DNA from: Verrucomicrobiota bacterium
Lineage (GTDB): Bacteria > Verrucomicrobiota > Verrucomicrobiia > Limisphaerales > JADLHS01
Assembly: GCA_013140495.1 (NCBI GenBank)
Contig: JABFSR010000015.1
Span: forward strand, 11,210 to 75,209
Reading direction: 5' to 3'
DNA: 64,000 bases
The notes under the pieces were generated by a model that was not told the DNA's origin, made no database searches, and was given only the letters and a program-made list of their open reading frames with translations. The position numbers were made by a program, and so were the translations under genes. This document shows, piece after piece, positions 1 through 64,000 of the stretch. The stretch's first letter is position 1; each line of letters opens with the position of its first letter.

Positions 1-1
1 A

Positions 2-1753
2 TTCGGCACGAACTACCTCACCGTAAGGTTGCAGGATAATGGTTCAACAACCCTGGGTGGTACGAACGCCTCAGCGCCACAAAGCTTCAGCATCATCGCC
101 ACGCCGGTGAATGATGCACCGTCGCTCGGCGCCATTGCCGCACAGACAATCAACGAGGACAGCGGCACGAACACGATCAACTTCACGGTGAACGATCCTG
201 ACGGCACCGTCACGAACATCACCGTTACCGCCACGTCTGGGAACACAAACCTCGTCACGGTCAGCACGGGCGGAACAGCGACGAATCGCACGCTCCAGGC
301 TGTCACTGTCACCAACGCCACGGGTGCAACAACCATCACACTCATCACAGACGACGGATCAGCCTCGCGCACGAACACATTCCTGCTCACCGTCGCGCCG
401 GTGAACGATGCGCCAAGCTTCACGCTCACGACGAATTATCTCCGCGTCACCAAATTCGGCACGGTGCAGACGGTGGCAAACTTCGCGACCAACATCTCTG
501 CCGGACCGACAAACGAAGCTGCGCAGAAACTCACGTTTGTCGTCACGACAACGAACGCCGCGTTCTTTAGCAAGCCACCGGTGATTGCGGCCAACGGCAC
601 CTTGACCTTTACGGCTGGTGGACAATCCGGCAGCAATTATGTGACGGTGCGGCTCACGGACAACGGCGGATTCGCGCATGGCGGAACGAACAGCTCCGCA
701 TCGCAGACTTTCGTGGTCTATTCGCCGGCAAATCCCTACAACGTCCTCAAAGGCACGTTCAATGGATTGTTCTATAATACTTCCACCTTTGGCCCGGAAT
801 CCTCCGGTTACTTCACGTTTGTGATGACCGCGAATGGCACGTTCAGCGGCTCGGTCAACATGGGCGGCACGTATGCCATGTCCGGCCAGTTCGACAGCGC
901 GGGCGTGGCGAACATCAATGTTGCACGCGCGGGCACCAATGCGCTGGCTGTCGCGATGAGCCTGGACTTGAGCACGAACTTCACGGAAACGGTCAACGGC
1001 ACTGTGAGCAATGGCACATGGACGGCAACACTGGCGGGCGACCGTGCACCGTTCAACGCGGTTAACAATCCTGCCCCACAGGCTGGAAAATACACACTCG
1101 TATTCGACATCAGCCTCGGTGGTCCCCCGGCGGGCGTTGGTTTTGGAACGGTCAGCGTGGATACGGCGGGCAAGGTCAAGTTTGCCGGAACTCTCGGTGA
1201 CGGCACGGTCGTGTCTCAAAGCTCTTCCATCTCCCGCAACGGCGAATGGCCGCTCTACGTCTCGCTCTACAAGAAGAAAGGGCTGGCCATCGGATGGATG
1301 ACGATTACGAACGCGGGTCAATCAACAACACTGGGTCAGTATTACTGGCACAAGGATGCCGATTCTAACGCAGTTTTCTACCCGTCCGGATTTGATGTCA
1401 CTCAAAGTGCATTGAGTTCAACGTTCACTCCCGCGAGCGCTGGCACGCGTGTTGTCAACGCGCCGACCGGCACGGCGGAAATGCGTTACGGCGGTCTGTC
1501 GGCGGATTTCGCGAGCGGCATCACGCTCTCCACGAACAATATCATCACAGTTGATGCGCCTGCGACGAACGCCCTGACATTGAGTGTGTCGGCTTCGAGC
1601 GGATTGATCACCGGGAGTTTCACCCACCCGGACACTGGCAAGAAGGTCTCCGTGAAAGGCGTGGTCATACAACAGACCGGTGGGGCGGTGGGTTTCGATG
1701 CCCTTGGCCTGTTCGTCAGCACGAATCAGACTGGTTTGTTCCGGTTGCAATAA
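2..1753 (+). CDS. Large secreted repeat/adhesin-like protein (cadherin-like/VCBS-type modules), 5'-truncated by the window edge
   Basis: Frame is open from the window start. FGTNYLTVRLQDNG upstream of the first Met repeats the later SNYVTVRLTDNGG module. Recurrent PVNDAPS(L/F) module boundaries and T/N/G/S-rich composition. Stop at 1751-1753 is followed by a hairpin terminator. Confidence 0.7.
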   Translation, partial: FGTNYLTVRLQDNGSTTLGGTNASAPQSFSIIATPVNDAPSLGAIAAQTINEDSGTNTINFTVNDPDGTVTNITVTATSGNTNLVTVSTGGTATNRTLQAVTVTNATGATTITLITDDGSASRTNTFLLTVAPVNDAPSFTLTTNYLRVTKFGTVQTVANFATNISAGPTNEAAQKLTFVVTTTNAAFFSKPPVIAANGTLTFTAGGQSGSNYVTVRLTDNGGFAHGGTNSSASQTFVVYSPANPYNVLKGTFNGLFYNTSTFGPESSGYFTFVMTANGTFSGSVNMGGTYAMSGQFDSAGVANINVARAGTNALAVAMSLDLSTNFTETVNGTVSNGTWTATLAGDRAPFNAVNNPAPQAGKYTLVFDISLGGPPAGVGFGTVSVDTAGKVKFAGTLGDGTVVSQSSSISRNGEWPLYVSLYKKKGLAIGWMTITNAGQSTTLGQYYWHKDADSNAVFYPSGFDVTQSALSSTFTPASAGTRVVNAPTGTAEMRYGGLSADFASGITLSTNNIITVDAPATNALTLSVSASSGLITGSFTHPDTGKKVSVKGVVIQQTGGAVGFDALGLFVSTNQTGLFRLQ

Positions 1754-1770
1754 CGAACAGGTGCTTTCAC

Positions 1771-1808
1771 AAAACGCCCGCCGGGAAACCGGCGGGCGTT
1801 TTGGTTTT
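1771..1808. terminator. Bidirectional hairpin terminator between convergent genes
   Basis: AACGCCCGCCGG-GAAA-CCGGCGGGCGTT, a perfect 12-bp GC-rich stem, followed by TTGGTTTT and preceded by an A-run. Confidence 0.6.
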
Positions 1809-1854
1809 CCAAAATGAAGATGCGCTGGAGATTACAATGAATTGTCTTCGCCGG

Positions 1855-3222
1855 CTACGCCAGTTCCCGCCACAACATTGCGCCCATGCGCTGGCCACCT
1901 TCAAATACGTCGAGATCAAATTTCTCGTTCGGCGAATGGGCGTTGTCATCCGGCAACGCCAGTCCCAGCAGAAGCGTGTCCGCGCCGAGAACTTTCTTGA
2001 ACTGGTTGACGATCGGGATCGAGCCGCCCTCGCGCAACAACACCGGTTCGCGCCGGAACGCGTTCTTCAATGCCCGCAGCGCAGCTTGTGCGTCGGCGCT
2101 TTGAGGCGACACCATGTAAGGCTCTGCACCGTGACCTGCCTTGACTTCGATGCGGACGCCCGGCGGACAATTCTTTTCAAAAAATGCGCGCACTGACTTG
2201 ATGATGTGCGCCGGCTCCTGATCAGGTACAAGCCGCACAGTGATTTTTGCCTTGGCCCATGCGGGCACAATCGTCTTGCTGCCTTCGCCCTGATAGCCGC
2301 TCGTCAACCCGTTGATCTCGAAAGTTGGACGCGCGCTGCGCTGCTCGTCCGGCGTGAAGCCGTGTTCGCCGAACAGTTCCGGCACTCCGAGAAACTTCCG
2401 GTACTTGTTCCGGTTGAACGGAAGCCGCGCCAGTTGTTTGCGTTCAAATTTGGTGAGTGCCACGACGTCTTTGTAGAATCCTGGAATCCTGATCCGGCCT
2501 TTGTCGTCGTGAATGGTTGCGAGCAGGCGGCTCAAGGCCATCGCAGGATTCTGCAGCGAACCGCCGAAGATGCCGGAGTGCAGGTCGCGCGAGGGACCGT
2601 GCAACGTGATTTCAAACGCCGCAATGCCGCGCAGCGCGTAGGTGAGTGCGGGAAGATTCTTCGCAGGCATGCCCGTGTCCGAAACCACTACGGCGTCGCA
2701 ACGCAGTTCGTCCCTGTGTTCCTGTAAAAAACCCGCGAGACTTTTGCTGCCGACTTCCTCCTCGCCCTCGATGACGAATGTGAGATCGCACGGCAGTTCC
2801 GTTCCGGTTTTCAAATAGGCTTCAACGGCTTTGAGGTGCGCAAGATTCTGGCCTTTGTTGTCGCTCGCACCGCGACCGAACAACGAGCGTCCGCGAATCG
2901 TCGGCTGAAACGGCGGCGTGGTCCAAAGTTCAAAGGGCTCGGGCGGCTGAACGTCGTAGTGACCATAGACCATGAAATGCCGACGGCGCGCGACGGTTTT
3001 TTTGCGCGGCGTTTTGGCGACGACAATGGGATTTCCATCGGTGGGGCAAAGACGCGCTTCGAGTCCGATGTCGCGGCAATGATTGACGAGCCACTCGGCA
3101 CAGGCGCGCGTGTCGCCGGCGTGTTGGGGTTGGGCGGAGACGCTGCGGAAGCGGACATAGTGGCAAAGTTCGTCCACGAAGCGGGACTGGTTGCGTTCGA
3201 GATAATTCAGGACGGATTCCAT
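1855..3222 (-). CDS. M20-family metallopeptidase (dipeptidase/ArgE-DapE-CPG2 family)
   Basis: HFMVYGHYDVQPP...LFGRGASDNKGQ and GEEEVGS motifs typical of M20. Start set at the internal ATG (MESVLNYLE), because the longer N-terminus is a translation of repeat family A. Confidence 0.85.
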   Translation of the reverse strand: MESVLNYLERNQSRFVDELCHYVRFRSVSAQPQHAGDTRACAEWLVNHCRDIGLEARLCPTDGNPIVVAKTPRKKTVARRRHFMVYGHYDVQPPEPFELWTTPPFQPTIRGRSLFGRGASDNKGQNLAHLKAVEAYLKTGTELPCDLTFVIEGEEEVGSKSLAGFLQEHRDELRCDAVVVSDTGMPAKNLPALTYALRGIAAFEITLHGPSRDLHSGIFGGSLQNPAMALSRLLATIHDDKGRIRIPGFYKDVVALTKFERKQLARLPFNRNKYRKFLGVPELFGEHGFTPDEQRSARPTFEINGLTSGYQGEGSKTIVPAWAKAKITVRLVPDQEPAHIIKSVRAFFEKNCPPGVRIEVKAGHGAEPYMVSPQSADAQAALRALKNAFRREPVLLREGGSIPIVNQFKKVLGADTLLLGLALPDDNAHSPNEKFDLDVFEGGQRMGAMLWRELA

Positions 3223-3308
3223 TCGCGGGAGTATTCGGAAACGGCGGAGAAAGCCAAGCGGATAGAAACAGTCCGGAGTCTGGAGTCCAAAGTCCGTGGC
3301 GAGGAAAG

Positions 3309-3464
3309 TTCCAACATCCAAACACCAAGCTCCAACAATGAATCGGCGGTAGGCGTGTCATTCCATACCGGTCGTTCTTGATTCACACGGAGCGGCACGC
3401 CCTGCCATTACGGTCTTTTTGGAGCTTGGTGTTTCTCTGGAGCTTGGATGTTGGTGCTTGGAGC
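3309..3464. repeat. Palindromic repeat family A, copy 1 (core GGAGCTTGGATGTTGGTG at 3439-3456)
   Basis: Right arm 3421-3464. Left arm 3309-3337 is its imperfect reverse complement. The 18-nt core is identical at 21530-21547 and 32693-32710. Confidence 0.75.
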
Positions 3465-3548
3465 TTTTTTGTTTATCTCCTTGGCCGCCACGACAGCATG
3501 AGATTACGATCAAGGCGAAGATTACGAGTCAGAGGGAAACAAAAGCGC

Positions 3549-4085
3549 ATGGCAAAGAACATCGTCTATTTCGATCTCGAAACACAGAAGTCCGCCGACG
3601 AGGTGGGGGGGTGGGACAAGATCAACCGCATGGGCATGAGTGTGGGCGTGACTTACAGCACTGCGCGCGGCGATTATTGCATCTACGGAGAAAAGCAGGT
3701 TAACGATCTTCTCTCGGAGTTGCAGCGTGCTGATCTGGTCGTGGGATTCAACATACTGCGCTTCGATTATGAGGTGCTTCATGGTTACACGCCGTATGAT
3801 CTTACACAGCTTCCCACGCTCGACATGCTGGTGGAGTTGCAGAACACGCTGAATCATCGTCTCTCACTTGACTCGATTGCCACCGCGACATTTGGCGTGG
3901 AAAAGACCGCCGAAGGTTTGCAGGCCATCGAGTGGTTCAAGCAGGGGAAACTGGCCGAGATCGCGGAGTATTGCTGCTACGACGTGAAGATCACAAAACT
4001 CGTCCACGAACACGGCGTGAACCACCGTCAGTTGCATTACATGAACCGGTTTGGAAAAAAGCTTACAGTTCCGGTGAAGTGGTGA
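3549..4085 (+). CDS. DEDD-type 3'-5' exonuclease fold protein (RNase H-like, PolB-exo related)
   Basis: VYFDLET (DxE), GFNILRFDYEVL and YCCYDVKIT (YxxxD) motifs in the correct order. ATG at 3549. The upstream part of the ORF is repeat-derived. Confidence 0.7.
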   Translation: MAKNIVYFDLETQKSADEVGGWDKINRMGMSVGVTYSTARGDYCIYGEKQVNDLLSELQRADLVVGFNILRFDYEVLHGYTPYDLTQLPTLDMLVELQNTLNHRLSLDSIATATFGVEKTAEGLQAIEWFKQGKLAEIAEYCCYDVKITKLVHEHGVNHRQLHYMNRFGKKLTVPVKW

Positions 4086-4133
4086 AATTAGCGGGCATTG
4101 AAAAAAACTCCGGCTGCCCTTAGCCTTGCATCC

Positions 4134-5015
4134 ATGCTCGAAGATCGGGAATACATGCGCGCATCGCAGCACCGGAACGGAATGTCGGTGACTCTTAAAC
4201 TCGTCATCATTCTGGCGACAGCATTTAGCCTGCAATGTATCAACGATGTGTACCTGAAAGCCAACGTCGAACACTGGTTTGCGCTGACACGCCAAGGATT
4301 CGGCCACGGCTGGCTGTGGCAACTGCTCTCGTTTCAATTTCTCCACCAGAATCTGACTCACATAATCTTCAATCTAATCTCCCTTTGGATGTTTGGCCGT
4401 TTTGTTGAAAATGTTTTGGGAACAAAACGCTTTCTGGTCGCGATGTTTGGTTGCGGCGTGGTGGGTGGGTTGCTCCAAGGCGCGTTGATGCTGTTGTTTC
4501 CTCTGCACTATGGATTTGTCGTGGTGGGTGCGTCGGCGGGTGTGTCCGGTCTCATTGCCATTTTCTGCCTCATCCAAAGAGATTCGGAGGTGCGTTTGAA
4601 CTTCATCCTCCCGGTTCCCGCAATCGCTCTGTTTTGGCTGCTGCTTGGCATTTCTCTATTTTTCACGCTCGTGCCGACGTCCCGTGAAATGGGTGTCGCC
4701 CACGCCGCACATCTCGGCGGTTTGCTGGCGGGCGTTGCGTGGGTGAAGTTCGGCTGGCATCACGACTTTAATCAATTGCCTTGGGAACGTTGGTTCACAA
4801 TGCACAGAGGCGCAGACTCTCGAAAATCAAGACGCCCGTCCGCTGGTCCATCGCGCCGATCTGGTTCGGCAGAGGGACGTGAGTCAGCCGAAACTTTTAT
4901 CAGCACCGACGTGGACGCCATTCTCGACAAAATCTCCGCCCAAGGCATCCAAAGCCTGACCGACGCAGAGCGGAAGGTTCTCGAAGCCGCCCGCAAGAAG
5001 ATGGGCAGTAAATGA
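4134..5015 (+). CDS. Rhomboid-family intramembrane serine protease
   Basis: Multiple TM helices, GASAGVSGL (GxSG catalytic Ser) and HAAHLGGLLAG (catalytic His) motifs, plus a soluble C-terminal tail. Confidence 0.8.
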   Translation: MLEDREYMRASQHRNGMSVTLKLVIILATAFSLQCINDVYLKANVEHWFALTRQGFGHGWLWQLLSFQFLHQNLTHIIFNLISLWMFGRFVENVLGTKRFLVAMFGCGVVGGLLQGALMLLFPLHYGFVVVGASAGVSGLIAIFCLIQRDSEVRLNFILPVPAIALFWLLLGISLFFTLVPTSREMGVAHAAHLGGLLAGVAWVKFGWHHDFNQLPWERWFTMHRGADSRKSRRPSAGPSRRSGSAEGRESAETFISTDVDAILDKISAQGIQSLTDAERKVLEAARKKMGSK

Positions 5016-5099
5016 GTTTCAATTGCAGTCTTTTGCCAGCTTGTTTTGATCCCGCTTTAATTTCTTTTGCGCGCAACGATTGCCGCTATAATCCCCGGG

Positions 5100-6173
5100 A
5101 TGTTCAAGACGCAAGATTTGCATGTCCGCGAAATTGTCCGGCTTTCCCCACCCCGTGTGGTGAAGACGGCGTTTCCCGCCACTCCTGAAGCCACAGCTAC
5201 GGTTGCCATGAGCCGGGAAAGGATCATCCGCATTCTTAACCAGGAGGATCCGCGTCTGCTGGTGGTGGTAGGCCCGTGTTCAATTCACGATGAACGAAGC
5301 GCGATGGAATTTGCCGGGCGACTTAATGTCCTTCGCAAGGAGCTTTCAGATCGGCTGGAAGTAGTCATGCGCGTTTATTTTGAGAAACCGCGCACCACCA
5401 TCGGATGGAAGGGATTGATCAACGATCCGCACCTGGATGGCACTCAGGACATCGAGGCAGGTTTGAAGATCGCGCGACGGATGCTCGTGCAGATTGCCGG
5501 CATGGGTTTGCCTGCTGCCACGGAATTTCTGGATCCGATCGTGCCGCAATACATCGCTGACCTGATCAGTTGGGCAGCCATTGGAGCGCGCACCACGGAA
5601 TCGCAGACGCATCGCGAGATGGCCAGCGGCCTTTCGATGCCCGTAGGTTACAAGAATGCCACTGACGGCGGGTTGCAGGTGGCGATTGATGCGATGGGCG
5701 CGGCGCGGCACCGGCACAGCTTTCTAGGTCTTGACGAAGACGGCGCGATCAGCATCGTCCGCACAACGGGCAATCCCAACGGTCACGTCGTTCTTCGGGG
5801 CGGACGTGCGCGAACGAATTATGATGCCGCGAGCATCGCGGATGCGGAAGCAACTCTCACCAAGTACAAGCTGCCCGCCGTGATGATGGTGGATTGCAGC
5901 CACGCAAACTCGGAGAAGAAGCATGCCCGACAGGAGGACGTATGGCGCAGTGTGATAGAACAACGCGCGAACGGCACACGTTCGGTCATCGGCGTGATGG
6001 TTGAGAGCCATATTCATGAGGGCAGCCAGCCCTTTCCGAAGCCTGCCAAGGAATTGCAGTACGGCGTTTCAATCACCGACGCCTGCTTGAATTGGGAGAC
6101 CACCGAACGCATGTTGCGCCGGGGTCACGAACAACTCGGTGGCAGGCTTGCCGCAGCAGCGGTTGCCGGATAG
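5100..6173 (+). CDS. aroG: 3-deoxy-7-phosphoheptulonate (DAHP) synthase, class I
   Basis: [35 protein letters not shown] and [10 protein letters not shown] signature blocks. Confidence 0.9.
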
Positions 6174-6184
6174 TTTTGTTTTGT

Positions 6185-6261
6185 GCGTCTGTAGCTCAGT
6201 TGGATAGAGCATCTGCCTTCTAAGCAGAGGGTCGTGGGTTCGAATCCCGCCAGACGCACCA
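6185..6261 (+). tRNA. tRNA-Arg (anticodon TCT), CCA encoded
   Basis: Acceptor GCGTCTG/CAGACGC, U8-A9, D arm GCTC-AGTTGGATA-GAGC. Anticodon stem TCTGC/GCAGA with loop CTTCTAA. T arm GTGGG-TTCGAAT-CCCGC, then A-CCA. Confidence 0.9.
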
Positions 6262-6326
6262 CTCTCAAATGCGGATTGCAGATTGCGGATTGAGGAATGT
6301 CAGACAGGCTATGATTGCCACTCGCC

Positions 6327-7214
6327 ATGCTCACACTTGAACACCTTGCGGAATTGTTGAAAAAAAATGGCGCAGCCGCAGCCGCGCGCGTGAAGGAATT
6401 CTCCATCGGCGGCAGATTGTTCGCCTTCAACTCGTGCCCGGCGATCATGGGTGTGGTCAATCTCTCGGCGGATTCGTGGTATCGCGAGAGTGTCTGCCTC
6501 ACGGCGGAAAGTGCCATCCAACGCGGGCGTGTTCTTGTTGCTCAAGGCGCGGATATTGTGGACATCGGCGCGGAATCCACGCTGGCCAACGCGGCGCGGG
6601 TGGATGACGCCGGTCAGAATTCCAAACTCCTGCCGGTGATCAAAACGTTGCGTGCGGCAAACCTTCTGGTGTCCGTCGAGACGTATCAACCTGCGGTCAC
6701 CCGCGCATGTCTCGAAGTGGGCGCGAATATTCTCAATCTTACCGGCACAGATGGCAGCGATGAATTGTTCCGGATGGTCGCGGCGCATGATGCCGCCGTC
6801 ATCATCTGCTACGTGCAGGGCAAAAATGTCCGCGAGGTAGGCGACTTCGATTTGAGCGCGGACCCGATTCCGATGATGCACGATTATTTCTCGCGACAAA
6901 TCGAACTGGCACAACGCAACGGGGTTGAACGCATCGTCATTGATCCAGGACTGGGCTTCTATTATCGAAATCTGCAGGACAGCGCGGTGCGGGTGCGGCA
7001 TCAGATGAAGGTTTTTCTGAACTCGTTCAGACTGCGCACGCTGGGTTTTCCGATCTGCCACGCCCTGCCGCACGCCTTCGAGTATTTCGGCGACGAGGTG
7101 CGCTCCGCCGAACCGTTCTTTGCGGTGCTCGCGGCGCTTGGGAAAACGGATTTGTTCCGCACGCACGAAGTCCCGCGCATCAAGGCGGTGCTGGACACGA
7201 TGAAGATTTTTTGA
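6327..7214 (+). CDS. Dihydropteroate synthase-like pterin-binding protein
   Basis: IMGVVNLSADSWY, GADIVDIGAEST and IDPGLGF blocks match the DHPS/pterin-binding barrel. It diverges from canonical FolP, so the substrate is uncertain. Confidence 0.65.
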   Translation: MLTLEHLAELLKKNGAAAAARVKEFSIGGRLFAFNSCPAIMGVVNLSADSWYRESVCLTAESAIQRGRVLVAQGADIVDIGAESTLANAARVDDAGQNSKLLPVIKTLRAANLLVSVETYQPAVTRACLEVGANILNLTGTDGSDELFRMVAAHDAAVIICYVQGKNVREVGDFDLSADPIPMMHDYFSRQIELAQRNGVERIVIDPGLGFYYRNLQDSAVRVRHQMKVFLNSFRLRTLGFPICHALPHAFEYFGDEVRSAEPFFAVLAALGKTDLFRTHEVPRIKAVLDTMKIF

Positions 7215-7371
7215 AAACGAATAGGTCGCGCGAAGACCGAGAAGGAAGCGCGAATGGGATTTAACAAAGGCCTTGCAGACCAAACCAAAACGCGCAAACT
7301 CAAACCATGAACCTGAGTAACGACAATGTTGTTGCTCAATCAGAATGTTCGTCCACTCGACACGCTCACAC

Positions 7372-7857
7372 ATGCTCAAGCTTTACAAGTTCGCGGATGG
7401 CTCAAAGTCTTATTGGGAGACTTGGGAGGACGATGGCGTGCATACGATTCATTGGGGCGCACTGGGCACGCGGGGCAGATCAAGGGAGGTGCGTTCGTTT
7501 TTCTTCAAGAAGGCGTCCGACACAGTTCAGAAGGAGATAGACCAGAAGATGGGTGAGGGGTTTGAGCCGATAGAGGCTGATGACCATGCGACACTATTGA
7601 TTGAGTTTGCAGTGAACGGCATGGGAAGCAACACGGACCTTGAGAAGCGACATCGCCTCCAAGAGCGGATGGATGAGACGCTCGGTTGGTCAGGGCTCGG
7701 TCACTGTGACGGAGGCAGCATTGGTAGCGGGACGATGGAGGTATGTTGCTATGTTGTGGATTTTGACATTGCCAAGAGTGTTATCGAAGCCGACCTCAAA
7801 GACACAGAGTTCGGCAACTACACACGGATTTATCGTGAGGGCGAAATGGTCTCCTGA
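7372..7857 (+). CDS. Hypothetical protein with WGR-like N-terminus
   Basis: YWETWEDDGVHTIHWGALGTRGRSRE resembles the WGR motif region. Clean ATG start and protein-like composition. Confidence 0.5.
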   Translation: MLKLYKFADGSKSYWETWEDDGVHTIHWGALGTRGRSREVRSFFFKKASDTVQKEIDQKMGEGFEPIEADDHATLLIEFAVNGMGSNTDLEKRHRLQERMDETLGWSGLGHCDGGSIGSGTMEVCCYVVDFDIAKSVIEADLKDTEFGNYTRIYREGEMVS

Positions 7858-7979
7858 GAAACTAGCCAGTAAGTGATTGGTTTTCATGGCAGGGGTACGA
7901 GTTGGTAGTTAAGGGACGCGACCATGTTGTGGAGGCTTTGGAGCTTCTTCCGTTACATCTTCTTTTCCTCCTTCGCGTC

Positions 7980-8071
7980 CTTCGCGCGACACCAAATCTT
8001 TTCCGGCGGCAAAGGAACACGCCTTCCTCCTCCGACTTGGTGATCCACTCGCCGCAAACGAGCAAGCCGTG
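7980..8071 (-). pseudogene. Decayed copy of the 3' end of the EgtD-like methyltransferase gene
   Basis: 79/92 nt identical to 8770-8861. It would encode HGLLVCGEWITKSEEEGVFLCRRK versus HGLLVCDQWITKSGEEGVFLCGRK. The stop codon is lost (TCA becomes TCT on the + strand). Confidence 0.65.
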
Positions 8072-8119
8072 ATTGCTCTTAACCCGGGTCGCAGCTAAAG
8101 TCTTGTCGCAACGAAGCGC

Positions 8120-8308
8120 ATGAAAATCACCGACGACTATAAAGCCAAGTATCGGTTGTGGGCAGCCAACCCACGCGTGATCGCCGCGTCCGCGCCTCCC
8201 AAACTGCCCAAGTTCGCAAGCCGCAAGTTTTCCTCCCATGCCGAAATGAATGAATGGAAGCGAAACCTGCTTCGCGAAATTGCTCACGTCACTGCATCTC
8301 ATGGATGA
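8120..8308 (+). CDS. Small protein, putative antitoxin-like partner of the downstream nucleotidyltransferase
   Basis: 62 aa. Its stop overlaps the downstream start (ATGGATGA, 8301-8308), implying translational coupling. Confidence 0.5.
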   Translation: MKITDDYKAKYRLWAANPRVIAASAPPKLPKFASRKFSSHAEMNEWKRNLLREIAHVTASHG

Positions 8309-8753
8309 TCTGTTTCAAGCCTTTGACAAAGCGGGCGTGCGCTATCTTTTGATCGGCGGTCAGGCAATGCGTCTTTTCGGGATGCCACGCTATTCGATGG
8401 ACTGGGATTTCCTGATCCCGCCACGTGATGCGCAGAATTTTTCCAAACTAAACGATGTGCTGGACGCAGAATTCGATGTTCCTCTGGAAATGCTCGGCCC
8501 GAATGGCGAAAACTTTGTCCAAACCTACCAGACCCGATGGGGCGTGCTGCAATTTCATCTCGGGATTCCGGGCGTGCCGCGATTTGACGCTGCCGAAAGC
8601 GCTGGTGTAATCCGCCAAACAGAGAACGGAACTGCGGTCAAATGTCTTTCGGGTCCGAACCTGTTGGCGGCCAAGAAAGCTGCGGCACGTCCTCAAGATC
8701 AAGCCGACATTGAATTTCTCATGGAGCTTCAACGCCTCGGAAAGTTGACTTGA
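8301..8753 (+). CDS. Minimal nucleotidyltransferase (MNT-type) fold protein
   Basis: LLIGGQAMRLFGMPRYSMDWDFLI fits hG[GS]-x13-DhDh of minimal NTases. About 150 aa, coupled to the upstream small ORF. Confidence 0.6.
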   Translation: MDDLFQAFDKAGVRYLLIGGQAMRLFGMPRYSMDWDFLIPPRDAQNFSKLNDVLDAEFDVPLEMLGPNGENFVQTYQTRWGVLQFHLGIPGVPRFDAAESAGVIRQTENGTAVKCLSGPNLLAAKKAAARPQDQADIEFLMELQRLGKLT

Positions 8754-8786
8754 TTATTTTCTCCGCCAGCTTCGCGCGATACCAAA

Positions 8787-9797
8787 TCATTTCCGTCCGC
8801 AAAGAAAAACACCTTCCTCTCCAGACTTGGTGATCCACTGGTCGCAAACGAGCAATCCGTGTTTCGCCAGTTCATCACGCACCAGTTCGGGCGTGTAGCG
8901 ATACGAGAAGAACAACCGCACGTTTTCCCCGGCAAGAAAGCTGACCTTGCGCCCCTCCACCACCAGTCTTCGCGTCTTGCGGAAACGGAATCGCGCCACA
9001 ATCCGCCGTAGCGAGCCAACACCACGCTCGGCTTTGAACGTCAATGCGCCGTCGCCGCCTTCGACTCCCAGATCGAGCAGAAACGTCATCAACCAGTCGC
9101 GCGTCAGTTCGTTGTCGTATTGCGGCAGAACCTTTTTCACTCCGGCCTCGTAATCGTGCCATGGTGCGAGGTTGGCGCTGAACAGCAACGAGTCGCCGCG
9201 TCGTACCAAAGCTGCGAGCTTGGGCAGGATATCGTCCGGCTCAAAATTCGGGATCATGCCGAAGAATGTGATGAGGCGCGTGGCGCGTGGCGCGTGGCCT
9301 GCCGCGCCGCAGCCCTGCGAAGGCGGGTGCGTGACCAATACTTCGGGCAGGTCTTCCGCCGTCGCCAGATCGCACACGAGCGGAAAACATTTTTCCCCGG
9401 GCGTAGCAGAGAGCGCAGCCTGTCTTGCGATCAATGTCATCGGCACGCTTACATCGGATGGCGTGTAGGAAATTCCTTTGCCGCGAGCTTTCAACAAGGC
9501 GAGCAAGCGTGTGTCTTTCTGCCCGCCACCGCAGCCCAATCCGACGAGATGCACAGACCGGCTCGTGATTGTTCTTGCAGCCGAGGCGAATGCGCGATCG
9601 TAAGTGGCTGCGCAGTCGCGGTCATTTCTTGAAGGCGAATGGGCCTGATGCAACGCCAGCCACTTGTTCGTCTGCTTGATGGAGTCGTAATGAAACTTGT
9701 GGTTTACGCGTCGCGTTCGCAACGACTCAAGCAGATCGCGCCGGACATTTTCCGGCGACTGGCTGGCGTGGATTGAAACGTTGACCAAGGACGACAT
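8787..9797 (-). CDS. EgtD-like (histidine N-alpha-methyltransferase family fold) SAM-dependent methyltransferase
   Basis: LVGLGCGGGQKD SAM-binding loop, FFGMIPNFEPDD, GDSLLFSANL, and a C-terminal GE..RLFFSYRY...GL block, colinear with EgtD-type enzymes. Substrate unknown. Confidence 0.6.
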   Translation of the reverse strand: MSSLVNVSIHASQSPENVRRDLLESLRTRRVNHKFHYDSIKQTNKWLALHQAHSPSRNDRDCAATYDRAFASAARTITSRSVHLVGLGCGGGQKDTRLLALLKARGKGISYTPSDVSVPMTLIARQAALSATPGEKCFPLVCDLATAEDLPEVLVTHPPSQGCGAAGHAPRATRLITFFGMIPNFEPDDILPKLAALVRRGDSLLFSANLAPWHDYEAGVKKVLPQYDNELTRDWLMTFLLDLGVEGGDGALTFKAERGVGSLRRIVARFRFRKTRRLVVEGRKVSFLAGENVRLFFSYRYTPELVRDELAKHGLLVCDQWITKSGEEGVFLCGRK

Positions 9798-9868
9798 GTG
9801 TTGGTTGTCGCTGAAATAGGAGAGGGAAACAAGCTCGTGATTAAGGCGATCAAGTGCGGCGTGGTGCG

Positions 9869-10798
9869 CTATTTCTCCCCGCTTGCAAGAAGGGTTTGAA
9901 AATGCGGCGGTTGCTCTTCCCGGGCAACAACGCTGATCTCGATCTTTCTGAACCCAGCCGCTTCGAGCCAGCGATGCAGATCGCTTTCGGCAAAACCAAG
10001 CCAGCGGTCGCCGTAGAGTTTTCGCGCGTCCTCGAACTTATGGGCTAGCAGGTCCAGCAACAACAATTGTCCCCGTGGTTTAAGCAGCTTGGCTGCACTG
10101 ACGAGCGCTGCCGCAGGATCCTCCGCGTGATGCAACGCCTGGCTAAGGATCACCAGATCCACGCTCGCGGGTTCAATTGGCGGTTGCTGCAAGTCGCCCT
10201 GACGGAATTCCAGATTCTTCAAGCCGTTTTTCTTCGCCTTGGCGGCGCCGAATGCGACGATTTTTTCGGAGTTGTCCACGGCGATGACTTTTTTGCAGCG
10301 TCGCGCAAGCAGTTCGCTCAACAAACCTTCGCCTGCGCCCAGGTCGGCCACGGTGATTGCCGGCAGCATTCGCAGCAGCAAGTGACCGAATGCCTGCCAC
10401 GAACGGCCTGGGCCGTACACGCGATCAAATCTCCCCGCCACCTGGTTGAAAAACACCTGCGCCTGCTCGCGGCGACGCGTGAGAATACGCTTGAGGTTGA
10501 TCTGATCGTGGGAATGATCGGAGAGTTCATGAGCGCCACGGAGGGCAAGCTGGATGAATTCGTTGGCCAATGGATCGGCTGCAGGGTTGAGTCCGTAAAA
10601 CGTGCGCTTGCCTTCCCGTCGTGATTTGACAAGGCCGCAATCCGAGAGCAGTCCGAGATGCGTCGAGATTCGCGACTGGCCCATGCGGGTGATTTCCTGG
10701 AGTTCATTGACGGAAAGTTCGTCACGTTCGAGCAGCGCCATGATGCGCAGGCGCGTGGCGTCTGACAGCGCGCGGAGGGACTTAAGAGTGGGTGACAT
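9869..10798 (-). CDS. ArsR-family HTH regulator fused to a class I SAM-dependent methyltransferase
   Basis: ATRLRIMALLERDELSVNELQEITRMGQSRISTHLGLL (ArsR wHTH) followed by VADLGAGEGLLSELLARRCKKVIAVDNS (MTase motif I). Confidence 0.85.
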   Translation of the reverse strand: MSPTLKSLRALSDATRLRIMALLERDELSVNELQEITRMGQSRISTHLGLLSDCGLVKSRREGKRTFYGLNPAADPLANEFIQLALRGAHELSDHSHDQINLKRILTRRREQAQVFFNQVAGRFDRVYGPGRSWQAFGHLLLRMLPAITVADLGAGEGLLSELLARRCKKVIAVDNSEKIVAFGAAKAKKNGLKNLEFRQGDLQQPPIEPASVDLVILSQALHHAEDPAAALVSAAKLLKPRGQLLLLDLLAHKFEDARKLYGDRWLGFAESDLHRWLEAAGFRKIEISVVAREEQPPHFQTLLASGEK

Positions 10799-11029
10799 AT
10801 TGATTATTGCCGCACCAGTAATGTTGCGGCCTTCTGTCGTTGATGATTGTCAGAATCGTCCCGAACCTACAAGTCTGCGGAATCGTTGTGGAAAAGTGAG
10901 GATTGTGAGGGCGGTGCAGCACTTTCATCAAATGGCGCAAATGTTTTTCGAGTTTTTCCTTGGCAAGAAAAGATGACGCGCCTACAACAGTGATGCTCTT
11001 TGAAAGCGGCGGATTGTTTTCCGCCAATT

Positions 11030-11190
11030 TAGTTGCAGTCAAATGCAGGGAACGCCGTGAGAACCGGCGACGGTTGCGCCACTGTATCGGATTACGAACT
11101 CCCACGAGCCACTGTCTGGGCCGCACAACGGAGCGGACGGGAAGGCGGGAGCGAGGATTGAAATCCGGAGTCAGGATATCGGTTTGATTG
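11030..11190 (+). promoter_or_regulatory. Cobalamin (B12) riboswitch aptamer
   Basis: Ordered consensus blocks: AGGGAACGCCGTGAGAACCGGCG (11047-11069), GCGCCACTGT (11076-11085), GAGCCACTG (11106-11114), GGGAAGGCGGG (11139-11149) and the B12-box-like GGAGTCAGGATATCGG (11167-11182). Confidence 0.7.
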
Positions 11191-11409
11191 CGCTCGTCCG
11201 TCCGCTCCCCCGTGGGGGCGGGCACTTCTCCGCAATGAGAAGGATGAGGCCAGCCTGCCGGACTGTTTCCGGCGGGATTCGTTGATGCCTTCATTTTCCG
11301 TCTTGCGGAGCCTGAAGGCGTTTTGCTTTCAGGCTTCGCGCTGGTCTCTCTGAAACAAACCCGTCCCGTCCCGCGCACTGCGGAACGGGGCAAAAAGAAA
11401 GATCAGTTC

Positions 11410-12231
11410 ATGCAAAAGTCGTTGTTCGTATCGCTGGCACTCGCCAGCGCATTGTTGGTTTCCCGTTCCGCTTCCGCGCAATTTGCGGATGCCGTTGTCT
11501 CCTACACATCGGGCACCGGTTTTCAACCCGGATTCAATTCGCCCGCCTCTGCTCTGGGTGAACCTTCCCGCGTCACGGTTGATCTTTTCGGCGGACCCGT
11601 TGATCCGTTCAACTCGGCCTACCTGAACAGTCAGCTCGTGTCCCTCGGCAGCGGCGGGTCGCTGACGGTCCGGTTTAATTCGCCAATCGTTAACGACCCC
11701 GGCCATGCGTTCGGTGTGGACTTCAACATTTATGGCAACGCGGGGTTTGTCATCACCAACGAGTTTGATCTAAACACGTTTACCTGGGTTGGGACGCCGA
11801 GGGCGGGTGGAGCGTTGTACGGAGCGGACAGCACAGCCACGCGTGTTTCGGTGAGTGCGGACGGCATCACGTTCTACGCGCTGAATCCGCTGCTCGCACC
11901 GACCGTGGACAATCTTTTTCCCACAGACGGCATGGGCAACTTCGCTGCACCGGTCAATCCGTCGCTCAACGCATCCTCGTTCGCAGGACAGGACCTTGCG
12001 GGCATCCGATCCCTCTACAATGGTTCAGGTGGCGGAGCTGGATTTGACATCTCATGGGCACAGGACGGACTGGGGCAGAGTGTTTCTCTTGGAAGCATCA
12101 GTTATGTGCGCGTGGAAGTCTTCACTGGAAACGCAGAGATAGACGGATTCGCACTCGTGCCGGAGCCGGCATCAACTTCACTGCTGTTGACCGGCCTGAC
12201 GGTCATGGCGTTTGCACGACGCCGGAAATAG
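11410..12231 (+). CDS. PEP-CTERM-anchored secreted protein of unknown function
   Basis: Signal peptide MQKSLFVSLALASALLVSRSASAQ. C-terminal VPEPASTSLLLTGLTVMAFARRRK (PEP-CTERM sorting signal). Confidence 0.8.
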   Translation: MQKSLFVSLALASALLVSRSASAQFADAVVSYTSGTGFQPGFNSPASALGEPSRVTVDLFGGPVDPFNSAYLNSQLVSLGSGGSLTVRFNSPIVNDPGHAFGVDFNIYGNAGFVITNEFDLNTFTWVGTPRAGGALYGADSTATRVSVSADGITFYALNPLLAPTVDNLFPTDGMGNFAAPVNPSLNASSFAGQDLAGIRSLYNGSGGGAGFDISWAQDGLGQSVSLGSISYVRVEVFTGNAEIDGFALVPEPASTSLLLTGLTVMAFARRRK

Positions 12232-12267
12232 CTCCAGACCGCAAATCCACTTCGCCCGCTACATCCC

Positions 12268-12699
12268 ATGGCAAGCGCCACCAAGACAATTATTCCACCG
12301 CCAGCGGGCAGCGAAAGCGGGCGCTGCCCGTTGTGCGGCGGAGCGAATGATTGCCAGCTTTGCACAACCTCAGCCTGCAAAGGCGCGTGTTGGTGTGCGT
12401 CTGTGTATTTCCCGGCAGAGCTTCTCGCACTTGTTCCGGAGGCCGCGAGGCATCGGTCCTGCATCTGCCGAAGTTGCGTGGAATCGTTCCACACACAACG
12501 ATTGCGGACGGGGGATCAGTCCCCGAAGTCGGGCGATTATTACTTTGAGCCGGATGGATTGATGGTGTTTACAGCGGCGTACCATCTGCGTCGCGGCTGC
12601 TGCTGCGAGAATGATTGCCGGCATTGCCCGTATCACATCCAACCCGCCAGCACCCGGGCCGGTGAATGCCACAAAGAGGCGAAAACAAATGAGGCCTGA
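12268..12699 (+). CDS. Cysteine-rich CWC-type protein fused to a DUF5522-like CCC..CRHCPY module
   Basis: CPLCGGANDCQLC...CWC...CICRSC, then YYFEPDGLMVFTAAYHLRRGCCCENDCRHCPY. Confidence 0.7.
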   Translation: MASATKTIIPPPAGSESGRCPLCGGANDCQLCTTSACKGACWCASVYFPAELLALVPEAARHRSCICRSCVESFHTQRLRTGDQSPKSGDYYFEPDGLMVFTAAYHLRRGCCCENDCRHCPYHIQPASTRAGECHKEAKTNEA

Positions 12700-13678
12700 G
12701 AAGATCAATGGCGCTCAAATCATCACGCTGCTCATCATGTTGTCCGTCGTGCCTGTCCGTGCCGTCACGATCACCGAGGACTTCGCGAGCAATCCCAATG
12801 CGAATGGTTGGCGGATTTTTGGTAACCCGAATCTCTTTCACTGGGACAGCACAAACGAGAACCTGCGCGTGACCTGGGATTCATCAAAGACCAACAGTTA
12901 CTTTTATCTGCCGCTCGGCACCATCCTCTCCCGCGATGATGATTTTGAATTGAGCTTCGATCTCACGTTTGACGACTACGCAAGCGGCGCCACATCCAAC
13001 AAACCATTCGCCGCAGCGGCAGCCATTGGATTTCTTGATCTCGATCAGGCCACGCTTACAAACTTTTCACGCGGTGCCGGCGTCAATGCAACTTACGGTC
13101 CGCGCAATCTTTTCGAGTTTGATTTTTTTCCGCCGTTCGCGTCGTTCCTGCCAACCATTGCGCAGACCATCGTCTCCACCAACAACGCGTGGCTCTACAA
13201 TCATGACAATCTTGCCGAAATGACGCCGGGAGCAACATTCCGGGTGGCGATGACGTATGACGGCGCGACTCGCACTCTTCTCACAACTGTCACCAACAAT
13301 TCCGGGCAGTACGGTGACACTCAAACGATCATTGTGCCGACGAATTTCGATTTTCGCGTGGCGACGTTTTCCATCAGCAGTTACAGCGACGTGCGTGACA
13401 TCGGCTCGATCCTCGCACACGGAACAGTGGACAACATCACGATCACCACGCCTCCTCCACCGGTTGAAAACTTTTCCGGCGCGTTCAATGGCGATGTGTG
13501 GCAGGCGCAGTTCATGAGTCGCAGCAACTGGGTTTACAGCCTGGAGCGGACGGCGAATTTCGATTTGTGGGCGGCGGCAACCGGTTCAATGACGGGAAAC
13601 GGAGGCATGTTGATCCTGCAAGACACGAATCCGCCGACGGGCATGGCGTGCTATCGAGTGAGGGCAAACCGACCGTGA
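12689..13678 (+). CDS. Secreted protein, concanavalin/LamG-like composition, unknown function
   Basis: Start overlaps the upstream gene by 11 nt. N-terminal hydrophobic signal ([15 protein letters not shown]) and beta-rich sequence. Confidence 0.65.
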
Positions 13679-14502
13679 ATGTACGATCTGCGATTTATGA
13701 TTTACGGTCGAGTGGCAGCAGGGGCGATCATTCTGTTCACGCACCACGCACCACGCACCACGCCTCCGGCTTCACACTCATTGAACTTCTCGTCGTCATC
13801 GCCATCATCGCAATCCTTGCCGCGATGCTCCTGCCGGCGTTGGTGCGCGGTAAAAGCTCGGCGCAACGGATTCATTGTACCAGCAACCTTCATCAACTCG
13901 GTCTTGCCACCCAGATGTACTGGAACGACAACGGCGGGGTTTGTTTCTACGCAATTCCCTCGAACACAAACGGCGGCCAGCTCTGGTGGTTTGGCTGGTT
14001 GCAATCACCGCAACCGGGCATAGGAGAAGGTCAGCGGGCGTTCGATCTGTCCGCTGGTGTGCTTTACCCATATCTCCGGGGCAGCGATGCGCGGCTTTGC
14101 CCGTCGTTGAACTATACGTCGCCGCAATTCAAACTGAAGGCCACCAATGTCGTCTTCAGTTACGGCTACAACAAAAACCTCTCGCCCATCACCCAGAAAC
14201 AGCCACCAATCAAGGTTTCCGCCATAGTACACCCCGCCGAAGCACTGCTGCTGGCCGACGCCGCACAGGTAAACGATTTCCAATCGCCTGCCTCGCCTGA
14301 AAATCCGATGCTCGAGGAATTTTATTATCTGGATGATTCGGCGAGTTATCCGAATGGTCATTTCCGCCACAACCGGAATGCCAATACAACGTTCTGTGAC
14401 GGCCATGTTGCTGTGGAAAAATTTGTGCCCGGTTCGATTGACCTGAAACTCCCGGGCCAGCTTGTGGCGAGGTTCAGGCCGGAAATCCTTTCAGTTCCAT
14501 GA
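13675..14502 (+). CDS. Prepilin-type N-terminal methylation-domain protein with H-X9-DG motif (pseudopilin-like, DUF1559 type)
   Basis: [25 protein letters not shown] and [14 protein letters not shown] (exact H-X9-DG). There is no in-frame ATG. GTG 13675 overlaps the upstream stop (GTGA), giving a 30-aa leader. Confidence 0.7.
13738..13763 (+). repeat. Heptanucleotide tandem repeat (CACGCAC) x3.7 inside the prepilin leader coding region
   Basis: CACGCAC CACGCAC CACGCAC CACGC, read directly from the sequence. Confidence 0.9.
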
Positions 14503-14593
14503 GGGACGAAGACCGATCTTGGACTGAGAGCTCAAAAACCCAAAGAAACCTCGGTATTCCGGCGCGTAAGAGTGGATTTATTCGAGAATCAAG

Positions 14594-14621
14594 TTGACAG
14601 GAAGGCGCGGCAAAATAGGAT
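14594..14621 (+). promoter_or_regulatory. Sigma70-like promoter for the second pseudopilin gene
   Basis: TTGACA (14594-14599), 16-nt spacer, TAGGAT (14616-14621), about 40 nt upstream of ATG 14659. Confidence 0.35.
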
Positions 14622-14658
14622 GGAATAAGATAGTATCAATCACCAGCAAAGGCCAAGT

Positions 14659-15426
14659 ATGAGAAGTACGAGAACAACACCACAACACGCTCCAGGTTTT
14701 ACATTGATCGAGCTACTGGTGGTCATTGCGATCATCGCGATTCTGGCCGCCATGCTTCTGCCGGCATTGTCCAAGGCCAAGGATAAGGCACAGCGGATAC
14801 GATGCCTCGCCAACGTCAAGCAACTCCAGACGGGCTGCATCATGTATTCGGATGACAACTCCGACTTTATGCCACCAAACAACTCCGGTGGAGTCTTTGG
14901 TGTGCCTGGAATGGAAGCATGGATATATGGAAACGTGCAGACGGACAAAGACACAAAAGGCATCAAACAAGGGGTGCTGTACAAGTATAATCCGAACGAT
15001 GGCATCTACGTGTGTCCCACGGACAGATGGATGGTCCGAGCTGCAGGCGGGTTGCCAGCGACTCCGACAACCCGAAGTTATTCGATGAGCAGTTCCATGC
15101 CTCCCCCAACCAAGAAATATTCAAGCATCATAGATCCCAAGCCGGTCAAAGCCTTTATTTTTGTGGAGGAGCAGGAGAACAGGACGGCAACGGATAATTT
15201 TATCAACGATGGCAACGTCGGGTTGCGTGTCTATCCTTCAACAGAATGGGGTGATTTGCCGGCACAAAGACATGCTGGAGCGGTTTTCTCCTTTGCAGAC
15301 GGTCACGTCGAGTTTTGGAAATGGAAATCCCCAATAAGACTCCAACGTGGCCGCCCTGCGCTTCCGAATGAAAAGGCCGATCTTCTGAGAATTCAGACAG
15401 GTCTTCCTGGTTTTGTGGAAAAATGA
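14659..15426 (+). CDS. Prepilin-type N-terminal methylation-domain protein, H-X(8-9)-DG family paralogue
   Basis: [37 protein letters not shown], plus [19 protein letters not shown]. Confidence 0.85.
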
Positions 15427-15503
15427 TGCGGCATTCACAATCTCAATCCGCCAAACGCAGAGAGTGGCAAATGTAATATGGAAGTGTAATCGAAATATTC
15501 TCA

Positions 15504-16166
15504 ATGACTCTTTCCACCACCGTCGCCAACCGAATTCACGCTGACATTCTCTCATCCAAACTGGCGGAGGGGGATTTGTTCATGACCAGCGACCAGATCG
15601 AGAAGCGGTATGAGGTATCGCGAACGGTGGCCCGCGAAGCCGTAAGCCAGTTGCAGGCGCTCGGTGTGGTAACCAGCCGCAGGCGCAAGGGCGTCTTGGT
15701 TGCACAGCCCGACCCTGTAAAACTTTCAGCCCGGTGGGTACCGATGTTTGGTCGCGTGGCCGGAGCAAAAGGATTTCATTTGCTGGCCCAGTGGCGATAC
15801 GTCATCGAACTGGGTGCGGTAGATCTGGCCATGACCCACGCAACAGATGGCCAAGTCCGGCGACTGGTGGTGCTGGCTGATGAATTTGATGCGGTGGCAG
15901 CCCAACATGGTCACAATGCAGAGGCAGACCGGATTGACATGGCATTCCATGGAGTCATTCTCGAGATGACTGGCAATCCCCTTATCGCAGGAATGCACCA
16001 GGTCTTGGCTGATTACTTTCAGTTTTCGGCTATCTACAATCATCCACCTCACGCCCGCAAGGCAATCCGTGAACATCATACGATTGCCGAGGCATTTCAG
16101 CGGCGCGATCTGGAAACTGTCCGGAGCATCTTGCGCTCACATCTGCTGCCAAGCACTGCGGACTGA
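15504..16166 (+). CDS. GntR-family transcriptional regulator (FadR/FCD subfamily)
   Basis: EKRYEVSRTVAREAVSQLQALGVVTSRRRKGVLV wHTH plus a helical FCD-like C-terminal domain. Confidence 0.85.
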   Translation: MTLSTTVANRIHADILSSKLAEGDLFMTSDQIEKRYEVSRTVAREAVSQLQALGVVTSRRRKGVLVAQPDPVKLSARWVPMFGRVAGAKGFHLLAQWRYVIELGAVDLAMTHATDGQVRRLVVLADEFDAVAAQHGHNAEADRIDMAFHGVILEMTGNPLIAGMHQVLADYFQFSAIYNHPPHARKAIREHHTIAEAFQRRDLETVRSILRSHLLPSTAD

Positions 16167-16256
16167 AAGCTGGCCAGCATCCCACATGTCCTTGATGCAA
16201 GGCGCAGGCATCCTGGCAAGTGATTCGTTTCGAGCGCACTTCCACGGCACCCTGAC

Positions 16257-16760
16257 TCAATGCCTCACAACCTGCCCTTCCTCCAGAGTCCAATCATTTC
16301 TCCCATCGGGATGACAATGACAATGCGCGGCGAAGAACCCGCCGCGATGCCGCCAGAACCACGGCCAGATTTTTTCGCTGTCGGTCTGCGGCAGTTTCAG
16401 TTCGTCCAATGCCTGGCGCGTGAAGAAATGAAATCTGCCTTCCTTATGAACAGCCGGAAGCGATTTCAGCTTCGGCTTCACCTCAAACAAAAACATCAGC
16501 CAGTGCGTGCGGCCCTGGTAGCCGTGTTCGCTGACAAGACCGGTCAGATGCAGATCATGCGGGGCGAGCTTCAAACCCGTTTCTTCATGCGCCTCGCGGC
16601 AGGCGCAGGCGTAGGGCGACTCGCCTTCGTCCGTGTGCAGCTTCCCGCCACAGGGACTCCACAAACCGCGATTCGGCTCCTGTGCGCGTTCAAGCAGGAG
16701 GATTTCGTCGTGCTCGTTGAAGCAGTAGAGCAGCGTGGCGACTTTGTAGGGCAAAACCAT
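16257..16760 (-). CDS. NUDIX hydrolase
   Basis: Nudix box GGKLHTDEGESPYACACREAHEETGL. Confidence 0.85.
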   Translation of the reverse strand: MVLPYKVATLLYCFNEHDEILLLERAQEPNRGLWSPCGGKLHTDEGESPYACACREAHEETGLKLAPHDLHLTGLVSEHGYQGRTHWLMFLFEVKPKLKSLPAVHKEGRFHFFTRQALDELKLPQTDSEKIWPWFWRHRGGFFAAHCHCHPDGRNDWTLEEGQVVRH

Positions 16761-16932
16761 GGCCGTGAATTAACCATGAATCGAACGGAGTATTAAGCTC
16801 CAAATTTCAAACGGTGACACCCGGCCATTTCAGGCAATGCCCCGCCAATTGTTTTCCGCCTCCCCGCGCTCAACGTACCGGGAATCTTTTGCGCGAACGC
16901 GCGCCTCCGTTTACAATCGGGCGGGTAAAGAA

Positions 16933-17310
16933 ATGATCCCGCTCGACAAACTCAACAGCATGTTCCGCGCGCCGCAACTGACGCGCACACGGATCATGCT
17001 CGCCCTGCTCGTCGCGCTGGTGGCGGATGGATTGCAGATTCCGTTTCAGTTGGTGCCGATGGCACCCGAGATCATTGACGTGATCGCCATGCTACTGACG
17101 GTTTGGTTGTTGGGGTTTCACCTGTTGTTGCTGCCGACGTTTGTCGTGGAATTCATCCCGCTCGTGGACATGCTGCCGACGTGGACCGGGTGTGTGATCG
17201 CAGTAATTGCTCTAAGGAAACGCGCACAACACAATACTCCTCCTCCGCCAGTAATCAACCTGCCGCCTGAAGCCGATCAAAAGAACCTTCCGCCACCGGC
17301 GCAACAGTGA
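16933..17310 (+). CDS. Small integral membrane protein, unknown function
   Basis: Three predicted TM helices and a Pro-rich tail. ATG at 16933. Confidence 0.5.
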   Translation: MIPLDKLNSMFRAPQLTRTRIMLALLVALVADGLQIPFQLVPMAPEIIDVIAMLLTVWLLGFHLLLLPTFVVEFIPLVDMLPTWTGCVIAVIALRKRAQHNTPPPPVINLPPEADQKNLPPPAQQ

Positions 17311-17317
17311 CCACCAG

Positions 17318-17722
17318 TCAGGGCTGGCTGGTGATTTTCTGCCAGTCGCCGCCCTGCGTGCCGGCGTAAACCGCGAACGCCTTTTCGTTCTGGATCAGGA
17401 CTGCGCGCACCACGCTTGAGTTGTCCGCATAGCCGAGACTCAGGACGGTGTCCGGGATTATGCCTCCTTTTTTGTGCGCATACACCAGAGCGAAGATTGC
17501 CTGTGAGAAGGCGGAATAGGGGAGTTCCTTGTAGGCGCCTTCGAGCACGTCTTCGGCGGCGTCCGCAAGAAATTCCAGTTGATCCACAAGATGCGGAAAC
17601 AGGGGCGCGTGGATCTGAGTGAACTCCAGTTTCCATTGCGGCAACTGGCGCAACACTTTTTCGGCAACAGCGGGCGTGATGGCGGCGGCGCCATTGTTCA
17701 CGAATTTTACAATCTCAGACAT
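17318..17722 (-). CDS. Hypothetical protein, DUF1232-like motif
   Basis: GGIIPDTVLSLGYADNSSVV resembles the DUF1232 IPDxIPxxGYxDD motif. Confidence 0.45.
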   Translation of the reverse strand: MSEIVKFVNNGAAAITPAVAEKVLRQLPQWKLEFTQIHAPLFPHLVDQLEFLADAAEDVLEGAYKELPYSAFSQAIFALVYAHKKGGIIPDTVLSLGYADNSSVVRAVLIQNEKAFAVYAGTQGGDWQKITSQP

Positions 17723-17792
17723 GTTGGAATCCTATGCGAAGCCGCGCCGATGCAAAAGTGAAATCCTTGCGTCACGCCAAAGACCTCCTACG

Positions 17793-18728
17793 ATGTCGCC
17801 AGTGTCATCCGCGTATGAACAATTGCTCGACGCCGCCATCCGCCACCTGGAAGGGTTGCAATCGCGCGGCGTCAGGCATGTTGCGGTGTCAGCAGAGACG
17901 TTGCGGGCGTTGAGCCTGCCTGCAACCGCGCCTGCTGTCGCCCCGTCGCACGCTTCACCCACCTTGCACCTGCCTGAAACTCCAACCGCCACAAGAGGTA
18001 ATTCCGTGTTTGGTTTCAACAAATCTGGAACTGCTGCTTCTCAACCCCCGCCGCCAATCATGCCTGCCACCAAGCCCGTTCGTTCTGAATCGAAATCCAC
18101 CGATGCGGGCAAGGCCGCAGCGTTTGCTGAATTGCAACGGCGCGTGCTGGCTTGCGTGCAATGCGCGCACCTCGCATCGGCGCGCAAGACCGTCGTGTTC
18201 GGTGTCGGCAACATTGATTCGCCCCTCATGTTCGTGGGCGAAGCTCCGGGAGCGGACGAGGACGAACAGGGCGAGCCGTTCGTGGGCAAGGCGGGCCAAC
18301 TGCTGACGAAAATCATCGAGACAATGGGGCAGAGCCGCGCTGATGTTTACATTGCCAACATATTGAAATGCCGGCCCGACACACCGGGGCAGTCCGCAGG
18401 CAATCGTAAACCTACGAGCGATGAAATGAAAACCTGCATCCCGTATCTGCACGAACAGATTGACCTCATCAAGCCGAAGGTGCTCGTTGCGCTTGGCGCG
18501 ACGGCGGTGGATGGATTGCTGGGCAAGACCATGGGCATCTCAAAGCTTCGCGGCAACTGGCAGACGTATCGCGGCATCCCGCTCATGCCGACGTATCATC
18601 CGGCCTATCTGCTGCGCAACCAGGCGATGAGCGAGAAGCGCAAGGTCTGGGAGGACATGCTGCAGGTGATGGAAAAGCTTGAAATGAACATCAGCGACAA
18701 GCAGCGGAAGTTCTTTCTGAAGGCGTGA
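17793..18728 (+). CDS. Uracil-DNA glycosylase, family 4
   Basis: VVFGVGNIDSPLMFVGEAPGADEDEQGEPFVGKAG and TYHPAYLLR motifs. Start placed after the convergent upstream gene. Confidence 0.85.
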   Translation: MSPVSSAYEQLLDAAIRHLEGLQSRGVRHVAVSAETLRALSLPATAPAVAPSHASPTLHLPETPTATRGNSVFGFNKSGTAASQPPPPIMPATKPVRSESKSTDAGKAAAFAELQRRVLACVQCAHLASARKTVVFGVGNIDSPLMFVGEAPGADEDEQGEPFVGKAGQLLTKIIETMGQSRADVYIANILKCRPDTPGQSAGNRKPTSDEMKTCIPYLHEQIDLIKPKVLVALGATAVDGLLGKTMGISKLRGNWQTYRGIPLMPTYHPAYLLRNQAMSEKRKVWEDMLQVMEKLEMNISDKQRKFFLKA

Positions 18729-18814
18729 GAAACGTCCCCTCGTCCTCGCGCTGTCCAGTTCTTCAAGGGATTCCCGATTCTTGACTCCCCCATCGCCCCC
18801 GCTAACCTCATCCC

Positions 18815-19801
18815 ATGAGTCGCCGACTGTATTGCTCGCTTTTCATTGCCCTTTGCGCCGCGATGATTCCGTTTAGTTCGCCCGCACCTCTGGTTTATAC
18901 GCCGGGCGAAGGCTGGGTCTATGAATCCGCCGATGGCCTCGGCAAATGGCGTCGCGCCCGTGCCAAGGATCAACTCGAAGTCGCGCAACAGGCCTTCGAC
19001 AAAAAGGATTACTCCCTTGCACAGCGCGCCGCTGCTCGTGTCATCCAGGTGTGGCCGCTTTCGGACTACGCTCCGGGTGCGCAATTCCTCATTGCCCGCA
19101 GCCTCGAACTGAAGAAGGACGACGAACGCGCGTTCAACGAATACCAGAAGATCATCGAGAAGTATCCCAAGAGCGACAAGGTGAAGGAAGCATTACAACA
19201 CCAGTATGAGATCAGCCTGCGTTTCCTCAAGGGTCAGCGCTTCAAGCTCTGGAAATACATTCCGTTTCTGCCCAACATGGAAAAAACCGCTGGCCTGTTT
19301 GAGAAGGTCGTCAACAACGGCCCTTACAGCGACGTGGCCCCACACGCGCAACTTCGCATCGGTGCGGCGCAGGAGAAACGCAGGGAATATGGTCTGGCAG
19401 TTGCCGCATACGAGCGAGCGCTGGATCGCTACCACGACCGCCCGGTGATCGCGTCAGACGCAATGTTCCGCGCCGGTTCATCGCATCAAAAGCAGGCGCA
19501 GGCGGCGGATTACGATCAAAGCGCGGCGGGCAGCGCCATTGAAGTGTTCACGGATTTTGTCACGTTGTATCCCGAGGATCGGCGCGTTCCGCAGGCCCAG
19601 CGCGTCATTGCCCAGCTCAAGACCGAACAGGCGCGTGGCAGTTACCAGATAGCGCAGTACTACGAGAAGCGGAAGAAGTGGAGCGGCGCGTTGATTTATT
19701 ACAACGAAGTGGTTTTGCAGGACCCGAATTCCGCCCAGGCCAATGATGCCCGGGTGCGCATTGACCAGATCAAGCAACGCCAGCAGCCCGCGTCCAATTA
19801 A
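18815..19801 (+). CDS. TPR-repeat outer-membrane assembly lipoprotein, BamD/YfiO-like
   Basis: N-terminal signal, repeated TPR-like helices, and a position next to LptE-like and heptosyltransferase genes. Confidence 0.55.
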   Translation: MSRRLYCSLFIALCAAMIPFSSPAPLVYTPGEGWVYESADGLGKWRRARAKDQLEVAQQAFDKKDYSLAQRAAARVIQVWPLSDYAPGAQFLIARSLELKKDDERAFNEYQKIIEKYPKSDKVKEALQHQYEISLRFLKGQRFKLWKYIPFLPNMEKTAGLFEKVVNNGPYSDVAPHAQLRIGAAQEKRREYGLAVAAYERALDRYHDRPVIASDAMFRAGSSHQKQAQAADYDQSAAGSAIEVFTDFVTLYPEDRRVPQAQRVIAQLKTEQARGSYQIAQYYEKRKKWSGALIYYNEVVLQDPNSAQANDARVRIDQIKQRQQPASN

Positions 19802-19802
19802 C

Positions 19803-20315
19803 ATGCGTCTTCGCCACGCAATTCCTGCCGCTTTGATGTCACTTGCGCTTGCCGGTTGCGCTGGTTACCGGCTCGGCCCGACAAACGGCGATGCCCCCGG
19901 AGGACGCACAGTCCAAGTCATTCCACTCACAAACAAAACCATCGAGCCGCGTCTCGGCGATTCCGTTACTGCCGCACTGCGAAAGGAGCTTCAACGCGAC
20001 GGCACCTTCCGGCTTGCCACGCACGACTCGGGTGACATTGTGGTGAGCGGAAACGTCACCGAATTTCGCCGGCGTGAGTTGAGCTTTCTCCCCAATGACA
20101 TCATCACGGTGCAGGATTACCGGCTGACGATGACGGTACAGGTGACAGCGCGTGAAGCCGCCACAGGCCGCGTACTGTTCGACAAACCGGTGACTGGCTA
20201 CACGTTGATCCGTGTCGGGTCGGATCTGGTGAGCGTGGAGCGCCAGGCGTTGCCGCTGCTTGCGACCGACGTGGCGAAGCAGGTCACGTCGTTGCTGGCT
20301 GATGGCGCGTGGTAA
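19803..20315 (+). CDS. LptE-like LPS-assembly lipoprotein
   Basis: Lipobox LALAGC followed by GYRLGP. Size and pattern are typical of LptE. Confidence 0.6.
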   Translation: MRLRHAIPAALMSLALAGCAGYRLGPTNGDAPGGRTVQVIPLTNKTIEPRLGDSVTAALRKELQRDGTFRLATHDSGDIVVSGNVTEFRRRELSFLPNDIITVQDYRLTMTVQVTAREAATGRVLFDKPVTGYTLIRVGSDLVSVERQALPLLATDVAKQVTSLLADGAW

Positions 20316-20402
20316 GAGCGTCGTTGAATTTCCAGCCGCCCTCTTTGCCGGCAAGGTGGCTCCAAGGTCCCAAAATATGGAAACCTCCGCCCAAGCTGAT
20401 CT

Positions 20403-21425
20403 TCAGCGCGTCGAACCAAGTGCCGCCTCAACGTGCGCGCAAACCGTCTCGGGTGAGATTGCAATCAGACATTCCATCCGATTATTCCACGAACATTCTG
20501 ATTTCATGCACGGGGCGCATGGCAAGGCGTGCTTCAGCGCAGTCTGCATCTGGCCATAAGCACCTGTGCGTCGAGGTTCAGTAGGACCATGGATGCTGAT
20601 GACAGGCCTGCCCAGCGCAGCGGCGGCGTGCATCGGCCCGGTGTCATTCGTTACCATCAGTTCGCACAACCGGAGCAGTTCAATTGTTTCGAGCAGTGAA
20701 GTTTTCCCCGCAAGATTCCAGCATCGTTCCGAGGCCGCTCGCAGAATTTCGTCGCCAAGTAATTCGTCATCCTTGCTGCCAAACACAAGAAAATGCACAT
20801 CGCTTCGCCGTGCGAGAATTTGCCTGACAAGTTCTACGAAGTGGGCAACAGGCCAGCGCTTGTTCAACCACCGTGCCCCGGGCTGGATCGCAATCCACCG
20901 TGTCCCATCGGGCTTCCATTTCTCCTTCACGCCAGCCGCAACATCTTCCCGCTCCGGCAACCAGACGAAGTCACGATGCACCGGCACACCCAGCAGCGGC
21001 AGCAACGAGAGATACCAGTCCACCGCGTGCGTATGATACGAGGCACGCCGTGCAATCACGTCGTAGAAACCGCACGCGCCTTCGCGAGGTTCATCGAGAC
21101 CGGCAAGAAGTTTTCCATTGGCAAGCCACGCAAACGCACCGCTGCGCGCGAGGCACTGAAGATCAATCACCCAGTCGAAATTTTGCCGGCGCATCCAGCG
21201 TATGCTTTGCACAGCCTCCGGCCAATGCCGGGGTGAACCCCATCGCTTTCGTTCGAAACGCACCACGCCTGCCAGATCGGGATCACCTTCAAGCAGGGAG
21301 GCAAGGCCGGAATCAATCCACCAGAAAACTTCAGAGTTGGGAAGGTGGAGCTTGAGCAACCGCAGGACTGGCAATGCCTGGATGACATCACCTAGCGAAC
21401 TGGGTTTGAGGATGAGAATTTTCAA
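20403..21425 (-). CDS. Glycosyltransferase family 9 (ADP-heptose:LPS heptosyltransferase-like)
   Basis: (M)KILILKPSSLGDVIQALPVLRLLK and TNDTGPMHAAAALGRP. No ATG is available. TTG 21425 (or TTG 21440) lies inside repeat family A. Confidence 0.8.
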   Translation of the reverse strand: MKILILKPSSLGDVIQALPVLRLLKLHLPNSEVFWWIDSGLASLLEGDPDLAGVVRFERKRWGSPRHWPEAVQSIRWMRRQNFDWVIDLQCLARSGAFAWLANGKLLAGLDEPREGACGFYDVIARRASYHTHAVDWYLSLLPLLGVPVHRDFVWLPEREDVAAGVKEKWKPDGTRWIAIQPGARWLNKRWPVAHFVELVRQILARRSDVHFLVFGSKDDELLGDEILRAASERCWNLAGKTSLLETIELLRLCELMVTNDTGPMHAAAALGRPVISIHGPTEPRRTGAYGQMQTALKHALPCAPCMKSECSWNNRMECLIAISPETVCAHVEAALGSTR

Positions 21426-21557
21426 AGCTCCAAATTCCAAGCGCCAACATCGAGAGAAGCTTCAAGTTCCAGCCAAAAAAATTCCCATCGCATACTCTCC
21501 ACCTGGAATTTGATTGTTGGTGCTTCTCTGGAGCTTGGATGTTGGTGCCTGGAGCTT
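21424..21557. repeat. Palindromic repeat family A, copy 2
   Basis: Arms at 21424-21474 and 21514-21557. Identical 18-nt core at 21530-21547. Confidence 0.7.
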
Positions 21558-21558
21558 A

Positions 21559-22281
21559 TTACCTGCCGTAAGCCAGCCGTTCGGCCAGCCGCTCTGGCAA
21601 ACCTGCTGCGATGATTTTTTTCTGCGCGGTCGCGATGTCGTAATCAAGCCTGCGCTGTTCAATCGTTCCTTCGTCCACGTCGTAGATCACATAGGAGGAC
21701 TTGGGATTGTTGTCGCGCGGCTGCCCAACAGCGCCGACGTTGATGAAATACTTTTTCCCCGCTTCGATTTTGAATTTTGAATACGTGCCGCCGCGCACCA
21801 CGCTATCGCGGATGAATGCCACGGGCACGTGAGTGTGACCGAAGAAACACAACGGCGTGTTCTGATAGGTGAAGCTGGCGGCGGCGGCAAGCTTGTCAAA
21901 GACGTAGCCCCAGCGTTGAGGCGCATCAAGCGTGGCGTGAACAATCGTAAACGTCGTGACCATGCGCGTGTATTTCAGTTCGCGCAGCCACTGGCGGTCG
22001 TCCTCGGAGATTTGACCGCGCGTCCAGTTTACGGCCTCGGCGGCGGCGGGGTTGAAACCTTCGAGATGTTCCTCGCTCGAGCAATACTCGTCGTGATTGC
22101 CTTTGACGCAGGGCATTCCCATCTTGCGCACAATGTCGAGGCATTCCTTGGGGTTGGCGTTGTAGCCGACGACGTCGCCCAGACACGCGTAATGCGTCAC
22201 CTTCTGGTTCTTGGCGTCTTCCAGTACAACCTGAAACGCCTCCAGATTCGCGTGTATATCGGCTATGATTGCAAACTTCAT
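21559..22281 (-). CDS. Metallophosphoesterase (calcineurin-like, YfcE/MJ0936-type)
   Basis: MKFAIIADIHAN, GDVVGY, GNHD and GHTH motifs. Confidence 0.85.
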   Translation of the reverse strand: MKFAIIADIHANLEAFQVVLEDAKNQKVTHYACLGDVVGYNANPKECLDIVRKMGMPCVKGNHDEYCSSEEHLEGFNPAAAEAVNWTRGQISEDDRQWLRELKYTRMVTTFTIVHATLDAPQRWGYVFDKLAAAASFTYQNTPLCFFGHTHVPVAFIRDSVVRGGTYSKFKIEAGKKYFINVGAVGQPRDNNPKSSYVIYDVDEGTIEQRRLDYDIATAQKKIIAAGLPERLAERLAYGR

Positions 22282-22284
22282 GTG

Positions 22285-22548
22285 CTATCGAACAATTTCA
22301 AAACCACGAAACTCACCGCGCGCTTCGGCCCAACTCACGTCTTCGTGGCGGATGTTCGCCCCGAGTCCCGACTCGTGAATGGCCGCGAGAAACGCCTCCA
22401 ACTCCGTCTTGTCGCCTTCCACCACCAACTCAACGCGCCCATCGGGCAGGTTGCGCACCATGCCGTTGACCTCAAAACCCGTCGCCACGTTCTTCACAGT
22501 GTAACGAAAACCAACCCCTTGAACGCGACCGGAATAAAAAACTGTCAT
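22285..22548 (-). CDS. acyP: Acylphosphatase
   Basis: GRVQGVGFRY and GMVRNLPDGRVELVVEG motifs. The internal ATG gives the canonical ~88 aa. Confidence 0.8.
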   Translation of the reverse strand: MTVFYSGRVQGVGFRYTVKNVATGFEVNGMVRNLPDGRVELVVEGDKTELEAFLAAIHESGLGANIRHEDVSWAEARGEFRGFEIVR

Positions 22549-22632
22549 CCGTTTGCGGAGCACGACGGCCCTTTGTTTGTTGTCAGCCAGCTGCGGCACA
22601 CCAAATGAAGCCAAAGACACCGGCATGGCGCA

Positions 22633-23484
22633 ATGTTTTTTCAGGTGCGATTCCAAAAAGCAGGCCGGGCGGACGTCTGGCTTCAGTCCCCCATATCGCT
22701 TGACCCCATCGCCGTGCGCCTATGCACTGTACCCGTGGATTGCGGATTGAACATCATTTATGAGGACGCCGACCTTCTCGTGCTCAACAAACAAGCCGGC
22801 CTGGTTTGTCATCCAACCAAGGGCGATGCCATGTCGAGCCTCATCAGCCGGGCACGATTGCACCTTGGCCCAAATCCACCACCCCATCTCATCAACCGCC
22901 TGGATCGAGAAACCAGCGGTGTCATCCTCATGGCCCGTAATGCCAAAACAGCCGGCGAACTCGGCAAGGTCTGGGAACAACGCGCGGTGCAAAAAGAATA
23001 TCTCGCCATCGTACACGGAACCGTTTCCGCCGATTCCGGGACAATTGACGCCGCGCTCGGCAAGGACACACAAAGCCGTGTCGCCATCAAGGATTGCGTG
23101 GTGATTGGAGGCGCAACCGCGCAGACGAATTATTCTGTGGAGTGGCGGTTCGAACGGGATGGTGCACCGTTCACCTTGCTACGCGTGTTTCCCCGCACAG
23201 GACGAAAACATCAAATTCGCATCCACCTTGCGCATCTTGGTCATCCAATCGTGGGCGACAAAATCTACGGAGGTGACGAGGATTGCTATCTCGCGCTCGT
23301 GGAACAGCGGCTCACCGATGCACAACGAGCCGCACTGTTGCTGCCCAACCACGCACTGCATGCTTCAGCAGTGCGATTGGCCTGGCGAGGCGCGCCCGTG
23401 GAGTTTCGCGCCAAACCAGAGCCGTGGTTCGAGGAGTTTATTGCGCAGACTTCTTCGGAGCCGCGACAACATCTTTCCGTTTGA
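22633..23484 (+). CDS. RluA-family pseudouridine synthase
   Basis: IIYEDADLLVLNKQAGLVCHP, NRLDRETSGVILMA and RTGRKHQIRIHLAHLGHPIVGD. Confidence 0.85.
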   Translation: MFFQVRFQKAGRADVWLQSPISLDPIAVRLCTVPVDCGLNIIYEDADLLVLNKQAGLVCHPTKGDAMSSLISRARLHLGPNPPPHLINRLDRETSGVILMARNAKTAGELGKVWEQRAVQKEYLAIVHGTVSADSGTIDAALGKDTQSRVAIKDCVVIGGATAQTNYSVEWRFERDGAPFTLLRVFPRTGRKHQIRIHLAHLGHPIVGDKIYGGDEDCYLALVEQRLTDAQRAALLLPNHALHASAVRLAWRGAPVEFRAKPEPWFEEFIAQTSSEPRQHLSV

Positions 23485-25093
23485 GCACCATGATGATGCC
23501 GGTGTTTTGATTTGGAGCTGATGGATCTCGGAGGTTTTGACCTGACACGCGTTCGCGCATCACCGGGATGGATCGCAATAACTCGTAGTGTTCGCCCCAG
23601 TAAGCCTCCCACCACTGGAAAATCTTCTTCTCCGAATCCTCCCGCTGCGCCCAGGAGGTCGGATCGGAAACGTACACCGCGTATTCAGGCCGGGCAGTTT
23701 CGATCTCGTGGATCATCTCATCCTGCATCTTCACCGCATACGGATGCGCTTCCATCAATGCATAGGTATAGATGTAGCCGCTGGCGGAATGACGATGGGA
23801 GTAAAAATAAATCTGCGGCTCGGATCCCACCACCACCACACGTGCATTGCCCGGCGACTCTGCCCGCAGGTCCATCGCCAGCCGGCGCGTCTCGGAGAAC
23901 AGGTTGTAGTGATATGTGGACTCGGACACTTTTACCGGCGTCGCGGAAAACCATTCCTCCCCGTGCATCGCAATGGCCACCAGCACCGCCAGCCCGTAAA
24001 GCACCAGTCCACCAAGCGCCAGGAAAAGCTCCACGGACTTTTCATTTCGAATCAGAAACAACGCACGACTTACCACCACGCCATTGAGCAACGCCACCAC
24101 AGGCAGAAGCAGGATGAAATAGTGATGCCGGAAATACATCCCCGCGCACAACGCCAGAATACCTGCCAGCGCAAAACCCGTTACAAACGGCAGCGCCGCG
24201 CGCAGACGTTTCTCCCACCACATCATCACAGCGCCCACAGCGGCAAGCACCCAGAAGATGGCGTTCAATCCCACGCTCGATTCCAAAGCAGCCCGCAGGA
24301 TTGCCGGCAGTTGATCAAAGCTAATGGCTCCAGCGTATTCCTTGGCATAGGTAAACGTCCAAAACCAAAACGGCTTGAACACGCCAAACGCCGCCAGCAC
24401 AGCACACGTGATCACAAACGGCAGCATCAATCCTCCCAACAGAAACCCAAACTCCCGCCAGCATCGTTGCCAGTTCTTTTCAGCCTTCACGAGATTCTGC
24501 CAGAGCACGTAGCCCAGTCCAAACACGCCGAAGAACACGCCATGTTGCTTCATCAGGAACGCGCCCCCAAACATCACCCCGGATGCAAAGAACAAAGCTG
24601 GCTTCTCCGTTTCACGCGCCTTGAGCAGCAACAAAACTCCCGCCATTGCACAGAACACGACAAAATGCGTGGCGTGCCCGGCAAGCCCAAGAAACGCCGA
24701 ACTCGTCGAAAGCAAACCATACGCAAGCGCCGCCGCTCCGCCCGCCGTGGCATCCAGCACCCGACGCCCCATGAAATAAATCATCACGATTGTCGCCAGA
24801 TTCACGAGTGCCAGACCGATGTGGATTCCTGAATCCGTCTGTCCAAACACCGCCATGATCAACGCGTAGGCCGCGTACGTGCCGGGCAACTTCATGTTGT
24901 AGGCAAGTTTATACGGAGGAATTCCCTCAAGCATGAGCTGACCGGCGTAGGCATACTCGCCTTCGTCACGTTCAAGCGGCGTCTCGCGCAGACGCACACG
25001 CACGAACAACACCAGCACAATCACGAAGCCCAACGCCAGCTTCGCGCCGTGTCGGCTGAGAAACTCCACAATTTGCGATTTGCTCTTGTCCAT
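23438..25093 (-). CDS. Membrane glycosyltransferase, GT39/ArnT-like (PMT_2 type)
   Basis: LERDEGEYAYAGQ...PPYK...KLPG loop after TM1, about 12 TM helices and a periplasmic C-terminal domain. Confidence 0.8.
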   Translation of the reverse strand: MDKSKSQIVEFLSRHGAKLALGFVIVLVLFVRVRLRETPLERDEGEYAYAGQLMLEGIPPYKLAYNMKLPGTYAAYALIMAVFGQTDSGIHIGLALVNLATIVMIYFMGRRVLDATAGGAAALAYGLLSTSSAFLGLAGHATHFVVFCAMAGVLLLLKARETEKPALFFASGVMFGGAFLMKQHGVFFGVFGLGYVLWQNLVKAEKNWQRCWREFGFLLGGLMLPFVITCAVLAAFGVFKPFWFWTFTYAKEYAGAISFDQLPAILRAALESSVGLNAIFWVLAAVGAVMMWWEKRLRAALPFVTGFALAGILALCAGMYFRHHYFILLLPVVALLNGVVVSRALFLIRNEKSVELFLALGGLVLYGLAVLVAIAMHGEEWFSATPVKVSESTYHYNLFSETRRLAMDLRAESPGNARVVVVGSEPQIYFYSHRHSASGYIYTYALMEAHPYAVKMQDEMIHEIETARPEYAVYVSDPTSWAQREDSEKKIFQWWEAYWGEHYELLRSIPVMRERVSGQNLRDPSAPNQNTGIIMVLKRKDVVAAPKKSAQ

Positions 25094-25235
25094 GTGCGCG
25101 TGGATGGAAGCGAACCTTGGCCCATCTTACAACGCGAAAAACCTCTGCACCTCTACCGGAGCGCGACCGGTCCCAGGTCGCAGCGCGTAAACGGCGGGGA
25201 GGTTGTTGGAGAAATCCGAACACTTTCGCACGCAC

Positions 25236-25308
25236 GTTGGAGTTCAAGCTTTAGCTTGTCCCAGTCACGCCATGCGATGCCCGGACACGCTAAAGCGTGA
25301 ACTCCAAC
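25236..25308. repeat. Hairpin repeat (family C) in the moxR upstream region
   Basis: GTTGGAGTTCAAGCTTTAGC (25236-25255) versus GCTAAAGCGTGAACTCCAAC (25289-25308): 19/20 complementary with a 33-nt loop. Confidence 0.6.
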
Positions 25309-25392
25309 AAAGAACCGTCCGGCACTTTCAGTCTTTCCGAGATCATTCCCCGCGCTTGAGTCACCCGCCTCGCCTCTCTAAAGTCTCCGCGC

Positions 25393-26373
25393 ATGAATCA
25401 ATCTCTCAACGAACCGGCTCAAGCCGTATCCGCGTGGGTCAAGACGCTCCGCGCGGAAATCGCTGGCGTCATCGTCGGTCAGGAACAACTGGTGGATCGC
25501 CTGCTCGTCGGATTGCTCGCCAATGGTCACGTTCTGCTCGAAGGCGTACCGGGTTTGGCGAAAACTCTCTCCGTCCGCACGCTCGCTTCCGCTGTGCAGG
25601 CGAACTTCCGCCGCATCCAGTTCACGCCTGACCTCCTGCCCGCCGACATCGTGGGCAACCTGATCTATAGCCCGCAGGACGGGAAATATCACGCCACCAA
25701 AGGCCCGGTGTTCACCAATTTCCTGCTCGCCGATGAAATCAATCGCGCGCCTGCCAAAGTTCAAAGTGCCCTGCTCGAAGCCATGCAGGAACGTCAGGTG
25801 ACGCTCGGCGGCGAGACGATGTTGCTGCCCTCGCCGTTTCTCGTGCTGGCGACGGAAAACCCGATTGATCAGGAAGGCACCTATCCGTTGCCCGAAGCGC
25901 AGGTGGATCGCTTCATGTTCAAGGTCATCCTCGATTACCCGTCCGAAGCGGAGGAGCGGAAGATTCTGGATCGCATGGCGTTCACCTCGCCGGAGAATCC
26001 CGTCAAACCCGTCATCGGCCTCGACGACATTCTCAAAGCCCGCAAGCTCGTGGACCAGATCCACGTGGATGACAAGGTGCGGGATTACATTGTGCAGGTG
26101 GTGTTCGCCACGCGCCAGCCGGAGAAGCACAAACTGGACATCAAGAACTTCATCCAGTTCGGCGCGTCACCGCGGGCGACGATTTACCTGACGCTCGCCG
26201 CCAAAGCGTGGGCGTTGCTGCAAGGCCGCACCTATGTCACGCCCGAGGACGTGAAGAGCATCGGCCCGGATGTGTTGCGCCACCGCATCATCCTGACCTA
26301 CGAAGCCGAAGCGCAGGCCGTGACGACGGATGCGATCATTAAGAAGGTGTTTAATGCGGTGCCGGTGCCGTGA
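25393..26373 (+). CDS. moxR: MoxR-family AAA+ ATPase
   Basis: LLEGVPGLAKT Walker A, LLADEINRAPAK Walker B, and the typical MoxR C-terminus. Confidence 0.9.
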   Translation: MNQSLNEPAQAVSAWVKTLRAEIAGVIVGQEQLVDRLLVGLLANGHVLLEGVPGLAKTLSVRTLASAVQANFRRIQFTPDLLPADIVGNLIYSPQDGKYHATKGPVFTNFLLADEINRAPAKVQSALLEAMQERQVTLGGETMLLPSPFLVLATENPIDQEGTYPLPEAQVDRFMFKVILDYPSEAEERKILDRMAFTSPENPVKPVIGLDDILKARKLVDQIHVDDKVRDYIVQVVFATRQPEKHKLDIKNFIQFGASPRATIYLTLAAKAWALLQGRTYVTPEDVKSIGPDVLRHRIILTYEAEAQAVTTDAIIKKVFNAVPVP

Positions 26374-26378
26374 TTAAA

Positions 26379-27335
26379 ATGGAATTCTTAAAACTTCCAT
26401 TCTTTCAACGTCTCGAAAGCTCCCAGCGAATTCTATTGGCCGGAGCAGGCGGTGGCTTTGACATTTTCTGCGGGCTGCCGCTGTATTTTGCACTGCGAAA
26501 AGCTGGCAAAGAAGTCCACCTCGCCAATCTTTCCTTTTCGGCGCTTTCAGCAACAAAAGCTGAACGCATCTCGCCAATCTTGTTCAAGGTGGACGCGGAT
26601 ACGGCGCACTCAAACGATTATTTCCCGGAAGCTTTTCTTTCATCTTGGTTTCGAGAATCGGAAAAGCTGGAAGTTCCGGTTTATTGCTTTGAGCAATCCG
26701 GCGTGCAGCCTTTGGCTGCTGCTTACCAACTCTTGGTTGAGAGATTGAATCTCGACACAATCGTTCTGGTGGATGGAGGGACAGATAGCGTGATGCGAGG
26801 TGATGAGGTCAGCTTGGGAACACCACAAGAAGACATCGCAAGCATCGCAGCGGTTTCGCAGATTCAAGTGCGTCAGAAGCTTCTGGCCTGTCTTGGGGTC
26901 GGCGTGGATTCATTCCACGGCGTCTGTCATTCATATTTCTTTGAAGCTGTCGCCGAAATAACTAAGCAAGGCGGCTACTTGGGTGCGCTTTCACTTGCCA
27001 AAGAAATGCCGGAAGTCTCCAAGTATCGCGATGCTTCACACGCCGTGTTCAAGCGAATGCCTTTACAGCCAAGCATTGTGAACATCTCAATCTTGGATGC
27101 GATTGACGGGAACTTTGGCAACCATCACTCGACTGATAAGACTGCGGGAGGCGAACTTTGGATCAACCCATTGATGCCGCTCTACTGGTTTTTCAATTTA
27201 CCACAGGTTGCAGAGCGTGTTTTGTATTTGGATTGGGTTAAAGGAACGGAAACTTTTCAAGAATTGGGAACAGCAATTGAGAATTTTCGCAAGCAGTGCC
27301 GACCAGTTCGGCCTTGGAAAGACATTCCCATTTAG
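26379..27335 (+). CDS. Hypothetical protein, DUF1152-like (AGAGGGFD motif); cargo gene 1 at the moxR/DUF58 junction
   Basis: ILLAGAGGGFDIFCGLP and LVDGGTDS motifs. Visibly lower GC than the flanks. An alternative GTG 26370 overlaps the moxR stop (GTGA). Confidence 0.6.
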   Translation: MEFLKLPFFQRLESSQRILLAGAGGGFDIFCGLPLYFALRKAGKEVHLANLSFSALSATKAERISPILFKVDADTAHSNDYFPEAFLSSWFRESEKLEVPVYCFEQSGVQPLAAAYQLLVERLNLDTIVLVDGGTDSVMRGDEVSLGTPQEDIASIAAVSQIQVRQKLLACLGVGVDSFHGVCHSYFFEAVAEITKQGGYLGALSLAKEMPEVSKYRDASHAVFKRMPLQPSIVNISILDAIDGNFGNHHSTDKTAGGELWINPLMPLYWFFNLPQVAERVLYLDWVKGTETFQELGTAIENFRKQCRPVRPWKDIPI

Positions 27336-27341
27336 ATTTTC

Positions 27342-27470
27342 ATGACCACCGCTGAACTGCTCGAAACCGTCCGTCGCGTCGAGGTGCGCACCAACCGCCT
27401 CGTCAACGAAACGATGGCCGAAGCGTATGCGATCATCAAGAAGGTGTCTGATGCAATGCTGATGCCGTAA
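27342..27470 (+). pseudogene. Chimeric scar: DUF58 5' end (29 codons) fused in frame to the moxR 3' end (14 codons)
   Basis: 27342-27428 is 82/87 identical to 27708-27794. 27428-27470 is 35/43 identical to 26331-26373. Encodes MTTAELLETVRRVEVRTNRLVNETMAEAYAIIKKVSDAMLMP. Confidence 0.75.
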
Positions 27471-27482
27471 AATGAAAAACCA

Positions 27483-27692
27483 ATGAAAACAAACAATAGG
27501 TGGATTCTGGTAAAGGTTGTGCGCGGAATTCCCGCTTCGATTGAGTTCTTCACAGAAGAACAAAAGGCAATTCTTGCGGAGTCGGACTGGCGGGAGAAGA
27601 TGAATCCTGATTACGACGAATCCAGAATTTTTCAAGCCGACCTAGAGGAAGTGGAAGAGAAAGAGACTTGCTACCTCGAATCCGTGTATTAG
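27483..27692 (+). CDS. Small hypothetical protein (69 aa); cargo gene 2 at the moxR/DUF58 junction
   Basis: ATG start, acidic C-terminus, low GC. No recognisable motifs. Confidence 0.4.
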   Translation: MKTNNRWILVKVVRGIPASIEFFTEEQKAILAESDWREKMNPDYDESRIFQADLEEVEEKETCYLESVY

Positions 27693-27707
27693 CCATTCCT
27701 AGATTCC

Positions 27708-28700
27708 ATGACCACCGCTGAACTACTCGAAACCGTCCGTCGCGTCGAGGTGCGCACCAACCGCCTCGTCAACGATACGATGGTCGGCGCGTATTTGAGC
27801 CAGTTCCGCGGGCGCGGCATGGACTTCGAGGAGTTGCGCGAATACATGCCCGGCGACGACGTGCGTGACATTGATTGGAACGTCACCAATCGTATGGGCC
27901 GCCCGTTCGTGAAACGCTTCCGCGAGGAACGCGAACTGGGCATGGTGCTCGCCATTGATGTTTCTGCGTCGTCCGCATTCGGTTCGGTCCGGCGCACCAA
28001 ACGCGAGTTCGCCACCGAGATCGCTGCCACGCTCGCCATCTCCGCCGCGCGAGCGAGCGACAAGGTGGCGTTGCTGCTGTTCACCGAACAGGTGGAACTT
28101 TATCTCCCGCCACGCAAAGGCCGTCGCCACATCCTGCGGCTGATCCGGGAAATGCTCTCCTTCGAGCCAAAACATCGCGGCACGAACATTCCAGCAGCAT
28201 TGACGTTCTTGAATCACGTCCTCCCGCGCCGCTCGATGGTTTTCCTGCTGACGGACTTTTTGCATAGTTTCGGCAGCGAATCCGGAGCGCGGTTGTGGTC
28301 GCAGACCCAGCCGCAGCGCCCCACCAATCCTGAGAGTGCTGCGGCTGGTGCTTCGCACACAGCCGCGCTCCCCGCCCGCGATGCCATCCAGGAGATCGGC
28401 CTCACCAACGCGCGCCACGATCTCATCTGCGTCCACCTGCACGATCCGCGCGAAAGTTCGTTGCCGTCCGCCGGTTTGTTGACCATTGAAGACGCCGAAA
28501 CCGGCGAGCTGCTGGAGCTGGACACAAACCGTTCTGCCGTGCGTGAACAATTCTCCAAAACCAACACGGAGCGATTGGCGGAACTGGATCGCGCGCTTCA
28601 ACACGCGGGCGTGGACACCTTGCGCCTCAGCGCCGAACAATCCTTCGCCCAGACCCTGCAACATTTCTTTGAACTTCGGCGCGGAAGGAGGCGCGGGTGA
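27708..28700 (+). CDS. DUF58 (vWA-like) protein of the MoxR/Bat operon
   Basis: GRGMDFEELREYMPGDDVRDIDWNVTNRMGRPFVKRFREERE and LAIDVSAS. Confidence 0.9.
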   Translation: MTTAELLETVRRVEVRTNRLVNDTMVGAYLSQFRGRGMDFEELREYMPGDDVRDIDWNVTNRMGRPFVKRFREERELGMVLAIDVSASSAFGSVRRTKREFATEIAATLAISAARASDKVALLLFTEQVELYLPPRKGRRHILRLIREMLSFEPKHRGTNIPAALTFLNHVLPRRSMVFLLTDFLHSFGSESGARLWSQTQPQRPTNPESAAAGASHTAALPARDAIQEIGLTNARHDLICVHLHDPRESSLPSAGLLTIEDAETGELLELDTNRSAVREQFSKTNTERLAELDRALQHAGVDTLRLSAEQSFAQTLQHFFELRRGRRRG

Positions 28701-29581
28701 AGATCAAAATCCAAATGAAGGGCGTTTGGAGAATCCCAACGGGATTCCGGCTCAAAGCCCAAGGTTGCGAGGAACGAGCCACCTTGGGTCATCGTTTGGA
28801 AATGAATCCCAACCCCAACGGGGTTGTGTCATTTAATGCAATCTGGGCGACTCAACCCCGTTGGGGTTGTTTTCGATTTTGGCTGCGCACCCAGGGTAGC
28901 TCGTTCCTCGCAACCCTGGGCTGCATGACACAATCCCTTTGGGATTGGAGAAGCCCGGCCGACAAAATACAAGCCATCGCTTTGGACCATGCCCGTCATA
29001 CGTCATACGTCATACAGGTTTTGTTTCTAATTCCGTTTCTGGCATCTGCGCAAGCAACCAACGACATCCCACCGCTCCAACCCGCACTGCCGGAAATCCC
29101 GCCTACGTTATGGGAACAGCACACCGTGTTGATTGTTGTGTCAGGTGTCCTCGTCCTGGCGCTGCTTGCCGTTGCCATTTGGTGGTTGCTGCAACCCAAG
29201 CCAGCCATCCCGATGGCAATTGAAATCCAGACACGCCGCGAACTCGAAGCCCTCCGCCAACACGTCGAGGATGGACAAACCTTGAGCGAAATCACCCGCT
29301 GCCTGCGCCGCTACATCATCTTTGCATTTGGATTGCCACCGTTGGAACTTACCACCAGGGAATTTTGCCAGACCATATTGATCCACGAAAAGATTGGCCC
29401 TGAGCTTTCGTCTCACTTTGCCGAATTCCTGCTCAGGTGTGACGAGCGGAAGTTCGCACAATCGGACGGTCCTCCGTTGACCGGCACGGCAGAGCGCGCG
29501 TTGCAACTCTTGGAGCTTGGAGAAACCCGTCGCGCGTGCATACGTCAAGCTGCTGCTGGACAGACGGCGCAACCCGCATGA
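28697..29581 (+). CDS. DUF4381-like membrane protein of the Bat operon (start uncertain)
   Basis: TM segment VLIVVSGVLVLALLAVAIWWLL followed by RRELEALRQ. GTG 28697 overlaps the DUF58 stop (GTGA), but codons ~12-84 translate repeat family B. Alternative starts are ATG 28925 or TTG near 29021. Confidence 0.55.
   Translation: MKIKIQMKGVWRIPTGFRLKAQGCEERATLGHRLEMNPNPNGVVSFNAIWATQPRWGCFRFWLRTQGSSFLATLGCMTQSLWDWRSPADKIQAIALDHARHTSYVIQVLFLIPFLASAQATNDIPPLQPALPEIPPTLWEQHTVLIVVSGVLVLALLAVAIWWLLQPKPAIPMAIEIQTRRELEALRQHVEDGQTLSEITRCLRRYIIFAFGLPPLELTTREFCQTILIHEKIGPELSSHFAEFLLRCDERKFAQSDGPPLTGTAERALQLLELGETRRACIRQAAAGQTAQPA
28731..28948. repeat. Composite palindromic element (family B), MITE-like
   Basis: 32-nt arms at 28758-28789 and 28889-28920 are about 90% complementary. 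Nested palindromes: GAATCCCAACGGGATTC, CCCCAACGGGGTTG/CAACCCCGTTGGGG and AATCCCTTTGGGATT. Confidence 0.7.
28994..29014 (+). repeat. Heptanucleotide tandem repeat (CGTCATA) x3
   Basis: CGTCATA CGTCATA CGTCATA, read directly. It lies in the 5' region of the DUF4381-like ORF. Confidence 0.9.
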
Positions 29582-30618
29582 ACAGCAACTTCGAGTTTCA
29601 ATACCCGTGGGTGCTGGCGCTGCTAGCGTTGCTGCCGGCCTATGCATTCCTGCGCGGGCGTGTGGGAAAACATGCCGCGCTCACATTCTCCAGCGCGGAC
29701 ATTGCACGCGCCGCAGGAGCCACGGCAAAAGCCGCGGCAGGAAGGTTGTTGCTGTTTCTCAGACTGCTTATCGTCGCATTGCTGATTGTGGCATTGGCCG
29801 GTCCACGCTTCGCCAATGACCGCACCGAGACGCAGGCCAGCGGCGTGGACATCATGCTCGCGCTGGATTTGTCGTGGTCCATGATGGCTCTGGACATGAG
29901 CGGCTCCGGCGAACGCATCACACGCTTCGACATAGCATCGAAGGTGCTTGAAGAGTTCGTTCACAAACGTCCGAGCGATCGAATCGGCCTTGTGGCTTTT
30001 TCCGCCGTGCCGTACCTGGCAAGTCCGCCCACGCTCAACCACGACTGGCTGATTGAGAATTTGCGCCGCCTCCACGTGGGCATCATCCGTGAACTCGGCA
30101 CTGCCATTGGCGACGCCACCGCCGCTGCCGCCAAACGCCTCAAGGCCACCAAGGACAGCAAGAGCCGGCTCATCATCCTGCTTACGGACGGCGACAACAA
30201 CAAAGGCGACATTGATCCCGTGCCGGCAGCGCAACTCGCCGCAGCGCTCGGAGCAAAGGTTTACACCATCGGGATCGGCGTCGAGGAGCCGTGCCAGTTG
30301 CCGGCGTTCGATCCAGCCACAGGCAAGTTGCAACTGGATCCACAGGGCAGGATCATCCCGACGCTCACGTTGCAACCGGCGAACTACTCCGTGCTCAGCA
30401 AAATGTCCTCCCTCTCCAGAGCGCGCTCGTATCGCGCAAAAAACATCGGCGAGTTGCAGAGCATCTATGACGAGATTGATCGTCTGGAGAAAACCGAGGT
30501 GAAGTTGCGGCGGTACACTACCTACACGCCGCTGTTCCAATGGCCGCTGCTCACGGCGCTGGGGTTGTTCGCACTCGAATTGGTTCTGGCCAACACGCGT
30601 TTGAGGAGGGTGCCATGA
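29578..30618 (+). CDS. batA: BatA-like vWA-domain membrane protein
   Basis: N-terminal TM (FQYPWVLALLALLP), a vWA MIDAS-like motif DLSWSM, and LLTDGDNN. The start overlaps the upstream stop (ATGA). Confidence 0.85.
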   Translation: MNSNFEFQYPWVLALLALLPAYAFLRGRVGKHAALTFSSADIARAAGATAKAAAGRLLLFLRLLIVALLIVALAGPRFANDRTETQASGVDIMLALDLSWSMMALDMSGSGERITRFDIASKVLEEFVHKRPSDRIGLVAFSAVPYLASPPTLNHDWLIENLRRLHVGIIRELGTAIGDATAAAAKRLKATKDSKSRLIILLTDGDNNKGDIDPVPAAQLAAALGAKVYTIGIGVEEPCQLPAFDPATGKLQLDPQGRIIPTLTLQPANYSVLSKMSSLSRARSYRAKNIGELQSIYDEIDRLEKTEVKLRRYTTYTPLFQWPLLTALGLFALELVLANTRLRRVP

Positions 30619-32570
30619 ACTTCGCAGCACCCCATTTCGCCGACCCGCGCTGGCTCTTGCTTGCAGTGTTGTGCCCGTTGACGTTGATCGCGCTCCAACT
30701 TTACGCGATGCGCGCCCGGCAACAGCAACTCGCGAAGATCGCTTCACCTGACTTTCTCGTGAACCTCACGCAATCCCACAGTCCTGCCCGACGAGTGCTG
30801 AAAGACATATTGCTCGTGCTTGGTTTCGCTGGCATGGGCGTGGCGCTGGCCCGGCCACAATGGGGCGAACTCGAACTCGCGGGCGAAGAACTTGGCGAGG
30901 ACATCGTTTTTGCGGTGGATTGCTCCCGCAGCATGCTGGCGGCTGACGTTTCGCCGAATCGTCTCGAACGCGCCAAACTTGCCGTGAGTGATTACACACG
31001 ACGGCACGCACGCGGACGCATCGGTCTGGTAGCGTTCGCAGGTCAGGCATTTCTTCAATGCCCGCTGACGTTTGATCACGGTGCTTTCGAGGATTCATTG
31101 CGCGCTCTCGATGACAAAACAATTCCCGTTCAAGGCACGGACATCGGTCGCGCACTCGACGAGTCTTATCGAGCGATGGAAAAAATGGATCGCCGGAAAG
31201 TCATCGTGCTGCTCACCGACGGAGAGGATCTGGAAAAGTCGGGAGCCGGCATGGCGGCAAAACTTGCGCGCGAAGGGGTGGTCGTCTTTACCATCGGCGT
31301 CGGCACGGTGGCGGGAGCGGAGATTCGCGCACTGAATGATCAGGGCCAGGTTGACATTGTCCGCGACAGGAAGGGCGAAACGGTCCGGAGCCGCCTCGAC
31401 GAACCTGCCCTGCTCGCGATAGCACGCGCAACGAAAGGAAACTATTTTCCGCTGGGCCCGGTGGGTGAAGGTCTGGCGAAGGTTCGGTTGGCGGTGGATT
31501 CAACCGGAGTGGCGGGGAGCAATCAACCGGCTCGCAAACTCGGTGTCGAACGATTTCATTACCCGCTCGCCATCGCGCTGGCACTGCTGGTCGGAGAATC
31601 CCTCGTCGGCACGCGCCGGTTCTCCCGGGCGCGTCGGCATCTTGCCGGCGTGTTCCTGTTTGGCCTTGTAGCAATAAATGCAGACGCCACTGCGAATACG
31701 ACGACGAATTCCGTCTCCCAACCCGAACCTGCACCCGTCAACGCCCGCGATTTTTTCAACGCAGGCACTCGCAAATTGAATTCCGGTGATCTGCGCGACG
31801 CAGAACCGTTGTTGCAGACCGCGCTCGCACAGCAGGACGAACGGATACGCCCGGATGCGCTCTACAATCTGGGACTTGTTCGATTCAAACAGGGGGCGGA
31901 GGAGTTGAAGAAATCGCCGGACGCAAACCGGACCAAGGCGAGAAGCCGCAATGCATTGTCACAGGGTGAACAGGCCCTCACACGGGTCAACGACGCCCTT
32001 GAGGGTAATGACCTGCTCCAGATGTTGACTGCGTACCAGCGCGGGCGTGGAGCGAAAAAGGAATTGAAAGCAGCAAGCGAGCAGCTTCAGCGCGCCATGG
32101 AAATCCATGGCGTGACATTGCGCAAATGGCAGCGCGCACTGGGGGATTTTCAAGGCGCGGCGGAATTGAATCCGGCCGACACGAACGCTCAACACAACGC
32201 GAGGACGACCGAGCGGGCCATCGCAAAACTCGTGGACAGCTTGCGCGAAATGCAACAACTGGGGCAGGCGATGGGTGAGATGACCAAGGAACTTGGGGCC
32301 AAGTTGAAACAACTGCGCGGCATGATCCCTGACCCGCTGGCACCACCCGGCGGCGCAGGCGAGGACGAGGAAGATGAGGAACGTGATCAACCCAACGGCC
32401 CAAAGGAGGGACAGCGCGAGGAACGTGGCCGTGAGGGCGAAGAGAAAAGCATCTCACCTGAGGAAGCAGGCATGTTGCTCGAAGGATTCAAATTGGGAGG
32501 AGATCGTCGTCTGCCAATGGGGCAAGGCGAGCAAGGCAAACCAAAAGATCGTAAAGGGAGGGATTGGTGA
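30615..32570 (+). CDS. batB: BatB-like vWA + TPR protein
   Basis: FAVDCSRSM and LLTDGED vWA motifs, TPR segment, acidic tail. ATGA overlap with batA. Confidence 0.85.
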   Translation: MNFAAPHFADPRWLLLAVLCPLTLIALQLYAMRARQQQLAKIASPDFLVNLTQSHSPARRVLKDILLVLGFAGMGVALARPQWGELELAGEELGEDIVFAVDCSRSMLAADVSPNRLERAKLAVSDYTRRHARGRIGLVAFAGQAFLQCPLTFDHGAFEDSLRALDDKTIPVQGTDIGRALDESYRAMEKMDRRKVIVLLTDGEDLEKSGAGMAAKLAREGVVVFTIGVGTVAGAEIRALNDQGQVDIVRDRKGETVRSRLDEPALLAIARATKGNYFPLGPVGEGLAKVRLAVDSTGVAGSNQPARKLGVERFHYPLAIALALLVGESLVGTRRFSRARRHLAGVFLFGLVAINADATANTTTNSVSQPEPAPVNARDFFNAGTRKLNSGDLRDAEPLLQTALAQQDERIRPDALYNLGLVRFKQGAEELKKSPDANRTKARSRNALSQGEQALTRVNDALEGNDLLQMLTAYQRGRGAKKELKAASEQLQRAMEIHGVTLRKWQRALGDFQGAAELNPADTNAQHNARTTERAIAKLVDSLREMQQLGQAMGEMTKELGAKLKQLRGMIPDPLAPPGGAGEDEEDEERDQPNGPKEGQREERGREGEEKSISPEEAGMLLEGFKLGGDRRLPMGQGEQGKPKDRKGRDW

Positions 32571-32611
32571 TGCCTATTGAAATGAAAAATCTGATTTCCG
32601 CAGCACAAGTT

Positions 32612-32720
32612 GGGAAAGCTCCAACATCCAAGCACCAAGCTCCAGAGAAACCTCAATATCCAAACAGCAGTCGAGAGAGAGTGTTGGAGCTTGGAGCTTG
32701 GATGTTGGTGATTGGTGCTT
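32612..32720. repeat. Palindromic repeat family A, copy 3 (at the batB/batD junction)
   Basis: Arms at 32612-32666 and 32681-32720. Identical 18-nt core at 32693-32710. Confidence 0.75.
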
Positions 32721-34507
32721 CGCTGTTGCTGCTGCTACGTATTGACACTTATGCCCAGTCACCCGCACCGCAGCCCGACCCGTTGATGCAGTTGATGATT
32801 TTGCAGCCGCAGATTGACGTTTCATCCGCAGTCGAGGCTCTCGCAATGTTTGACCCGCCAGTCATCCGCGCGGGCGAGTCGGCGACGTACCGTGTTTCGA
32901 TCAATGCACTCAAAGATTCCGTCGCATGGCCCGAGCAAATTGCGACGCCAGCCAAGCTGTTGATCAAGGCTACAGCGCGCGGTGAACTTTTTTCGCAAGC
33001 AGGCAACAAGCTCAAGCCACTCTCGAGCTTCAACCACCGCGTCGGCGCCGTGGAGCCCGGGTCGTATTCAATTCCCGGGTTCGCCGTTGAAGTCTATGGC
33101 AGGTCAGTAACCGTTCCCGCCGCCACGCTCACCGTTCTGCCGAAGACCGCGCCCCCTCCACCTGCATCCACGAGACTTGTCATCGAACCCGGCGCAACGA
33201 ACGTCTTCACCGGCCAGCCCGTTTCAGTGCGAGTAACCGTGCAGACTCCAAGCGGAAGTATTAACCAGGGCTTGACGCAGGTGAAAATCAACGGCGATGG
33301 GTTTCTCACCGACAACTCAAGCGCGAGACAAGCCATTTCCATGCAGCCACACAACGGCACGAACGTGGCGGTTTATTCCTACGAAGTTGTTTTGATCCCG
33401 CTCACTACCGGGCCACTGGAAGTGTCGGCGCAAGGCTTCACCGGCGGCAACCAGTTTGGCGGGCCACTTGCCGTCCAAGTACAGAGTTCGCCAACCGGCA
33501 GCCCGCCACAGCCCGTCCTCCTCGACTCCGATCCTGTCACACTCCGGGTAAATCCGCTGCCATCAGCAGGCAAGCTGCCCGGCTTCACCGGCTTTATAGG
33601 AACGCTCACGAGCGATCCACCTGTAATTGCAACGAACATGGCCCGCGTAGGTGATCCCGTAAAAATGACCGTAACATTTCACAGCCAGGGAAGTCTCACA
33701 CGTTTTGTACCGCCTCCTGCACCAACAGTGCGTGAGTGGCAAACGTTTCCACCATCGCCCACACCAACCAGGGCACCGAACAGCGTGAACTACACCTTCA
33801 CCTTGACGCCGCTCACGAATGGTACACTGACCACGCCTCGAATTCCTTTCAGCTACTTTGATCCTCAACGCGCGACCTATGTTGACCTGACCATTCCGGC
33901 AGTTGCACTGTTTGTCACCAACTCGGAGTCCGTGGTGGATGCGGAGGCATGGTTGCTTGCGAATACACTTTCTGAGTCCGAGAACAATAGGAAGCCCACG
34001 CTCAGTCCGCTTGCAACAACACCAGGCCGCACGGCCTCCACTCTCATCCCCATGCAGACGCGCGCGAGTTTCGTCCTCATGCTGATGTCACCGCTTGTGG
34101 TTTTTGGCGCGCTGTCGGCATGGGATCGCAGACGGCGCTTCCTGGAACAGCATCCGGACATTGTGCGACGGCGCATGGCGCGACGCGCATTCAAACGCGA
34201 ACGTCGAGCGATGGAACAAGCCGCCGCGAGAGGTGATGCCATGGGGTTCGCAGCGCGGGCAGTCAACGCGATGCGCGTGGCCTGTGCGCCACATTTCCCC
34301 GCCGAGCCGCGTGCGCTCGTAGGCAGCGACGTGCTGACGTTGCTTGATCAAGCCTCGCGCAATGGCCGTGTAGGCGAAGTCGTGCGAACACTCTTTGCTG
34401 TGACGGATGAATCTCAATTTGGCAGGACGACTGTGGAGGTGGAGGGGTTGTTGAAGTTGCGGACGGATCTGAATCGCGTGCTGGACGAACTGGAGGCGAA
34501 GTTGTGA
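32702..34507 (+). CDS. batD: BatD-like oxygen-tolerance protein
   Basis: Signal peptide MLVIGASLLLLLRIDTYAQS, long beta-rich ectodomain, and a C-terminal TM FVLMLMSPLVVFGALSAW followed by RRRR. Alternative upstream starts at 32570 and 32582 would translate the repeat. Confidence 0.7.
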   Translation: MLVIGASLLLLLRIDTYAQSPAPQPDPLMQLMILQPQIDVSSAVEALAMFDPPVIRAGESATYRVSINALKDSVAWPEQIATPAKLLIKATARGELFSQAGNKLKPLSSFNHRVGAVEPGSYSIPGFAVEVYGRSVTVPAATLTVLPKTAPPPPASTRLVIEPGATNVFTGQPVSVRVTVQTPSGSINQGLTQVKINGDGFLTDNSSARQAISMQPHNGTNVAVYSYEVVLIPLTTGPLEVSAQGFTGGNQFGGPLAVQVQSSPTGSPPQPVLLDSDPVTLRVNPLPSAGKLPGFTGFIGTLTSDPPVIATNMARVGDPVKMTVTFHSQGSLTRFVPPPAPTVREWQTFPPSPTPTRAPNSVNYTFTLTPLTNGTLTTPRIPFSYFDPQRATYVDLTIPAVALFVTNSESVVDAEAWLLANTLSESENNRKPTLSPLATTPGRTASTLIPMQTRASFVLMLMSPLVVFGALSAWDRRRRFLEQHPDIVRRRMARRAFKRERRAMEQAAARGDAMGFAARAVNAMRVACAPHFPAEPRALVGSDVLTLLDQASRNGRVGEVVRTLFAVTDESQFGRTTVEVEGLLKLRTDLNRVLDELEAKL

Positions 34508-35259
34508 AGGTGGACCAAATGCCAATCCTTGGGAGCGCCGGCACCACCGCCATCCTGTTGCTCGCACTTGTTGTCCGGGCGGAGGTGGCCGTTGGCGAAC
34601 ATTCCTTCTCCGCCGGTGTGACGGCTTACGAGAGAGGCGACTTTGACACTGCGGCCCGGGCGTTTCATGACTCAGCTTCGGCTCAACCTGCCGCCGGAAC
34701 TTTTCTCAATCTCGGCAATGCCGAGTGGAAGCGCGAGCGTAAGGCAGGCGCGATTCTCGCCTGGGAACGCGCCCTCTGGCTGAATCCGCGCGAAGGAAAC
34801 GCAAAGACCAATCTCGCGTTCGCACGCTCCACGGCCCAACTGGAATCCCCACAGCTCGCATGGCATGAAGTCGCCTCCACATGGCTGCCAGCAGATGCAT
34901 GGGTGTGGATTGCGGCAGTCAGCTTATGGCTGACAGGGGCGATGCTGGTGTTGCCGGGAATTTTCCGCGGGCGCAAATCATCCTGGCATCAGGGCGTGGC
35001 TGCGCTTGGGTTGGGCGTGTTCATCCTGAGCCTCCCGGCCAACTTCGGCGTCATCACGCGTTCAAGAACGGGATTCATCACCGCGATGGAAACACCACTC
35101 CGTCTTACACCAACAGCCAATGCTGAAATGGTCACAAAACTGTCAGCCGGTGAACCGGCTCGATTGATTCGAACGCGTGGAAATTTTCTTTTTATCCGGA
35201 CGAGTCATGCGGAGGGATGGGTTGCGAGTGAGGAGTTGGAACTGATCTGCGGTCGGTAA
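34504..35259 (+). CDS. batE: BatE-like TPR + SH3b protein
   Basis: TPR (GDFDTAARAFHDS...LNLGNAEW), two TM segments, and a C-terminal SH3-like FLFIRTSHAEGWVASEELE. GTGA overlap with batD. Confidence 0.75.
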   Translation: MKVDQMPILGSAGTTAILLLALVVRAEVAVGEHSFSAGVTAYERGDFDTAARAFHDSASAQPAAGTFLNLGNAEWKRERKAGAILAWERALWLNPREGNAKTNLAFARSTAQLESPQLAWHEVASTWLPADAWVWIAAVSLWLTGAMLVLPGIFRGRKSSWHQGVAALGLGVFILSLPANFGVITRSRTGFITAMETPLRLTPTANAEMVTKLSAGEPARLIRTRGNFLFIRTSHAEGWVASEELELICGR

Positions 35260-35341
35260 CCCTGCCTGATTCGTTTTTGTTGTAGTCCTCGAATATCGCA
35301 CCGGCTTTTCGAGGACTACGTCAAGGAGACTCAATGTAAAA

Positions 35342-35365
35342 CGACGGTGCAAATGTGCAGATTGG
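35342..35365 (+). repeat. Left terminal inverted repeat / transposase-binding site
   Basis: CGACGGTGCAAATGTGCAGATTGG, bracketed by GAGACTC (35326) and GAGTCTC (35365). Confidence 0.55.
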
Positions 35366-35495
35366 AGTCTCAGTTTCAAAACCGCAGTGGATAGGGAAAT
35401 AGCGCCCGGGGTTCATTCCGGTTTTCTCAGCCTTCCCGATCTTGACCGGGAAAAGCGCTTTGTCGTGGCGCGCGAAGGCGCGCAGCGAAATTGGT

Positions 35496-37172
35496 CTAGC
35501 CAGTCAGAACCGGTACCGCCGGTTGAGTCTCGCGACGCCCGGATGCAGAGCCGCTGAAGGCAGGTTGCAAGGGTTGTGAAAGCCGGTTTAACGGCTCGCT
35601 AATTGGCGTGCCAGCAGCCTCAAATTCGTCCGATGGCATCGCCCGGGGACCGCGCCTGGCTTTCACTGGCTTGCTGTCAAAGACGCGCTGTAGCGCCGCG
35701 TCGGAGGGCGCACGCCAGTCTTTAACGGCGGTTTGCAAATCCTTCCCGGTGATACGTTCCCTGCCCGCTCGCTTGGCAATCAGTTGCGCGTCTTCAATGG
35801 CGTCCGTGATGGTTTGGAAATATCCGTGCGAGGCCATCGCATAACCGACAACGAACTCGACGGCAGATTCTCCAAGTCCGTTGAGCAACTTGCGAGCAAC
35901 TGCGCGCAAGTCATCGGTTGTCGGCGCGTCCGGCAGCGGAAACACTTTCCGCGTTCGGCGGCGCAACTGTTCACTGCTCCATGTGGTTTGGTTTTCGACC
36001 ACCTGGCGGCGCAGACTGAATTGCTTGGTTGCGGAGATGGCGAATGGGACACCCTCGTTGTAGAGGGCCGTGTTGATCCAGTTGATCAATTCGGGATGCG
36101 TGGTGATGCGTTTACCTTGAGGCCAGAGATAGTGCCCCTCGTCAATTACCAGAATCAGTTTGGTGCGCTGAAGAAATTCTTCCACGCGCGTTTGAATCCT
36201 ATCTGATGACATGCCCCCGCCGCTAGCCACGCCACAAGCTTTTGCGATCCGCTTCAAGAATGATGTCCGCGAGGTAATGCCGGACAGTTGAACGTAACGA
36301 GCGCGGCCCATGTGCATTTCACACCAGGCTTTGAGCGCTGTCGTCTTGCCAAATCCGGAATTGCCTTCGATGAGTGCGGAGCGTCCGGTATCGAGCGCGT
36401 AGTCCATCGCCTCGAACACGATCTTGCCGATGCTGGTTTCAACGAAGTCAGCGCGGGCGCGTTCGGTGTGGCGATGCTGGTATTCATAGAGCGCGCCGAG
36501 CACGTCTTCAAAGCAGGACAACTCTGCAAACCGAAAATCGTTCTTCTTGTCCAGGGCGGTTTGCAGGTGGGGCCGTTCCCTGGCAATGTGTGGATTGTTT
36601 TCCAGCGCGTGGCGCGCATCGTCCAGCACGAGCCCAACAATTCCACGATAGGCCCGGCACGCGTCAGCGCGTGTGACAACCTCCAGCTTTGGATCGCAGC
36701 AAAGTTCCTCGATGAAGTCGGCCAAATTCCCACAACGATCCCGACACTCCGCGCACAATTCGTTAGCCGCGTTTTCCGGAGGGGTTTCGAGCTTCTTAAC
36801 TTCCGTTTCTCTGTATAGAATTTCATCCCACACATCGGAGTCAGATCGCCCAAATAACTCATCCCGGATGGCAGCGTATTGTTCCTTGGTCAACCGTTTG
36901 CCAGGCTTGCAACCGATCTTGATCATCGTGGGTGTGCCGATGCGCTCCGGGAACATTTCCACCAACTCGCGAGCGATGCGTTTCGTTCCACCTTCGCGCA
37001 ATGACAATGCTTGCAGGAAGTAGAGCAGTTGGCGTTTCTCAGGCTCGTCTTGCAGCGCGGCCTTGAAGGCCACGGCGGTCCCGTTCAGCCCGCGCAACAC
37101 GTCATACTCCGTTGCGGACGCCCAACCATTTTGGCGACGGCGTTCACCTGATTCAACTCGACGCGTGCTCAT
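35496..37172 (-). CDS. MuB/TnsC-like AAA+ transposition ATPase (558 aa)
   Basis: Walker A LIEGNSGFGKTT and Walker B LILVIDEGH (AAA_22-type). Its start overlaps the transposase stop (ATGA). Confidence 0.8.
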   Translation of the reverse strand: MSTRRVESGERRRQNGWASATEYDVLRGLNGTAVAFKAALQDEPEKRQLLYFLQALSLREGGTKRIARELVEMFPERIGTPTMIKIGCKPGKRLTKEQYAAIRDELFGRSDSDVWDEILYRETEVKKLETPPENAANELCAECRDRCGNLADFIEELCCDPKLEVVTRADACRAYRGIVGLVLDDARHALENNPHIARERPHLQTALDKKNDFRFAELSCFEDVLGALYEYQHRHTERARADFVETSIGKIVFEAMDYALDTGRSALIEGNSGFGKTTALKAWCEMHMGRARYVQLSGITSRTSFLKRIAKACGVASGGGMSSDRIQTRVEEFLQRTKLILVIDEGHYLWPQGKRITTHPELINWINTALYNEGVPFAISATKQFSLRRQVVENQTTWSSEQLRRRTRKVFPLPDAPTTDDLRAVARKLLNGLGESAVEFVVGYAMASHGYFQTITDAIEDAQLIAKRAGRERITGKDLQTAVKDWRAPSDAALQRVFDSKPVKARRGPRAMPSDEFEAAGTPISEPLNRLSQPLQPAFSGSASGRRETQPAVPVLTG

Positions 37173-39940
37173 AGGTTTGCCTTTGTGGTTGGCGCGGCCT
37201 GGGATTCAAACTCGTGATAATTCGGCGAGCCGTTGGCCGTGTTCCGCTTGCCGAGAATTGTCGCGTCAATTTTGGATTTCAGATAGGCGCACGCTTCGTC
37301 AAAGCGGGTTTCGTCGTGCGGATCGAAGCCGAGTTGCGAACTTGCGATCTTCGCGGTGATGTGCGGAGCGAAGGTGCCGGCACCTTTGAACTTTTGTCCG
37401 AAGCTCTGACCCGCAGCGCGGAACTCTGTGAGCCGCTTAACCAGATAATCCACATATTCACGCTTGCCGCTGCCGTAAGGTTTCAACACATAGGTCTTCT
37501 TCCCAGACGACGGTGCCGCTGGTATTTCTTCGTCCGCTTCCATCATGGCTCTTTCGGCGCGAGCCATCATGTCCAAACCTTCAGCGGTCTGATCGTCTGA
37601 TTGACGCACCAATGCGGTGGGCAATCCCAGTTTGCGGGCATTGGTTGCGACTTTGGAACGGCGGCGATTGTCCACCTTGTTCTTTTCGTCGTTGTCGAGG
37701 CGCTGTGCGGTGAACGTTGCTGCCACGTCGAAGACGGCGGGCGAAACCAGATTCTTGCGGAACGTCGGGGCGAACTTCGCCTTGAGCACATTGAAACGTG
37801 CCTTTGGATAGGCATTGTGAGCAGCGGCTTTCTCCAACTCCAATTGATAGGCGCGGCCTGCTTCGCCGTCGCGATCCAGCGCGGCGAGAAAGTCCACCTT
37901 GTTTTCGCGGCGCACCAACACCGGATTGCGTTCCTTCAAATCGGTGGCTCCAAGCAGGTCGGGGCACTCAGGATCAAACCACGCCAGCACGGTTTTGCCT
38001 CGCAGTGCAGACGTGTTTTCGTCGCGATAGATGTAAGTCTCGCCGCCGATCTTGAACTTGATGCCTTCAACGCCAACGATGCGCTCACTGACGTAGTGTG
38101 CGAGCAAATGCCAGCAAGTTGAATCCAGCGCGGTCGGCGGATCGTCATGCGGCCAATACGCCTCAAAGGCTTTGTCGGGTGACATGCCCCGCAGAATGTC
38201 CCCCTGCTGAATGGCGGCGTTGTAGCTGCCAATCAGCTTGGCGAGTTCTGCATCCCATGCCTCGAAACTCAGAAAGAGTCCATGCGGTTCAACGCGGCGC
38301 GCTTCCACGGCGAGCTTGTTGCGTTTGGTGACTTCGGGACAATCGCGCCGCTCATCGCGACCGCAATAGCCTAGCATCCGCTCCATCCAATTTTGAAGCA
38401 ACCCTCCAACAAGTTCAGCGGGCTTTGATCGGGCTTTCTTGGCGTGAATGAAGCGCACGCCAAGTTTTTCCCAGCCGGGTTTTTCTTCCGCCCAGGATTT
38501 GCCTTCGTTCCATTCGCGCGGAGCGCCTTTGACCAGGTGGGCGTTTTTCCAGATACCATTTTCAAACAGCCAGGCGCGCGGAAGTCCCCACTGAGCGCAC
38601 GTTCGATTCATCAGCGTTCGGATGATGAGCGAGTTGTAATTGCGTTCTGGTTGCAGCGACCAGCCGATGATCTTGAGCGAGCGGCAATCAATCATCAGCA
38701 GGATTTGGCCGCGCGTAAGATTCCACCAGCCTTTGCCATCCGGCACGAAGCAATAAACCGGCATCGTGAAATCGTCCGCTGTGAGGACGTGCATGGAGCG
38801 CAAGTTCCCGCGGTCGCGCCGCAGTGAAGGCGTCGCATCGTCAACGGCTTTTTTGCCGAGCAGATAAGGCGCGATCAATTCCGAATCGCGATGCACGATT
38901 GAGAACAAGCGCCGGTTCACATGGCTCTTGCTCTTTTTCGGTGCGGTGATGAGTGCGACGGTTTCCGGCGTGAGGCCGGACTTGCTGCCTTGCTCTGCCA
39001 GTTCGCGCACGGCTTGCGCGGTGCGTCCTCCGCAGTTCTGTGCGGAGTGCCACGCCATGATGTCCACGTCGCCTTGTGAAATGGCAGCGGCGCGGGACTC
39101 GCCGCGTTTCAGTTCGCGCCCGTCAAGCAATGACGATTCACCTTTGACTTTGCGATCAAAGTTCACGCGTAACGCATTCCACGAAGCGGCGAGAAACGGC
39201 GCGCGCTGCCAGAGAAAATCCAGCAATCGGCGCTTGAACTTTTTCGGGTTTGTGGCGTCCACCATTTCGGAAAACAGTTCAACAGCTTCAGTCCAAAGTG
39301 AGTCCATCTCCGCGCCATTGGGCTTCAGTGGATCGCCAAAGCGAGCGATGCAATCGTTCAGCGGTTCAAAGTCGGTCGCATTGGCAACCGTCACGTGCTG
39401 TGCGTTGGCAGAGGCGCGTTTGAGATTGCCAGGCAGAAATAATTCCGGTCTGTGAAATTGTTCCGCACCGCGATCCCGATCCAACGTGCGGTTGAACAGA
39501 TAACGCCAGCGGTCGGGCGCGATGTCGCGGCCAAACTCACGCGAGTAATTGCGCAGGCCGATTTCAACCAGTTCACTGCCATCCAGGATCGGGCTGCGAT
39601 GGCGTTCCAGGATCGGGAGCAAGGCGCGTTGCAACTTGAGCGCGTCGGTTTGCTGTGCGTTGTCCACGTCGCGCCAGGGAAACTCTGGTTTCCACGGTTC
39701 GGCTTCATTGAACAAGGCCGCAACTGTCGCAAGGATGCGCTTGATGCGAGCGGCTTCCAATTCCTTTTGCAGCGAGGCGGGCAAGGCTTCCAAACTCCAT
39801 TGCGATGTGAGATTGCCACGCACCACACATTCACCGGACGGCGTGATGCCATCCAACGCACGACGGATCAAGCGCGGCGACTTGCCGAGCGCGGCGGCGA
39901 TCTGTGTGGCGGTGGTGGTGAATTGTCCTGGCGTCGTCAT
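37169..39940 (-). CDS. MuA/TnsB-family DDE transposase (923 aa)
   Basis: N-terminal HTH. RNase H-fold core VLTADDFTMPV ... LLMIDCRSLKIIGWSL ... WLFENGIWKN ... KARSKPAELVGG is colinear with the MuA D269/D336/E392 region. Confidence 0.85.
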   Translation of the reverse strand: MTTPGQFTTTATQIAAALGKSPRLIRRALDGITPSGECVVRGNLTSQWSLEALPASLQKELEAARIKRILATVAALFNEAEPWKPEFPWRDVDNAQQTDALKLQRALLPILERHRSPILDGSELVEIGLRNYSREFGRDIAPDRWRYLFNRTLDRDRGAEQFHRPELFLPGNLKRASANAQHVTVANATDFEPLNDCIARFGDPLKPNGAEMDSLWTEAVELFSEMVDATNPKKFKRRLLDFLWQRAPFLAASWNALRVNFDRKVKGESSLLDGRELKRGESRAAAISQGDVDIMAWHSAQNCGGRTAQAVRELAEQGSKSGLTPETVALITAPKKSKSHVNRRLFSIVHRDSELIAPYLLGKKAVDDATPSLRRDRGNLRSMHVLTADDFTMPVYCFVPDGKGWWNLTRGQILLMIDCRSLKIIGWSLQPERNYNSLIIRTLMNRTCAQWGLPRAWLFENGIWKNAHLVKGAPREWNEGKSWAEEKPGWEKLGVRFIHAKKARSKPAELVGGLLQNWMERMLGYCGRDERRDCPEVTKRNKLAVEARRVEPHGLFLSFEAWDAELAKLIGSYNAAIQQGDILRGMSPDKAFEAYWPHDDPPTALDSTCWHLLAHYVSERIVGVEGIKFKIGGETYIYRDENTSALRGKTVLAWFDPECPDLLGATDLKERNPVLVRRENKVDFLAALDRDGEAGRAYQLELEKAAAHNAYPKARFNVLKAKFAPTFRKNLVSPAVFDVAATFTAQRLDNDEKNKVDNRRRSKVATNARKLGLPTALVRQSDDQTAEGLDMMARAERAMMEADEEIPAAPSSGKKTYVLKPYGSGKREYVDYLVKRLTEFRAAGQSFGQKFKGAGTFAPHITAKIASSQLGFDPHDETRFDEACAYLKSKIDATILGKRNTANGSPNYHEFESQAAPTTKANL

Positions 39941-39945
39941 TATGG

Positions 39946-41499
39946 TCAGACTGAAAAGCGGTGGCTGTTGCGTTTCATGGCACTGATGGCGATTGCTTCG
40001 ATGTCATCTCGGCAGGCATCAAGCCACGCTTGCCTGTCAACGTAGTTATGGAGCGTAAATTTGACGTTTTTATCGCCAGACGGCGCAGTCATCGCCGATG
40101 GACCCTTTTGTATCACCGCCATGTTTTGGTGTCCCCAATCACGCACGCTGTCGGCTGGAATCACCCACTCGTTTTTGTGGACAACACCTGCAACCTGGCT
40201 GCTGTCGCCTGTGCCGGTGTAACCACCTGCCAAAAATCCCGTCGCATTGATGGCGGCGACCTGTGCGGCACCGGCGGCGATGGCCGCGCCCGCCGCAATC
40301 GGTGCGAGCACGGGACCGATGAACGGGATCCCGACAACCGAGCTGTAGGCGGCGATGGCCGATTTGTAGGTGTTGATCGTGGCCTCGGCGATGGCGAAAG
40401 TTTTATAGGCAACGATCCCCTGACGCCCGAAGGCTTTTGCGGCAATGGCCATGTTCCCGAACATGGTCTGCGTGCCGGTCAATTGTTCTTCGCGAATGCG
40501 TTTGAGTTTTTCCTGGTTGGCTTTTTCGATTTCGACCCTGTTGTCAACGATTCCATTCCGGTTCTGTTCGAGAGTCAGGATTGCCGAGAGGTCTTCGAGT
40601 TCAAGCTCTCGAAACTGTTGGCGGGTGATTAGTCCATCATTGAATTTTTCCGCCGTCTCTGCCCGCTTTGCGTCCACGAGGCTGATCTGGTAGCCGATCT
40701 CATTCAGTTGGGCCTTCTCTTTTTCCAATTCCGAAAATCCGAGGCTGCCCCGGCTGGTGTTAACGCTTGAGAGAGATGCTTCAACTCCGGCAACTCTGCG
40801 GGATTCCTTCAAGCCCTCCATGACGGCCTTGTTTTCGGGTAGCCTCATTCCGGCGGCAATCTTTCGCAGCGAATCAGAGGCGGCTTCGTTCGTCTTTGCC
40901 AGTGTCCTCGCCGCCGCAACCTGCTCCTCGAGTTTCATCAGATCGTCCGACGACATTTTGCCCGCTGCTTCGCGGGCCCTGCCCACCTTGAGGATGCTTT
41001 CAGCCAGCGCCTCGTTGGCGAGGGCGGTCTGGTGTGTGGCAGCCCCTTCAGCATGGATTGCCGCATACATTTCCTTGAGGTGTTTCGCGATAAAAAACAC
41101 TTCCAGCGCCGAGACGATCACCCCCGCCGCCTTGGCAACCTGCAAACCCGCGCTCATTGTCTTCTGCGCAGCGGAAGCGGCCTGATGCAAATCCTTGAAA
41201 ACACTGACGGCGGACTGGAGCGCCATGGTCATTTGTGGCGCGATAAAAAAGCCGATGTGCGACCCTGCGCGGGCGAAAGCGTTCAACGCGCTGAGACTCC
41301 CCTTGGTGGCGATGTTTATTTGCGCCTGGCCCGTTGCCATTTTTTGGGAAGCAACAGAAGCCCTGCTGGCGGCGACAGAAACAGCGGCGGAAGCCGCCGC
41401 AATGTTGCCCAATCCCGCCGTGGTTGTGGCTGCAAATTTTGAGAACTCCGCGGCGGCCTGGGCCGCGTTGGCCGTGACTGTGAATGTTACGTTGGGCAT
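39946..41499 (-). CDS. Tape-measure-like protein (517 aa)
   Basis: Ala/Gln-rich helical protein with a hydrophobic segment and the TMP-type motif ATGFLAGGYTGTGDSSQVAGVVHKNEWVIPA. Confidence 0.6.
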   Translation of the reverse strand: MPNVTFTVTANAAQAAAEFSKFAATTTAGLGNIAAASAAVSVAASRASVASQKMATGQAQINIATKGSLSALNAFARAGSHIGFFIAPQMTMALQSAVSVFKDLHQAASAAQKTMSAGLQVAKAAGVIVSALEVFFIAKHLKEMYAAIHAEGAATHQTALANEALAESILKVGRAREAAGKMSSDDLMKLEEQVAAARTLAKTNEAASDSLRKIAAGMRLPENKAVMEGLKESRRVAGVEASLSSVNTSRGSLGFSELEKEKAQLNEIGYQISLVDAKRAETAEKFNDGLITRQQFRELELEDLSAILTLEQNRNGIVDNRVEIEKANQEKLKRIREEQLTGTQTMFGNMAIAAKAFGRQGIVAYKTFAIAEATINTYKSAIAAYSSVVGIPFIGPVLAPIAAGAAIAAGAAQVAAINATGFLAGGYTGTGDSSQVAGVVHKNEWVIPADSVRDWGHQNMAVIQKGPSAMTAPSGDKNVKFTLHNYVDRQAWLDACRDDIEAIAISAMKRNSHRFSV

Positions 41500-41502
41500 A
41501 GG

Positions 41503-41934
41503 TCAGAATTTTGCGGTTGGACAGGCGGTGCGGACTTTCTTGATGAGATCGAAACGGAGCATCTGCCGGAACAGGTCGGCGATCTCTTTCAAGTCGGGTG
41601 CGGGTTGTGGGTTGGTGCGAAACAACAAGATGGCTGACTCTGCCTGCGATTCGAGCAACGGCGAAATTCTGGCGACCAGCTTGAGCCATTCCTTTTTGAG
41701 TTCAACCTTGCGAACCAGAAGCGCGCGGAGTGCATCCAGTGTGGCAAGCTGCTTGTCATCCTCCAACGCCTCGAACCGGACCCAGTGGACTTTGTTTAGC
41801 GCGATTTCGTTTTTAAGCTTGTCGGCTTCCTTGTTCAACAGTGCCGCACCGCCCGCCAGCGCGTTCGCCTCAATCGTGACGTCGAAGAGCAGGGCTTGAA
41901 GTTTGTCCGGGTTGGTGGTTGATGAAGAATTCAT
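41503..41934 (-). CDS. Hypothetical helical/acidic protein (143 aa), in the position of a tail-assembly chaperone
   Basis: Sits immediately upstream of the TMP-like gene (3-nt gap). Overlaps the upstream ORF by 4 nt. Confidence 0.55.
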   Translation of the reverse strand: MNSSSTTNPDKLQALLFDVTIEANALAGGAALLNKEADKLKNEIALNKVHWVRFEALEDDKQLATLDALRALLVRKVELKKEWLKLVARISPLLESQAESAILLFRTNPQPAPDLKEIADLFRQMLRFDLIKKVRTACPTAKF

Positions 41935-42359
41935 GGCGCGGGTGATTCTTTAGCCAGGGGCGAGTTTGCGCTGACTATTTTGTCCACGGCGGATTGCACT
42001 CTTGGCAACCATGCAATTGGATCGGCCAGTCCATCGCGGCACCGTCTGAAACTTCCCCAACTCAAGCCCGCCTTGCGCGTCATTTCACGCTGGCTGATGT
42101 GCTCGACTTCAGCATGATTAACCAGTTTCACAATCTCGCCTCTCAATTGGTCCTTGGCCGAGGCTTTCCGGGTGGCGATTCCCAGCCTTCGGTTCATTGC
42201 CTTTTGCCAACGGACACCCAACCCATGTTTTTCCGCTTCTGACTGAGTCAGCTGGAAGGCCACAGTAGCGCGCTGCTGCTGGGCCAAGGCCCTTGGCCCA
42301 ATTTTGCCACTCACTATATCGGACGCCCTGTTTTGAGTGCTGGCGGCGAGACGGTTCAA
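41931..42359 (-). CDS. Hypothetical protein (142 aa)
   Basis: 4-nt overlaps with both neighbours. Protein-like composition. Confidence 0.55.
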   Translation of the reverse strand: MNRLAASTQNRASDIVSGKIGPRALAQQQRATVAFQLTQSEAEKHGLGVRWQKAMNRRLGIATRKASAKDQLRGEIVKLVNHAEVEHISQREMTRKAGLSWGSFRRCRDGLADPIAWLPRVQSAVDKIVSANSPLAKESPAP

Positions 42360-42946
42360 GTGATCCTCCTTGGGGTGGATTTGAAGCCGGTGACGAAGCG
42401 GGCAAATCGCCGTTGCTCAGAGCGATGTTTGCGACGCGATTTGAGCAGCCGACGAACCGGCGCGCGTAATGTCGAAGGCAGGGCTCGGCTGAAAAAGCTC
42501 CATTTGAATTGGGATTGCAACCCGCCTGATGACTTGATGAAACCAGCGTGCATGGTCAGCACGTCCGGATCGGCAACGGCGTTCACGTATCGCGCCAGAT
42601 GCTTGAGCGTTGGTTTGAGCTTTGCTGAAGTCCCGTAACGTAGCGCGATGGCTTCAGGTGTGCGGCCACCGGTTAGCCAGGTGTAGAAACAACGGCGCAA
42701 TGTGGAGATGGAGAAGCGAACCCGTTTGCTGCTGTCTCGCCGAAAAAACTCTCCACGCCAATAAAAGGCGAAAGGCCGGAAGGATTCGGTTACCGATTTG
42801 CCTTTTTTTCGGGCTTGTTCAACACGGATGAATTGCCGGTGCAGGCGTGTTGCACGCTCGCGATTCCATGGGGACAGACGCAGAAATTCCGATCTGGTCA
42901 GCGGATTTGAGTTTGAAGATGAACAGCGGCGGCGGTTCGGGTTCAT
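42356..42946 (-). CDS. Hypothetical highly basic protein (196 aa), possibly DNA-binding
   Basis: Arg/Lys-rich. First gene of the tightly coupled block ending in MuA/MuB. Confidence 0.55.
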   Translation of the reverse strand: MNPNRRRCSSSNSNPLTRSEFLRLSPWNRERATRLHRQFIRVEQARKKGKSVTESFRPFAFYWRGEFFRRDSSKRVRFSISTLRRCFYTWLTGGRTPEAIALRYGTSAKLKPTLKHLARYVNAVADPDVLTMHAGFIKSSGGLQSQFKWSFFSRALPSTLRAPVRRLLKSRRKHRSEQRRFARFVTGFKSTPRRIT

Positions 42947-42980
42947 GCGATTTAGGGCGGTGGCGAATTGGAAAAGAGGC

Positions 42981-43010
42981 GTGTTGGCATCTCCGCCGAG
43001 ATGTCAACAC
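42981..43010. promoter_or_regulatory. 13-bp-stem palindrome inside the element operon
   Basis: GTGTTGGCATCTC-CGCC-GAGATGTCAACAC (12/13 complementary), in the only sizeable intergenic gap of the operon. Confidence 0.4.
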
Positions 43011-43079
43011 GCGAGCAGCAGTTATAGGTCCTCACGGGAACGGGTCGCTCTGTGCTCAAAATTATTTTGGCGGAAGCTT

Positions 43080-43826
43080 TCACGCGATCCGCCTCCGTTT
43101 TAGGAACTCCACAACGCTTGAAAATTCCACTTCAGGCGAGCCTGTTGGCCCGCGACGAAACTTCGCTCCCTTTGCCAATCGCATCTCGCCATCGCGAACC
43201 AAACGCGCAGCGTGGTCGTGGTTGATGCAGAGGCGGCGATAAATGGTGACCGCCCGGACGGTTTGAATGCCGCCCGGTTTGGTTGTCACCGCTGGGAAAA
43301 TCAACCGCACCGCCTGGTTGAATTGTTCTGCGTCGGATGCTGTTGAGACGGGTTTGCGGTTCTGAAAGTCGGCAAGCGACTGCGCGAGTATCCGCACAGC
43401 GACCCGCTTGCAACCACAACTTGAGAAATCAAAAGCGAAGGCAATCCTGCCTTCCTCAATCGCCGCAAAAACTTTTTCTTCAGGCACAGCCAGCGCGGCG
43501 ACTGCGGTACCGAGATTAACCAGCGGAAGTTTGAAGCTGATCTGCGGGGTCGTGGTTGTGAGCATATTGTTGCACGTGGAACTTTGTTGCCCCCAAAAGC
43601 TGATAGTCCCCGCCATGAAACAAACAACCGCCGTCAACATCACAAGATAAAGCGCGCGGCGGAGGGGAGCACCGCGCGTGCTCAGGCCATTAAAGATCGA
43701 ACTAATGCCAGAGCAAAATTGTAAAGCGCCGCCCGGTGCAGTTCTGAAACACCAGGCGGCGCGCGCAACCGGAATAAACGCACCCTTAACATTGGCGCGG
43801 CAAACGTTGGCTGCGTGAGTTTTCAT
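43080..43826 (-). CDS. Hypothetical protein with two excisionase/MerR-like (HTH_17-type) segments; alternative start ATG 43565
   Basis: LVNLGTAVAALAVPEEKVFAAIEEGRIAFAF and VRAVTIYRRLCINHDHAARLVRDGEMRLAKG resemble HTH_17 helices. The N-terminal 87 aa (one TM) are of uncertain reality. Confidence 0.5.
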   Translation of the reverse strand: MKTHAANVCRANVKGAFIPVARAAWCFRTAPGGALQFCSGISSIFNGLSTRGAPLRRALYLVMLTAVVCFMAGTISFWGQQSSTCNNMLTTTTPQISFKLPLVNLGTAVAALAVPEEKVFAAIEEGRIAFAFDFSSCGCKRVAVRILAQSLADFQNRKPVSTASDAEQFNQAVRLIFPAVTTKPGGIQTVRAVTIYRRLCINHDHAARLVRDGEMRLAKGAKFRRGPTGSPEVEFSSVVEFLKRRRIA

Positions 43827-43853
43827 GTTCGTTGGCGGTTGCTATTTGCGCGT

Positions 43854-44324
43854 TCAACCGCGTCGCGGCTTCTTCAACAACTTGAGCGTGGTGTTGGTGC
43901 CTGAAGCGGAAGCGTCAAAGTTTTGCGCGCTGAATCGCAGGTGACTGACACTGCCAATCTCCGAGTTTGGCAGTTCGCGGTAATAAACAACCGTGGTGTT
44001 GCCAGCCAGCGCGTTTGTCCATTTGAGATAGGCCGTGGTTTCCCAGTTTGTGCCGTCACCACGGAAAACGCTGATGACCACATTGCCGGTCCCGGCCTGT
44101 GAGCCTGTGGTGGTCAACAGCAGTCCTGCCGAGTCGTATTTCGTAATGGCGTTTGTCGCGAAGGCAGACCATGTGGAGTTGTTCGTGATGGTCTGCCCGT
44201 TAAGCAGTGCATCTCCGGTGAACTGCTGGGCACTGGCGCGGGATGCGGTCAACGACACTGACGCAAGCAACGACAGACAGGCCATGATCAATGGACCTGC
44301 GTTTCGGAATTGTTTTGTGTTCAT
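43854..44324 (-). CDS. Small secreted beta-rich protein (156 aa)
   Basis: Signal peptide LIMACLSLLASVSLTASRASAQQ. T/N/S/G-rich mature part. Confidence 0.6.
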   Translation of the reverse strand: MNTKQFRNAGPLIMACLSLLASVSLTASRASAQQFTGDALLNGQTITNNSTWSAFATNAITKYDSAGLLLTTTGSQAGTGNVVISVFRGDGTNWETTAYLKWTNALAGNTTVVYYRELPNSEIGSVSHLRFSAQNFDASASGTNTTLKLLKKPRRG

Positions 44325-44397
44325 GGATTTGAGGGTTGAGTTTTGTTGTTTAACTGAGGGCGACGCTTTGGAGCATCCGCCCTCAGCCGTTTTAGGT

Positions 44398-45636
44398 TTA
44401 TGCCGCTGGCAAAGTCAGCACAGCGAATGCAGTTGCCGCACGCACGCGACCGCCCGCGCGGGCGATGCTGCGGAAGCTGCGCTGGTAGTAATCCCATTTG
44501 TGGTGATCGCTGCCGTCGAATTGGAATTCCTTCCGCATCGCGAGGTAGTAACCCATCGGATCGCCGAAGGCCGCAATCTTGGCGTTTGCCGCATCCGTGC
44601 TGGGCGCGGCGTGTGACATTTGAATCGCGTAGCCGAGAATTCCGCCAATGGCTTTGAAGTCCGGGCGCTCCAGGAGCGATTGGAAGATCGGGCGGCCCAT
44701 GCCGTCTTTGACCAACATCGCCTTTGCCAGAATGGTTGGATGCAACCACCAACGGGCATCGCGTGTGAGGACTTCCGGCGCAACCGCGGTGAGGCAGCGA
44801 ATCCAGTCATCAAAGTCCGTTGTCCCAACGGTGGTGTTCCCCGCAGCCGCAGCCGCAGCGGTGCCGCCATAGAAAATGCCGGTGAAACCGCCGTCCGTTA
44901 CATTCGCTCCGGCGTTTGCAGCAATAGCCATGTGGTCAAGCCGACGATTCGTGGCGTTGCGAAACTTGCGCAGCACGCGGCTGGTGAGATCGTATTCGGC
45001 ATCGTCGAGCAAGGTTTGGAAAACGTTGATCAACGTGGCAAAAATCTTCACCGATACAGTCGGCGCTTCGCCGGCCGCGTTTTCATCGTCTGGAATTTGT
45101 GTTCCCTCGCTAATGATGACGCAGACCGGATCGGCAGTGTCCACCGGCACCGTTGTGGTTTTGCTGCCAACCAACTCCACGTCGAACATTGGCCAAACGC
45201 CAAATGTTGAAAGCACATCGTAGATTTCCCGGGCCATGCCGCCGGTGATGTAGCCGCTCCCCGGAGATGTATCTTCACCCAGGGCTTTCTGGAGATGTTC
45301 CGGCAATCGCTCGCCGGTCTTGAGCAGCGTCTTGCGCGCGAGTGCATTGAAGCGCTCTGATTTTTCTTCGTCGTCAGTGATGCGCTTGATGGGATCGCCG
45401 AAGGCCGCGATGTTCGCGCGCTGAACAAGGCTTTGCACTTCCTCGATTTTGCGCACGAGTGATTTGAAACTGCCGTCAGTGTTGTTGCCAAACTTTTTGA
45501 GCTTTTCAATATCCTCAAAGGCTTTGCGGGTTTCCTTGTCCAGGCGGGATACGTCGGTGAGGATGGTCTTTTGTGTTCCGTGCAGGCTCGTGATGCCTTT
45601 CTCAATTTTGTCCAGTAAATCAATGTCTTCGTTCAT
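44398..45636 (-). CDS. HK97-fold phage major capsid protein (412 aa)
   Basis: N-terminal coiled-coil delta-like domain (DLLDKIEKGITSLHGTQKTILTDVSRLDKETRKAFEDIEKLKK). Phage_capsid-type C-terminal blocks GGILGYAIQMSHAAP ... AAFGDPMGYYLAMRKEF. ATGA overlap with the upstream ORF. Confidence 0.8.
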   Translation of the reverse strand: MNEDIDLLDKIEKGITSLHGTQKTILTDVSRLDKETRKAFEDIEKLKKFGNNTDGSFKSLVRKIEEVQSLVQRANIAAFGDPIKRITDDEEKSERFNALARKTLLKTGERLPEHLQKALGEDTSPGSGYITGGMAREIYDVLSTFGVWPMFDVELVGSKTTTVPVDTADPVCVIISEGTQIPDDENAAGEAPTVSVKIFATLINVFQTLLDDAEYDLTSRVLRKFRNATNRRLDHMAIAANAGANVTDGGFTGIFYGGTAAAAAAGNTTVGTTDFDDWIRCLTAVAPEVLTRDARWWLHPTILAKAMLVKDGMGRPIFQSLLERPDFKAIGGILGYAIQMSHAAPSTDAANAKIAAFGDPMGYYLAMRKEFQFDGSDHHKWDYYQRSFRSIARAGGRVRAATAFAVLTLPAA

Positions 45637-46265
45637 AACGGTTGTAGCTTTTGCCCGGTTTGCGGGTGTATTTTGCACCGCTTCGTGAATGGTTCCCGCC
45701 CCTTGCCAGGCTTCAAATGCGCCAAGGGGAGCAAGAGCTTTTGAAGCAGTTTCGTGAACCGATTTGATGTGGTGTTGCCCGCAATTGCGGGTCTTGGCTC
45801 GTTGGCAGTTGCCGGATGAGGGCTTGCGGCAAGTCCGGCTCTGGGCTGCAAGTCCAAACTGACTGACGAAAAATCAAGGCGCTCTCCAGGCACGGGCCAA
45901 TAAGCGACCAGCGTGCGATGCTGTTCGGAAACGAACACGCGCGCGAAGCGGAGCAAGCCGATGCGGCGAAGCACAGCCAAGGCGGCATCGCGCACAATCT
46001 CCACTGCGGACGCGCGCAGGATAAACCAACGTTGGCCGGGAATATCCACCGTGCATTCAAACGCACCGGAGGATTCAGGGAATCCCGCTGCCAGCAGCCG
46101 TGGCAAGTCGCGCTTGTTGAGGGGATGACGATCTGTAAATCCATCAAAGCAGACCGCGACCGCATTGCCGACCCGATCCAACACGGGAACGAGTTGGTTG
46201 GCGTGGAGGAAAAGTTCCGAGACAACCTCATCTGTGGGCTGCAAGCGTGGTGTTATGGTTTTCAC
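45633..46265 (-). CDS. Hypothetical protein (210 aa) upstream of the capsid gene
   Basis: GTG 46265 overlaps the Ner-like stop (GTGA). The stop overlaps the capsid ATG. No protease or portal motifs recognised. Confidence 0.5.
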   Translation of the reverse strand: MKTITPRLQPTDEVVSELFLHANQLVPVLDRVGNAVAVCFDGFTDRHPLNKRDLPRLLAAGFPESSGAFECTVDIPGQRWFILRASAVEIVRDAALAVLRRIGLLRFARVFVSEQHRTLVAYWPVPGERLDFSSVSLDLQPRAGLAASPHPATANEPRPAIAGNTTSNRFTKLLQKLLLPLAHLKPGKGREPFTKRCKIHPQTGQKLQPL

Positions 46266-46471
46266 GCGGTGGCCTTGGGTTGGTTGGCGGTGCGTTGCTG
46301 GTTTTTCAAGGTGCGGTAGCGGGCGAGCAATGGTTTGGATTCCCGCTTGTCGGTCAGCACAGCTTGTAGATGCTGACGTGATACGCAGAGCCTTCGGGCA
46401 TCGCCGCAAATTCCGGCTATGCGCTCGGCGCGTTTTTGCTTCGCGCTTTGGCTTTGGCAACTTATCGTCAC
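46262..46471 (-). CDS. Ner/Cro-like small HTH regulator (69 aa)
   Basis: KRAERIAGICGDARRLCVSRQHLQAVLTDKRESKPLLARY resembles Ner/HTH_35-type regulators. Divergent from the XRE repressor. GTG start. Confidence 0.5.
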   Translation of the reverse strand: MTISCQSQSAKQKRAERIAGICGDARRLCVSRQHLQAVLTDKRESKPLLARYRTLKNQQRTANQPKATA

Positions 46472-46495
46472 GGCGACAATTGATAGACGTAAATT

Positions 46496-47263
46496 ATGCC
46501 TGATGCAACAAATAAATTGCTTTTAGCTAAAACTGTAGGCGACCGGCTCGGTTGGCTGCGCGAGTTCAAAGGGTTGACGCTTCAGCAATTCGCAGAGCGT
46601 GTCGGCTGTGATGCGGGTTACTTGAGCAAACTGGAAACCGGCAAGGCCAAACAACCATCTGACCGATTCTTAAAAGTTGTCAGAGATACATTCGCCGTAA
46701 GATCGGATTGGCTTTGGGAAGGGGATGGTGATCCGTTTTTTGAAAATGAGGCTGGAGTTAAAGCCAAGCCCGCAGAAAAGTGGCTTGAAGACAGGGCGCA
46801 ACGTGTCCATGGAGTAATCAGTGATCTGCCAGATGAGTTGGCGGTTCATGATGTGCTCGCCAGAATTCTTCGCGACATGCCTCGGACTTTAATTTTTGAA
46901 CGCTGGATGGAAATCAGCAATCTCCCGGACTTACCTCTTTCGGCGCAGTGGTTCTGGCAAAAGGGGTTTCTTCACGAGATTGAAAAACGGCTAAAAGCCG
47001 AAGCCGAAGCCGGTCGCATAACAGCTATTGACATTGTTCACGACTCCGTGAATACTGGCGAGGTGAAAGCGCAATGGCCTCTACTTAAAAAGAAACTCCA
47101 GTTGGCAACAAAGCCAGATGGGGCGAAGACAAAACTGGCGGACTTCCTTGGAGTGAAAATCGCCAGCGTCTCGCAGTGGTTGTCAGAGTCGAAGAGCAAG
47201 AGAGAGCCGAGCGCTGAGTATGCGCTTCAGATGCAAGAATGGCTGAGGCGACCACAAACCTAA
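46496..47263 (+). CDS. XRE-family HTH repressor (c-like), 255 aa
   Basis: LTLQQFAERVGCDAGYLSKLETGKAKQPS, plus a second C-terminal HTH-like segment LADFLGVKIASVSQWLSE. Confidence 0.8.
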   Translation: MPDATNKLLLAKTVGDRLGWLREFKGLTLQQFAERVGCDAGYLSKLETGKAKQPSDRFLKVVRDTFAVRSDWLWEGDGDPFFENEAGVKAKPAEKWLEDRAQRVHGVISDLPDELAVHDVLARILRDMPRTLIFERWMEISNLPDLPLSAQWFWQKGFLHEIEKRLKAEAEAGRITAIDIVHDSVNTGEVKAQWPLLKKKLQLATKPDGAKTKLADFLGVKIASVSQWLSESKSKREPSAEYALQMQEWLRRPQT

Positions 47264-47325
47264 AACAAAACGCCCCGGCGAGTGCGTCAACACCAGCCGG
47301 AGCTAGACCCGAATGAAAGAACCCC

Positions 47326-47889
47326 ATGAAGAGAACAAACACCCGAGTCCGCCGTGACTCTTCCAAAAAAACGGCCAATCCACAAGTCCCGAAAAACCTC
47401 ACGTATGGAAGGTGTCTGACTTCCAAGGAATTCAAGGTGGTGGCGCTCCGGGAGTGTCCGTTGCCAGATGAGATGAAAATTTGTGATGCCCCACACAGCG
47501 CCGCTGGTTATTGGCAGGCCACCATCCCGAGTGCGCCGCAGTTCAACCCTGACAAAGAATGCCTGGTGGTATTGATCTTGAACACAAAGCGGCGGTGTGT
47601 GGGGCATGTAATCGAGAGCGTTGGAAACAGAGACACATTATTGGTCGATGTGGGAAGTGTGTTTCGGGCGGCGGTTATTGCCAATGCAAGCGCCATCGTC
47701 GTAATGCACAATCATCCGAGCGGCGAATCAAATCCGTCGGAGTTGGATATTAAAGTCACCCGCGATCTCATCAAGGCCGGGAATTTATTACGGGTGACTG
47801 TGTGCGACCACGTAGTCATGGGCAAACCCACAGCGGCCAATCCCAAGGGATATTCGTCGTTGAGGGAACTGGGTTATTTCTTCGCGTGA
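47326..47889 (+). CDS. RadC-like JAB/MPN domain protein
   Basis: VVMHNHPSGESNPSELDIKVTRDLIKAG (JAMM motif HxHPSG...S..D). Confidence 0.85.
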   Translation: MKRTNTRVRRDSSKKTANPQVPKNLTYGRCLTSKEFKVVALRECPLPDEMKICDAPHSAAGYWQATIPSAPQFNPDKECLVVLILNTKRRCVGHVIESVGNRDTLLVDVGSVFRAAVIANASAIVVMHNHPSGESNPSELDIKVTRDLIKAGNLLRVTVCDHVVMGKPTAANPKGYSSLRELGYFFA

Positions 47890-47914
47890 GGCCGGTGAAC
47901 TCGAAAGGAAAATT

Positions 47915-48133
47915 ATGACACGAGCCATTGAACAGAGTCTCTACGCGCAGATGCAGAGCGCGCAAGAGTTGGAGCGCAACGCCAGGGAGACGCTCTCGCA
48001 GGCGCATAAAGCCTACGCGTCCGCGCGCAAGGTGTTCGTGCGTCATCGTGCGGAATGGATCAATGCGTTTGATGAACTAGAGCGGCAACAGCCCGCGCCG
48101 CTTCGGGCCTTCGCCTTCGGAGGTGTGAGATGA
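47915..48133 (+). CDS. Hypothetical coiled-coil protein (72 aa)
   Basis: ATG start, helical composition, and a stop overlapping the next small ORF. Confidence 0.45.
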   Translation: MTRAIEQSLYAQMQSAQELERNARETLSQAHKAYASARKVFVRHRAEWINAFDELERQQPAPLRAFAFGGVR

Positions 48134-48240
48134 AAGCTGCGGTGCGTGACATGAATCAGGAACGGAAGGCCGTGCGCTTTGAGTTGAAGGCGCGTTATGC
48201 GTTGTGGCGTCGGCGTGAGGATCGAAACGCGGGCAATTGA
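48130..48240 (+). CDS. Hypothetical 36-aa basic peptide
   Basis: ATGA overlap with the upstream ORF, followed by a terminator. Below the ORF-track size cut-off. Confidence 0.3.
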   Translation: MKAAVRDMNQERKAVRFELKARYALWRRREDRNAGN

Positions 48241-48257
48241 ACTGCGGGATGCCTCCG

Positions 48258-48297
48258 CGCCGGATGAGTCGAGAGACTTGTCCGGCGTTTTTGTTTT
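48258..48297 (+). terminator. Rho-independent terminator of the element's plus-strand operon
   Basis: CGCCGGATGAGTC-GAGA-GACTTGTCCGGCG followed by TTTTTGTTTT. Confidence 0.6.
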
Positions 48298-48459
48298 GTG
48301 GCTAGAGAAAGGCTGGCGAGGGCAGTGGTACCGAGCGCAACCAGGCAGGCGGAAGGCGGCGTGCAGCGCGGTTTCAGATGGCTTGCAATTGGGCTTTAGC
48401 GAGGGATTAAAAGGGCGGGGCAGGGTGCGTGTTGGGGTGTTGCTAGGCAAATCTTGCCT

Positions 48460-48719
48460 CGTGGGACATCTGCACATTGATGGTTTGGTCCCACGTCAGA
48501 AACGCAATGTGCAGAATCACGGTTGGACGTGGGACAAACTCACAGAACCCCTGTTTTTATAGGCTGGAATCGTGTCCCACGTCATTCTGCACATTTGTAA
48601 AAAACGCCTCTTTTTGAAGCCTGCTGAAATCAAGATGTTTTTGCCACGCAAGTCATTGATTTTCGGTATTCTTCGGCCTCATTCGGGCTATTTCGGCATT
48701 CTGCACAAATGCGCCGACG
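48460..48719. repeat. Right-end repeat cluster: four TGTGCAGA-type sites, GTCCCACGTC/GACGTGGGAC palindromes, four phased TTCGG repeats
   Basis: TCTGCACA at 48469, 48586 and 48700. TGTGCAGA at 48508. GTCCCACGTC at 48488 and 48574. GACGTGGGAC at 48526. TTCGG at 48662/48672/48682/48692. Confidence 0.6.
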
Positions 48720-48740
48720 AGACTCATCAATAATGAAAAT

Positions 48741-48825
48741 TGGTGCGCATGGCAGGACTTGAACCTGCACACCTTGCGGCACTACCACCTCAAAGTAGCG
48801 TGTCTGCCAATTCCACCACATGCGC
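48741..48825 (-). tRNA. tRNA-Leu (anticodon GAG), long variable arm, CCA encoded
   Basis: Reverse complement: GCGCATG-TG-GTG-GAATTGGCAGA-CAC-G-CTACT-TTGAGGT-GGTAG-variable arm-GCAGG-TTCAAGT-CCTGC-CATGCGC-A-CCA. Confidence 0.9.
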
Positions 48826-48940
48826 GAACCGGCTATAATGAACCAAATCCCTCCCGTCTTGCGCAAGGTAATTGTTCCGCTGGCTAAATGCCGGACAATG
48901 AAAGGAGCAAGGTCAGGTTTTCAAAATTGGCTGCATCAAA

Positions 48941-49903
48941 TTACGAACGTCTTCGCAACACAAGCACAACATTGTCCGCCAGCCCGCATTGGGCGAGTGC
49001 GTATTCGGCAACACCGTAAGCCGCCTTCACCGGTTTCATCCAGGACTTCTGTTTATAGGCGGTGGTTTGTTTGAGTAATCGCGCCCGTTCCGTGTTTGAT
49101 ACGTCCCGCCCTCCATCGCGCCAATCCTGCCAGATGACTACTGGATTGAAATGCGTGAACCGTGTTGCAATCACTTCAAACTTCTTCGCAGCCAGACACA
49201 CAAGCGTCCGGTTGTCGAAGTAATTCAAGTGCTGGGAATAGACATAGCGATAACTCGCACCTAGCAGACGCACAGCAAGCGACCTGAAGTTCGGCACAAG
49301 AACCACGCAAACCCCGCCCGGCTTGAGAACCGAATGCGCCTTCTCCAAAAAGTGTCCCGGCTCGGCCACGTGTTCGAGTACGGCCCAGAACGTCACCGAG
49401 TCGAACTTGCGCCCGGTGAACTCCTCCTCCAGAACATTTCCACGCACCACCGGGACGCCGCGCGACTCGGCGTAGTCCAGCGGTGCACCGCTCACATCCA
49501 TGCCGAGAACTTTGTAATCAGCCGGCCACCGCTTGCGCAGTTGGAACAGAAAGGCGCCGGAGGAACAACCCACGTCCAAGACATCTCCACGCGAACAATA
49601 ACTGCGAAACAGCCGAAGCTCGCGTTCAAATCGAACGTCCGCGTAATCGCTCTCAAGCTTGTCGGGTGAGAGATAATACTCCGTGCCAACATCGTCATAA
49701 AATTTGCCGGATGCCATGCCGACCGGGATGGGATTCGCATAAATTATCCCGCAACTTCCACAGCGCACGAGGTTCAGGTCGCGCTTTTGCCAGTGCGGCT
49801 TGCCATCCTGCGCACCGCAAACCGGGCAGTTCCTTTGCACCAGCGAATCTTTGGATTCAACCATTCTTGTGTGTTTACGCCGGACGCTTTCCGCGTGAGG
49901 CAT
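48941..49903 (-). CDS. Class I SAM-dependent methyltransferase with N-terminal zinc ribbon
   Basis: CPVCGAQ...VRCGSCGIIYANP, then VLDVGCSSGAFL (motif I). Confidence 0.85.
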   Translation of the reverse strand: MPHAESVRRKHTRMVESKDSLVQRNCPVCGAQDGKPHWQKRDLNLVRCGSCGIIYANPIPVGMASGKFYDDVGTEYYLSPDKLESDYADVRFERELRLFRSYCSRGDVLDVGCSSGAFLFQLRKRWPADYKVLGMDVSGAPLDYAESRGVPVVRGNVLEEEFTGRKFDSVTFWAVLEHVAEPGHFLEKAHSVLKPGGVCVVLVPNFRSLAVRLLGASYRYVYSQHLNYFDNRTLVCLAAKKFEVIATRFTHFNPVVIWQDWRDGGRDVSNTERARLLKQTTAYKQKSWMKPVKAAYGVAEYALAQCGLADNVVLVLRRRS

Positions 49904-50085
49904 GGCGCTTTCTACTCGCGCGCGGAATTCGTGTCAACACGCGCGCCCGTTTTGTTTTGCGAGCAAACTCCGGGTGGAGGCAAAAACAATGGTTTCTTTT
50001 GATGTTGGCTGGTTGAACGTGAATCCCAACTGCAGTTTATTGAGTTGACGCAACGAATCCAAAGCCATTAAGTCGTTTCACTCTT

Positions 50086-51504
50086 ATGAAACTCCAAACT
50101 TACCGTGACCTGCCGCCGTTGGCAGGGCTTTGTTCCTTTGAACAAGCGACACGACCGGGCCTGATGATCGAGTCATGCGTGGCGCGACTGAAGCGTTATC
50201 ATCATGCCTTCAAACGGCTGCACGAGATCTTCACAGCCCGCATCACTGCCGAACCAATCTACGAACTGAAGTCCGCATTCAGTCTGCACGCCTACCTCTG
50301 CTCCGAGCATGTGATGAGCCTCCGCACCCGCGTCGGCGAAATGCGCGAACCGCCTCTCGGACTCGACGCCATTCCCTCGGATGCGTTGCAGGTTTTCTTC
50401 GACGAGATTCTCGCCGCGCCCGACACTGCGCAACTACTGGTCGGGCTGTATGAAAAAGCGTTGCCTGCGCTTGACGCAGCACTCGCTCGTCACCTGGAGG
50501 AAACCAACCACCTCGCCGATGCACCCACAATCCGACTGATTCGCTTCGCACGTCTGGAACTGGCTGACATGGTCAGTTTCGGAAACAAGGCCGGAGCGCA
50601 ATTGGTAGATGGCAAGGCAAGGTCAGCGATGGGCGGCTGGCTAACTCTGCTTGATGATTGTCTCGCAGTTGCAGGACAGTTGGATGGCGCAACCGAGCCA
50701 TTGAAAAAGAACCTTACCCGCATCCATTCCGCCAAGCCCTACGTTTACGATGGTCGGCCTCAGCGCGACGAACGGTTTCGCGATCCGTGGAATCAAGGCG
50801 TCAACCCGGAGGTCTTCCTCTACGATCCGGAAATGCCCGCGCGCGCCAAGACACTCATGCTTTTTTACCGGCGCATCCGCGAAATTGACGTGCCCGAGAT
50901 GATGGCTAGCATCATTGCGCAGACACCCGACAAACCGGCGGGTTACTATCGCGACATGTCCCGGCAACTCTGGGATGAAGCCCGTCACGCGATGATGGGC
51001 GAGGTCGGCTTCATCGCCAACGGCGTGGACTGGCAGCTCGCGCGCATCAGTTGGAACTGGTCGTATCGCCTCAACACAGAATGCACGCCGATGGAACGCC
51101 ACGCCGTGTTGTATTTCATCGAGCAAGGACTCATGGGCAAAACCGGCAAGCGCTACGAAATGGAAGTCGGCGTTGAATCCGGCGACGCACTGGCCGGACT
51201 GTTTCAGGATTACGATTGGGCGGACGAAGTTCTGCACGCCCGCATCGGGCGCGACTGGTTTGTCTCAGCGATGGGCGACTCGACCAAGGCCATTGCCTAT
51301 GGCGACGAATGCTGGTCGCGAATCCTGAACAACTGGCGCACGGTGCTGGATCAAGGATTGACCCGGCACGAAAACTGGTGGCCGGTAGTTTATTCCGCCG
51401 CATGTCAGAGCTGGAACATCACTCCCGATCCAAAAGTGCTGGCCTACAATCAGACCTACGAAGGCAGCCGCGCTGACCTGAAACACGTTTCCAATTCCGG
51501 CTGA
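50086..51504 (+). CDS. Ferritin-like di-iron carboxylate protein (DUF455/MiaE-like), function unknown
   Basis: E / ExxH / E / ExxH pattern: IDVPEMM, LWDEARHAMMGE, YFIEQGL and WADEVLHARIG. Confidence 0.6.
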   Translation: MKLQTYRDLPPLAGLCSFEQATRPGLMIESCVARLKRYHHAFKRLHEIFTARITAEPIYELKSAFSLHAYLCSEHVMSLRTRVGEMREPPLGLDAIPSDALQVFFDEILAAPDTAQLLVGLYEKALPALDAALARHLEETNHLADAPTIRLIRFARLELADMVSFGNKAGAQLVDGKARSAMGGWLTLLDDCLAVAGQLDGATEPLKKNLTRIHSAKPYVYDGRPQRDERFRDPWNQGVNPEVFLYDPEMPARAKTLMLFYRRIREIDVPEMMASIIAQTPDKPAGYYRDMSRQLWDEARHAMMGEVGFIANGVDWQLARISWNWSYRLNTECTPMERHAVLYFIEQGLMGKTGKRYEMEVGVESGDALAGLFQDYDWADEVLHARIGRDWFVSAMGDSTKAIAYGDECWSRILNNWRTVLDQGLTRHENWWPVVYSAACQSWNITPDPKVLAYNQTYEGSRADLKHVSNSG

Positions 51505-51705
51505 TTGAGATTGATGAGCGCCGAAGTGTCGGCGACGAAGAAGAAGGTTCAAAGCCGCAGAACACACCATCCAGCCCGGCCAGGCTTTCACCCATCGGCC
51601 TTTCCACCCTGACATTGAACATGCCAGCGAGTCCAAGAACTCGTTGACAGCCTTCTTTGCCGTGTGGTATAAAGTTACAAGCCCCGATTACAAAATCTCA
51701 GAATT

Positions 51706-52470
51706 ATGAAAAACCAAATTGCCGTCATTTCGGTCATCACTTCCTCAATCCTCATGCCGGTTGTCAGCCAGGCACAGGTGTTTCTCAACGAGAATTTCGA
51801 CGGCTATGCCGATCAAGCGGCGTACGTGGCAGCCTGGCCGGTCAATGCCACCACCACCCTTCTCAGCACGGAGCAAGCTGTCAGCCTGAGTCAGTCGGCC
51901 AAGGGGCTGACCACTGTTTCGCGAAACGCCCGAAACGTCGGGGAAATCGGTTTCATGAATGCCACCACCGATGTCGTCACCTTCCGTTTCGATTTTTATG
52001 ACATGAGCGGCACTGCCACCTATCGTCAGTACGCCGAACTCGACGACGGCCTTGCTCCCAGCGGCGGCGGGCAACTCTTCGCGATGGGACTGAACAACAA
52101 TCTTGCGAGTTCGTTTTACATGGCCCGTATTTTGGGCGCGGATGGAGGCGCCGGTGTGAGCGCGTTCTTCAAGCTGGATGACGTTGGCGCACCAGCCCGC
52201 ACGGTCGGCTGGCACACGTTGGAAGCCCGCATCACCGACACCTCGGTTGATTTTCTCGTGGACAGCATCCTGTCCAAGACCGTGAATATCGCCGCGCTGA
52301 CGGATCGGAGTCTGGACACGGTCAAGGTGGGATCAAATCTGTCGTCCACGCAGGTGGCCTACTTCGATAACATCTTCGTCTCGCGGTCAGTGGTCCCCGA
52401 GCCTGGAACATTTTCAATTCTAGGCATCGGTTTGGGCGCGTTGATTCTGGTCCGACGAAATCGCAACTGA
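51706..52470 (+). CDS. PEP-CTERM-anchored secreted protein (LamG-like)
   Basis: Signal peptide ending VSQAQ. C-terminal VPEPGTFSILGIGLGALILVRRNRN. Confidence 0.85.
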   Translation: MKNQIAVISVITSSILMPVVSQAQVFLNENFDGYADQAAYVAAWPVNATTTLLSTEQAVSLSQSAKGLTTVSRNARNVGEIGFMNATTDVVTFRFDFYDMSGTATYRQYAELDDGLAPSGGGQLFAMGLNNNLASSFYMARILGADGGAGVSAFFKLDDVGAPARTVGWHTLEARITDTSVDFLVDSILSKTVNIAALTDRSLDTVKVGSNLSSTQVAYFDNIFVSRSVVPEPGTFSILGIGLGALILVRRNRN

Positions 52471-52488
52471 TTTTTTGACCGCCAATTC

Positions 52489-52517
52489 AGGCCGGCTCCC
52501 ACGAGCCGGCCTTTTTT
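52489..52517 (+). terminator. Rho-independent terminator
   Basis: AGGCCGGCTC-CCAC-GAGCCGGCCT followed by TTTTTT. Confidence 0.75.
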
Positions 52518-52531
52518 CTTGTCCAAGCAGC

Positions 52532-52629
52532 ATCACACTTGCCCGGCCAGTTGCGCGGTGATTTCTCCGCCGATGGCCAGCGAAGCCGTGGCCACCGGGC
52601 TGGGCGCGTTGAGAACGTGCAACGCCTTT
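52532..52629 (-). pseudogene. Decayed copy of the lhgO 3' end
   Basis: 83/98 nt identical to 54586-54683. Would encode ...LNAPSPVATASLAIGGEITAQLAGQV*. Confidence 0.65.
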
Positions 52630-52679
52630 AATTCCGATCCGCGCTTTTCTTTGTCTCTCGCGACGGCTTTAATTCAACG

Positions 52680-53498
52680 GTGGCGACGCTGCACATCAAG
52701 CTGGTTCAATCACTCGACGCTCCGGAACTGGCGTTGTATCTGACGCTCAGACGCATCGAGGAACACGAGCTTGCAGGAGTGCTCGTGGCCACGAATGCCA
52801 AAGTGGTGCGACGTTTGTTGGCGAGCCGGTTCACTGTGGTTTCCGCGCTGCTCACGCCCGCGTGGCTCGAAAAGCTTGAATCTCAATTGCGCTCCCGACC
52901 GGAGGAGGAAATCATCATTTACGTCGGCGAGCAAAAATTGCTGGAAACCATCACCGGCTATCAATTGCATCAAGGCGCGCTGGCGGTTGCCAAAATTCCG
53001 CCGCAGCCGGATTTTGAAACTCTGCTCAAACAATCGCCGCGCCCACTTTTGCTCGCGGCCGTCGAGGGAATTGCCAGCGCAGAAAATCTGGGCGCGGTGG
53101 TTCGGAGTTGTGCGGCATTCGGGGCGCATTTCGTGATCGTGGGCGAGACGTGCGGCAGTCCGTTCCAGCGCCGGGCGGTTTCCGGCTCCATGGGCACCCT
53201 GTTTGAACAACCGGTGGTGCGGGTGGACAACCTCGTGGAAAAATTGACGGCGCTGCGTGCGCGTGGCGTTCGCTGTCTGGCGGCGCATCCACGCCCGGGC
53301 GCGAAGAAACTGTCGGCGGTGGATTTGCGTGGCGACTGCTGCCTGGTGTTCGGCGCGGAAGGGCCGGGCCTCACCGCAGCGACGCTGGCCGCGTGCGACG
53401 ACACGGTGGAAATCCCGATGCCATCGCACATGAATTCCTTGAACGTGGCCGCCGCCACGGCGGTGTTCCTCTACGAAGCGACCCGGCAGCGCGGGTGA
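52680..53498 (+). CDS. TrmH/SpoU-family RNA 2'-O-methyltransferase
   Basis: AVEGIASAENLGAVVRSCAAFG, LVFGAEGPGLT and IPMPSHMNSLNVAAATAVFLYE. GTG start. Confidence 0.85.
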   Translation: MATLHIKLVQSLDAPELALYLTLRRIEEHELAGVLVATNAKVVRRLLASRFTVVSALLTPAWLEKLESQLRSRPEEEIIIYVGEQKLLETITGYQLHQGALAVAKIPPQPDFETLLKQSPRPLLLAAVEGIASAENLGAVVRSCAAFGAHFVIVGETCGSPFQRRAVSGSMGTLFEQPVVRVDNLVEKLTALRARGVRCLAAHPRPGAKKLSAVDLRGDCCLVFGAEGPGLTAATLAACDDTVEIPMPSHMNSLNVAAATAVFLYEATRQRG

Positions 53499-53554
53499 CT
53501 GCATCTGACGCTGGGCTTAAACTTTGTCTAAATAATCGGACTGCTCCGTCTCTT

Positions 53555-54049
53555 CTAAGGGTTAATTCTGTTGGTGCTTGATTGTGTGTCTTGCATGTAC
53601 TCGACGCTGGTCAACTGTATTAACGCATCTGCCAGTCCTTTCGGCACTGGTTCCACAAGATCAACACCGTAATGGTCTAAATCCTCCAACCATCCCTTTT
53701 CTACTCCAATACTCATCACTAGCCCGCCTCGGGGTATATCGAGCGTAATCCGACATTTTTTCCCGTTACTGAATGTTAATGTGGCATTATAAACACAGCC
53801 AAACTTTGGCTCATCATTCGTCCTTTTAAGCGCGCCTGTAACATACCTTAACGTTTCGGGTTCATCTATGGATACGGCACGCGGCATTCCGTCAAAGTTG
53901 CCGCTCATTTGGAGCGAGGACAATTGAATTTCGGGATTCTCTTTAAGAAAAGAAATCAAATTATGATTGCGACGCCCAGCAAAGAAGAATGTTATGAGAG
54001 CTGCGCCGACAATTATTGCACCAAGCGCGAAAATCTTTGGTTTATTCAT
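53555..54049 (-). CDS. Hypothetical membrane-anchored protein in a low-GC insert
   Basis: N-terminal TM IFALGAIIVGAALITFFF. AT-rich codon usage unlike the neighbours. Confidence 0.55.
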   Translation of the reverse strand: MNKPKIFALGAIIVGAALITFFFAGRRNHNLISFLKENPEIQLSSLQMSGNFDGMPRAVSIDEPETLRYVTGALKRTNDEPKFGCVYNATLTFSNGKKCRITLDIPRGGLVMSIGVEKGWLEDLDHYGVDLVEPVPKGLADALIQLTSVEYMQDTQSSTNRINP

Positions 54050-54069
54050 TGGCGTTGGGATTCGACAAT

Positions 54070-54393
54070 TTATTCTAACCTCATCAACGATTGACTGTCA
54101 CTTATTATACAGAATCTGAATGGTACTGTCGCCGACAAATTCGCGGATGACGGTGTCGCGGCTAAACTCGGCTGCGCCGTAGAACACGCACGCCTGTCCG
54201 CTCCATGAGCAGGGCGCGGACGCGGTGCGTGCGCATCGAAGAAAGGACTTTGGGTATCGGGTTCGGGATCAAGGGAGACTCCAAGTGCGAGATAGGTTTG
54301 CCAGAGTTTTTCGCTTTCCAACCAGCGTTCCACAGGGGCAAGCCGATACCATTCGGCCCACTCCGCAGCAACCAGGTCTTCCGGTTGAATCAT
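54070..54393 (-). CDS. Small protein upstream of the NTase remnant; only the first ~55 codons look genuine
   Basis: MIQPEDLVAAEWAEWYRLAPVERWLESEKLWQTYLALGVSLDPEPDTQSPFFD is protein-like. The rest of the ORF reads through the NTase remnant out of frame. Confidence 0.35.
   Translation of the reverse strand: MIQPEDLVAAEWAEWYRLAPVERWLESEKLWQTYLALGVSLDPEPDTQSPFFDAHAPRPRPAHGADRRACSTAQPSLAATPSSANLSATVPFRFCIISDSQSLMRLE
54098..54236 (-). pseudogene. Frameshifted, truncated remnant of an MNT-type nucleotidyltransferase gene
   Basis: MRTHRVRALLME in one frame continues as GQACVFYGAAEFSRDT in another. Compare GVRYLLIGGQAMRLFGMPRYSMDWD in the 8301 gene. It ends at the junction with the low-GC insert. 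Confidence 0.5.
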
Positions 54394-54586
54394 GGCTGAT
54401 GAATAATGGATTTGGTTCGTTCAGCAACAACCAGGTCGGGCAAAATGCGACAGTACATTTTCCGCTAAATTGGACCGGAGAACATCCGCGCCTCGAAAAT
54501 AGAGGTGTGTTTCGTTCGGGAGTTCCGAGTTTCCACAGCCGGATGAGTTTGACACCCGTTCCTGATTCAAAGGCAACCAACCCCGA

Positions 54587-55786
54587 TCATACCTGTCCAT
54601 CCAGTTGCGCCGCGATTTCCCCGCCGATGGCGAGCGAGGCCGTGGCCGCCGGACTGGGCGCGTTGAGGACGTGCAATGCTTTTCGCCCGCGCACGAAGCT
54701 GAAATCCTGCACGAGCGTTCCATCCGGCGACATCGCCTGCGCGCGGACACCCGCACCGCCCGTTTCCAGATCGTCCATCCGCACCTCCGGCACGAGGCGT
54801 TGCAGTGATTCGCAAAACAGTTTCTTGCTGAACGAGCGTTTGATTTCCTCCCAGCACATGCGCTTGTGCTGGCCGAGAAATTTCCACAGTCCGCCGAAGG
54901 ACAACGCGTCGAACAGGTCCACAGGATTGAAATCCGTCTTCTTGTACCCTTCGCGTTTGAAAGCCAGCACCGCATTTGGCCCGGCCTCGATGCCGCCCTC
55001 GATGAGGCGAGTGAAGTGAACGCCCAGAAACGGAAACGCCGGATCAGGCACGGGATAGATCAGGTGCTTCACGAGAAACTGCCGCGCGGGCTTGAGCTTG
55101 TAGTATTCGCCACGGAACGGAACGATGCGAACCTCGCGCTTCTCACCCGCAAGCTGGCTGACGCGGTCGCTATGCAGCCCGGCACACGTCACCAGAAAGT
55201 CCGCCTCGAATTCACCGGCAGTGGTTTCGGCAATCCATCCGCCGCCAGACTCGCGCAGTTTGGTGACGCGCGCGTTCGTGACCACCCTGCCCCCTTGTGC
55301 AGAAATGATTTTCAACATCGCCTCGCAGACCTTGGGATAATCCACGATGCCCTCCTGCGGCACGCGCAAACCCGCCACGCCTGCGACGTGCGGCTCAACC
55401 TCGCGCATTTCGTCGCCGCTCAACCATTTCAATCCCTGCAATCCATTCTGAGTCCCGCGCTCCATGAGATTTTTGAGTCGAGCGACCTCGGTGTCGTCCA
55501 CAGCAACAACCAGCTTGCCGCAGATTTCGTGAGGCACATTATTCTCGCGGCAGAACGTGGTCATCTCCTGCACACCCTCCACGGCCATGCGCGCCTTCAG
55601 CGAGCCGGGTTTGTAGTAAAGCCCGCAGTGCAATACGCCGCTGTTGTTGCTGGTCTGGTGTCTGCCGACGCCGGATTCCTTTTCGAGAACAATGATTGTT
55701 GCGCCTGGAAATTTCTTCCCGAGCTTGATCGCGGTGGCAAGCCCGACGATGCCGCCGCCGACAACAATGATGCGTTTGGCCGCCAC
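54587..55786 (-). CDS. lhgO: L-2-hydroxyglutarate oxidase/dehydrogenase (FAD-dependent)
   Basis: IIVVGGGIVGLATAIKL dinucleotide fold and HQTSNNSGVLHCGLYYKPGSLKA. GTG 55786 avoids overlap with apgM and gives about 400 aa. Confidence 0.85.
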   Translation of the reverse strand: MAAKRIIVVGGGIVGLATAIKLGKKFPGATIIVLEKESGVGRHQTSNNSGVLHCGLYYKPGSLKARMAVEGVQEMTTFCRENNVPHEICGKLVVAVDDTEVARLKNLMERGTQNGLQGLKWLSGDEMREVEPHVAGVAGLRVPQEGIVDYPKVCEAMLKIISAQGGRVVTNARVTKLRESGGGWIAETTAGEFEADFLVTCAGLHSDRVSQLAGEKREVRIVPFRGEYYKLKPARQFLVKHLIYPVPDPAFPFLGVHFTRLIEGGIEAGPNAVLAFKREGYKKTDFNPVDLFDALSFGGLWKFLGQHKRMCWEEIKRSFSKKLFCESLQRLVPEVRMDDLETGGAGVRAQAMSPDGTLVQDFSFVRGRKALHVLNAPSPAATASLAIGGEIAAQLDGQV

Positions 55787-55796
55787 GAGTGATCGC

Positions 55797-57020
55797 TTAA
55801 GCGCCGAATTTGTCGAACGCCCTCGCGTTTGCCTGCATAAGGCGAATGAGATATTTGGCCTCGAAGATTCCGAGCGAGCCGGTGTTCGCGCCGGTTTCGG
55901 TGAAACGATCAAGCTTGTCCGATCCGCTCAGCGCAGAGTGCAACAGCACGGGCTGCGGATGCCACGAGTGCCCTTTGGCAGCGCACGGCGTGGAATGATC
56001 ACCGGTAATGGCAAGCACATCGGGCTTTTTCTTCAGCAGAATCGGCAGCGCGGCGTCGAGGTCTTCGATGGCCTTTTTCTTCGCAGCGAAATTTCCGTCC
56101 TCGCCGGCCTTGTCGGTGTATTTGTAGTGGATGAAAAAGAAATCGTACTTGTCATGATCGGTGAGGTAGCGCTCGAACTGCTCGGCAATGCTCTGCGGCC
56201 CCTCGATCTTCTTCATGCCGACGAGCTGAGACAGCCCCTTGTACATCGGATACACGGCGAGCGCCGCAGCCTTCATCTTGTAGCGATCCTCGAACAACGG
56301 AATCTCCGGTTGATGCGCAATGCCACGCATGAGAAATCCGTTTGCGGGCTTTTCCTTTGCGAGAATCGGTAATGCCGCCTTGTAAAAATCCGTGATGAGC
56401 TTTGCCATTTTCTTTTGCTTCACGCTCTTTGGATCGCGCGGTTTCACGGTAGGAATCGCGTAACCCTCGCGGTTCGGATCGGCGTCCGTCAGCGGGCCTT
56501 CGAGTCCCTTGCCGCGAAACACGACCACGAAGCGATGTTCCTTGCCCGCCTTGATGATGACCTGAGTGTCACCGAGCTTCTTGATTTTTGCGGCAAGCAT
56601 GGCGCAAAGCTTTTCGCACGTCTCGGTCGGAATACGGCCGGCGCGGCGATCGGTGACGATTCCCTTGCTGTCCAGCGTCGCAAAATTCGCGCGGGCGCAG
56701 ACGTCACCGGGCTTGAGTTCGAGGCCGAGGCCAAGCGCTTCAATCACACCGCGGCCAACCTGGAATTCAATCGGGTCGTAACCAAACAATCCCAGATGAC
56801 CGGGCCCGCTGCCGGGCGTGATGCCGGGAGCGACAGGGATCATACGGCCCTGCGCGGAAATTTTTGAGAGCGCGTCGAGGTTCGGCGTGTTCGCGGCTTC
56901 GAGCGGCGTTAGGTAACTTTGTTCACGCGTGGCAATGTCGCCAAGTCCGTCGAGCACGAGCAGAACGTGTTTGGCGTTGGTTTTGAGGGTCAGTTCGGAA
57001 TAGAGGGAGTCAAGTTTCAT
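55797..57020 (-). CDS. apgM: Cofactor-independent phosphoglycerate mutase, archaeal-type
   Basis: LLVLDGLGD, TPNLDAL and ITGDHSTPC..KGHSWHP motifs. Confidence 0.9.
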   Translation of the reverse strand: MKLDSLYSELTLKTNAKHVLLVLDGLGDIATREQSYLTPLEAANTPNLDALSKISAQGRMIPVAPGITPGSGPGHLGLFGYDPIEFQVGRGVIEALGLGLELKPGDVCARANFATLDSKGIVTDRRAGRIPTETCEKLCAMLAAKIKKLGDTQVIIKAGKEHRFVVVFRGKGLEGPLTDADPNREGYAIPTVKPRDPKSVKQKKMAKLITDFYKAALPILAKEKPANGFLMRGIAHQPEIPLFEDRYKMKAAALAVYPMYKGLSQLVGMKKIEGPQSIAEQFERYLTDHDKYDFFFIHYKYTDKAGEDGNFAAKKKAIEDLDAALPILLKKKPDVLAITGDHSTPCAAKGHSWHPQPVLLHSALSGSDKLDRFTETGANTGSLGIFEAKYLIRLMQANARAFDKFGA

Positions 57021-57181
57021 GGTTCAATTTCAGTTCAGGGAAAACACCGCGCAGCGACAACGAACGTCGCCGCGATACAATCTTTATCATGCCGGAAAAG
57101 AACCAGACACGTCAAAGCAGGAATTGGCCGCCCTGCGTTCGTACTCACCGGACTGAAAATGAAAAGCCTGTTTTGGAAAAC

Positions 57182-58567
57182 TCATAACAACGTGCCATGC
57201 AAAATCTGGTAGGCGATGGTGAAGTATATGACGAGCCCCGTAACGTCCACGAGCGTGGCAACAAATGGGGCCGAGGCTGCAGCCGGATCAAAACCGAGAC
57301 GTCGCAAGATGAACGGCAACATTGAACCTGCCACACTCCCAAACAACACCACGCCAATCAGGCTGAACGCCACGGTTGCCGCCACAAGCCCGTAGTGCGG
57401 GCCGTAGATGACTTCCTTGTGTGGCCAGAGGAGTATCCGGCAGAGAGCGATCGCCGCCAAAACACAGCCTAGTGCAAACCCGGCCACCACCTCGCGCTTC
57501 ATCACATGCCACCAATCCGCCAGCGTGAGATCGCGCACCGCCAACGCGCGGATGATCAGTGAAGTGGCTTGCGAACCGGAATTGCCGCCGCTGGAAATAA
57601 TCAGCGGCACGAACAGTGCAAGCACAACAGCCTTGGCGATTTCATCCTCGAAATAACCCATCGCTGTAGCCGTGAACATTTCTCCCACAAACAAAATCGC
57701 CAGCCAGCCTGCGCGCTTCTTGATCATCGAGAGCATCCCGATCTTCAGATAGGGCGCGTCCAACGCCTCGACACCACCAAGTTTTTGAATGTCCTCGGTC
57801 GCCTCCTTCTCTGCGAGTTCCAGCACGTCGTCCACGGTGACGACACCCACAAGCACGTCCTTGGAATCCACCACGGGAAGCATCGTCACATCATATTTTC
57901 TGAAAGCTGCCACGGCAGTTTCCTGATCATCGGTGGCGCGCAAGTAAATCTGCTGGTTCTCCAACAATTCAAGAACGGACATCTGCGGCGGCGACACGAC
58001 AAGGTTTCGCAGCCGGACGTAATCCACCAGGTGGCTTTTGTTGTCCACCACGTAGAGCTGGTTTACCGCGTCGCGTTTGTGTTCCTGTGTGCGCAGAAAG
58101 GCAAGGACCTCGGCCACGGTCCAGTTCTGCTGGATTGCGACATAATGAGGTGTCATGCGACGCCCTATCGAGCCGCGCGGATAGCCAAGCAACTCCGTGG
58201 CGATCTTGCGTTCTTCGGGTGTGAGCAGGGCGAGAAGTTTTTGCGTGGCGGCAGCGGGAAGTTCTTCGAGCAGGGCGGTGCGTTCGTCAGCCACGATGTC
58301 GTTGAGAATCTGCGCCACGTGCTCGTTGCCGAGCGCCTGAAGAAGTTTTTCCTGATCCTCAACGGGGAGTTGACCAAAAACCTCGGCAGCGACCTCGCGC
58401 GGAAGTATGCGCAACAACACCGCCTCTTCATCCGGTTTGAGATCGCAAAATATTTCCGCCACATCCGGCGCCGAAAAACCGCAGAGAATTTCCCGCAACT
58501 GCGTAAAATCACGCTGTTGTATCAATTCCCGCAGTTCCGGACCGAACAGGTTTCCAATCACGGCCAC
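57182..58567 (-). CDS. mgtE: Magnesium transporter MgtE
   Basis: MgtE N-domain, tandem CBS and a 5-TM C-terminus (PLIISSGGNSGSQ). Start set at GTG 58567, because the longer ORF N-terminus translates a terminator hairpin. Confidence 0.85.
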   Translation of the reverse strand: MAVIGNLFGPELRELIQQRDFTQLREILCGFSAPDVAEIFCDLKPDEEAVLLRILPREVAAEVFGQLPVEDQEKLLQALGNEHVAQILNDIVADERTALLEELPAAATQKLLALLTPEERKIATELLGYPRGSIGRRMTPHYVAIQQNWTVAEVLAFLRTQEHKRDAVNQLYVVDNKSHLVDYVRLRNLVVSPPQMSVLELLENQQIYLRATDDQETAVAAFRKYDVTMLPVVDSKDVLVGVVTVDDVLELAEKEATEDIQKLGGVEALDAPYLKIGMLSMIKKRAGWLAILFVGEMFTATAMGYFEDEIAKAVVLALFVPLIISSGGNSGSQATSLIIRALAVRDLTLADWWHVMKREVVAGFALGCVLAAIALCRILLWPHKEVIYGPHYGLVAATVAFSLIGVVLFGSVAGSMLPFILRRLGFDPAAASAPFVATLVDVTGLVIYFTIAYQILHGTLL

Positions 58568-58593
58568 ATCAAACGCGATTCCTGCTCCGGCGT

Positions 58594-58627
58594 AAAATAA
58601 AAAGCCGGGCTGCAATTACAGCCCGGC
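58594..58627 (-). terminator. Rho-independent terminator after the two-component operon
   Basis: On the minus strand: GCCGGGCTG-TAATTG-CAGCCCGGC followed by TTTTTATTTT. Confidence 0.65.
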
Positions 58628-58653
58628 CAGTCAAATCGCACCATCGTCACCTT

Positions 58654-59043
58654 TCAGCCAAGTTTTCGGCCTGCAAGCTGTTGCTCGATTACCCCAATAA
58701 CCCCCTTGATGTTGAGCGGCTTTGGAACGTAGGGGAATCCGCCGATGAAGCCGCCACATGCCTCTATCTCCTCCTTCTTCACTGCTGCGGTCAGGAAGAT
58801 CAGCGACACATTCCTGCAATCGGGCGAGGCCTGTATCTTTTCCGCGATCATTCCACCATCCATGCCGGGCATCATCACATCCAGCACCACAACGTCAGGC
58901 TTGAACTCACGCACGGCCGGGAGCACCTCTTCTCCGCGATTGGCGGTGCGCACCGTGTAGTCACCGGTTTTTTCAAGGTTCAATTGCAGCAACGTGGTGA
59001 TGCTGGCCTCATCATCCACAACGAGTATGCGTTTCTTTCTCAT
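58654..59043 (-). CDS. Single-domain response regulator (CheY-like receiver)
   Basis: KRILVVDDE ... DVVVLDVMMPGMDG ... TAAVKK. Confidence 0.9.
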   Translation of the reverse strand: MRKKRILVVDDEASITTLLQLNLEKTGDYTVRTANRGEEVLPAVREFKPDVVVLDVMMPGMDGGMIAEKIQASPDCRNVSLIFLTAAVKKEEIEACGGFIGGFPYVPKPLNIKGVIGVIEQQLAGRKLG

Positions 59044-59055
59044 GTCCGTTTCCTT

Positions 59056-60564
59056 TCATGTGTTGAAGGAGATGGTATAGCGGCTCACGCGATCCTGCGC
59101 GGCGTAATCCACCCGACCTCCGTATAGTTCCAAAACCTTTTTTGACACCATCAGACGAAACTTTGTCTGCGCGTCCATTTTCCTTGCCATCGCCGTGTCA
59201 TGCGCCGCACCCGGGTTCGGGCGGCTCTCAATGTCAACCATGAGCATCCGTTTTCCCGATTCAATGCCGTCGCGCAGAAATGTCCGGACAGCGATTACGC
59301 CGCCACCCATGCAATGAATCTCGTGTGTGAGCAAAGTCACCAGCACGTGTTTGATGGGTCGGGCGTCCAGCCTCAACAAAGGAGCGTCGTCGCAGAATTC
59401 ACGGACCAGCTTGACGTTCCCACTGCAAAGTTCCGGTTCGACTGCAGCCAGGGAAGCGGTCAGCAACTCACCCATGTCGTGCTCCTGAAGTTCGCGTTTG
59501 CGATGCGTCGAAAATTCAAGCAATCCGCGGATGAACGCATCCGCCCTTTCCACCGCTTCAGCCATTCGCTTGAGGATGATGACACCGTTTTCGTCCTGGC
59601 TTGCAATCGAATCACCCAGGTAATCAATCCCGAGAACAATCGTTTGCAGCGGATTCTTCACCTCGTGCGCGACGGTCGCGGCGAATGTACTCACCGCTTC
59701 GAGCCGTTCAGCTTGAACGATGCGCTGCTGGGCTGAATGCAATTGTTCGTGCGCCCGGCGCGCATCGGCGAGTGCCTGTCGCAGCTCGTTCTCCGTCCGA
59801 ACACGGGCTGAAACATCACGGGACACGAGCACCACACGCTCCGTCAATCCCGATGAATCTGTGATGACATTGCTCTGTGATTCAATGTGCCTCAACTCGC
59901 CGTCGCTCCGGCGAACTCGATATTCGGCCCTGCAACCCCTGCCGGTGGACACGACATCACGAAAAACATTCCGAATATTGTCCCGGTCCTCCGGGAGAAT
60001 GTCCTCGAACGAATCCACCGGCGAAAGATTGGATGGTTCGCCCAGCAGCTTGCAATACGAAGGGCTGTTGTAAATCCGCCGCCCATCCGCATCAACCACT
60101 GCAATCATGTCCGTCACGTTTTCTGAAATGAGCCGGAAAAATTCCTCGCCCTCGCGCAGCTTCCTTTCGATGCGTTTTCTTTCCACCGCATACCGGATGG
60201 CCCTCTCCAGGAGACGGTGCTCGAACTGCCCCTTGACGAGGTAATCCTGCGCACCTTCGCGCACCGCCTGCACCGCGATGGCTTCATCGCTCAACCCGGA
60301 GAGCACCACCACGGGTACGAACGGTGCGGCTTGCGCTACAGCCTCGTATGTTTCGAGCCCGGTCTTGTCGGGCAAGGATAGATCAAGCAGAACGACATCA
60401 ATCGTTCCCGTACGCAGATGATCCAACGCCTCCGACAGAGTTTCGGCCAATGTCACAGAAAAGCGATCACGACATCCGTCGGTGAGCAACATTTTCAAAA
60501 CACTGGCAAACCCGGATTCGTCCTCCACGACCAGGATGTTGGTGGGCGGTTCAGTCATTTCCAT
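59056..60564 (-). CDS. Hybrid sensor: receiver + PAS + histidine kinase
   Basis: NILVVEDE..DVVLLDLSLPD (REC), FRLISENVTDMIAVVDADGRRIY (PAS), and FAATVAHEVKNPLQ (H-box) with a C-terminal ATPase-like domain. Confidence 0.85.
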   Translation of the reverse strand: MEMTEPPTNILVVEDESGFASVLKMLLTDGCRDRFSVTLAETLSEALDHLRTGTIDVVLLDLSLPDKTGLETYEAVAQAAPFVPVVVLSGLSDEAIAVQAVREGAQDYLVKGQFEHRLLERAIRYAVERKRIERKLREGEEFFRLISENVTDMIAVVDADGRRIYNSPSYCKLLGEPSNLSPVDSFEDILPEDRDNIRNVFRDVVSTGRGCRAEYRVRRSDGELRHIESQSNVITDSSGLTERVVLVSRDVSARVRTENELRQALADARRAHEQLHSAQQRIVQAERLEAVSTFAATVAHEVKNPLQTIVLGIDYLGDSIASQDENGVIILKRMAEAVERADAFIRGLLEFSTHRKRELQEHDMGELLTASLAAVEPELCSGNVKLVREFCDDAPLLRLDARPIKHVLVTLLTHEIHCMGGGVIAVRTFLRDGIESGKRMLMVDIESRPNPGAAHDTAMARKMDAQTKFRLMVSKKVLELYGGRVDYAAQDRVSRYTISFNT

Positions 60565-60788
60565 CGTGACACGTTTGAATCTCTATCGGCCTTCCCGGTG
60601 AAAAGTTTAGACGACAAATTGAGAATGCTGCAAAAGCAGGCGTTTTGAGCCTGGACATGGAGAACCATCTGAAAAGCCGTGATTCGTCTGGGCTTTGTCA
60701 CCACGACCCAAAACGAATCTTGCTCAAAATTCCAACACCGTTCTTTATCCGGCCAAATGGCGTCGCCCGGCGCTGACCGGCAGGTGCA

Positions 60789-61133
60789 TCAGGTCTGAAA
60801 TGATTTTCCGCAACCGCAGCTTTGCTTGGCGTTTGGGTTCTCAATCTTGAACCCGCCGCCCGTCAGCGCGTCGCTGTATTCCACCACCGTGCCACGAAGG
60901 TATTGCGCGCTGAATGCATCCACGAGCACGATCACTCCATCCTGTTCGGAAAACTGATCGCCTTCACGTTTCTCGTCGAAGGTCATACCGTACTGCATAC
61001 CCGAGCAACCACCCTGCTCGACATAGAGGCGGAGATATTTTCCAGCGTTCTCGGGCTTGGTCACCTGCTCGCGCAGTTCAATCACGGCGTTGGAACTCAG
61101 ACGAACGATGTTTTCAGAGGAGGTGTCAGTCAT
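60789..61133 (-). CDS. HesB/IscA/ErpA-family iron-sulfur cluster insertion protein
   Basis: GGCSGMQYGM ... C-terminal SCGCGKSF. Confidence 0.9.
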   Translation of the reverse strand: MTDTSSENIVRLSSNAVIELREQVTKPENAGKYLRLYVEQGGCSGMQYGMTFDEKREGDQFSEQDGVIVLVDAFSAQYLRGTVVEYSDALTGGGFKIENPNAKQSCGCGKSFQT

Positions 61134-61188
61134 ATTTTCCTGTGTTGAAGGTAGGCGGCTGTGGTCGGGGTGTCAAACGGCGTCTGGA

Positions 61189-63822
61189 TTACTTCTGGCT
61201 TTGAAGTTTCTCCTGTGCCTCCTGTGCCCGCGCGTGGTCAATCCTCCTTTGGTATGTTGCTCGCAACGGAGGGTACGCCTCACACAACAGTTCATAAAAA
61301 CGCCCTGCCGCCCCCCAGTCGAACAACTGTTCATAGGACAGGCGTCCGCCTTCCAAACACGCCTTACGCAGCCAGAATAAATCCCGCGCCTCACCCGCAG
61401 CCCGATTCTCGTCAATTACCTTGGCGTATTGCTCGCGTGCGGCCTTGAGCAGCGAGACTTGATCGCTGGTCGTGGGCAGCGCGGACATAAGTTCCAACAC
61501 TTGCGCCATACCCACGCGGCATCGGCTGCGAGCGGAAATGCCAGCAGCCGGCAAATCAAGCGCCGTCTGAAACGCCTGAAGCGCGTTCGAGTAATAGCCC
61601 GCATCCCGGGCAGCCATCTGAAGATAGCACGAGCCCGTTTCACCCCACGCCTGCGCCTCCCATTCGGTGTTGGGTTTCTCCTCGCGTATTTGCTTGAACA
61701 CACCGATGACGAGTTCAAGCACCGCCAGCCGGTTTGTTTCCACCGCAGCCTGCTTTATCAATGCACCGCCGTAGGCAGCAAGCGCCTGCATGCGCAGTTC
61801 ATCTTTGCACTTCGCATTTGAGATCAGATTCGTGAAATGTTCCATTGCGTTCAGACTGTCCAGCCGCAACATCGCCGTCCGGCCCGCCATCATCAGCGCC
61901 TGCAAAGCCAGATCGGAATCAGGCCATTTCTGGTAGAGCAATTTGTAATCTTGCTCCGCCTTGATCAGTTGTGCATCGCCCTGTCTGTAATAATAATCAG
62001 CCACCCACCACTGCGCCTGTGGCGCGAATTCATTCGTCGGAAAAGTGGCTGCAAGATTGGTGAGCAAATTGAACGCATTTGTTTCATTGCCCAGCCGTAC
62101 CAATGCGAGGGCTTGACGAAATTCCACTTCCGCCCGCATGGCGTTCGTACCGAACCGCTCCAGCCATAAACCATAAGCGGATTGCGCCGCCGCCCAATCG
62201 CCAGCCTTCTCCGCCGCGCGCGCCATCACCAGTTCCATCTGCGGGCGCAACTCAGAATCCGGAAACCGCTCCACAAATTCCCGGAACAGGCCGCCCGCCG
62301 CCCCGGAATCACCCGACGTCACCAACCCCTGCGTCACAAGCAACACGCTGCGGTCCGCCTCCGGACTGCGCGGATTTGTTTCGAGAATTTTGCGCATTGC
62401 ATCAGTCGCGGCGGTAAGATTCGTCAGCGCCAGAGCGGCCCTCACCGACTGGTAAAGCGCGGTCGCCGTCAGTGATTCCCTGGCACGGGGCCAGAGGGCG
62501 GCTTCGGTCAACGCCGCGCGGTAGTTTTCCAGAGCTCCAGAATAATTTGTCTGTGCGTAAAGACAGTCTGCCAGTTTGAACCGCGCCACTGCGAGATTCT
62601 CGGACGACGGCAACATTTCCGCCGCGTGTGCAAAAGCCGTTGCACCTTCGGCCATTGCCGCACTTATCCAAAAACACCAGCCACGATTCAACTCGGCCCT
62701 TCCCCTCAGTTTGCTGTTGGGAAAGCCGGAGACACACCGGTCAAGATTTGTCGTTGCCCTGGCGAGAAGGTTTGATCCCTCGCCGGATACGTGGCGCTTG
62801 AGATAGAGCTCGCCGAGTTTGAGCAAGGCTTCATCCGCAGCCGGAGAGTTCGTAAAACGCACCAGATACTCCTCCAGCGCAACACACGCCTCAGCGGGCT
62901 TCCCATCGGCAACATATAACGCGGCGATTTTCTCCAATGCCAGCCTCTGCCCCTCCACCGAAATGTTGTTTGTCAAGTTCTGACCCAGGAGTGACGCCGC
63001 TTCGGCTCGTCGCCCAAGTTTCTCGAGAATCTCTGCACCCAACGCCACGCTCTCTGCCGCAAGGTCGGGGCGTCCCGCAGTGAAGGCAAGGGACGGGAGG
63101 TTCGTGCTGCCGCGCTGCGCCTCGTCCACACGGTTCAGGCCAAGTTGCGCCCGGCAGAGTTGATAACGCCGCTGCCAATCCTGAATCGGACTCAGACTGC
63201 GCGTGCCGATTTCGTTCAGTGCGGTTTCCGCATCGGCAAATGTTCCGAGCGCAATTCCTGCCTCCGCAAGGAGCAGCAGTCCGCGCACAAACATGTCGCT
63301 GTCGCCCGCGCCCGCCGCTTGCCGAAATGTTCCATCAGGTTTGCGCAGCAGTTCGGCGGCAGTTTTCCAGTCGCCAAGCTTTGCGCGCGATGCGGCTTCA
63401 CCCACGGATGCTTCGAGTCGTTTTGGTGAGGCGGGAAATTCCTGAGCCAGTCTGCCAAAGGACTCGGCCGCTGACTTGAACTGCCCGTCCTGAAACTGCG
63501 CCTCCGCCGTCCAATACTGAAATTCATCCGCACGCGTGCCGGCCTCGCCTCGCCGCGCAGCCAGCAACGAGATCACGACGGGGAACTTTTTGAGTTTGAA
63601 CCGGGCCTGTGCCTGCAACAGCACTGCTTCGACGAGACGCTGGGACTTGGGATAATTCTCAATGAACTTCCCAAACTCGGCATCTGCATTCTCCCACAGC
63701 TTGAGCCCGAATGAAGTTTCCGCCTTCCCGAACGCGCGTTCCTCACCCAGAGCAGCATGTATGCGACCGCTGCCAGCGAGCAGCAGCAATCCAGCGCAGA
63801 TGATAACACGCACCCATGACAT
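61189..63822 (-). CDS. Large secreted TPR-repeat protein
   Basis: Signal peptide MSWVRVIICAGLLLLAGSGRIHA, then TPR-like helical repeats throughout. Confidence 0.75.
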   Translation of the reverse strand: MSWVRVIICAGLLLLAGSGRIHAALGEERAFGKAETSFGLKLWENADAEFGKFIENYPKSQRLVEAVLLQAQARFKLKKFPVVISLLAARRGEAGTRADEFQYWTAEAQFQDGQFKSAAESFGRLAQEFPASPKRLEASVGEAASRAKLGDWKTAAELLRKPDGTFRQAAGAGDSDMFVRGLLLLAEAGIALGTFADAETALNEIGTRSLSPIQDWQRRYQLCRAQLGLNRVDEAQRGSTNLPSLAFTAGRPDLAAESVALGAEILEKLGRRAEAASLLGQNLTNNISVEGQRLALEKIAALYVADGKPAEACVALEEYLVRFTNSPAADEALLKLGELYLKRHVSGEGSNLLARATTNLDRCVSGFPNSKLRGRAELNRGWCFWISAAMAEGATAFAHAAEMLPSSENLAVARFKLADCLYAQTNYSGALENYRAALTEAALWPRARESLTATALYQSVRAALALTNLTAATDAMRKILETNPRSPEADRSVLLVTQGLVTSGDSGAAGGLFREFVERFPDSELRPQMELVMARAAEKAGDWAAAQSAYGLWLERFGTNAMRAEVEFRQALALVRLGNETNAFNLLTNLAATFPTNEFAPQAQWWVADYYYRQGDAQLIKAEQDYKLLYQKWPDSDLALQALMMAGRTAMLRLDSLNAMEHFTNLISNAKCKDELRMQALAAYGGALIKQAAVETNRLAVLELVIGVFKQIREEKPNTEWEAQAWGETGSCYLQMAARDAGYYSNALQAFQTALDLPAAGISARSRCRVGMAQVLELMSALPTTSDQVSLLKAAREQYAKVIDENRAAGEARDLFWLRKACLEGGRLSYEQLFDWGAAGRFYELLCEAYPPLRATYQRRIDHARAQEAQEKLQSQK

Positions 63823-64000
63823 GCGTGCGGAGCTTATCCGGGAAACGACAGAGCCGGAAAGAATGAAATCACGCAAAGAACCGAAGCGGGTTGCTTGGAC
63901 GAACCCACTGACGTTCTCGACCCGGTCACAAGTTGAACAACAACTTCAAAACCGCAGATGCTTCACCGTCAGCCCGCGATTGATCAGCTGTTTGAGGGAA

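Follow-up and report, generated by a model that had tools for sequence, protein, structure and literature searches.

Known phage satellites both interfere with phages and live as their satellites, and among them the cf-PICIs encode a portal, a protease, adaptors and TerS. We know of no HK97-lineage system that packages DNA without a portal and a terminase. Outside bacteria, Ty3 and the Dictyostelium TRE elements are eukaryotic, move through an RNA intermediate and read Pol III transcription factors. Tn7-like CASTs insert downstream of tRNA genes, with distance and orientation both fixed (PMC10293859), and in a survey of TnsC homologues the Mu clade is regarded as having no target selectors (PMC10293859). 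Mobile elements also carry known defences that interfere with phage assembly (PMC11364771).

Positions 35335-48726 (13,392 bp) of the window, by which we mean the whole 64,000-nucleotide stretch of DNA that was analysed, hold a complete element that is bounded by 5'-TG...CA-3' and has terminal repeats of 28 nt containing TCTGCACA sites. The sequence-only reading had described, with hedges, a compact Mu-type element with its own capsid gene and without packaging machinery, and every part of that description survived testing. The evidence shows the element to be a transposon; that it is a phage satellite is inferred, and dependence on a helper has not been demonstrated. On balance, we favour the reading that it is an intact member of a compact Mu-type transposable family of Verrucomicrobiota whose members are satellites of phages. 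It is probably active. The family is large, and no published description of it was found.

Ends of the element and target duplication

35331-35334, no strand: left copy of the target-site duplication, TCAA, with the same 4 nt at both termini
35335-35362, plus strand: MuB-side terminal inverted repeat, TGTAAAACGACGGTGCAAATGTGCAGAT, which starts 5'-TG
48460-48600, no strand: subterminal array of repeats of the transposase-binding type, TCTGCACA paired with GTCCCACG, three copies in both orientations
48699-48726, plus strand: repressor-side terminal inverted repeat, TTCTGCACAAATGCGCCGACGAGACTCA, which ends CA-3'
48727-48730, no strand: right copy of the target-site duplication, TCAA, identical to the left copy
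48741-48825, minus strand: tRNA-Leu(GAG), the target landmark, called by ARAGORN, with its CCA end 14 nt from the element terminus

The left-hand neighbours are a BatD-like ORF (32564-34507) and a TPR/SH3 BatE-like ORF ending at 35259. These ORF calls, together with the tRNA call, agree with the earlier placement of the element between a Bat operon and tRNA-Leu. Both termini are conserved among relatives, and sequence outside TG and CA diverges exactly there. On the MuB side, the end TCTGCACATTTGC followed after 14 nt by TTTACA is kept in nine relatives, with divergence immediately past ACA. The repressor-side terminus, TGAGTCTCG as reverse complement, is common to L006 and L017, and the MAG contig L009 begins exactly at it. 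Candidate sites of the TCTGCACA type are found once in the MuB-side terminal repeat, and on the repressor side as a terminal site and three subterminal ones; the three-site layout (terminal, +114, and about +80 inverted) is also present in L001, L006 and L017. With TG...CA termini and multiple subterminal repeats that are candidates for transposase binding, the element has the ends expected of a Mu-type element.

An imperfect inverted repeat between the ends had been noticed previously and is present (23 nt, 78%). Taken alone it ranks only 11th among chance-level repeats, but it stands above chance because its core motif, TCTGCACAWWTG, is confined to the element ends, where all three exact matches in the 64-kb window lie in mirrored orientation. 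The 8-nt repeat GAGACTCA likewise occurs at both positions reported for it, but the target duplication is the 4-bp TCAA instead: the right copy of GAGACTCA consists of the last 8 nt of the element itself (reverse complement TGAGTCTC), conserved in L006, L009 and L017. Identical 4-nt flanks border 14 of 22 curated elements (the window element and 13 relatives), against 1/256 expected for each, and the remaining eight lack them. Only L083 has a duplication of 5 bp, the length produced by Mu, which the window element does not share.

Transposition proteins and the choice of tRNA genes

35496-37172, minus strand: B, a MuB-like AAA+ target-capture ATPase, 558 aa (AAA_22, 8e-12; phrog_296 "DNA transposition protein", 1.5e-24)
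37169-39940, minus strand: A, a MuA-like DDE transposase, 923 aa (phrog_310 "transposase", 7e-24)

The A and B genes are adjacent and overlap by 4 nt. Their products had been named MuA-like and MuB-like from the outset, and the best sequence and fold matches in the PDB bear this out. The B family profile finds phage Mu MuB best (8xvb, 8e-6), with TnsC at 0.03, and the A profile finds MuA (4fcy, 0.0017). A predicted AF2 structure of A (pLDDT 79.6) has the Mu transpososome 4fcy as its top Foldseek match (1.8e-13), followed by TnsB, and the model superposes on the MuA core with a TM score of 0.66. No Pfam model matches A, including those for rve and Mu transposases. The Walker A motif of B and the acidic triad of A (candidate catalytic residues D389/D390, E460 and E509) are invariant in the family alignments. 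B is 250 aa larger than MuB and has a conserved N-terminal extension of ~250 aa whose fold is unknown, and for which a profile search found no relative in the PDB. A DDE transposase of the MuA/TnsB fold with a MuB-type AAA+ ATPase encoded beside it is the arrangement expected of a Mu-type element.

The most distinctive property of the family, absent from the sequence-only reading, is precise insertion 14 nt downstream of tRNA genes. A tRNA gene lies 13-16 nt from the terminus in 34 loci (the window and 33 others), typically 14±1 nt past the CCA end, and tRNA 3' fragments adjoin two further loci; the near-random insertion of Mu is thus not seen. At least eight kinds of tRNA are used (Leu, Val, Arg, Ala, Met, Gly, Asp and one called Pro), and the four closest relatives reside at four different tRNAs. 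The repressor end is proximal to the tRNA in 31 of the 34 loci and the MuB end in three, at equal offset.

How the target is recognized can only be inferred. No element-encoded sequence matching the adjacent tRNA was found. Recognition may act on the DNA itself, through the conserved T-arm/acceptor segment of tRNA genes. The recognition protein is unidentified, and the extra N-terminal domains of B, of A or of both are candidates, because a 4.3-kb mini-element with A and B only (L061; 4,329 bp, duplication TCAC) occupies the same kind of site, 15 nt after tRNA-Arg.

Insertion at a fixed distance and orientation beside a conserved gene is also the behaviour of Tn7-type elements, a resemblance that is functional only. 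It raises the question of whether the element is a Tn7-like transposon of the TnsB/TnsC type, with a dedicated attachment site and phage genes as cargo. Tn7 uses such a site at glmS and type V-K, I-B2 and I-D CASTs use such sites at tRNA genes, and TnsB and TnsC come second only to MuA and MuB in structure and sequence searches. However, MuA and MuB outscore them, the target duplication is 4 bp rather than 5 bp, close relatives use many different tRNAs instead of one attachment site, and the repressor/ner-like switch and head genes are phage-like. Also, no TnsA-like or TniQ/TnsD-like gene was recognized in any member, among the window ORFs or 148 cargo proteins, although a remote fold-level relative is not excluded. 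We therefore consider a Tn7-like identity very improbable.

Cargo genes, related loci and related phages

39946-41499, minus strand: tape-measure-like protein, 517 aa, family C3 (seven TMP PHROGs, 9e-20 to 1e-5)
41503-41934, minus strand: ORF143, predicted coiled coil, function unknown, its end overlapping the next ORF by 4 nt
41931-42359, minus strand: ORF142, family C16 (local C16 HMM)
42356-42946, minus strand: ORF196, family C5, basic, HTH-like motif TLRRxFYxWxxGGxxPEAL, function unknown
43080-43826, minus strand: ORF248, family C4, HTH_17-type DNA-binding candidate with an N-terminal hydrophobic segment
43854-44324, minus strand: ORF156, signal-peptide-like N-terminus
44398-45636 (ORF extends to 45678), minus strand: HK97-fold major capsid protein, 412 aa as called (PF05065, 8e-26; TIGR01554, 8e-35)
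45633-46265, minus strand: ORF210, start uncertain (maximal ORF to 46460), function unknown
46262-46471, minus strand: small first gene of the long operon, 69 aa, family C8, at the Ner/Cro position
46496-47263, plus strand: XRE-family repressor, 255 aa, divergent from the long operon (HTH_3, 3.6e-10; HTH_31, 6e-10)
47326-47889, plus strand: RadC-like JAB-domain protein (PF04002, 2e-27)

The earlier assignment of the 412-aa ORF as an HK97-fold capsid agrees with both profiles and with a fold search. The protein has an N-terminal helical delta domain of ~120 aa. Its AF2 model (pLDDT 81) matches the capsids of RcGTA (6tb9, 1.7e-14), HK97 (2ft1, 1e-11) and cf-PICIs, with values from 1e-14 to 1e-11 and with cf-PICI EcCI2 among the best fold matches. 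Identity is 45-49% to capsids of full-size phages and only 26-33% to those of sister elements, which implies exchange of this module with phages. The tape-measure-like call rests on seven tape-measure PHROGs and likewise stands. C3 is the best conserved cargo gene, always adjoins A, and has homologues in most family members and within the tail-gene block of related full-size phages.

No known satellite strategy explains the role of this universally conserved tape-measure-like gene, which counts against the satellite reading.

The divergent XRE repressor and RadC/JAB gene were both recovered by Pfam profile, as previously proposed. The repressor is conserved in most relatives, 6-8 kb upstream of A, and the RadC-like gene is found in a subset of them. 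The label "Ner-like" is supported by position and by membership in a conserved family of small HTH-like proteins, kept at the Ner/Cro position in most relatives and in related phages, but C8 has no Pfam or PHROG match. ORF248 is probably an excisionase-type (HTH_17) DNA-binding protein, judging from its sequence. A pooled scan of cargo found three proteins matching PF12728 HTH_17 at 7e-7 without indicating which proteins they are, and we assign the matches to C4 because ORF248 has two excisionase-like HTH segments. Homologues of C4 adjoin the ner-like/XRE switch of related phages. ORF156, whose N-terminus was assessed by inspection alone, is a probable secreted protein and occurs only in this element, with no homologue in relatives or phages. 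C5 is kept in 12 of 26 complete elements, and ORF196 has no Pfam, PHROG, PDB or PADLOC match. ORF143 and ORF210 have no match in profile libraries that include Pfam, PHROG and PADLOC; ORF210 is coupled to the capsid gene through an ATGA overlap. In phages, C16 homologues (L133, 6381-6989; L092, within an ORF at 1898-3007) lie between TerL-sized and portal-sized ORFs.

The reported absence of terminase, portal and tail genes was upheld by profile scans; apart from the ORFs described, none on either strand exceeds 275 aa, and none is large enough for TerL or a portal. No protease, scaffold, small terminase or pac site was recognizable in this element, no lysis genes were found in it, and no integrase family appeared in any library scan of window ORFs or of the cargo of relatives. 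Only the capsid and tape-measure-like genes represent the full terminase, portal, head, tail and lysis set of a transposable phage. A self-sufficient particle former, tailless and virus-like or GTA-like, might dispense with a helper if the transposition complex or the enlarged B replaced terminase and portal. The element's own capsid gene, whose delta domain might allow self-scaffolding, the conserved membrane-active tape-measure-like protein, the 250 aa by which B exceeds MuB, and the constant size are all compatible with this idea. We nonetheless give it very little credence: such packaging lacks a known HK97-lineage precedent, most members have no capsid gene, and one has a conventional Mu-type portal, implying ordinary head assembly.

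Approximately 80 related loci, almost all in Verrucomicrobiota MAGs, were compared using a simple ORF caller and small HMMs, and they have one coherent architecture. Full-size members measure 12.4-13.9 kb even at ~30% transposase identity. Their head modules are interchangeable: some have a capsid, alone or with a protease, others a Mu gpI-like protease/scaffold, and a single member has a Mu-type portal. The 148 cargo proteins from 26 elements include nine capsids, six Mu gpI-like proteases, one Mu portal and no terminase. By local HMMs, 16 loci have a capsid and ~21 have a Mu-like protease/scaffold instead; ~10 members have no recognizable head gene. Some members encode maturation protease-capsid fusions that appear fully functional.

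Phages with related capsids have TerL, portal-MuF and tail genes, and their IMG/VR relatives are 30-42 kb when complete. The XRE, ner-like, C4, C16 and C3 families are common to these phages and the elements, and L170, one of the phages, carries Mu Gam-like and B-like genes as well. Regulatory, capsid, C16 and tape-measure-like homologues in such phages, and a gene set insufficient for a virion, could indicate a decayed remnant of a full-size Mu-like prophage that lost its structural genes by deletion and is now immobile. This reading is already largely refuted, and we regard it as highly unlikely. The A/B clade is seen only in elements of at most 14 kb and never in a larger phage, and the A-position protein of the related phages is not detectably related to the element's A. 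Moreover, ~80 loci have the same compact architecture with intact ends, ORFs and 4-bp duplications, and some contigs break exactly at termini: L009 (12,370 bp) starts and stops there and L006 stops at one, which we count as evidence of recent mobility. The element is no isolated remnant.

The satellite reading that we prefer is inferred from the tight 12.4-13.9-kb size and from the cargo, in which we see a switch formed by the repressor and the ner-like gene, proteins that bind DNA, a tape-measure-like protein and a head module that can be exchanged (here the HK97 capsid alone). As in satellites, a small, size-constrained genome without essential virion functions carries genes for building or remodelling capsids; integrase-mediated site-specific integration is not shared, and the element instead integrates through DDE transposition, which duplicates the target. 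The element would sit repressed beside a tRNA gene until development of a full-size helper phage induces it, whereupon it would be copied or mobilized by its own A and B proteins. It might then be packaged into small capsids made from its own capsid protein, with portal, terminase, tail and lysis functions supplied by the helper. No helper was identified in the genome that carries this element, and the 64-kb window shows no helper prophage. No relative of the transposase turned up in 2.9 million IMG/VR viral contigs or in 50,697 phage records, so there is no sign of encapsidated copies.

The lack of any identified terminase, pac site or helper, and of copies among viral contigs, would also suit a transposon that stays in the cell and whose phage-derived cargo acts as decoys that poison phage assembly. 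Such an anti-phage island would benefit host and element. Its cargo would be single components of multi-protein assemblies that vary between members, as observed, and assembly-interference defences on mobile elements have precedent (PMC11364771). However, PADLOC defence models matched nothing in the cargo proteins beyond generic HTH domains, and a defence role predicts neither the narrow 12.4-13.9-kb size nor functional-looking maturation protease-capsid fusions. We consider this explanation unlikely, though it deserves to be kept in mind, and interference and satellite life are not exclusive.

A broader proposal, which we find attractive but would not quite back, is that these are the first transposable phage satellites. 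A and B would have replaced integrase and replicon and would have evolved recognition of tRNA genes without a selector (no TniQ and no guide RNA), and the elements would make or remodel small capsids so that transposable helper phages of Verrucomicrobiota carry them. If this is true, the ~45 tRNA loci per genome are safe landing sites.

Comparison with known systems

Like Mu-like phages ("Saltoviridae"), the element has adjacent, overlapping genes for a MuA-fold DDE transposase and a MuB-like AAA+ protein, TG...CA termini with several subterminal repeats of the transposase site, and a divergent switch of repressor and small regulator. Sister elements add Mu gpI-like protease, Mu gpH-like portal and GemA-like domains. 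Unlike Mu, the element is one third the size, lacks terminase, tail and lysis genes, and has A/B at the far end of the operon rather than directly after ner. Its target duplication is 4 bp rather than 5 bp, and its insertion is precise at tRNA genes rather than near-random. Its A is too divergent for Pfam rve/Mu models, with a second catalytic residue that is apparently Glu, and its B has the 250-aa N-terminal extension. The family, which Pfam transposase models miss and IMG/VR lacks, has therefore probably been overlooked in MAG annotation.

With cf-PICI, P4, PICI, PLE and PICMI satellites, the element shares a size of 10-15 kb, about one third of that of the putative helper, as well as repressor control, a partial morphogenetic set that includes its own HK97 capsid, and exchange of head genes with phages. 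It differs in having no integrase or replication initiator, with mobilization by Mu-type transposition instead, and in the conservation of a tape-measure-like gene across the family; unlike cf-PICIs, it has no small terminase or portal. If the satellite reading is correct, the family adds a mode of mobilization (transposition) and a phylum (Verrucomicrobiota) to those of satellites, and provides natural variants of a single chassis that differ by the exchange of capsid, protease/scaffold and portal modules.

Tn7-like elements with tRNA sites (type V-K, I-B2 and I-D CASTs; TnsD/TniQ homing) have a transposase/AAA+ pair of the same superfamilies and also insert downstream of tRNA genes with a set spacing and orientation. 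In contrast, the element has no TnsA, TniQ/TnsD or Cas components and no encoded match to the adjacent tRNA, its family uses many tRNA species rather than one, its duplication is 4 bp, and its proteins are closer to MuA and MuB. Nucleotide-precise, orientation-specific insertion next to genes for many kinds of tRNA is achieved by a MuA/MuB-type system without TniQ/TnsD or CRISPR, and identifying the domain that reads tRNA genes would reveal a new kind of selector and possibly a compact tool for safe-harbour insertion.

Ty3 and Dictyostelium TRE combine a capsid protein and a DDE-family integrase/transposase with nucleotide-precise homing to tRNA genes. The likeness is an analogy only, without homology beyond the RNase H-fold catalytic core, but in joining a capsid gene, a DDE enzyme and tRNA-gene homing the element is a bacterial parallel to Ty3-like elements.

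Gene content and encoded proteins

The Mu-type element extends from 35335 (TG) to 48726 (CA), a length of 13,392 bp, with TCAA on both flanks. It lies, as the sequence-only reading had claimed, between the Bat operon and a tRNA-Leu gene, and profile searches of the window ORFs bear out the gene list that had been proposed for it.

Features of the element and its neighbours, with profile matches
32564-34507, BatD-like ORF of the Bat operon, left neighbour
Ending at 35259, TPR/SH3 (BatE-like) ORF of the Bat operon, left neighbour
35496-37172, MuB-like (B); AAA_22 8e-12, phrog_296 'DNA transposition protein' 1.5e-24
37169-39940, MuA-like (A); no Pfam match, phrog_310 'transposase' 7e-24
39946-41499, tape-measure-like (TMP-like); seven TMP PHROGs, best 9e-20
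44398-45678, capsid; PF05065 8e-26, TIGR01554 8e-35
46496-47263, XRE repressor; HTH_3 3.6e-10
47326-47889, RadC/JAB; PF04002 2e-27
48741-48825, minus strand, tRNA-Leu(GAG), right neighbour

The remaining ORFs on both strands are all at most 275 aa, and therefore neither a large terminase nor a portal is hidden in the element, as the sequence-only reading had also argued. A homologue search with ORF196 returned only ORF196 itself, the TMP-like and ORF196 profiles had no meaningful match among PDB sequences, and an exact-protein look-up of the BatE-like neighbour gave no record.

The family profile of A matches only MuA among solved structures (4fcy, 0.0017). An AlphaFold model of A (31 homologues, pLDDT 79.6) has its best fold match in the Mu transpososome (1.8e-13), followed by TnsB of Tn7 and of V-K CAST and then by retroviral integrases; of the viral matches of A, a siphovirus transposase ranks first (3.5e-16). 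Alignment, which is the only basis here, places the invariant acidic residues D389/D390, E460 and E509 opposite D269, D336 and E392 of MuA, and Glu thus seems to be the second catalytic residue. The family profile of B finds MuB of phage Mu (8xvb, 8e-6) ahead of TnsC (0.03).

Several local features lie in or next to the element. The RadC coding region contains a 20-nt inverted repeat that is 95% complementary, with 82 nt between its arms (47486-47505 and 47588-47607). ORF121 (48197-48562, plus strand), which had earlier been counted among the ORFs, overlaps the array of subterminal TCTGCACA/GTCCCACG repeats; antisense to ORF121 is an ORF of 144 aa (48043-48477, minus strand). Apart from a weak match in three related loci (L006, L009 and L017), no homologues were found for either ORF, and the two may represent end sequence that does not code for protein. 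A perfect hairpin with a 12-bp stem (GTAGTCCTCGAA...TTCGAGGACTAC, 35282-35319), probably a bidirectional terminator, separates the batE stop from the insertion point. Because the insertion separates tRNA-Leu from this hairpin, transcription continuing past the tRNA gene would run into the element, co-directionally with the long ner-to-B operon.

Termini, target duplication and relatives

The inverted repeat of 23-24 nt by which the ends had first been recognized does exist, but is unremarkable alone, ranking eleventh among similar chance pairs. The sequence TCTGCACAWWTG has three exact matches in the 64-kb window, all at the two element ends and in mirrored orientation, and TCTGCACA and its partner motif GTCCCACG are also clustered at 48460-48600.

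A search with the transposase identified 147 homologues, the most distant at about 37% identity; all that bear a taxon label are from Verrucomicrobiota or Limisphaerales MAGs, and many of the homologues reside on 12-17-kb contigs. A profile scan in which each species was represented by a single genome yielded 77 loci, nearly all in Verrucomicrobiota MAGs. The terminus next to MuB, TCTGCACATTTGC plus 14 nt ending in TTTACA, is kept in ten relatives, whose flanks diverge directly past ACA. The repressor-side terminus, TGAGTCTCG..., is common to the window element, L006 and L017. One MAG contig (L009; 12,370 bp) starts exactly at the repressor-side terminus and stops exactly at the other. A contig bounded by element ends is the assembler outcome when an element occupies more than one context.

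These termini revise the proposed target duplication. An 8-nt direct repeat, GAGACTCA, had been suggested, and is ruled out, its right copy being the conserved terminal 8 nt of the element itself; the true duplication is the 4-bp TCAA. When termini were set by conserved sequence, 14 of 22 elements had identical 4-nt flanks, for which the chance per element is 1/256, and a distant member (L083) has a 5-bp duplication. One candidate for an empty site, a metagenome contig (L089) with an exact match to the 23-nt reconstructed batE/tRNA-Leu junction, has nothing else in common with the window, and the match is therefore attributed to chance.

We conclude that the window element is intact and belongs to a large family of compact elements of Mu type, whose ends are TG...CA and whose insertion leaves a 4-bp duplication. 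The window copy itself looks functional, as judged from its sequence, because all invariant residues are present (including the Walker A GKT), the ORFs are full length and the duplication is intact. A dead prophage remnant, the outcome that the sequence-only reading had named as its refutation, is contradicted by the family evidence.

Some MAGs contain at least two divergent members: JANPGI01 (L009, L032), CAVXLO01 (L034, L037), DASYYL01 (L039, L050) and JASHPN01 (L014, L055). The A proteins of these co-resident members are 35-85% identical to that of the window copy, and those with visible ends are at different tRNA genes. Nine further loci or pairs of loci (L017, L018, L025, L038, L062, L026/L040, L048, L056 and L068) are in MAG records titled Bifidobacterium, Pseudomonadales, Hyphomicrobiales, Desulfobacteraceae or Limnocylindria. 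Their elements and tRNA flanks resemble those of Verrucomicrobiota, and for this reason the bins are probably mis-binned or mislabelled.

Insertion behind tRNA genes

Members of this family insert precisely behind tRNA genes. ARAGORN found a tRNA gene in 34 of the oriented loci, and in each it abuts an element terminus, with 13-16 nt, mostly 14, between the tRNA CCA end and the terminus. The occupied genes are those for tRNA-Leu (four anticodons), Val, Arg (three anticodons), Ala, Met, Gly and Asp, with one called Pro; the window element and its three closest relatives are at four different tRNAs. The repressor end faces the tRNA in 31 loci and the MuB end in the other three (L075, L081 and L082), with the offset unchanged, and therefore the tRNA is not part of the element.

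In two loci without a called tRNA, L013 (~1100) and L027 (~2090), the element lies 14-15 nt past the 3' fragment of a tRNA, consisting of T-arm, acceptor and CCA. We infer from these fragments that the final ~35 nt of a tRNA gene may be enough as a DNA signal. ARAGORN does not call the fragments as genes, and integrase-type islands may have left them behind as duplicated tRNA ends. The 14-nt spacers after CCA are alike (GYCTTCGC...) and able to form a tiny hairpin in six loci whose tRNAs and MAGs differ (L001, L033, L039, L046, L064 and L067); this likeness could belong to the host, as a property of tRNA 3' flanks, or else contribute to the target signal. A second tRNA gene in the window, Arg(TCT) at 6185-6261, is unoccupied, and its 3' end (…agacgcacca) is much like those of occupied genes.

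An element-borne guide was considered and ruled out as unlikely, because elements match the tRNAs of other elements at least as well as their own, for which the longest match is 8-15 nt. TniQ/TnsD, TnsA and Cas families were absent from all scans of window ORFs and cargo proteins. Membership in Tn7, whose TnsB and TnsC are among the matches of A and B, fails on the lack of TniQ/TnsA and on the 4-bp length of the duplication. A survey of Tn7 target selectors treats the Mu clade as lacking selectors (PMC10293859).

The mini-element L061 (9327-13655; 4,329 bp) carries only an 80-aa ORF, A and B, and has a perfect TCAC duplication 15 nt past tRNA-Arg. With no selector or guide found, and with such an element at a tRNA site, we infer that the target is recognized by A, by B or by both; a host factor or trans-mobilization cannot be excluded. 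B has a conserved N-terminal extension of ~250 aa, whose profile has no relative among PDB sequences, and ~350 aa precede the core of A. Apart from A and B, another mini-element, L077 (8685-13162; 4.5 kb), has only one or two small ORFs, and it lacks both a tRNA and matching flanks.

Cargo genes and relationship to phages

We delimited 26 complete elements, called their ORFs with a simple script and clustered the products. In their shared plan, one strand carries the repressor gene, in some members together with RadC. A long divergent operon encodes a small protein in the ner position, the head module, DNA-binding proteins and the TMP-like protein (C3), then A and B, after which the element ends. 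The DNA-binding proteins are ORF248 (C4), probably of HTH_17 type, and either ORF196 (C5) or a family (C11) with HTH_28/29.

A pooled scan of the 148 cargo proteins of at least 150 aa from these elements detected Phage_capsid (9 members), Mu gpI-like protease (6), many members with TMP PHROGs, HTH_17 (3), GemA (2) and a Mu-type portal (1), and no terminase. According to local HMMs, 16 loci have an HK97 capsid, about 21 have instead a Mu-like protease/scaffold in fused or split form, and both are lacking in about 10; some family capsids are protease-capsid fusions. The family thus carries phage-derived regulatory and morphogenetic genes without packaging, tail or lysis functions. Full-size members verified by target duplication are 12,635-13,874 bp long, and L009, a contig consisting of the element alone, has 12,370 bp, a narrow range although A identity drops to ~30%.

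The single portal gene (PF06074, 2.5e-54) is in L029, a sister element without a capsid gene, at 6674-8281, where most members have the TMP-like gene. In L016, the TMP-like gene (12419-13906) is between A and B and not upstream of A, which hints that it is functionally tied to the transposition genes.

The window capsid had been proposed to be of HK97 type, and its PF05065 and TIGR01554 matches are joined by a model (pLDDT 81) with the HK97 fold, whose best matches are the capsids of RcGTA, HK97 and cf-PICI. It has a helical N-terminal delta domain of ~120 aa. Its closest relatives (45-50% identity) belong to phages with a large terminase, portal-MuF fusion, protease and tail genes, and those IMG/VR contigs with a capsid of this family that are complete measure 30-42 kb. 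Identity to the capsids of sister elements is only 26-33%, and therefore head modules have been exchanged with phages. These phages also carry homologues of the XRE, ner-position, C4, ORF142 (C16) and C3 families, with C16 between TerL and portal and C3 within the tail block; A and B of the elements are absent from them.

One related phage contig, L170 (IMGVR_UViG_3300033121_002247; 11814-16911), is a candidate for a phage of helper type. Its early operon encodes C4, the product of a 221-aa ORF, an unknown protein of 687 aa in the A position, then a B-like AAA_22 protein of 375 aa (phrog_296, weak match) and a Mu Gam-like protein. L170 is probably itself a transposable phage with an unrecognized A. 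The 687-aa protein has no Pfam, PHROG or PDB relative and is not demonstrable as a transposase; it may represent another unrecognized transposase family.

We infer that the element is probably a phage satellite. Its size is narrowly constrained at about one third of that of related phages, capsid-building or capsid-shaping modules are interchangeable, terminase is absent throughout the family, a regulatory module is common to elements and phages, and capsids are exchanged with phages. Against this reading, we found no helper in the 64-kb window, no relatives of A in IMG/VR (MuA profile) or in cultured phages (MuA search), and no TerS or pac site in the element; some family members lack a head gene, and the conserved TMP-like gene has no explained role. 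An island for assembly interference or defence is a rival explanation. The PADLOC scan of the cargo gave only generic HTH matches and so lends no support to defence, and such an island does not predict the size constraint. A self-packaging particle would be contrary to known HK97-lineage assembly.

Within partial literature coverage, we found no published description of transposable satellites, tRNA-targeting Mu-like elements or Verrucomicrobia Mu-like phages, which is absence of evidence and not proof. The element belongs to known kinds, being a Mu-type transposable element and probably also a satellite. To our knowledge, two features are new: tRNA genes are targeted without a recognizable selector, and an element that resembles a satellite and bears a capsid gene moves by transposition.
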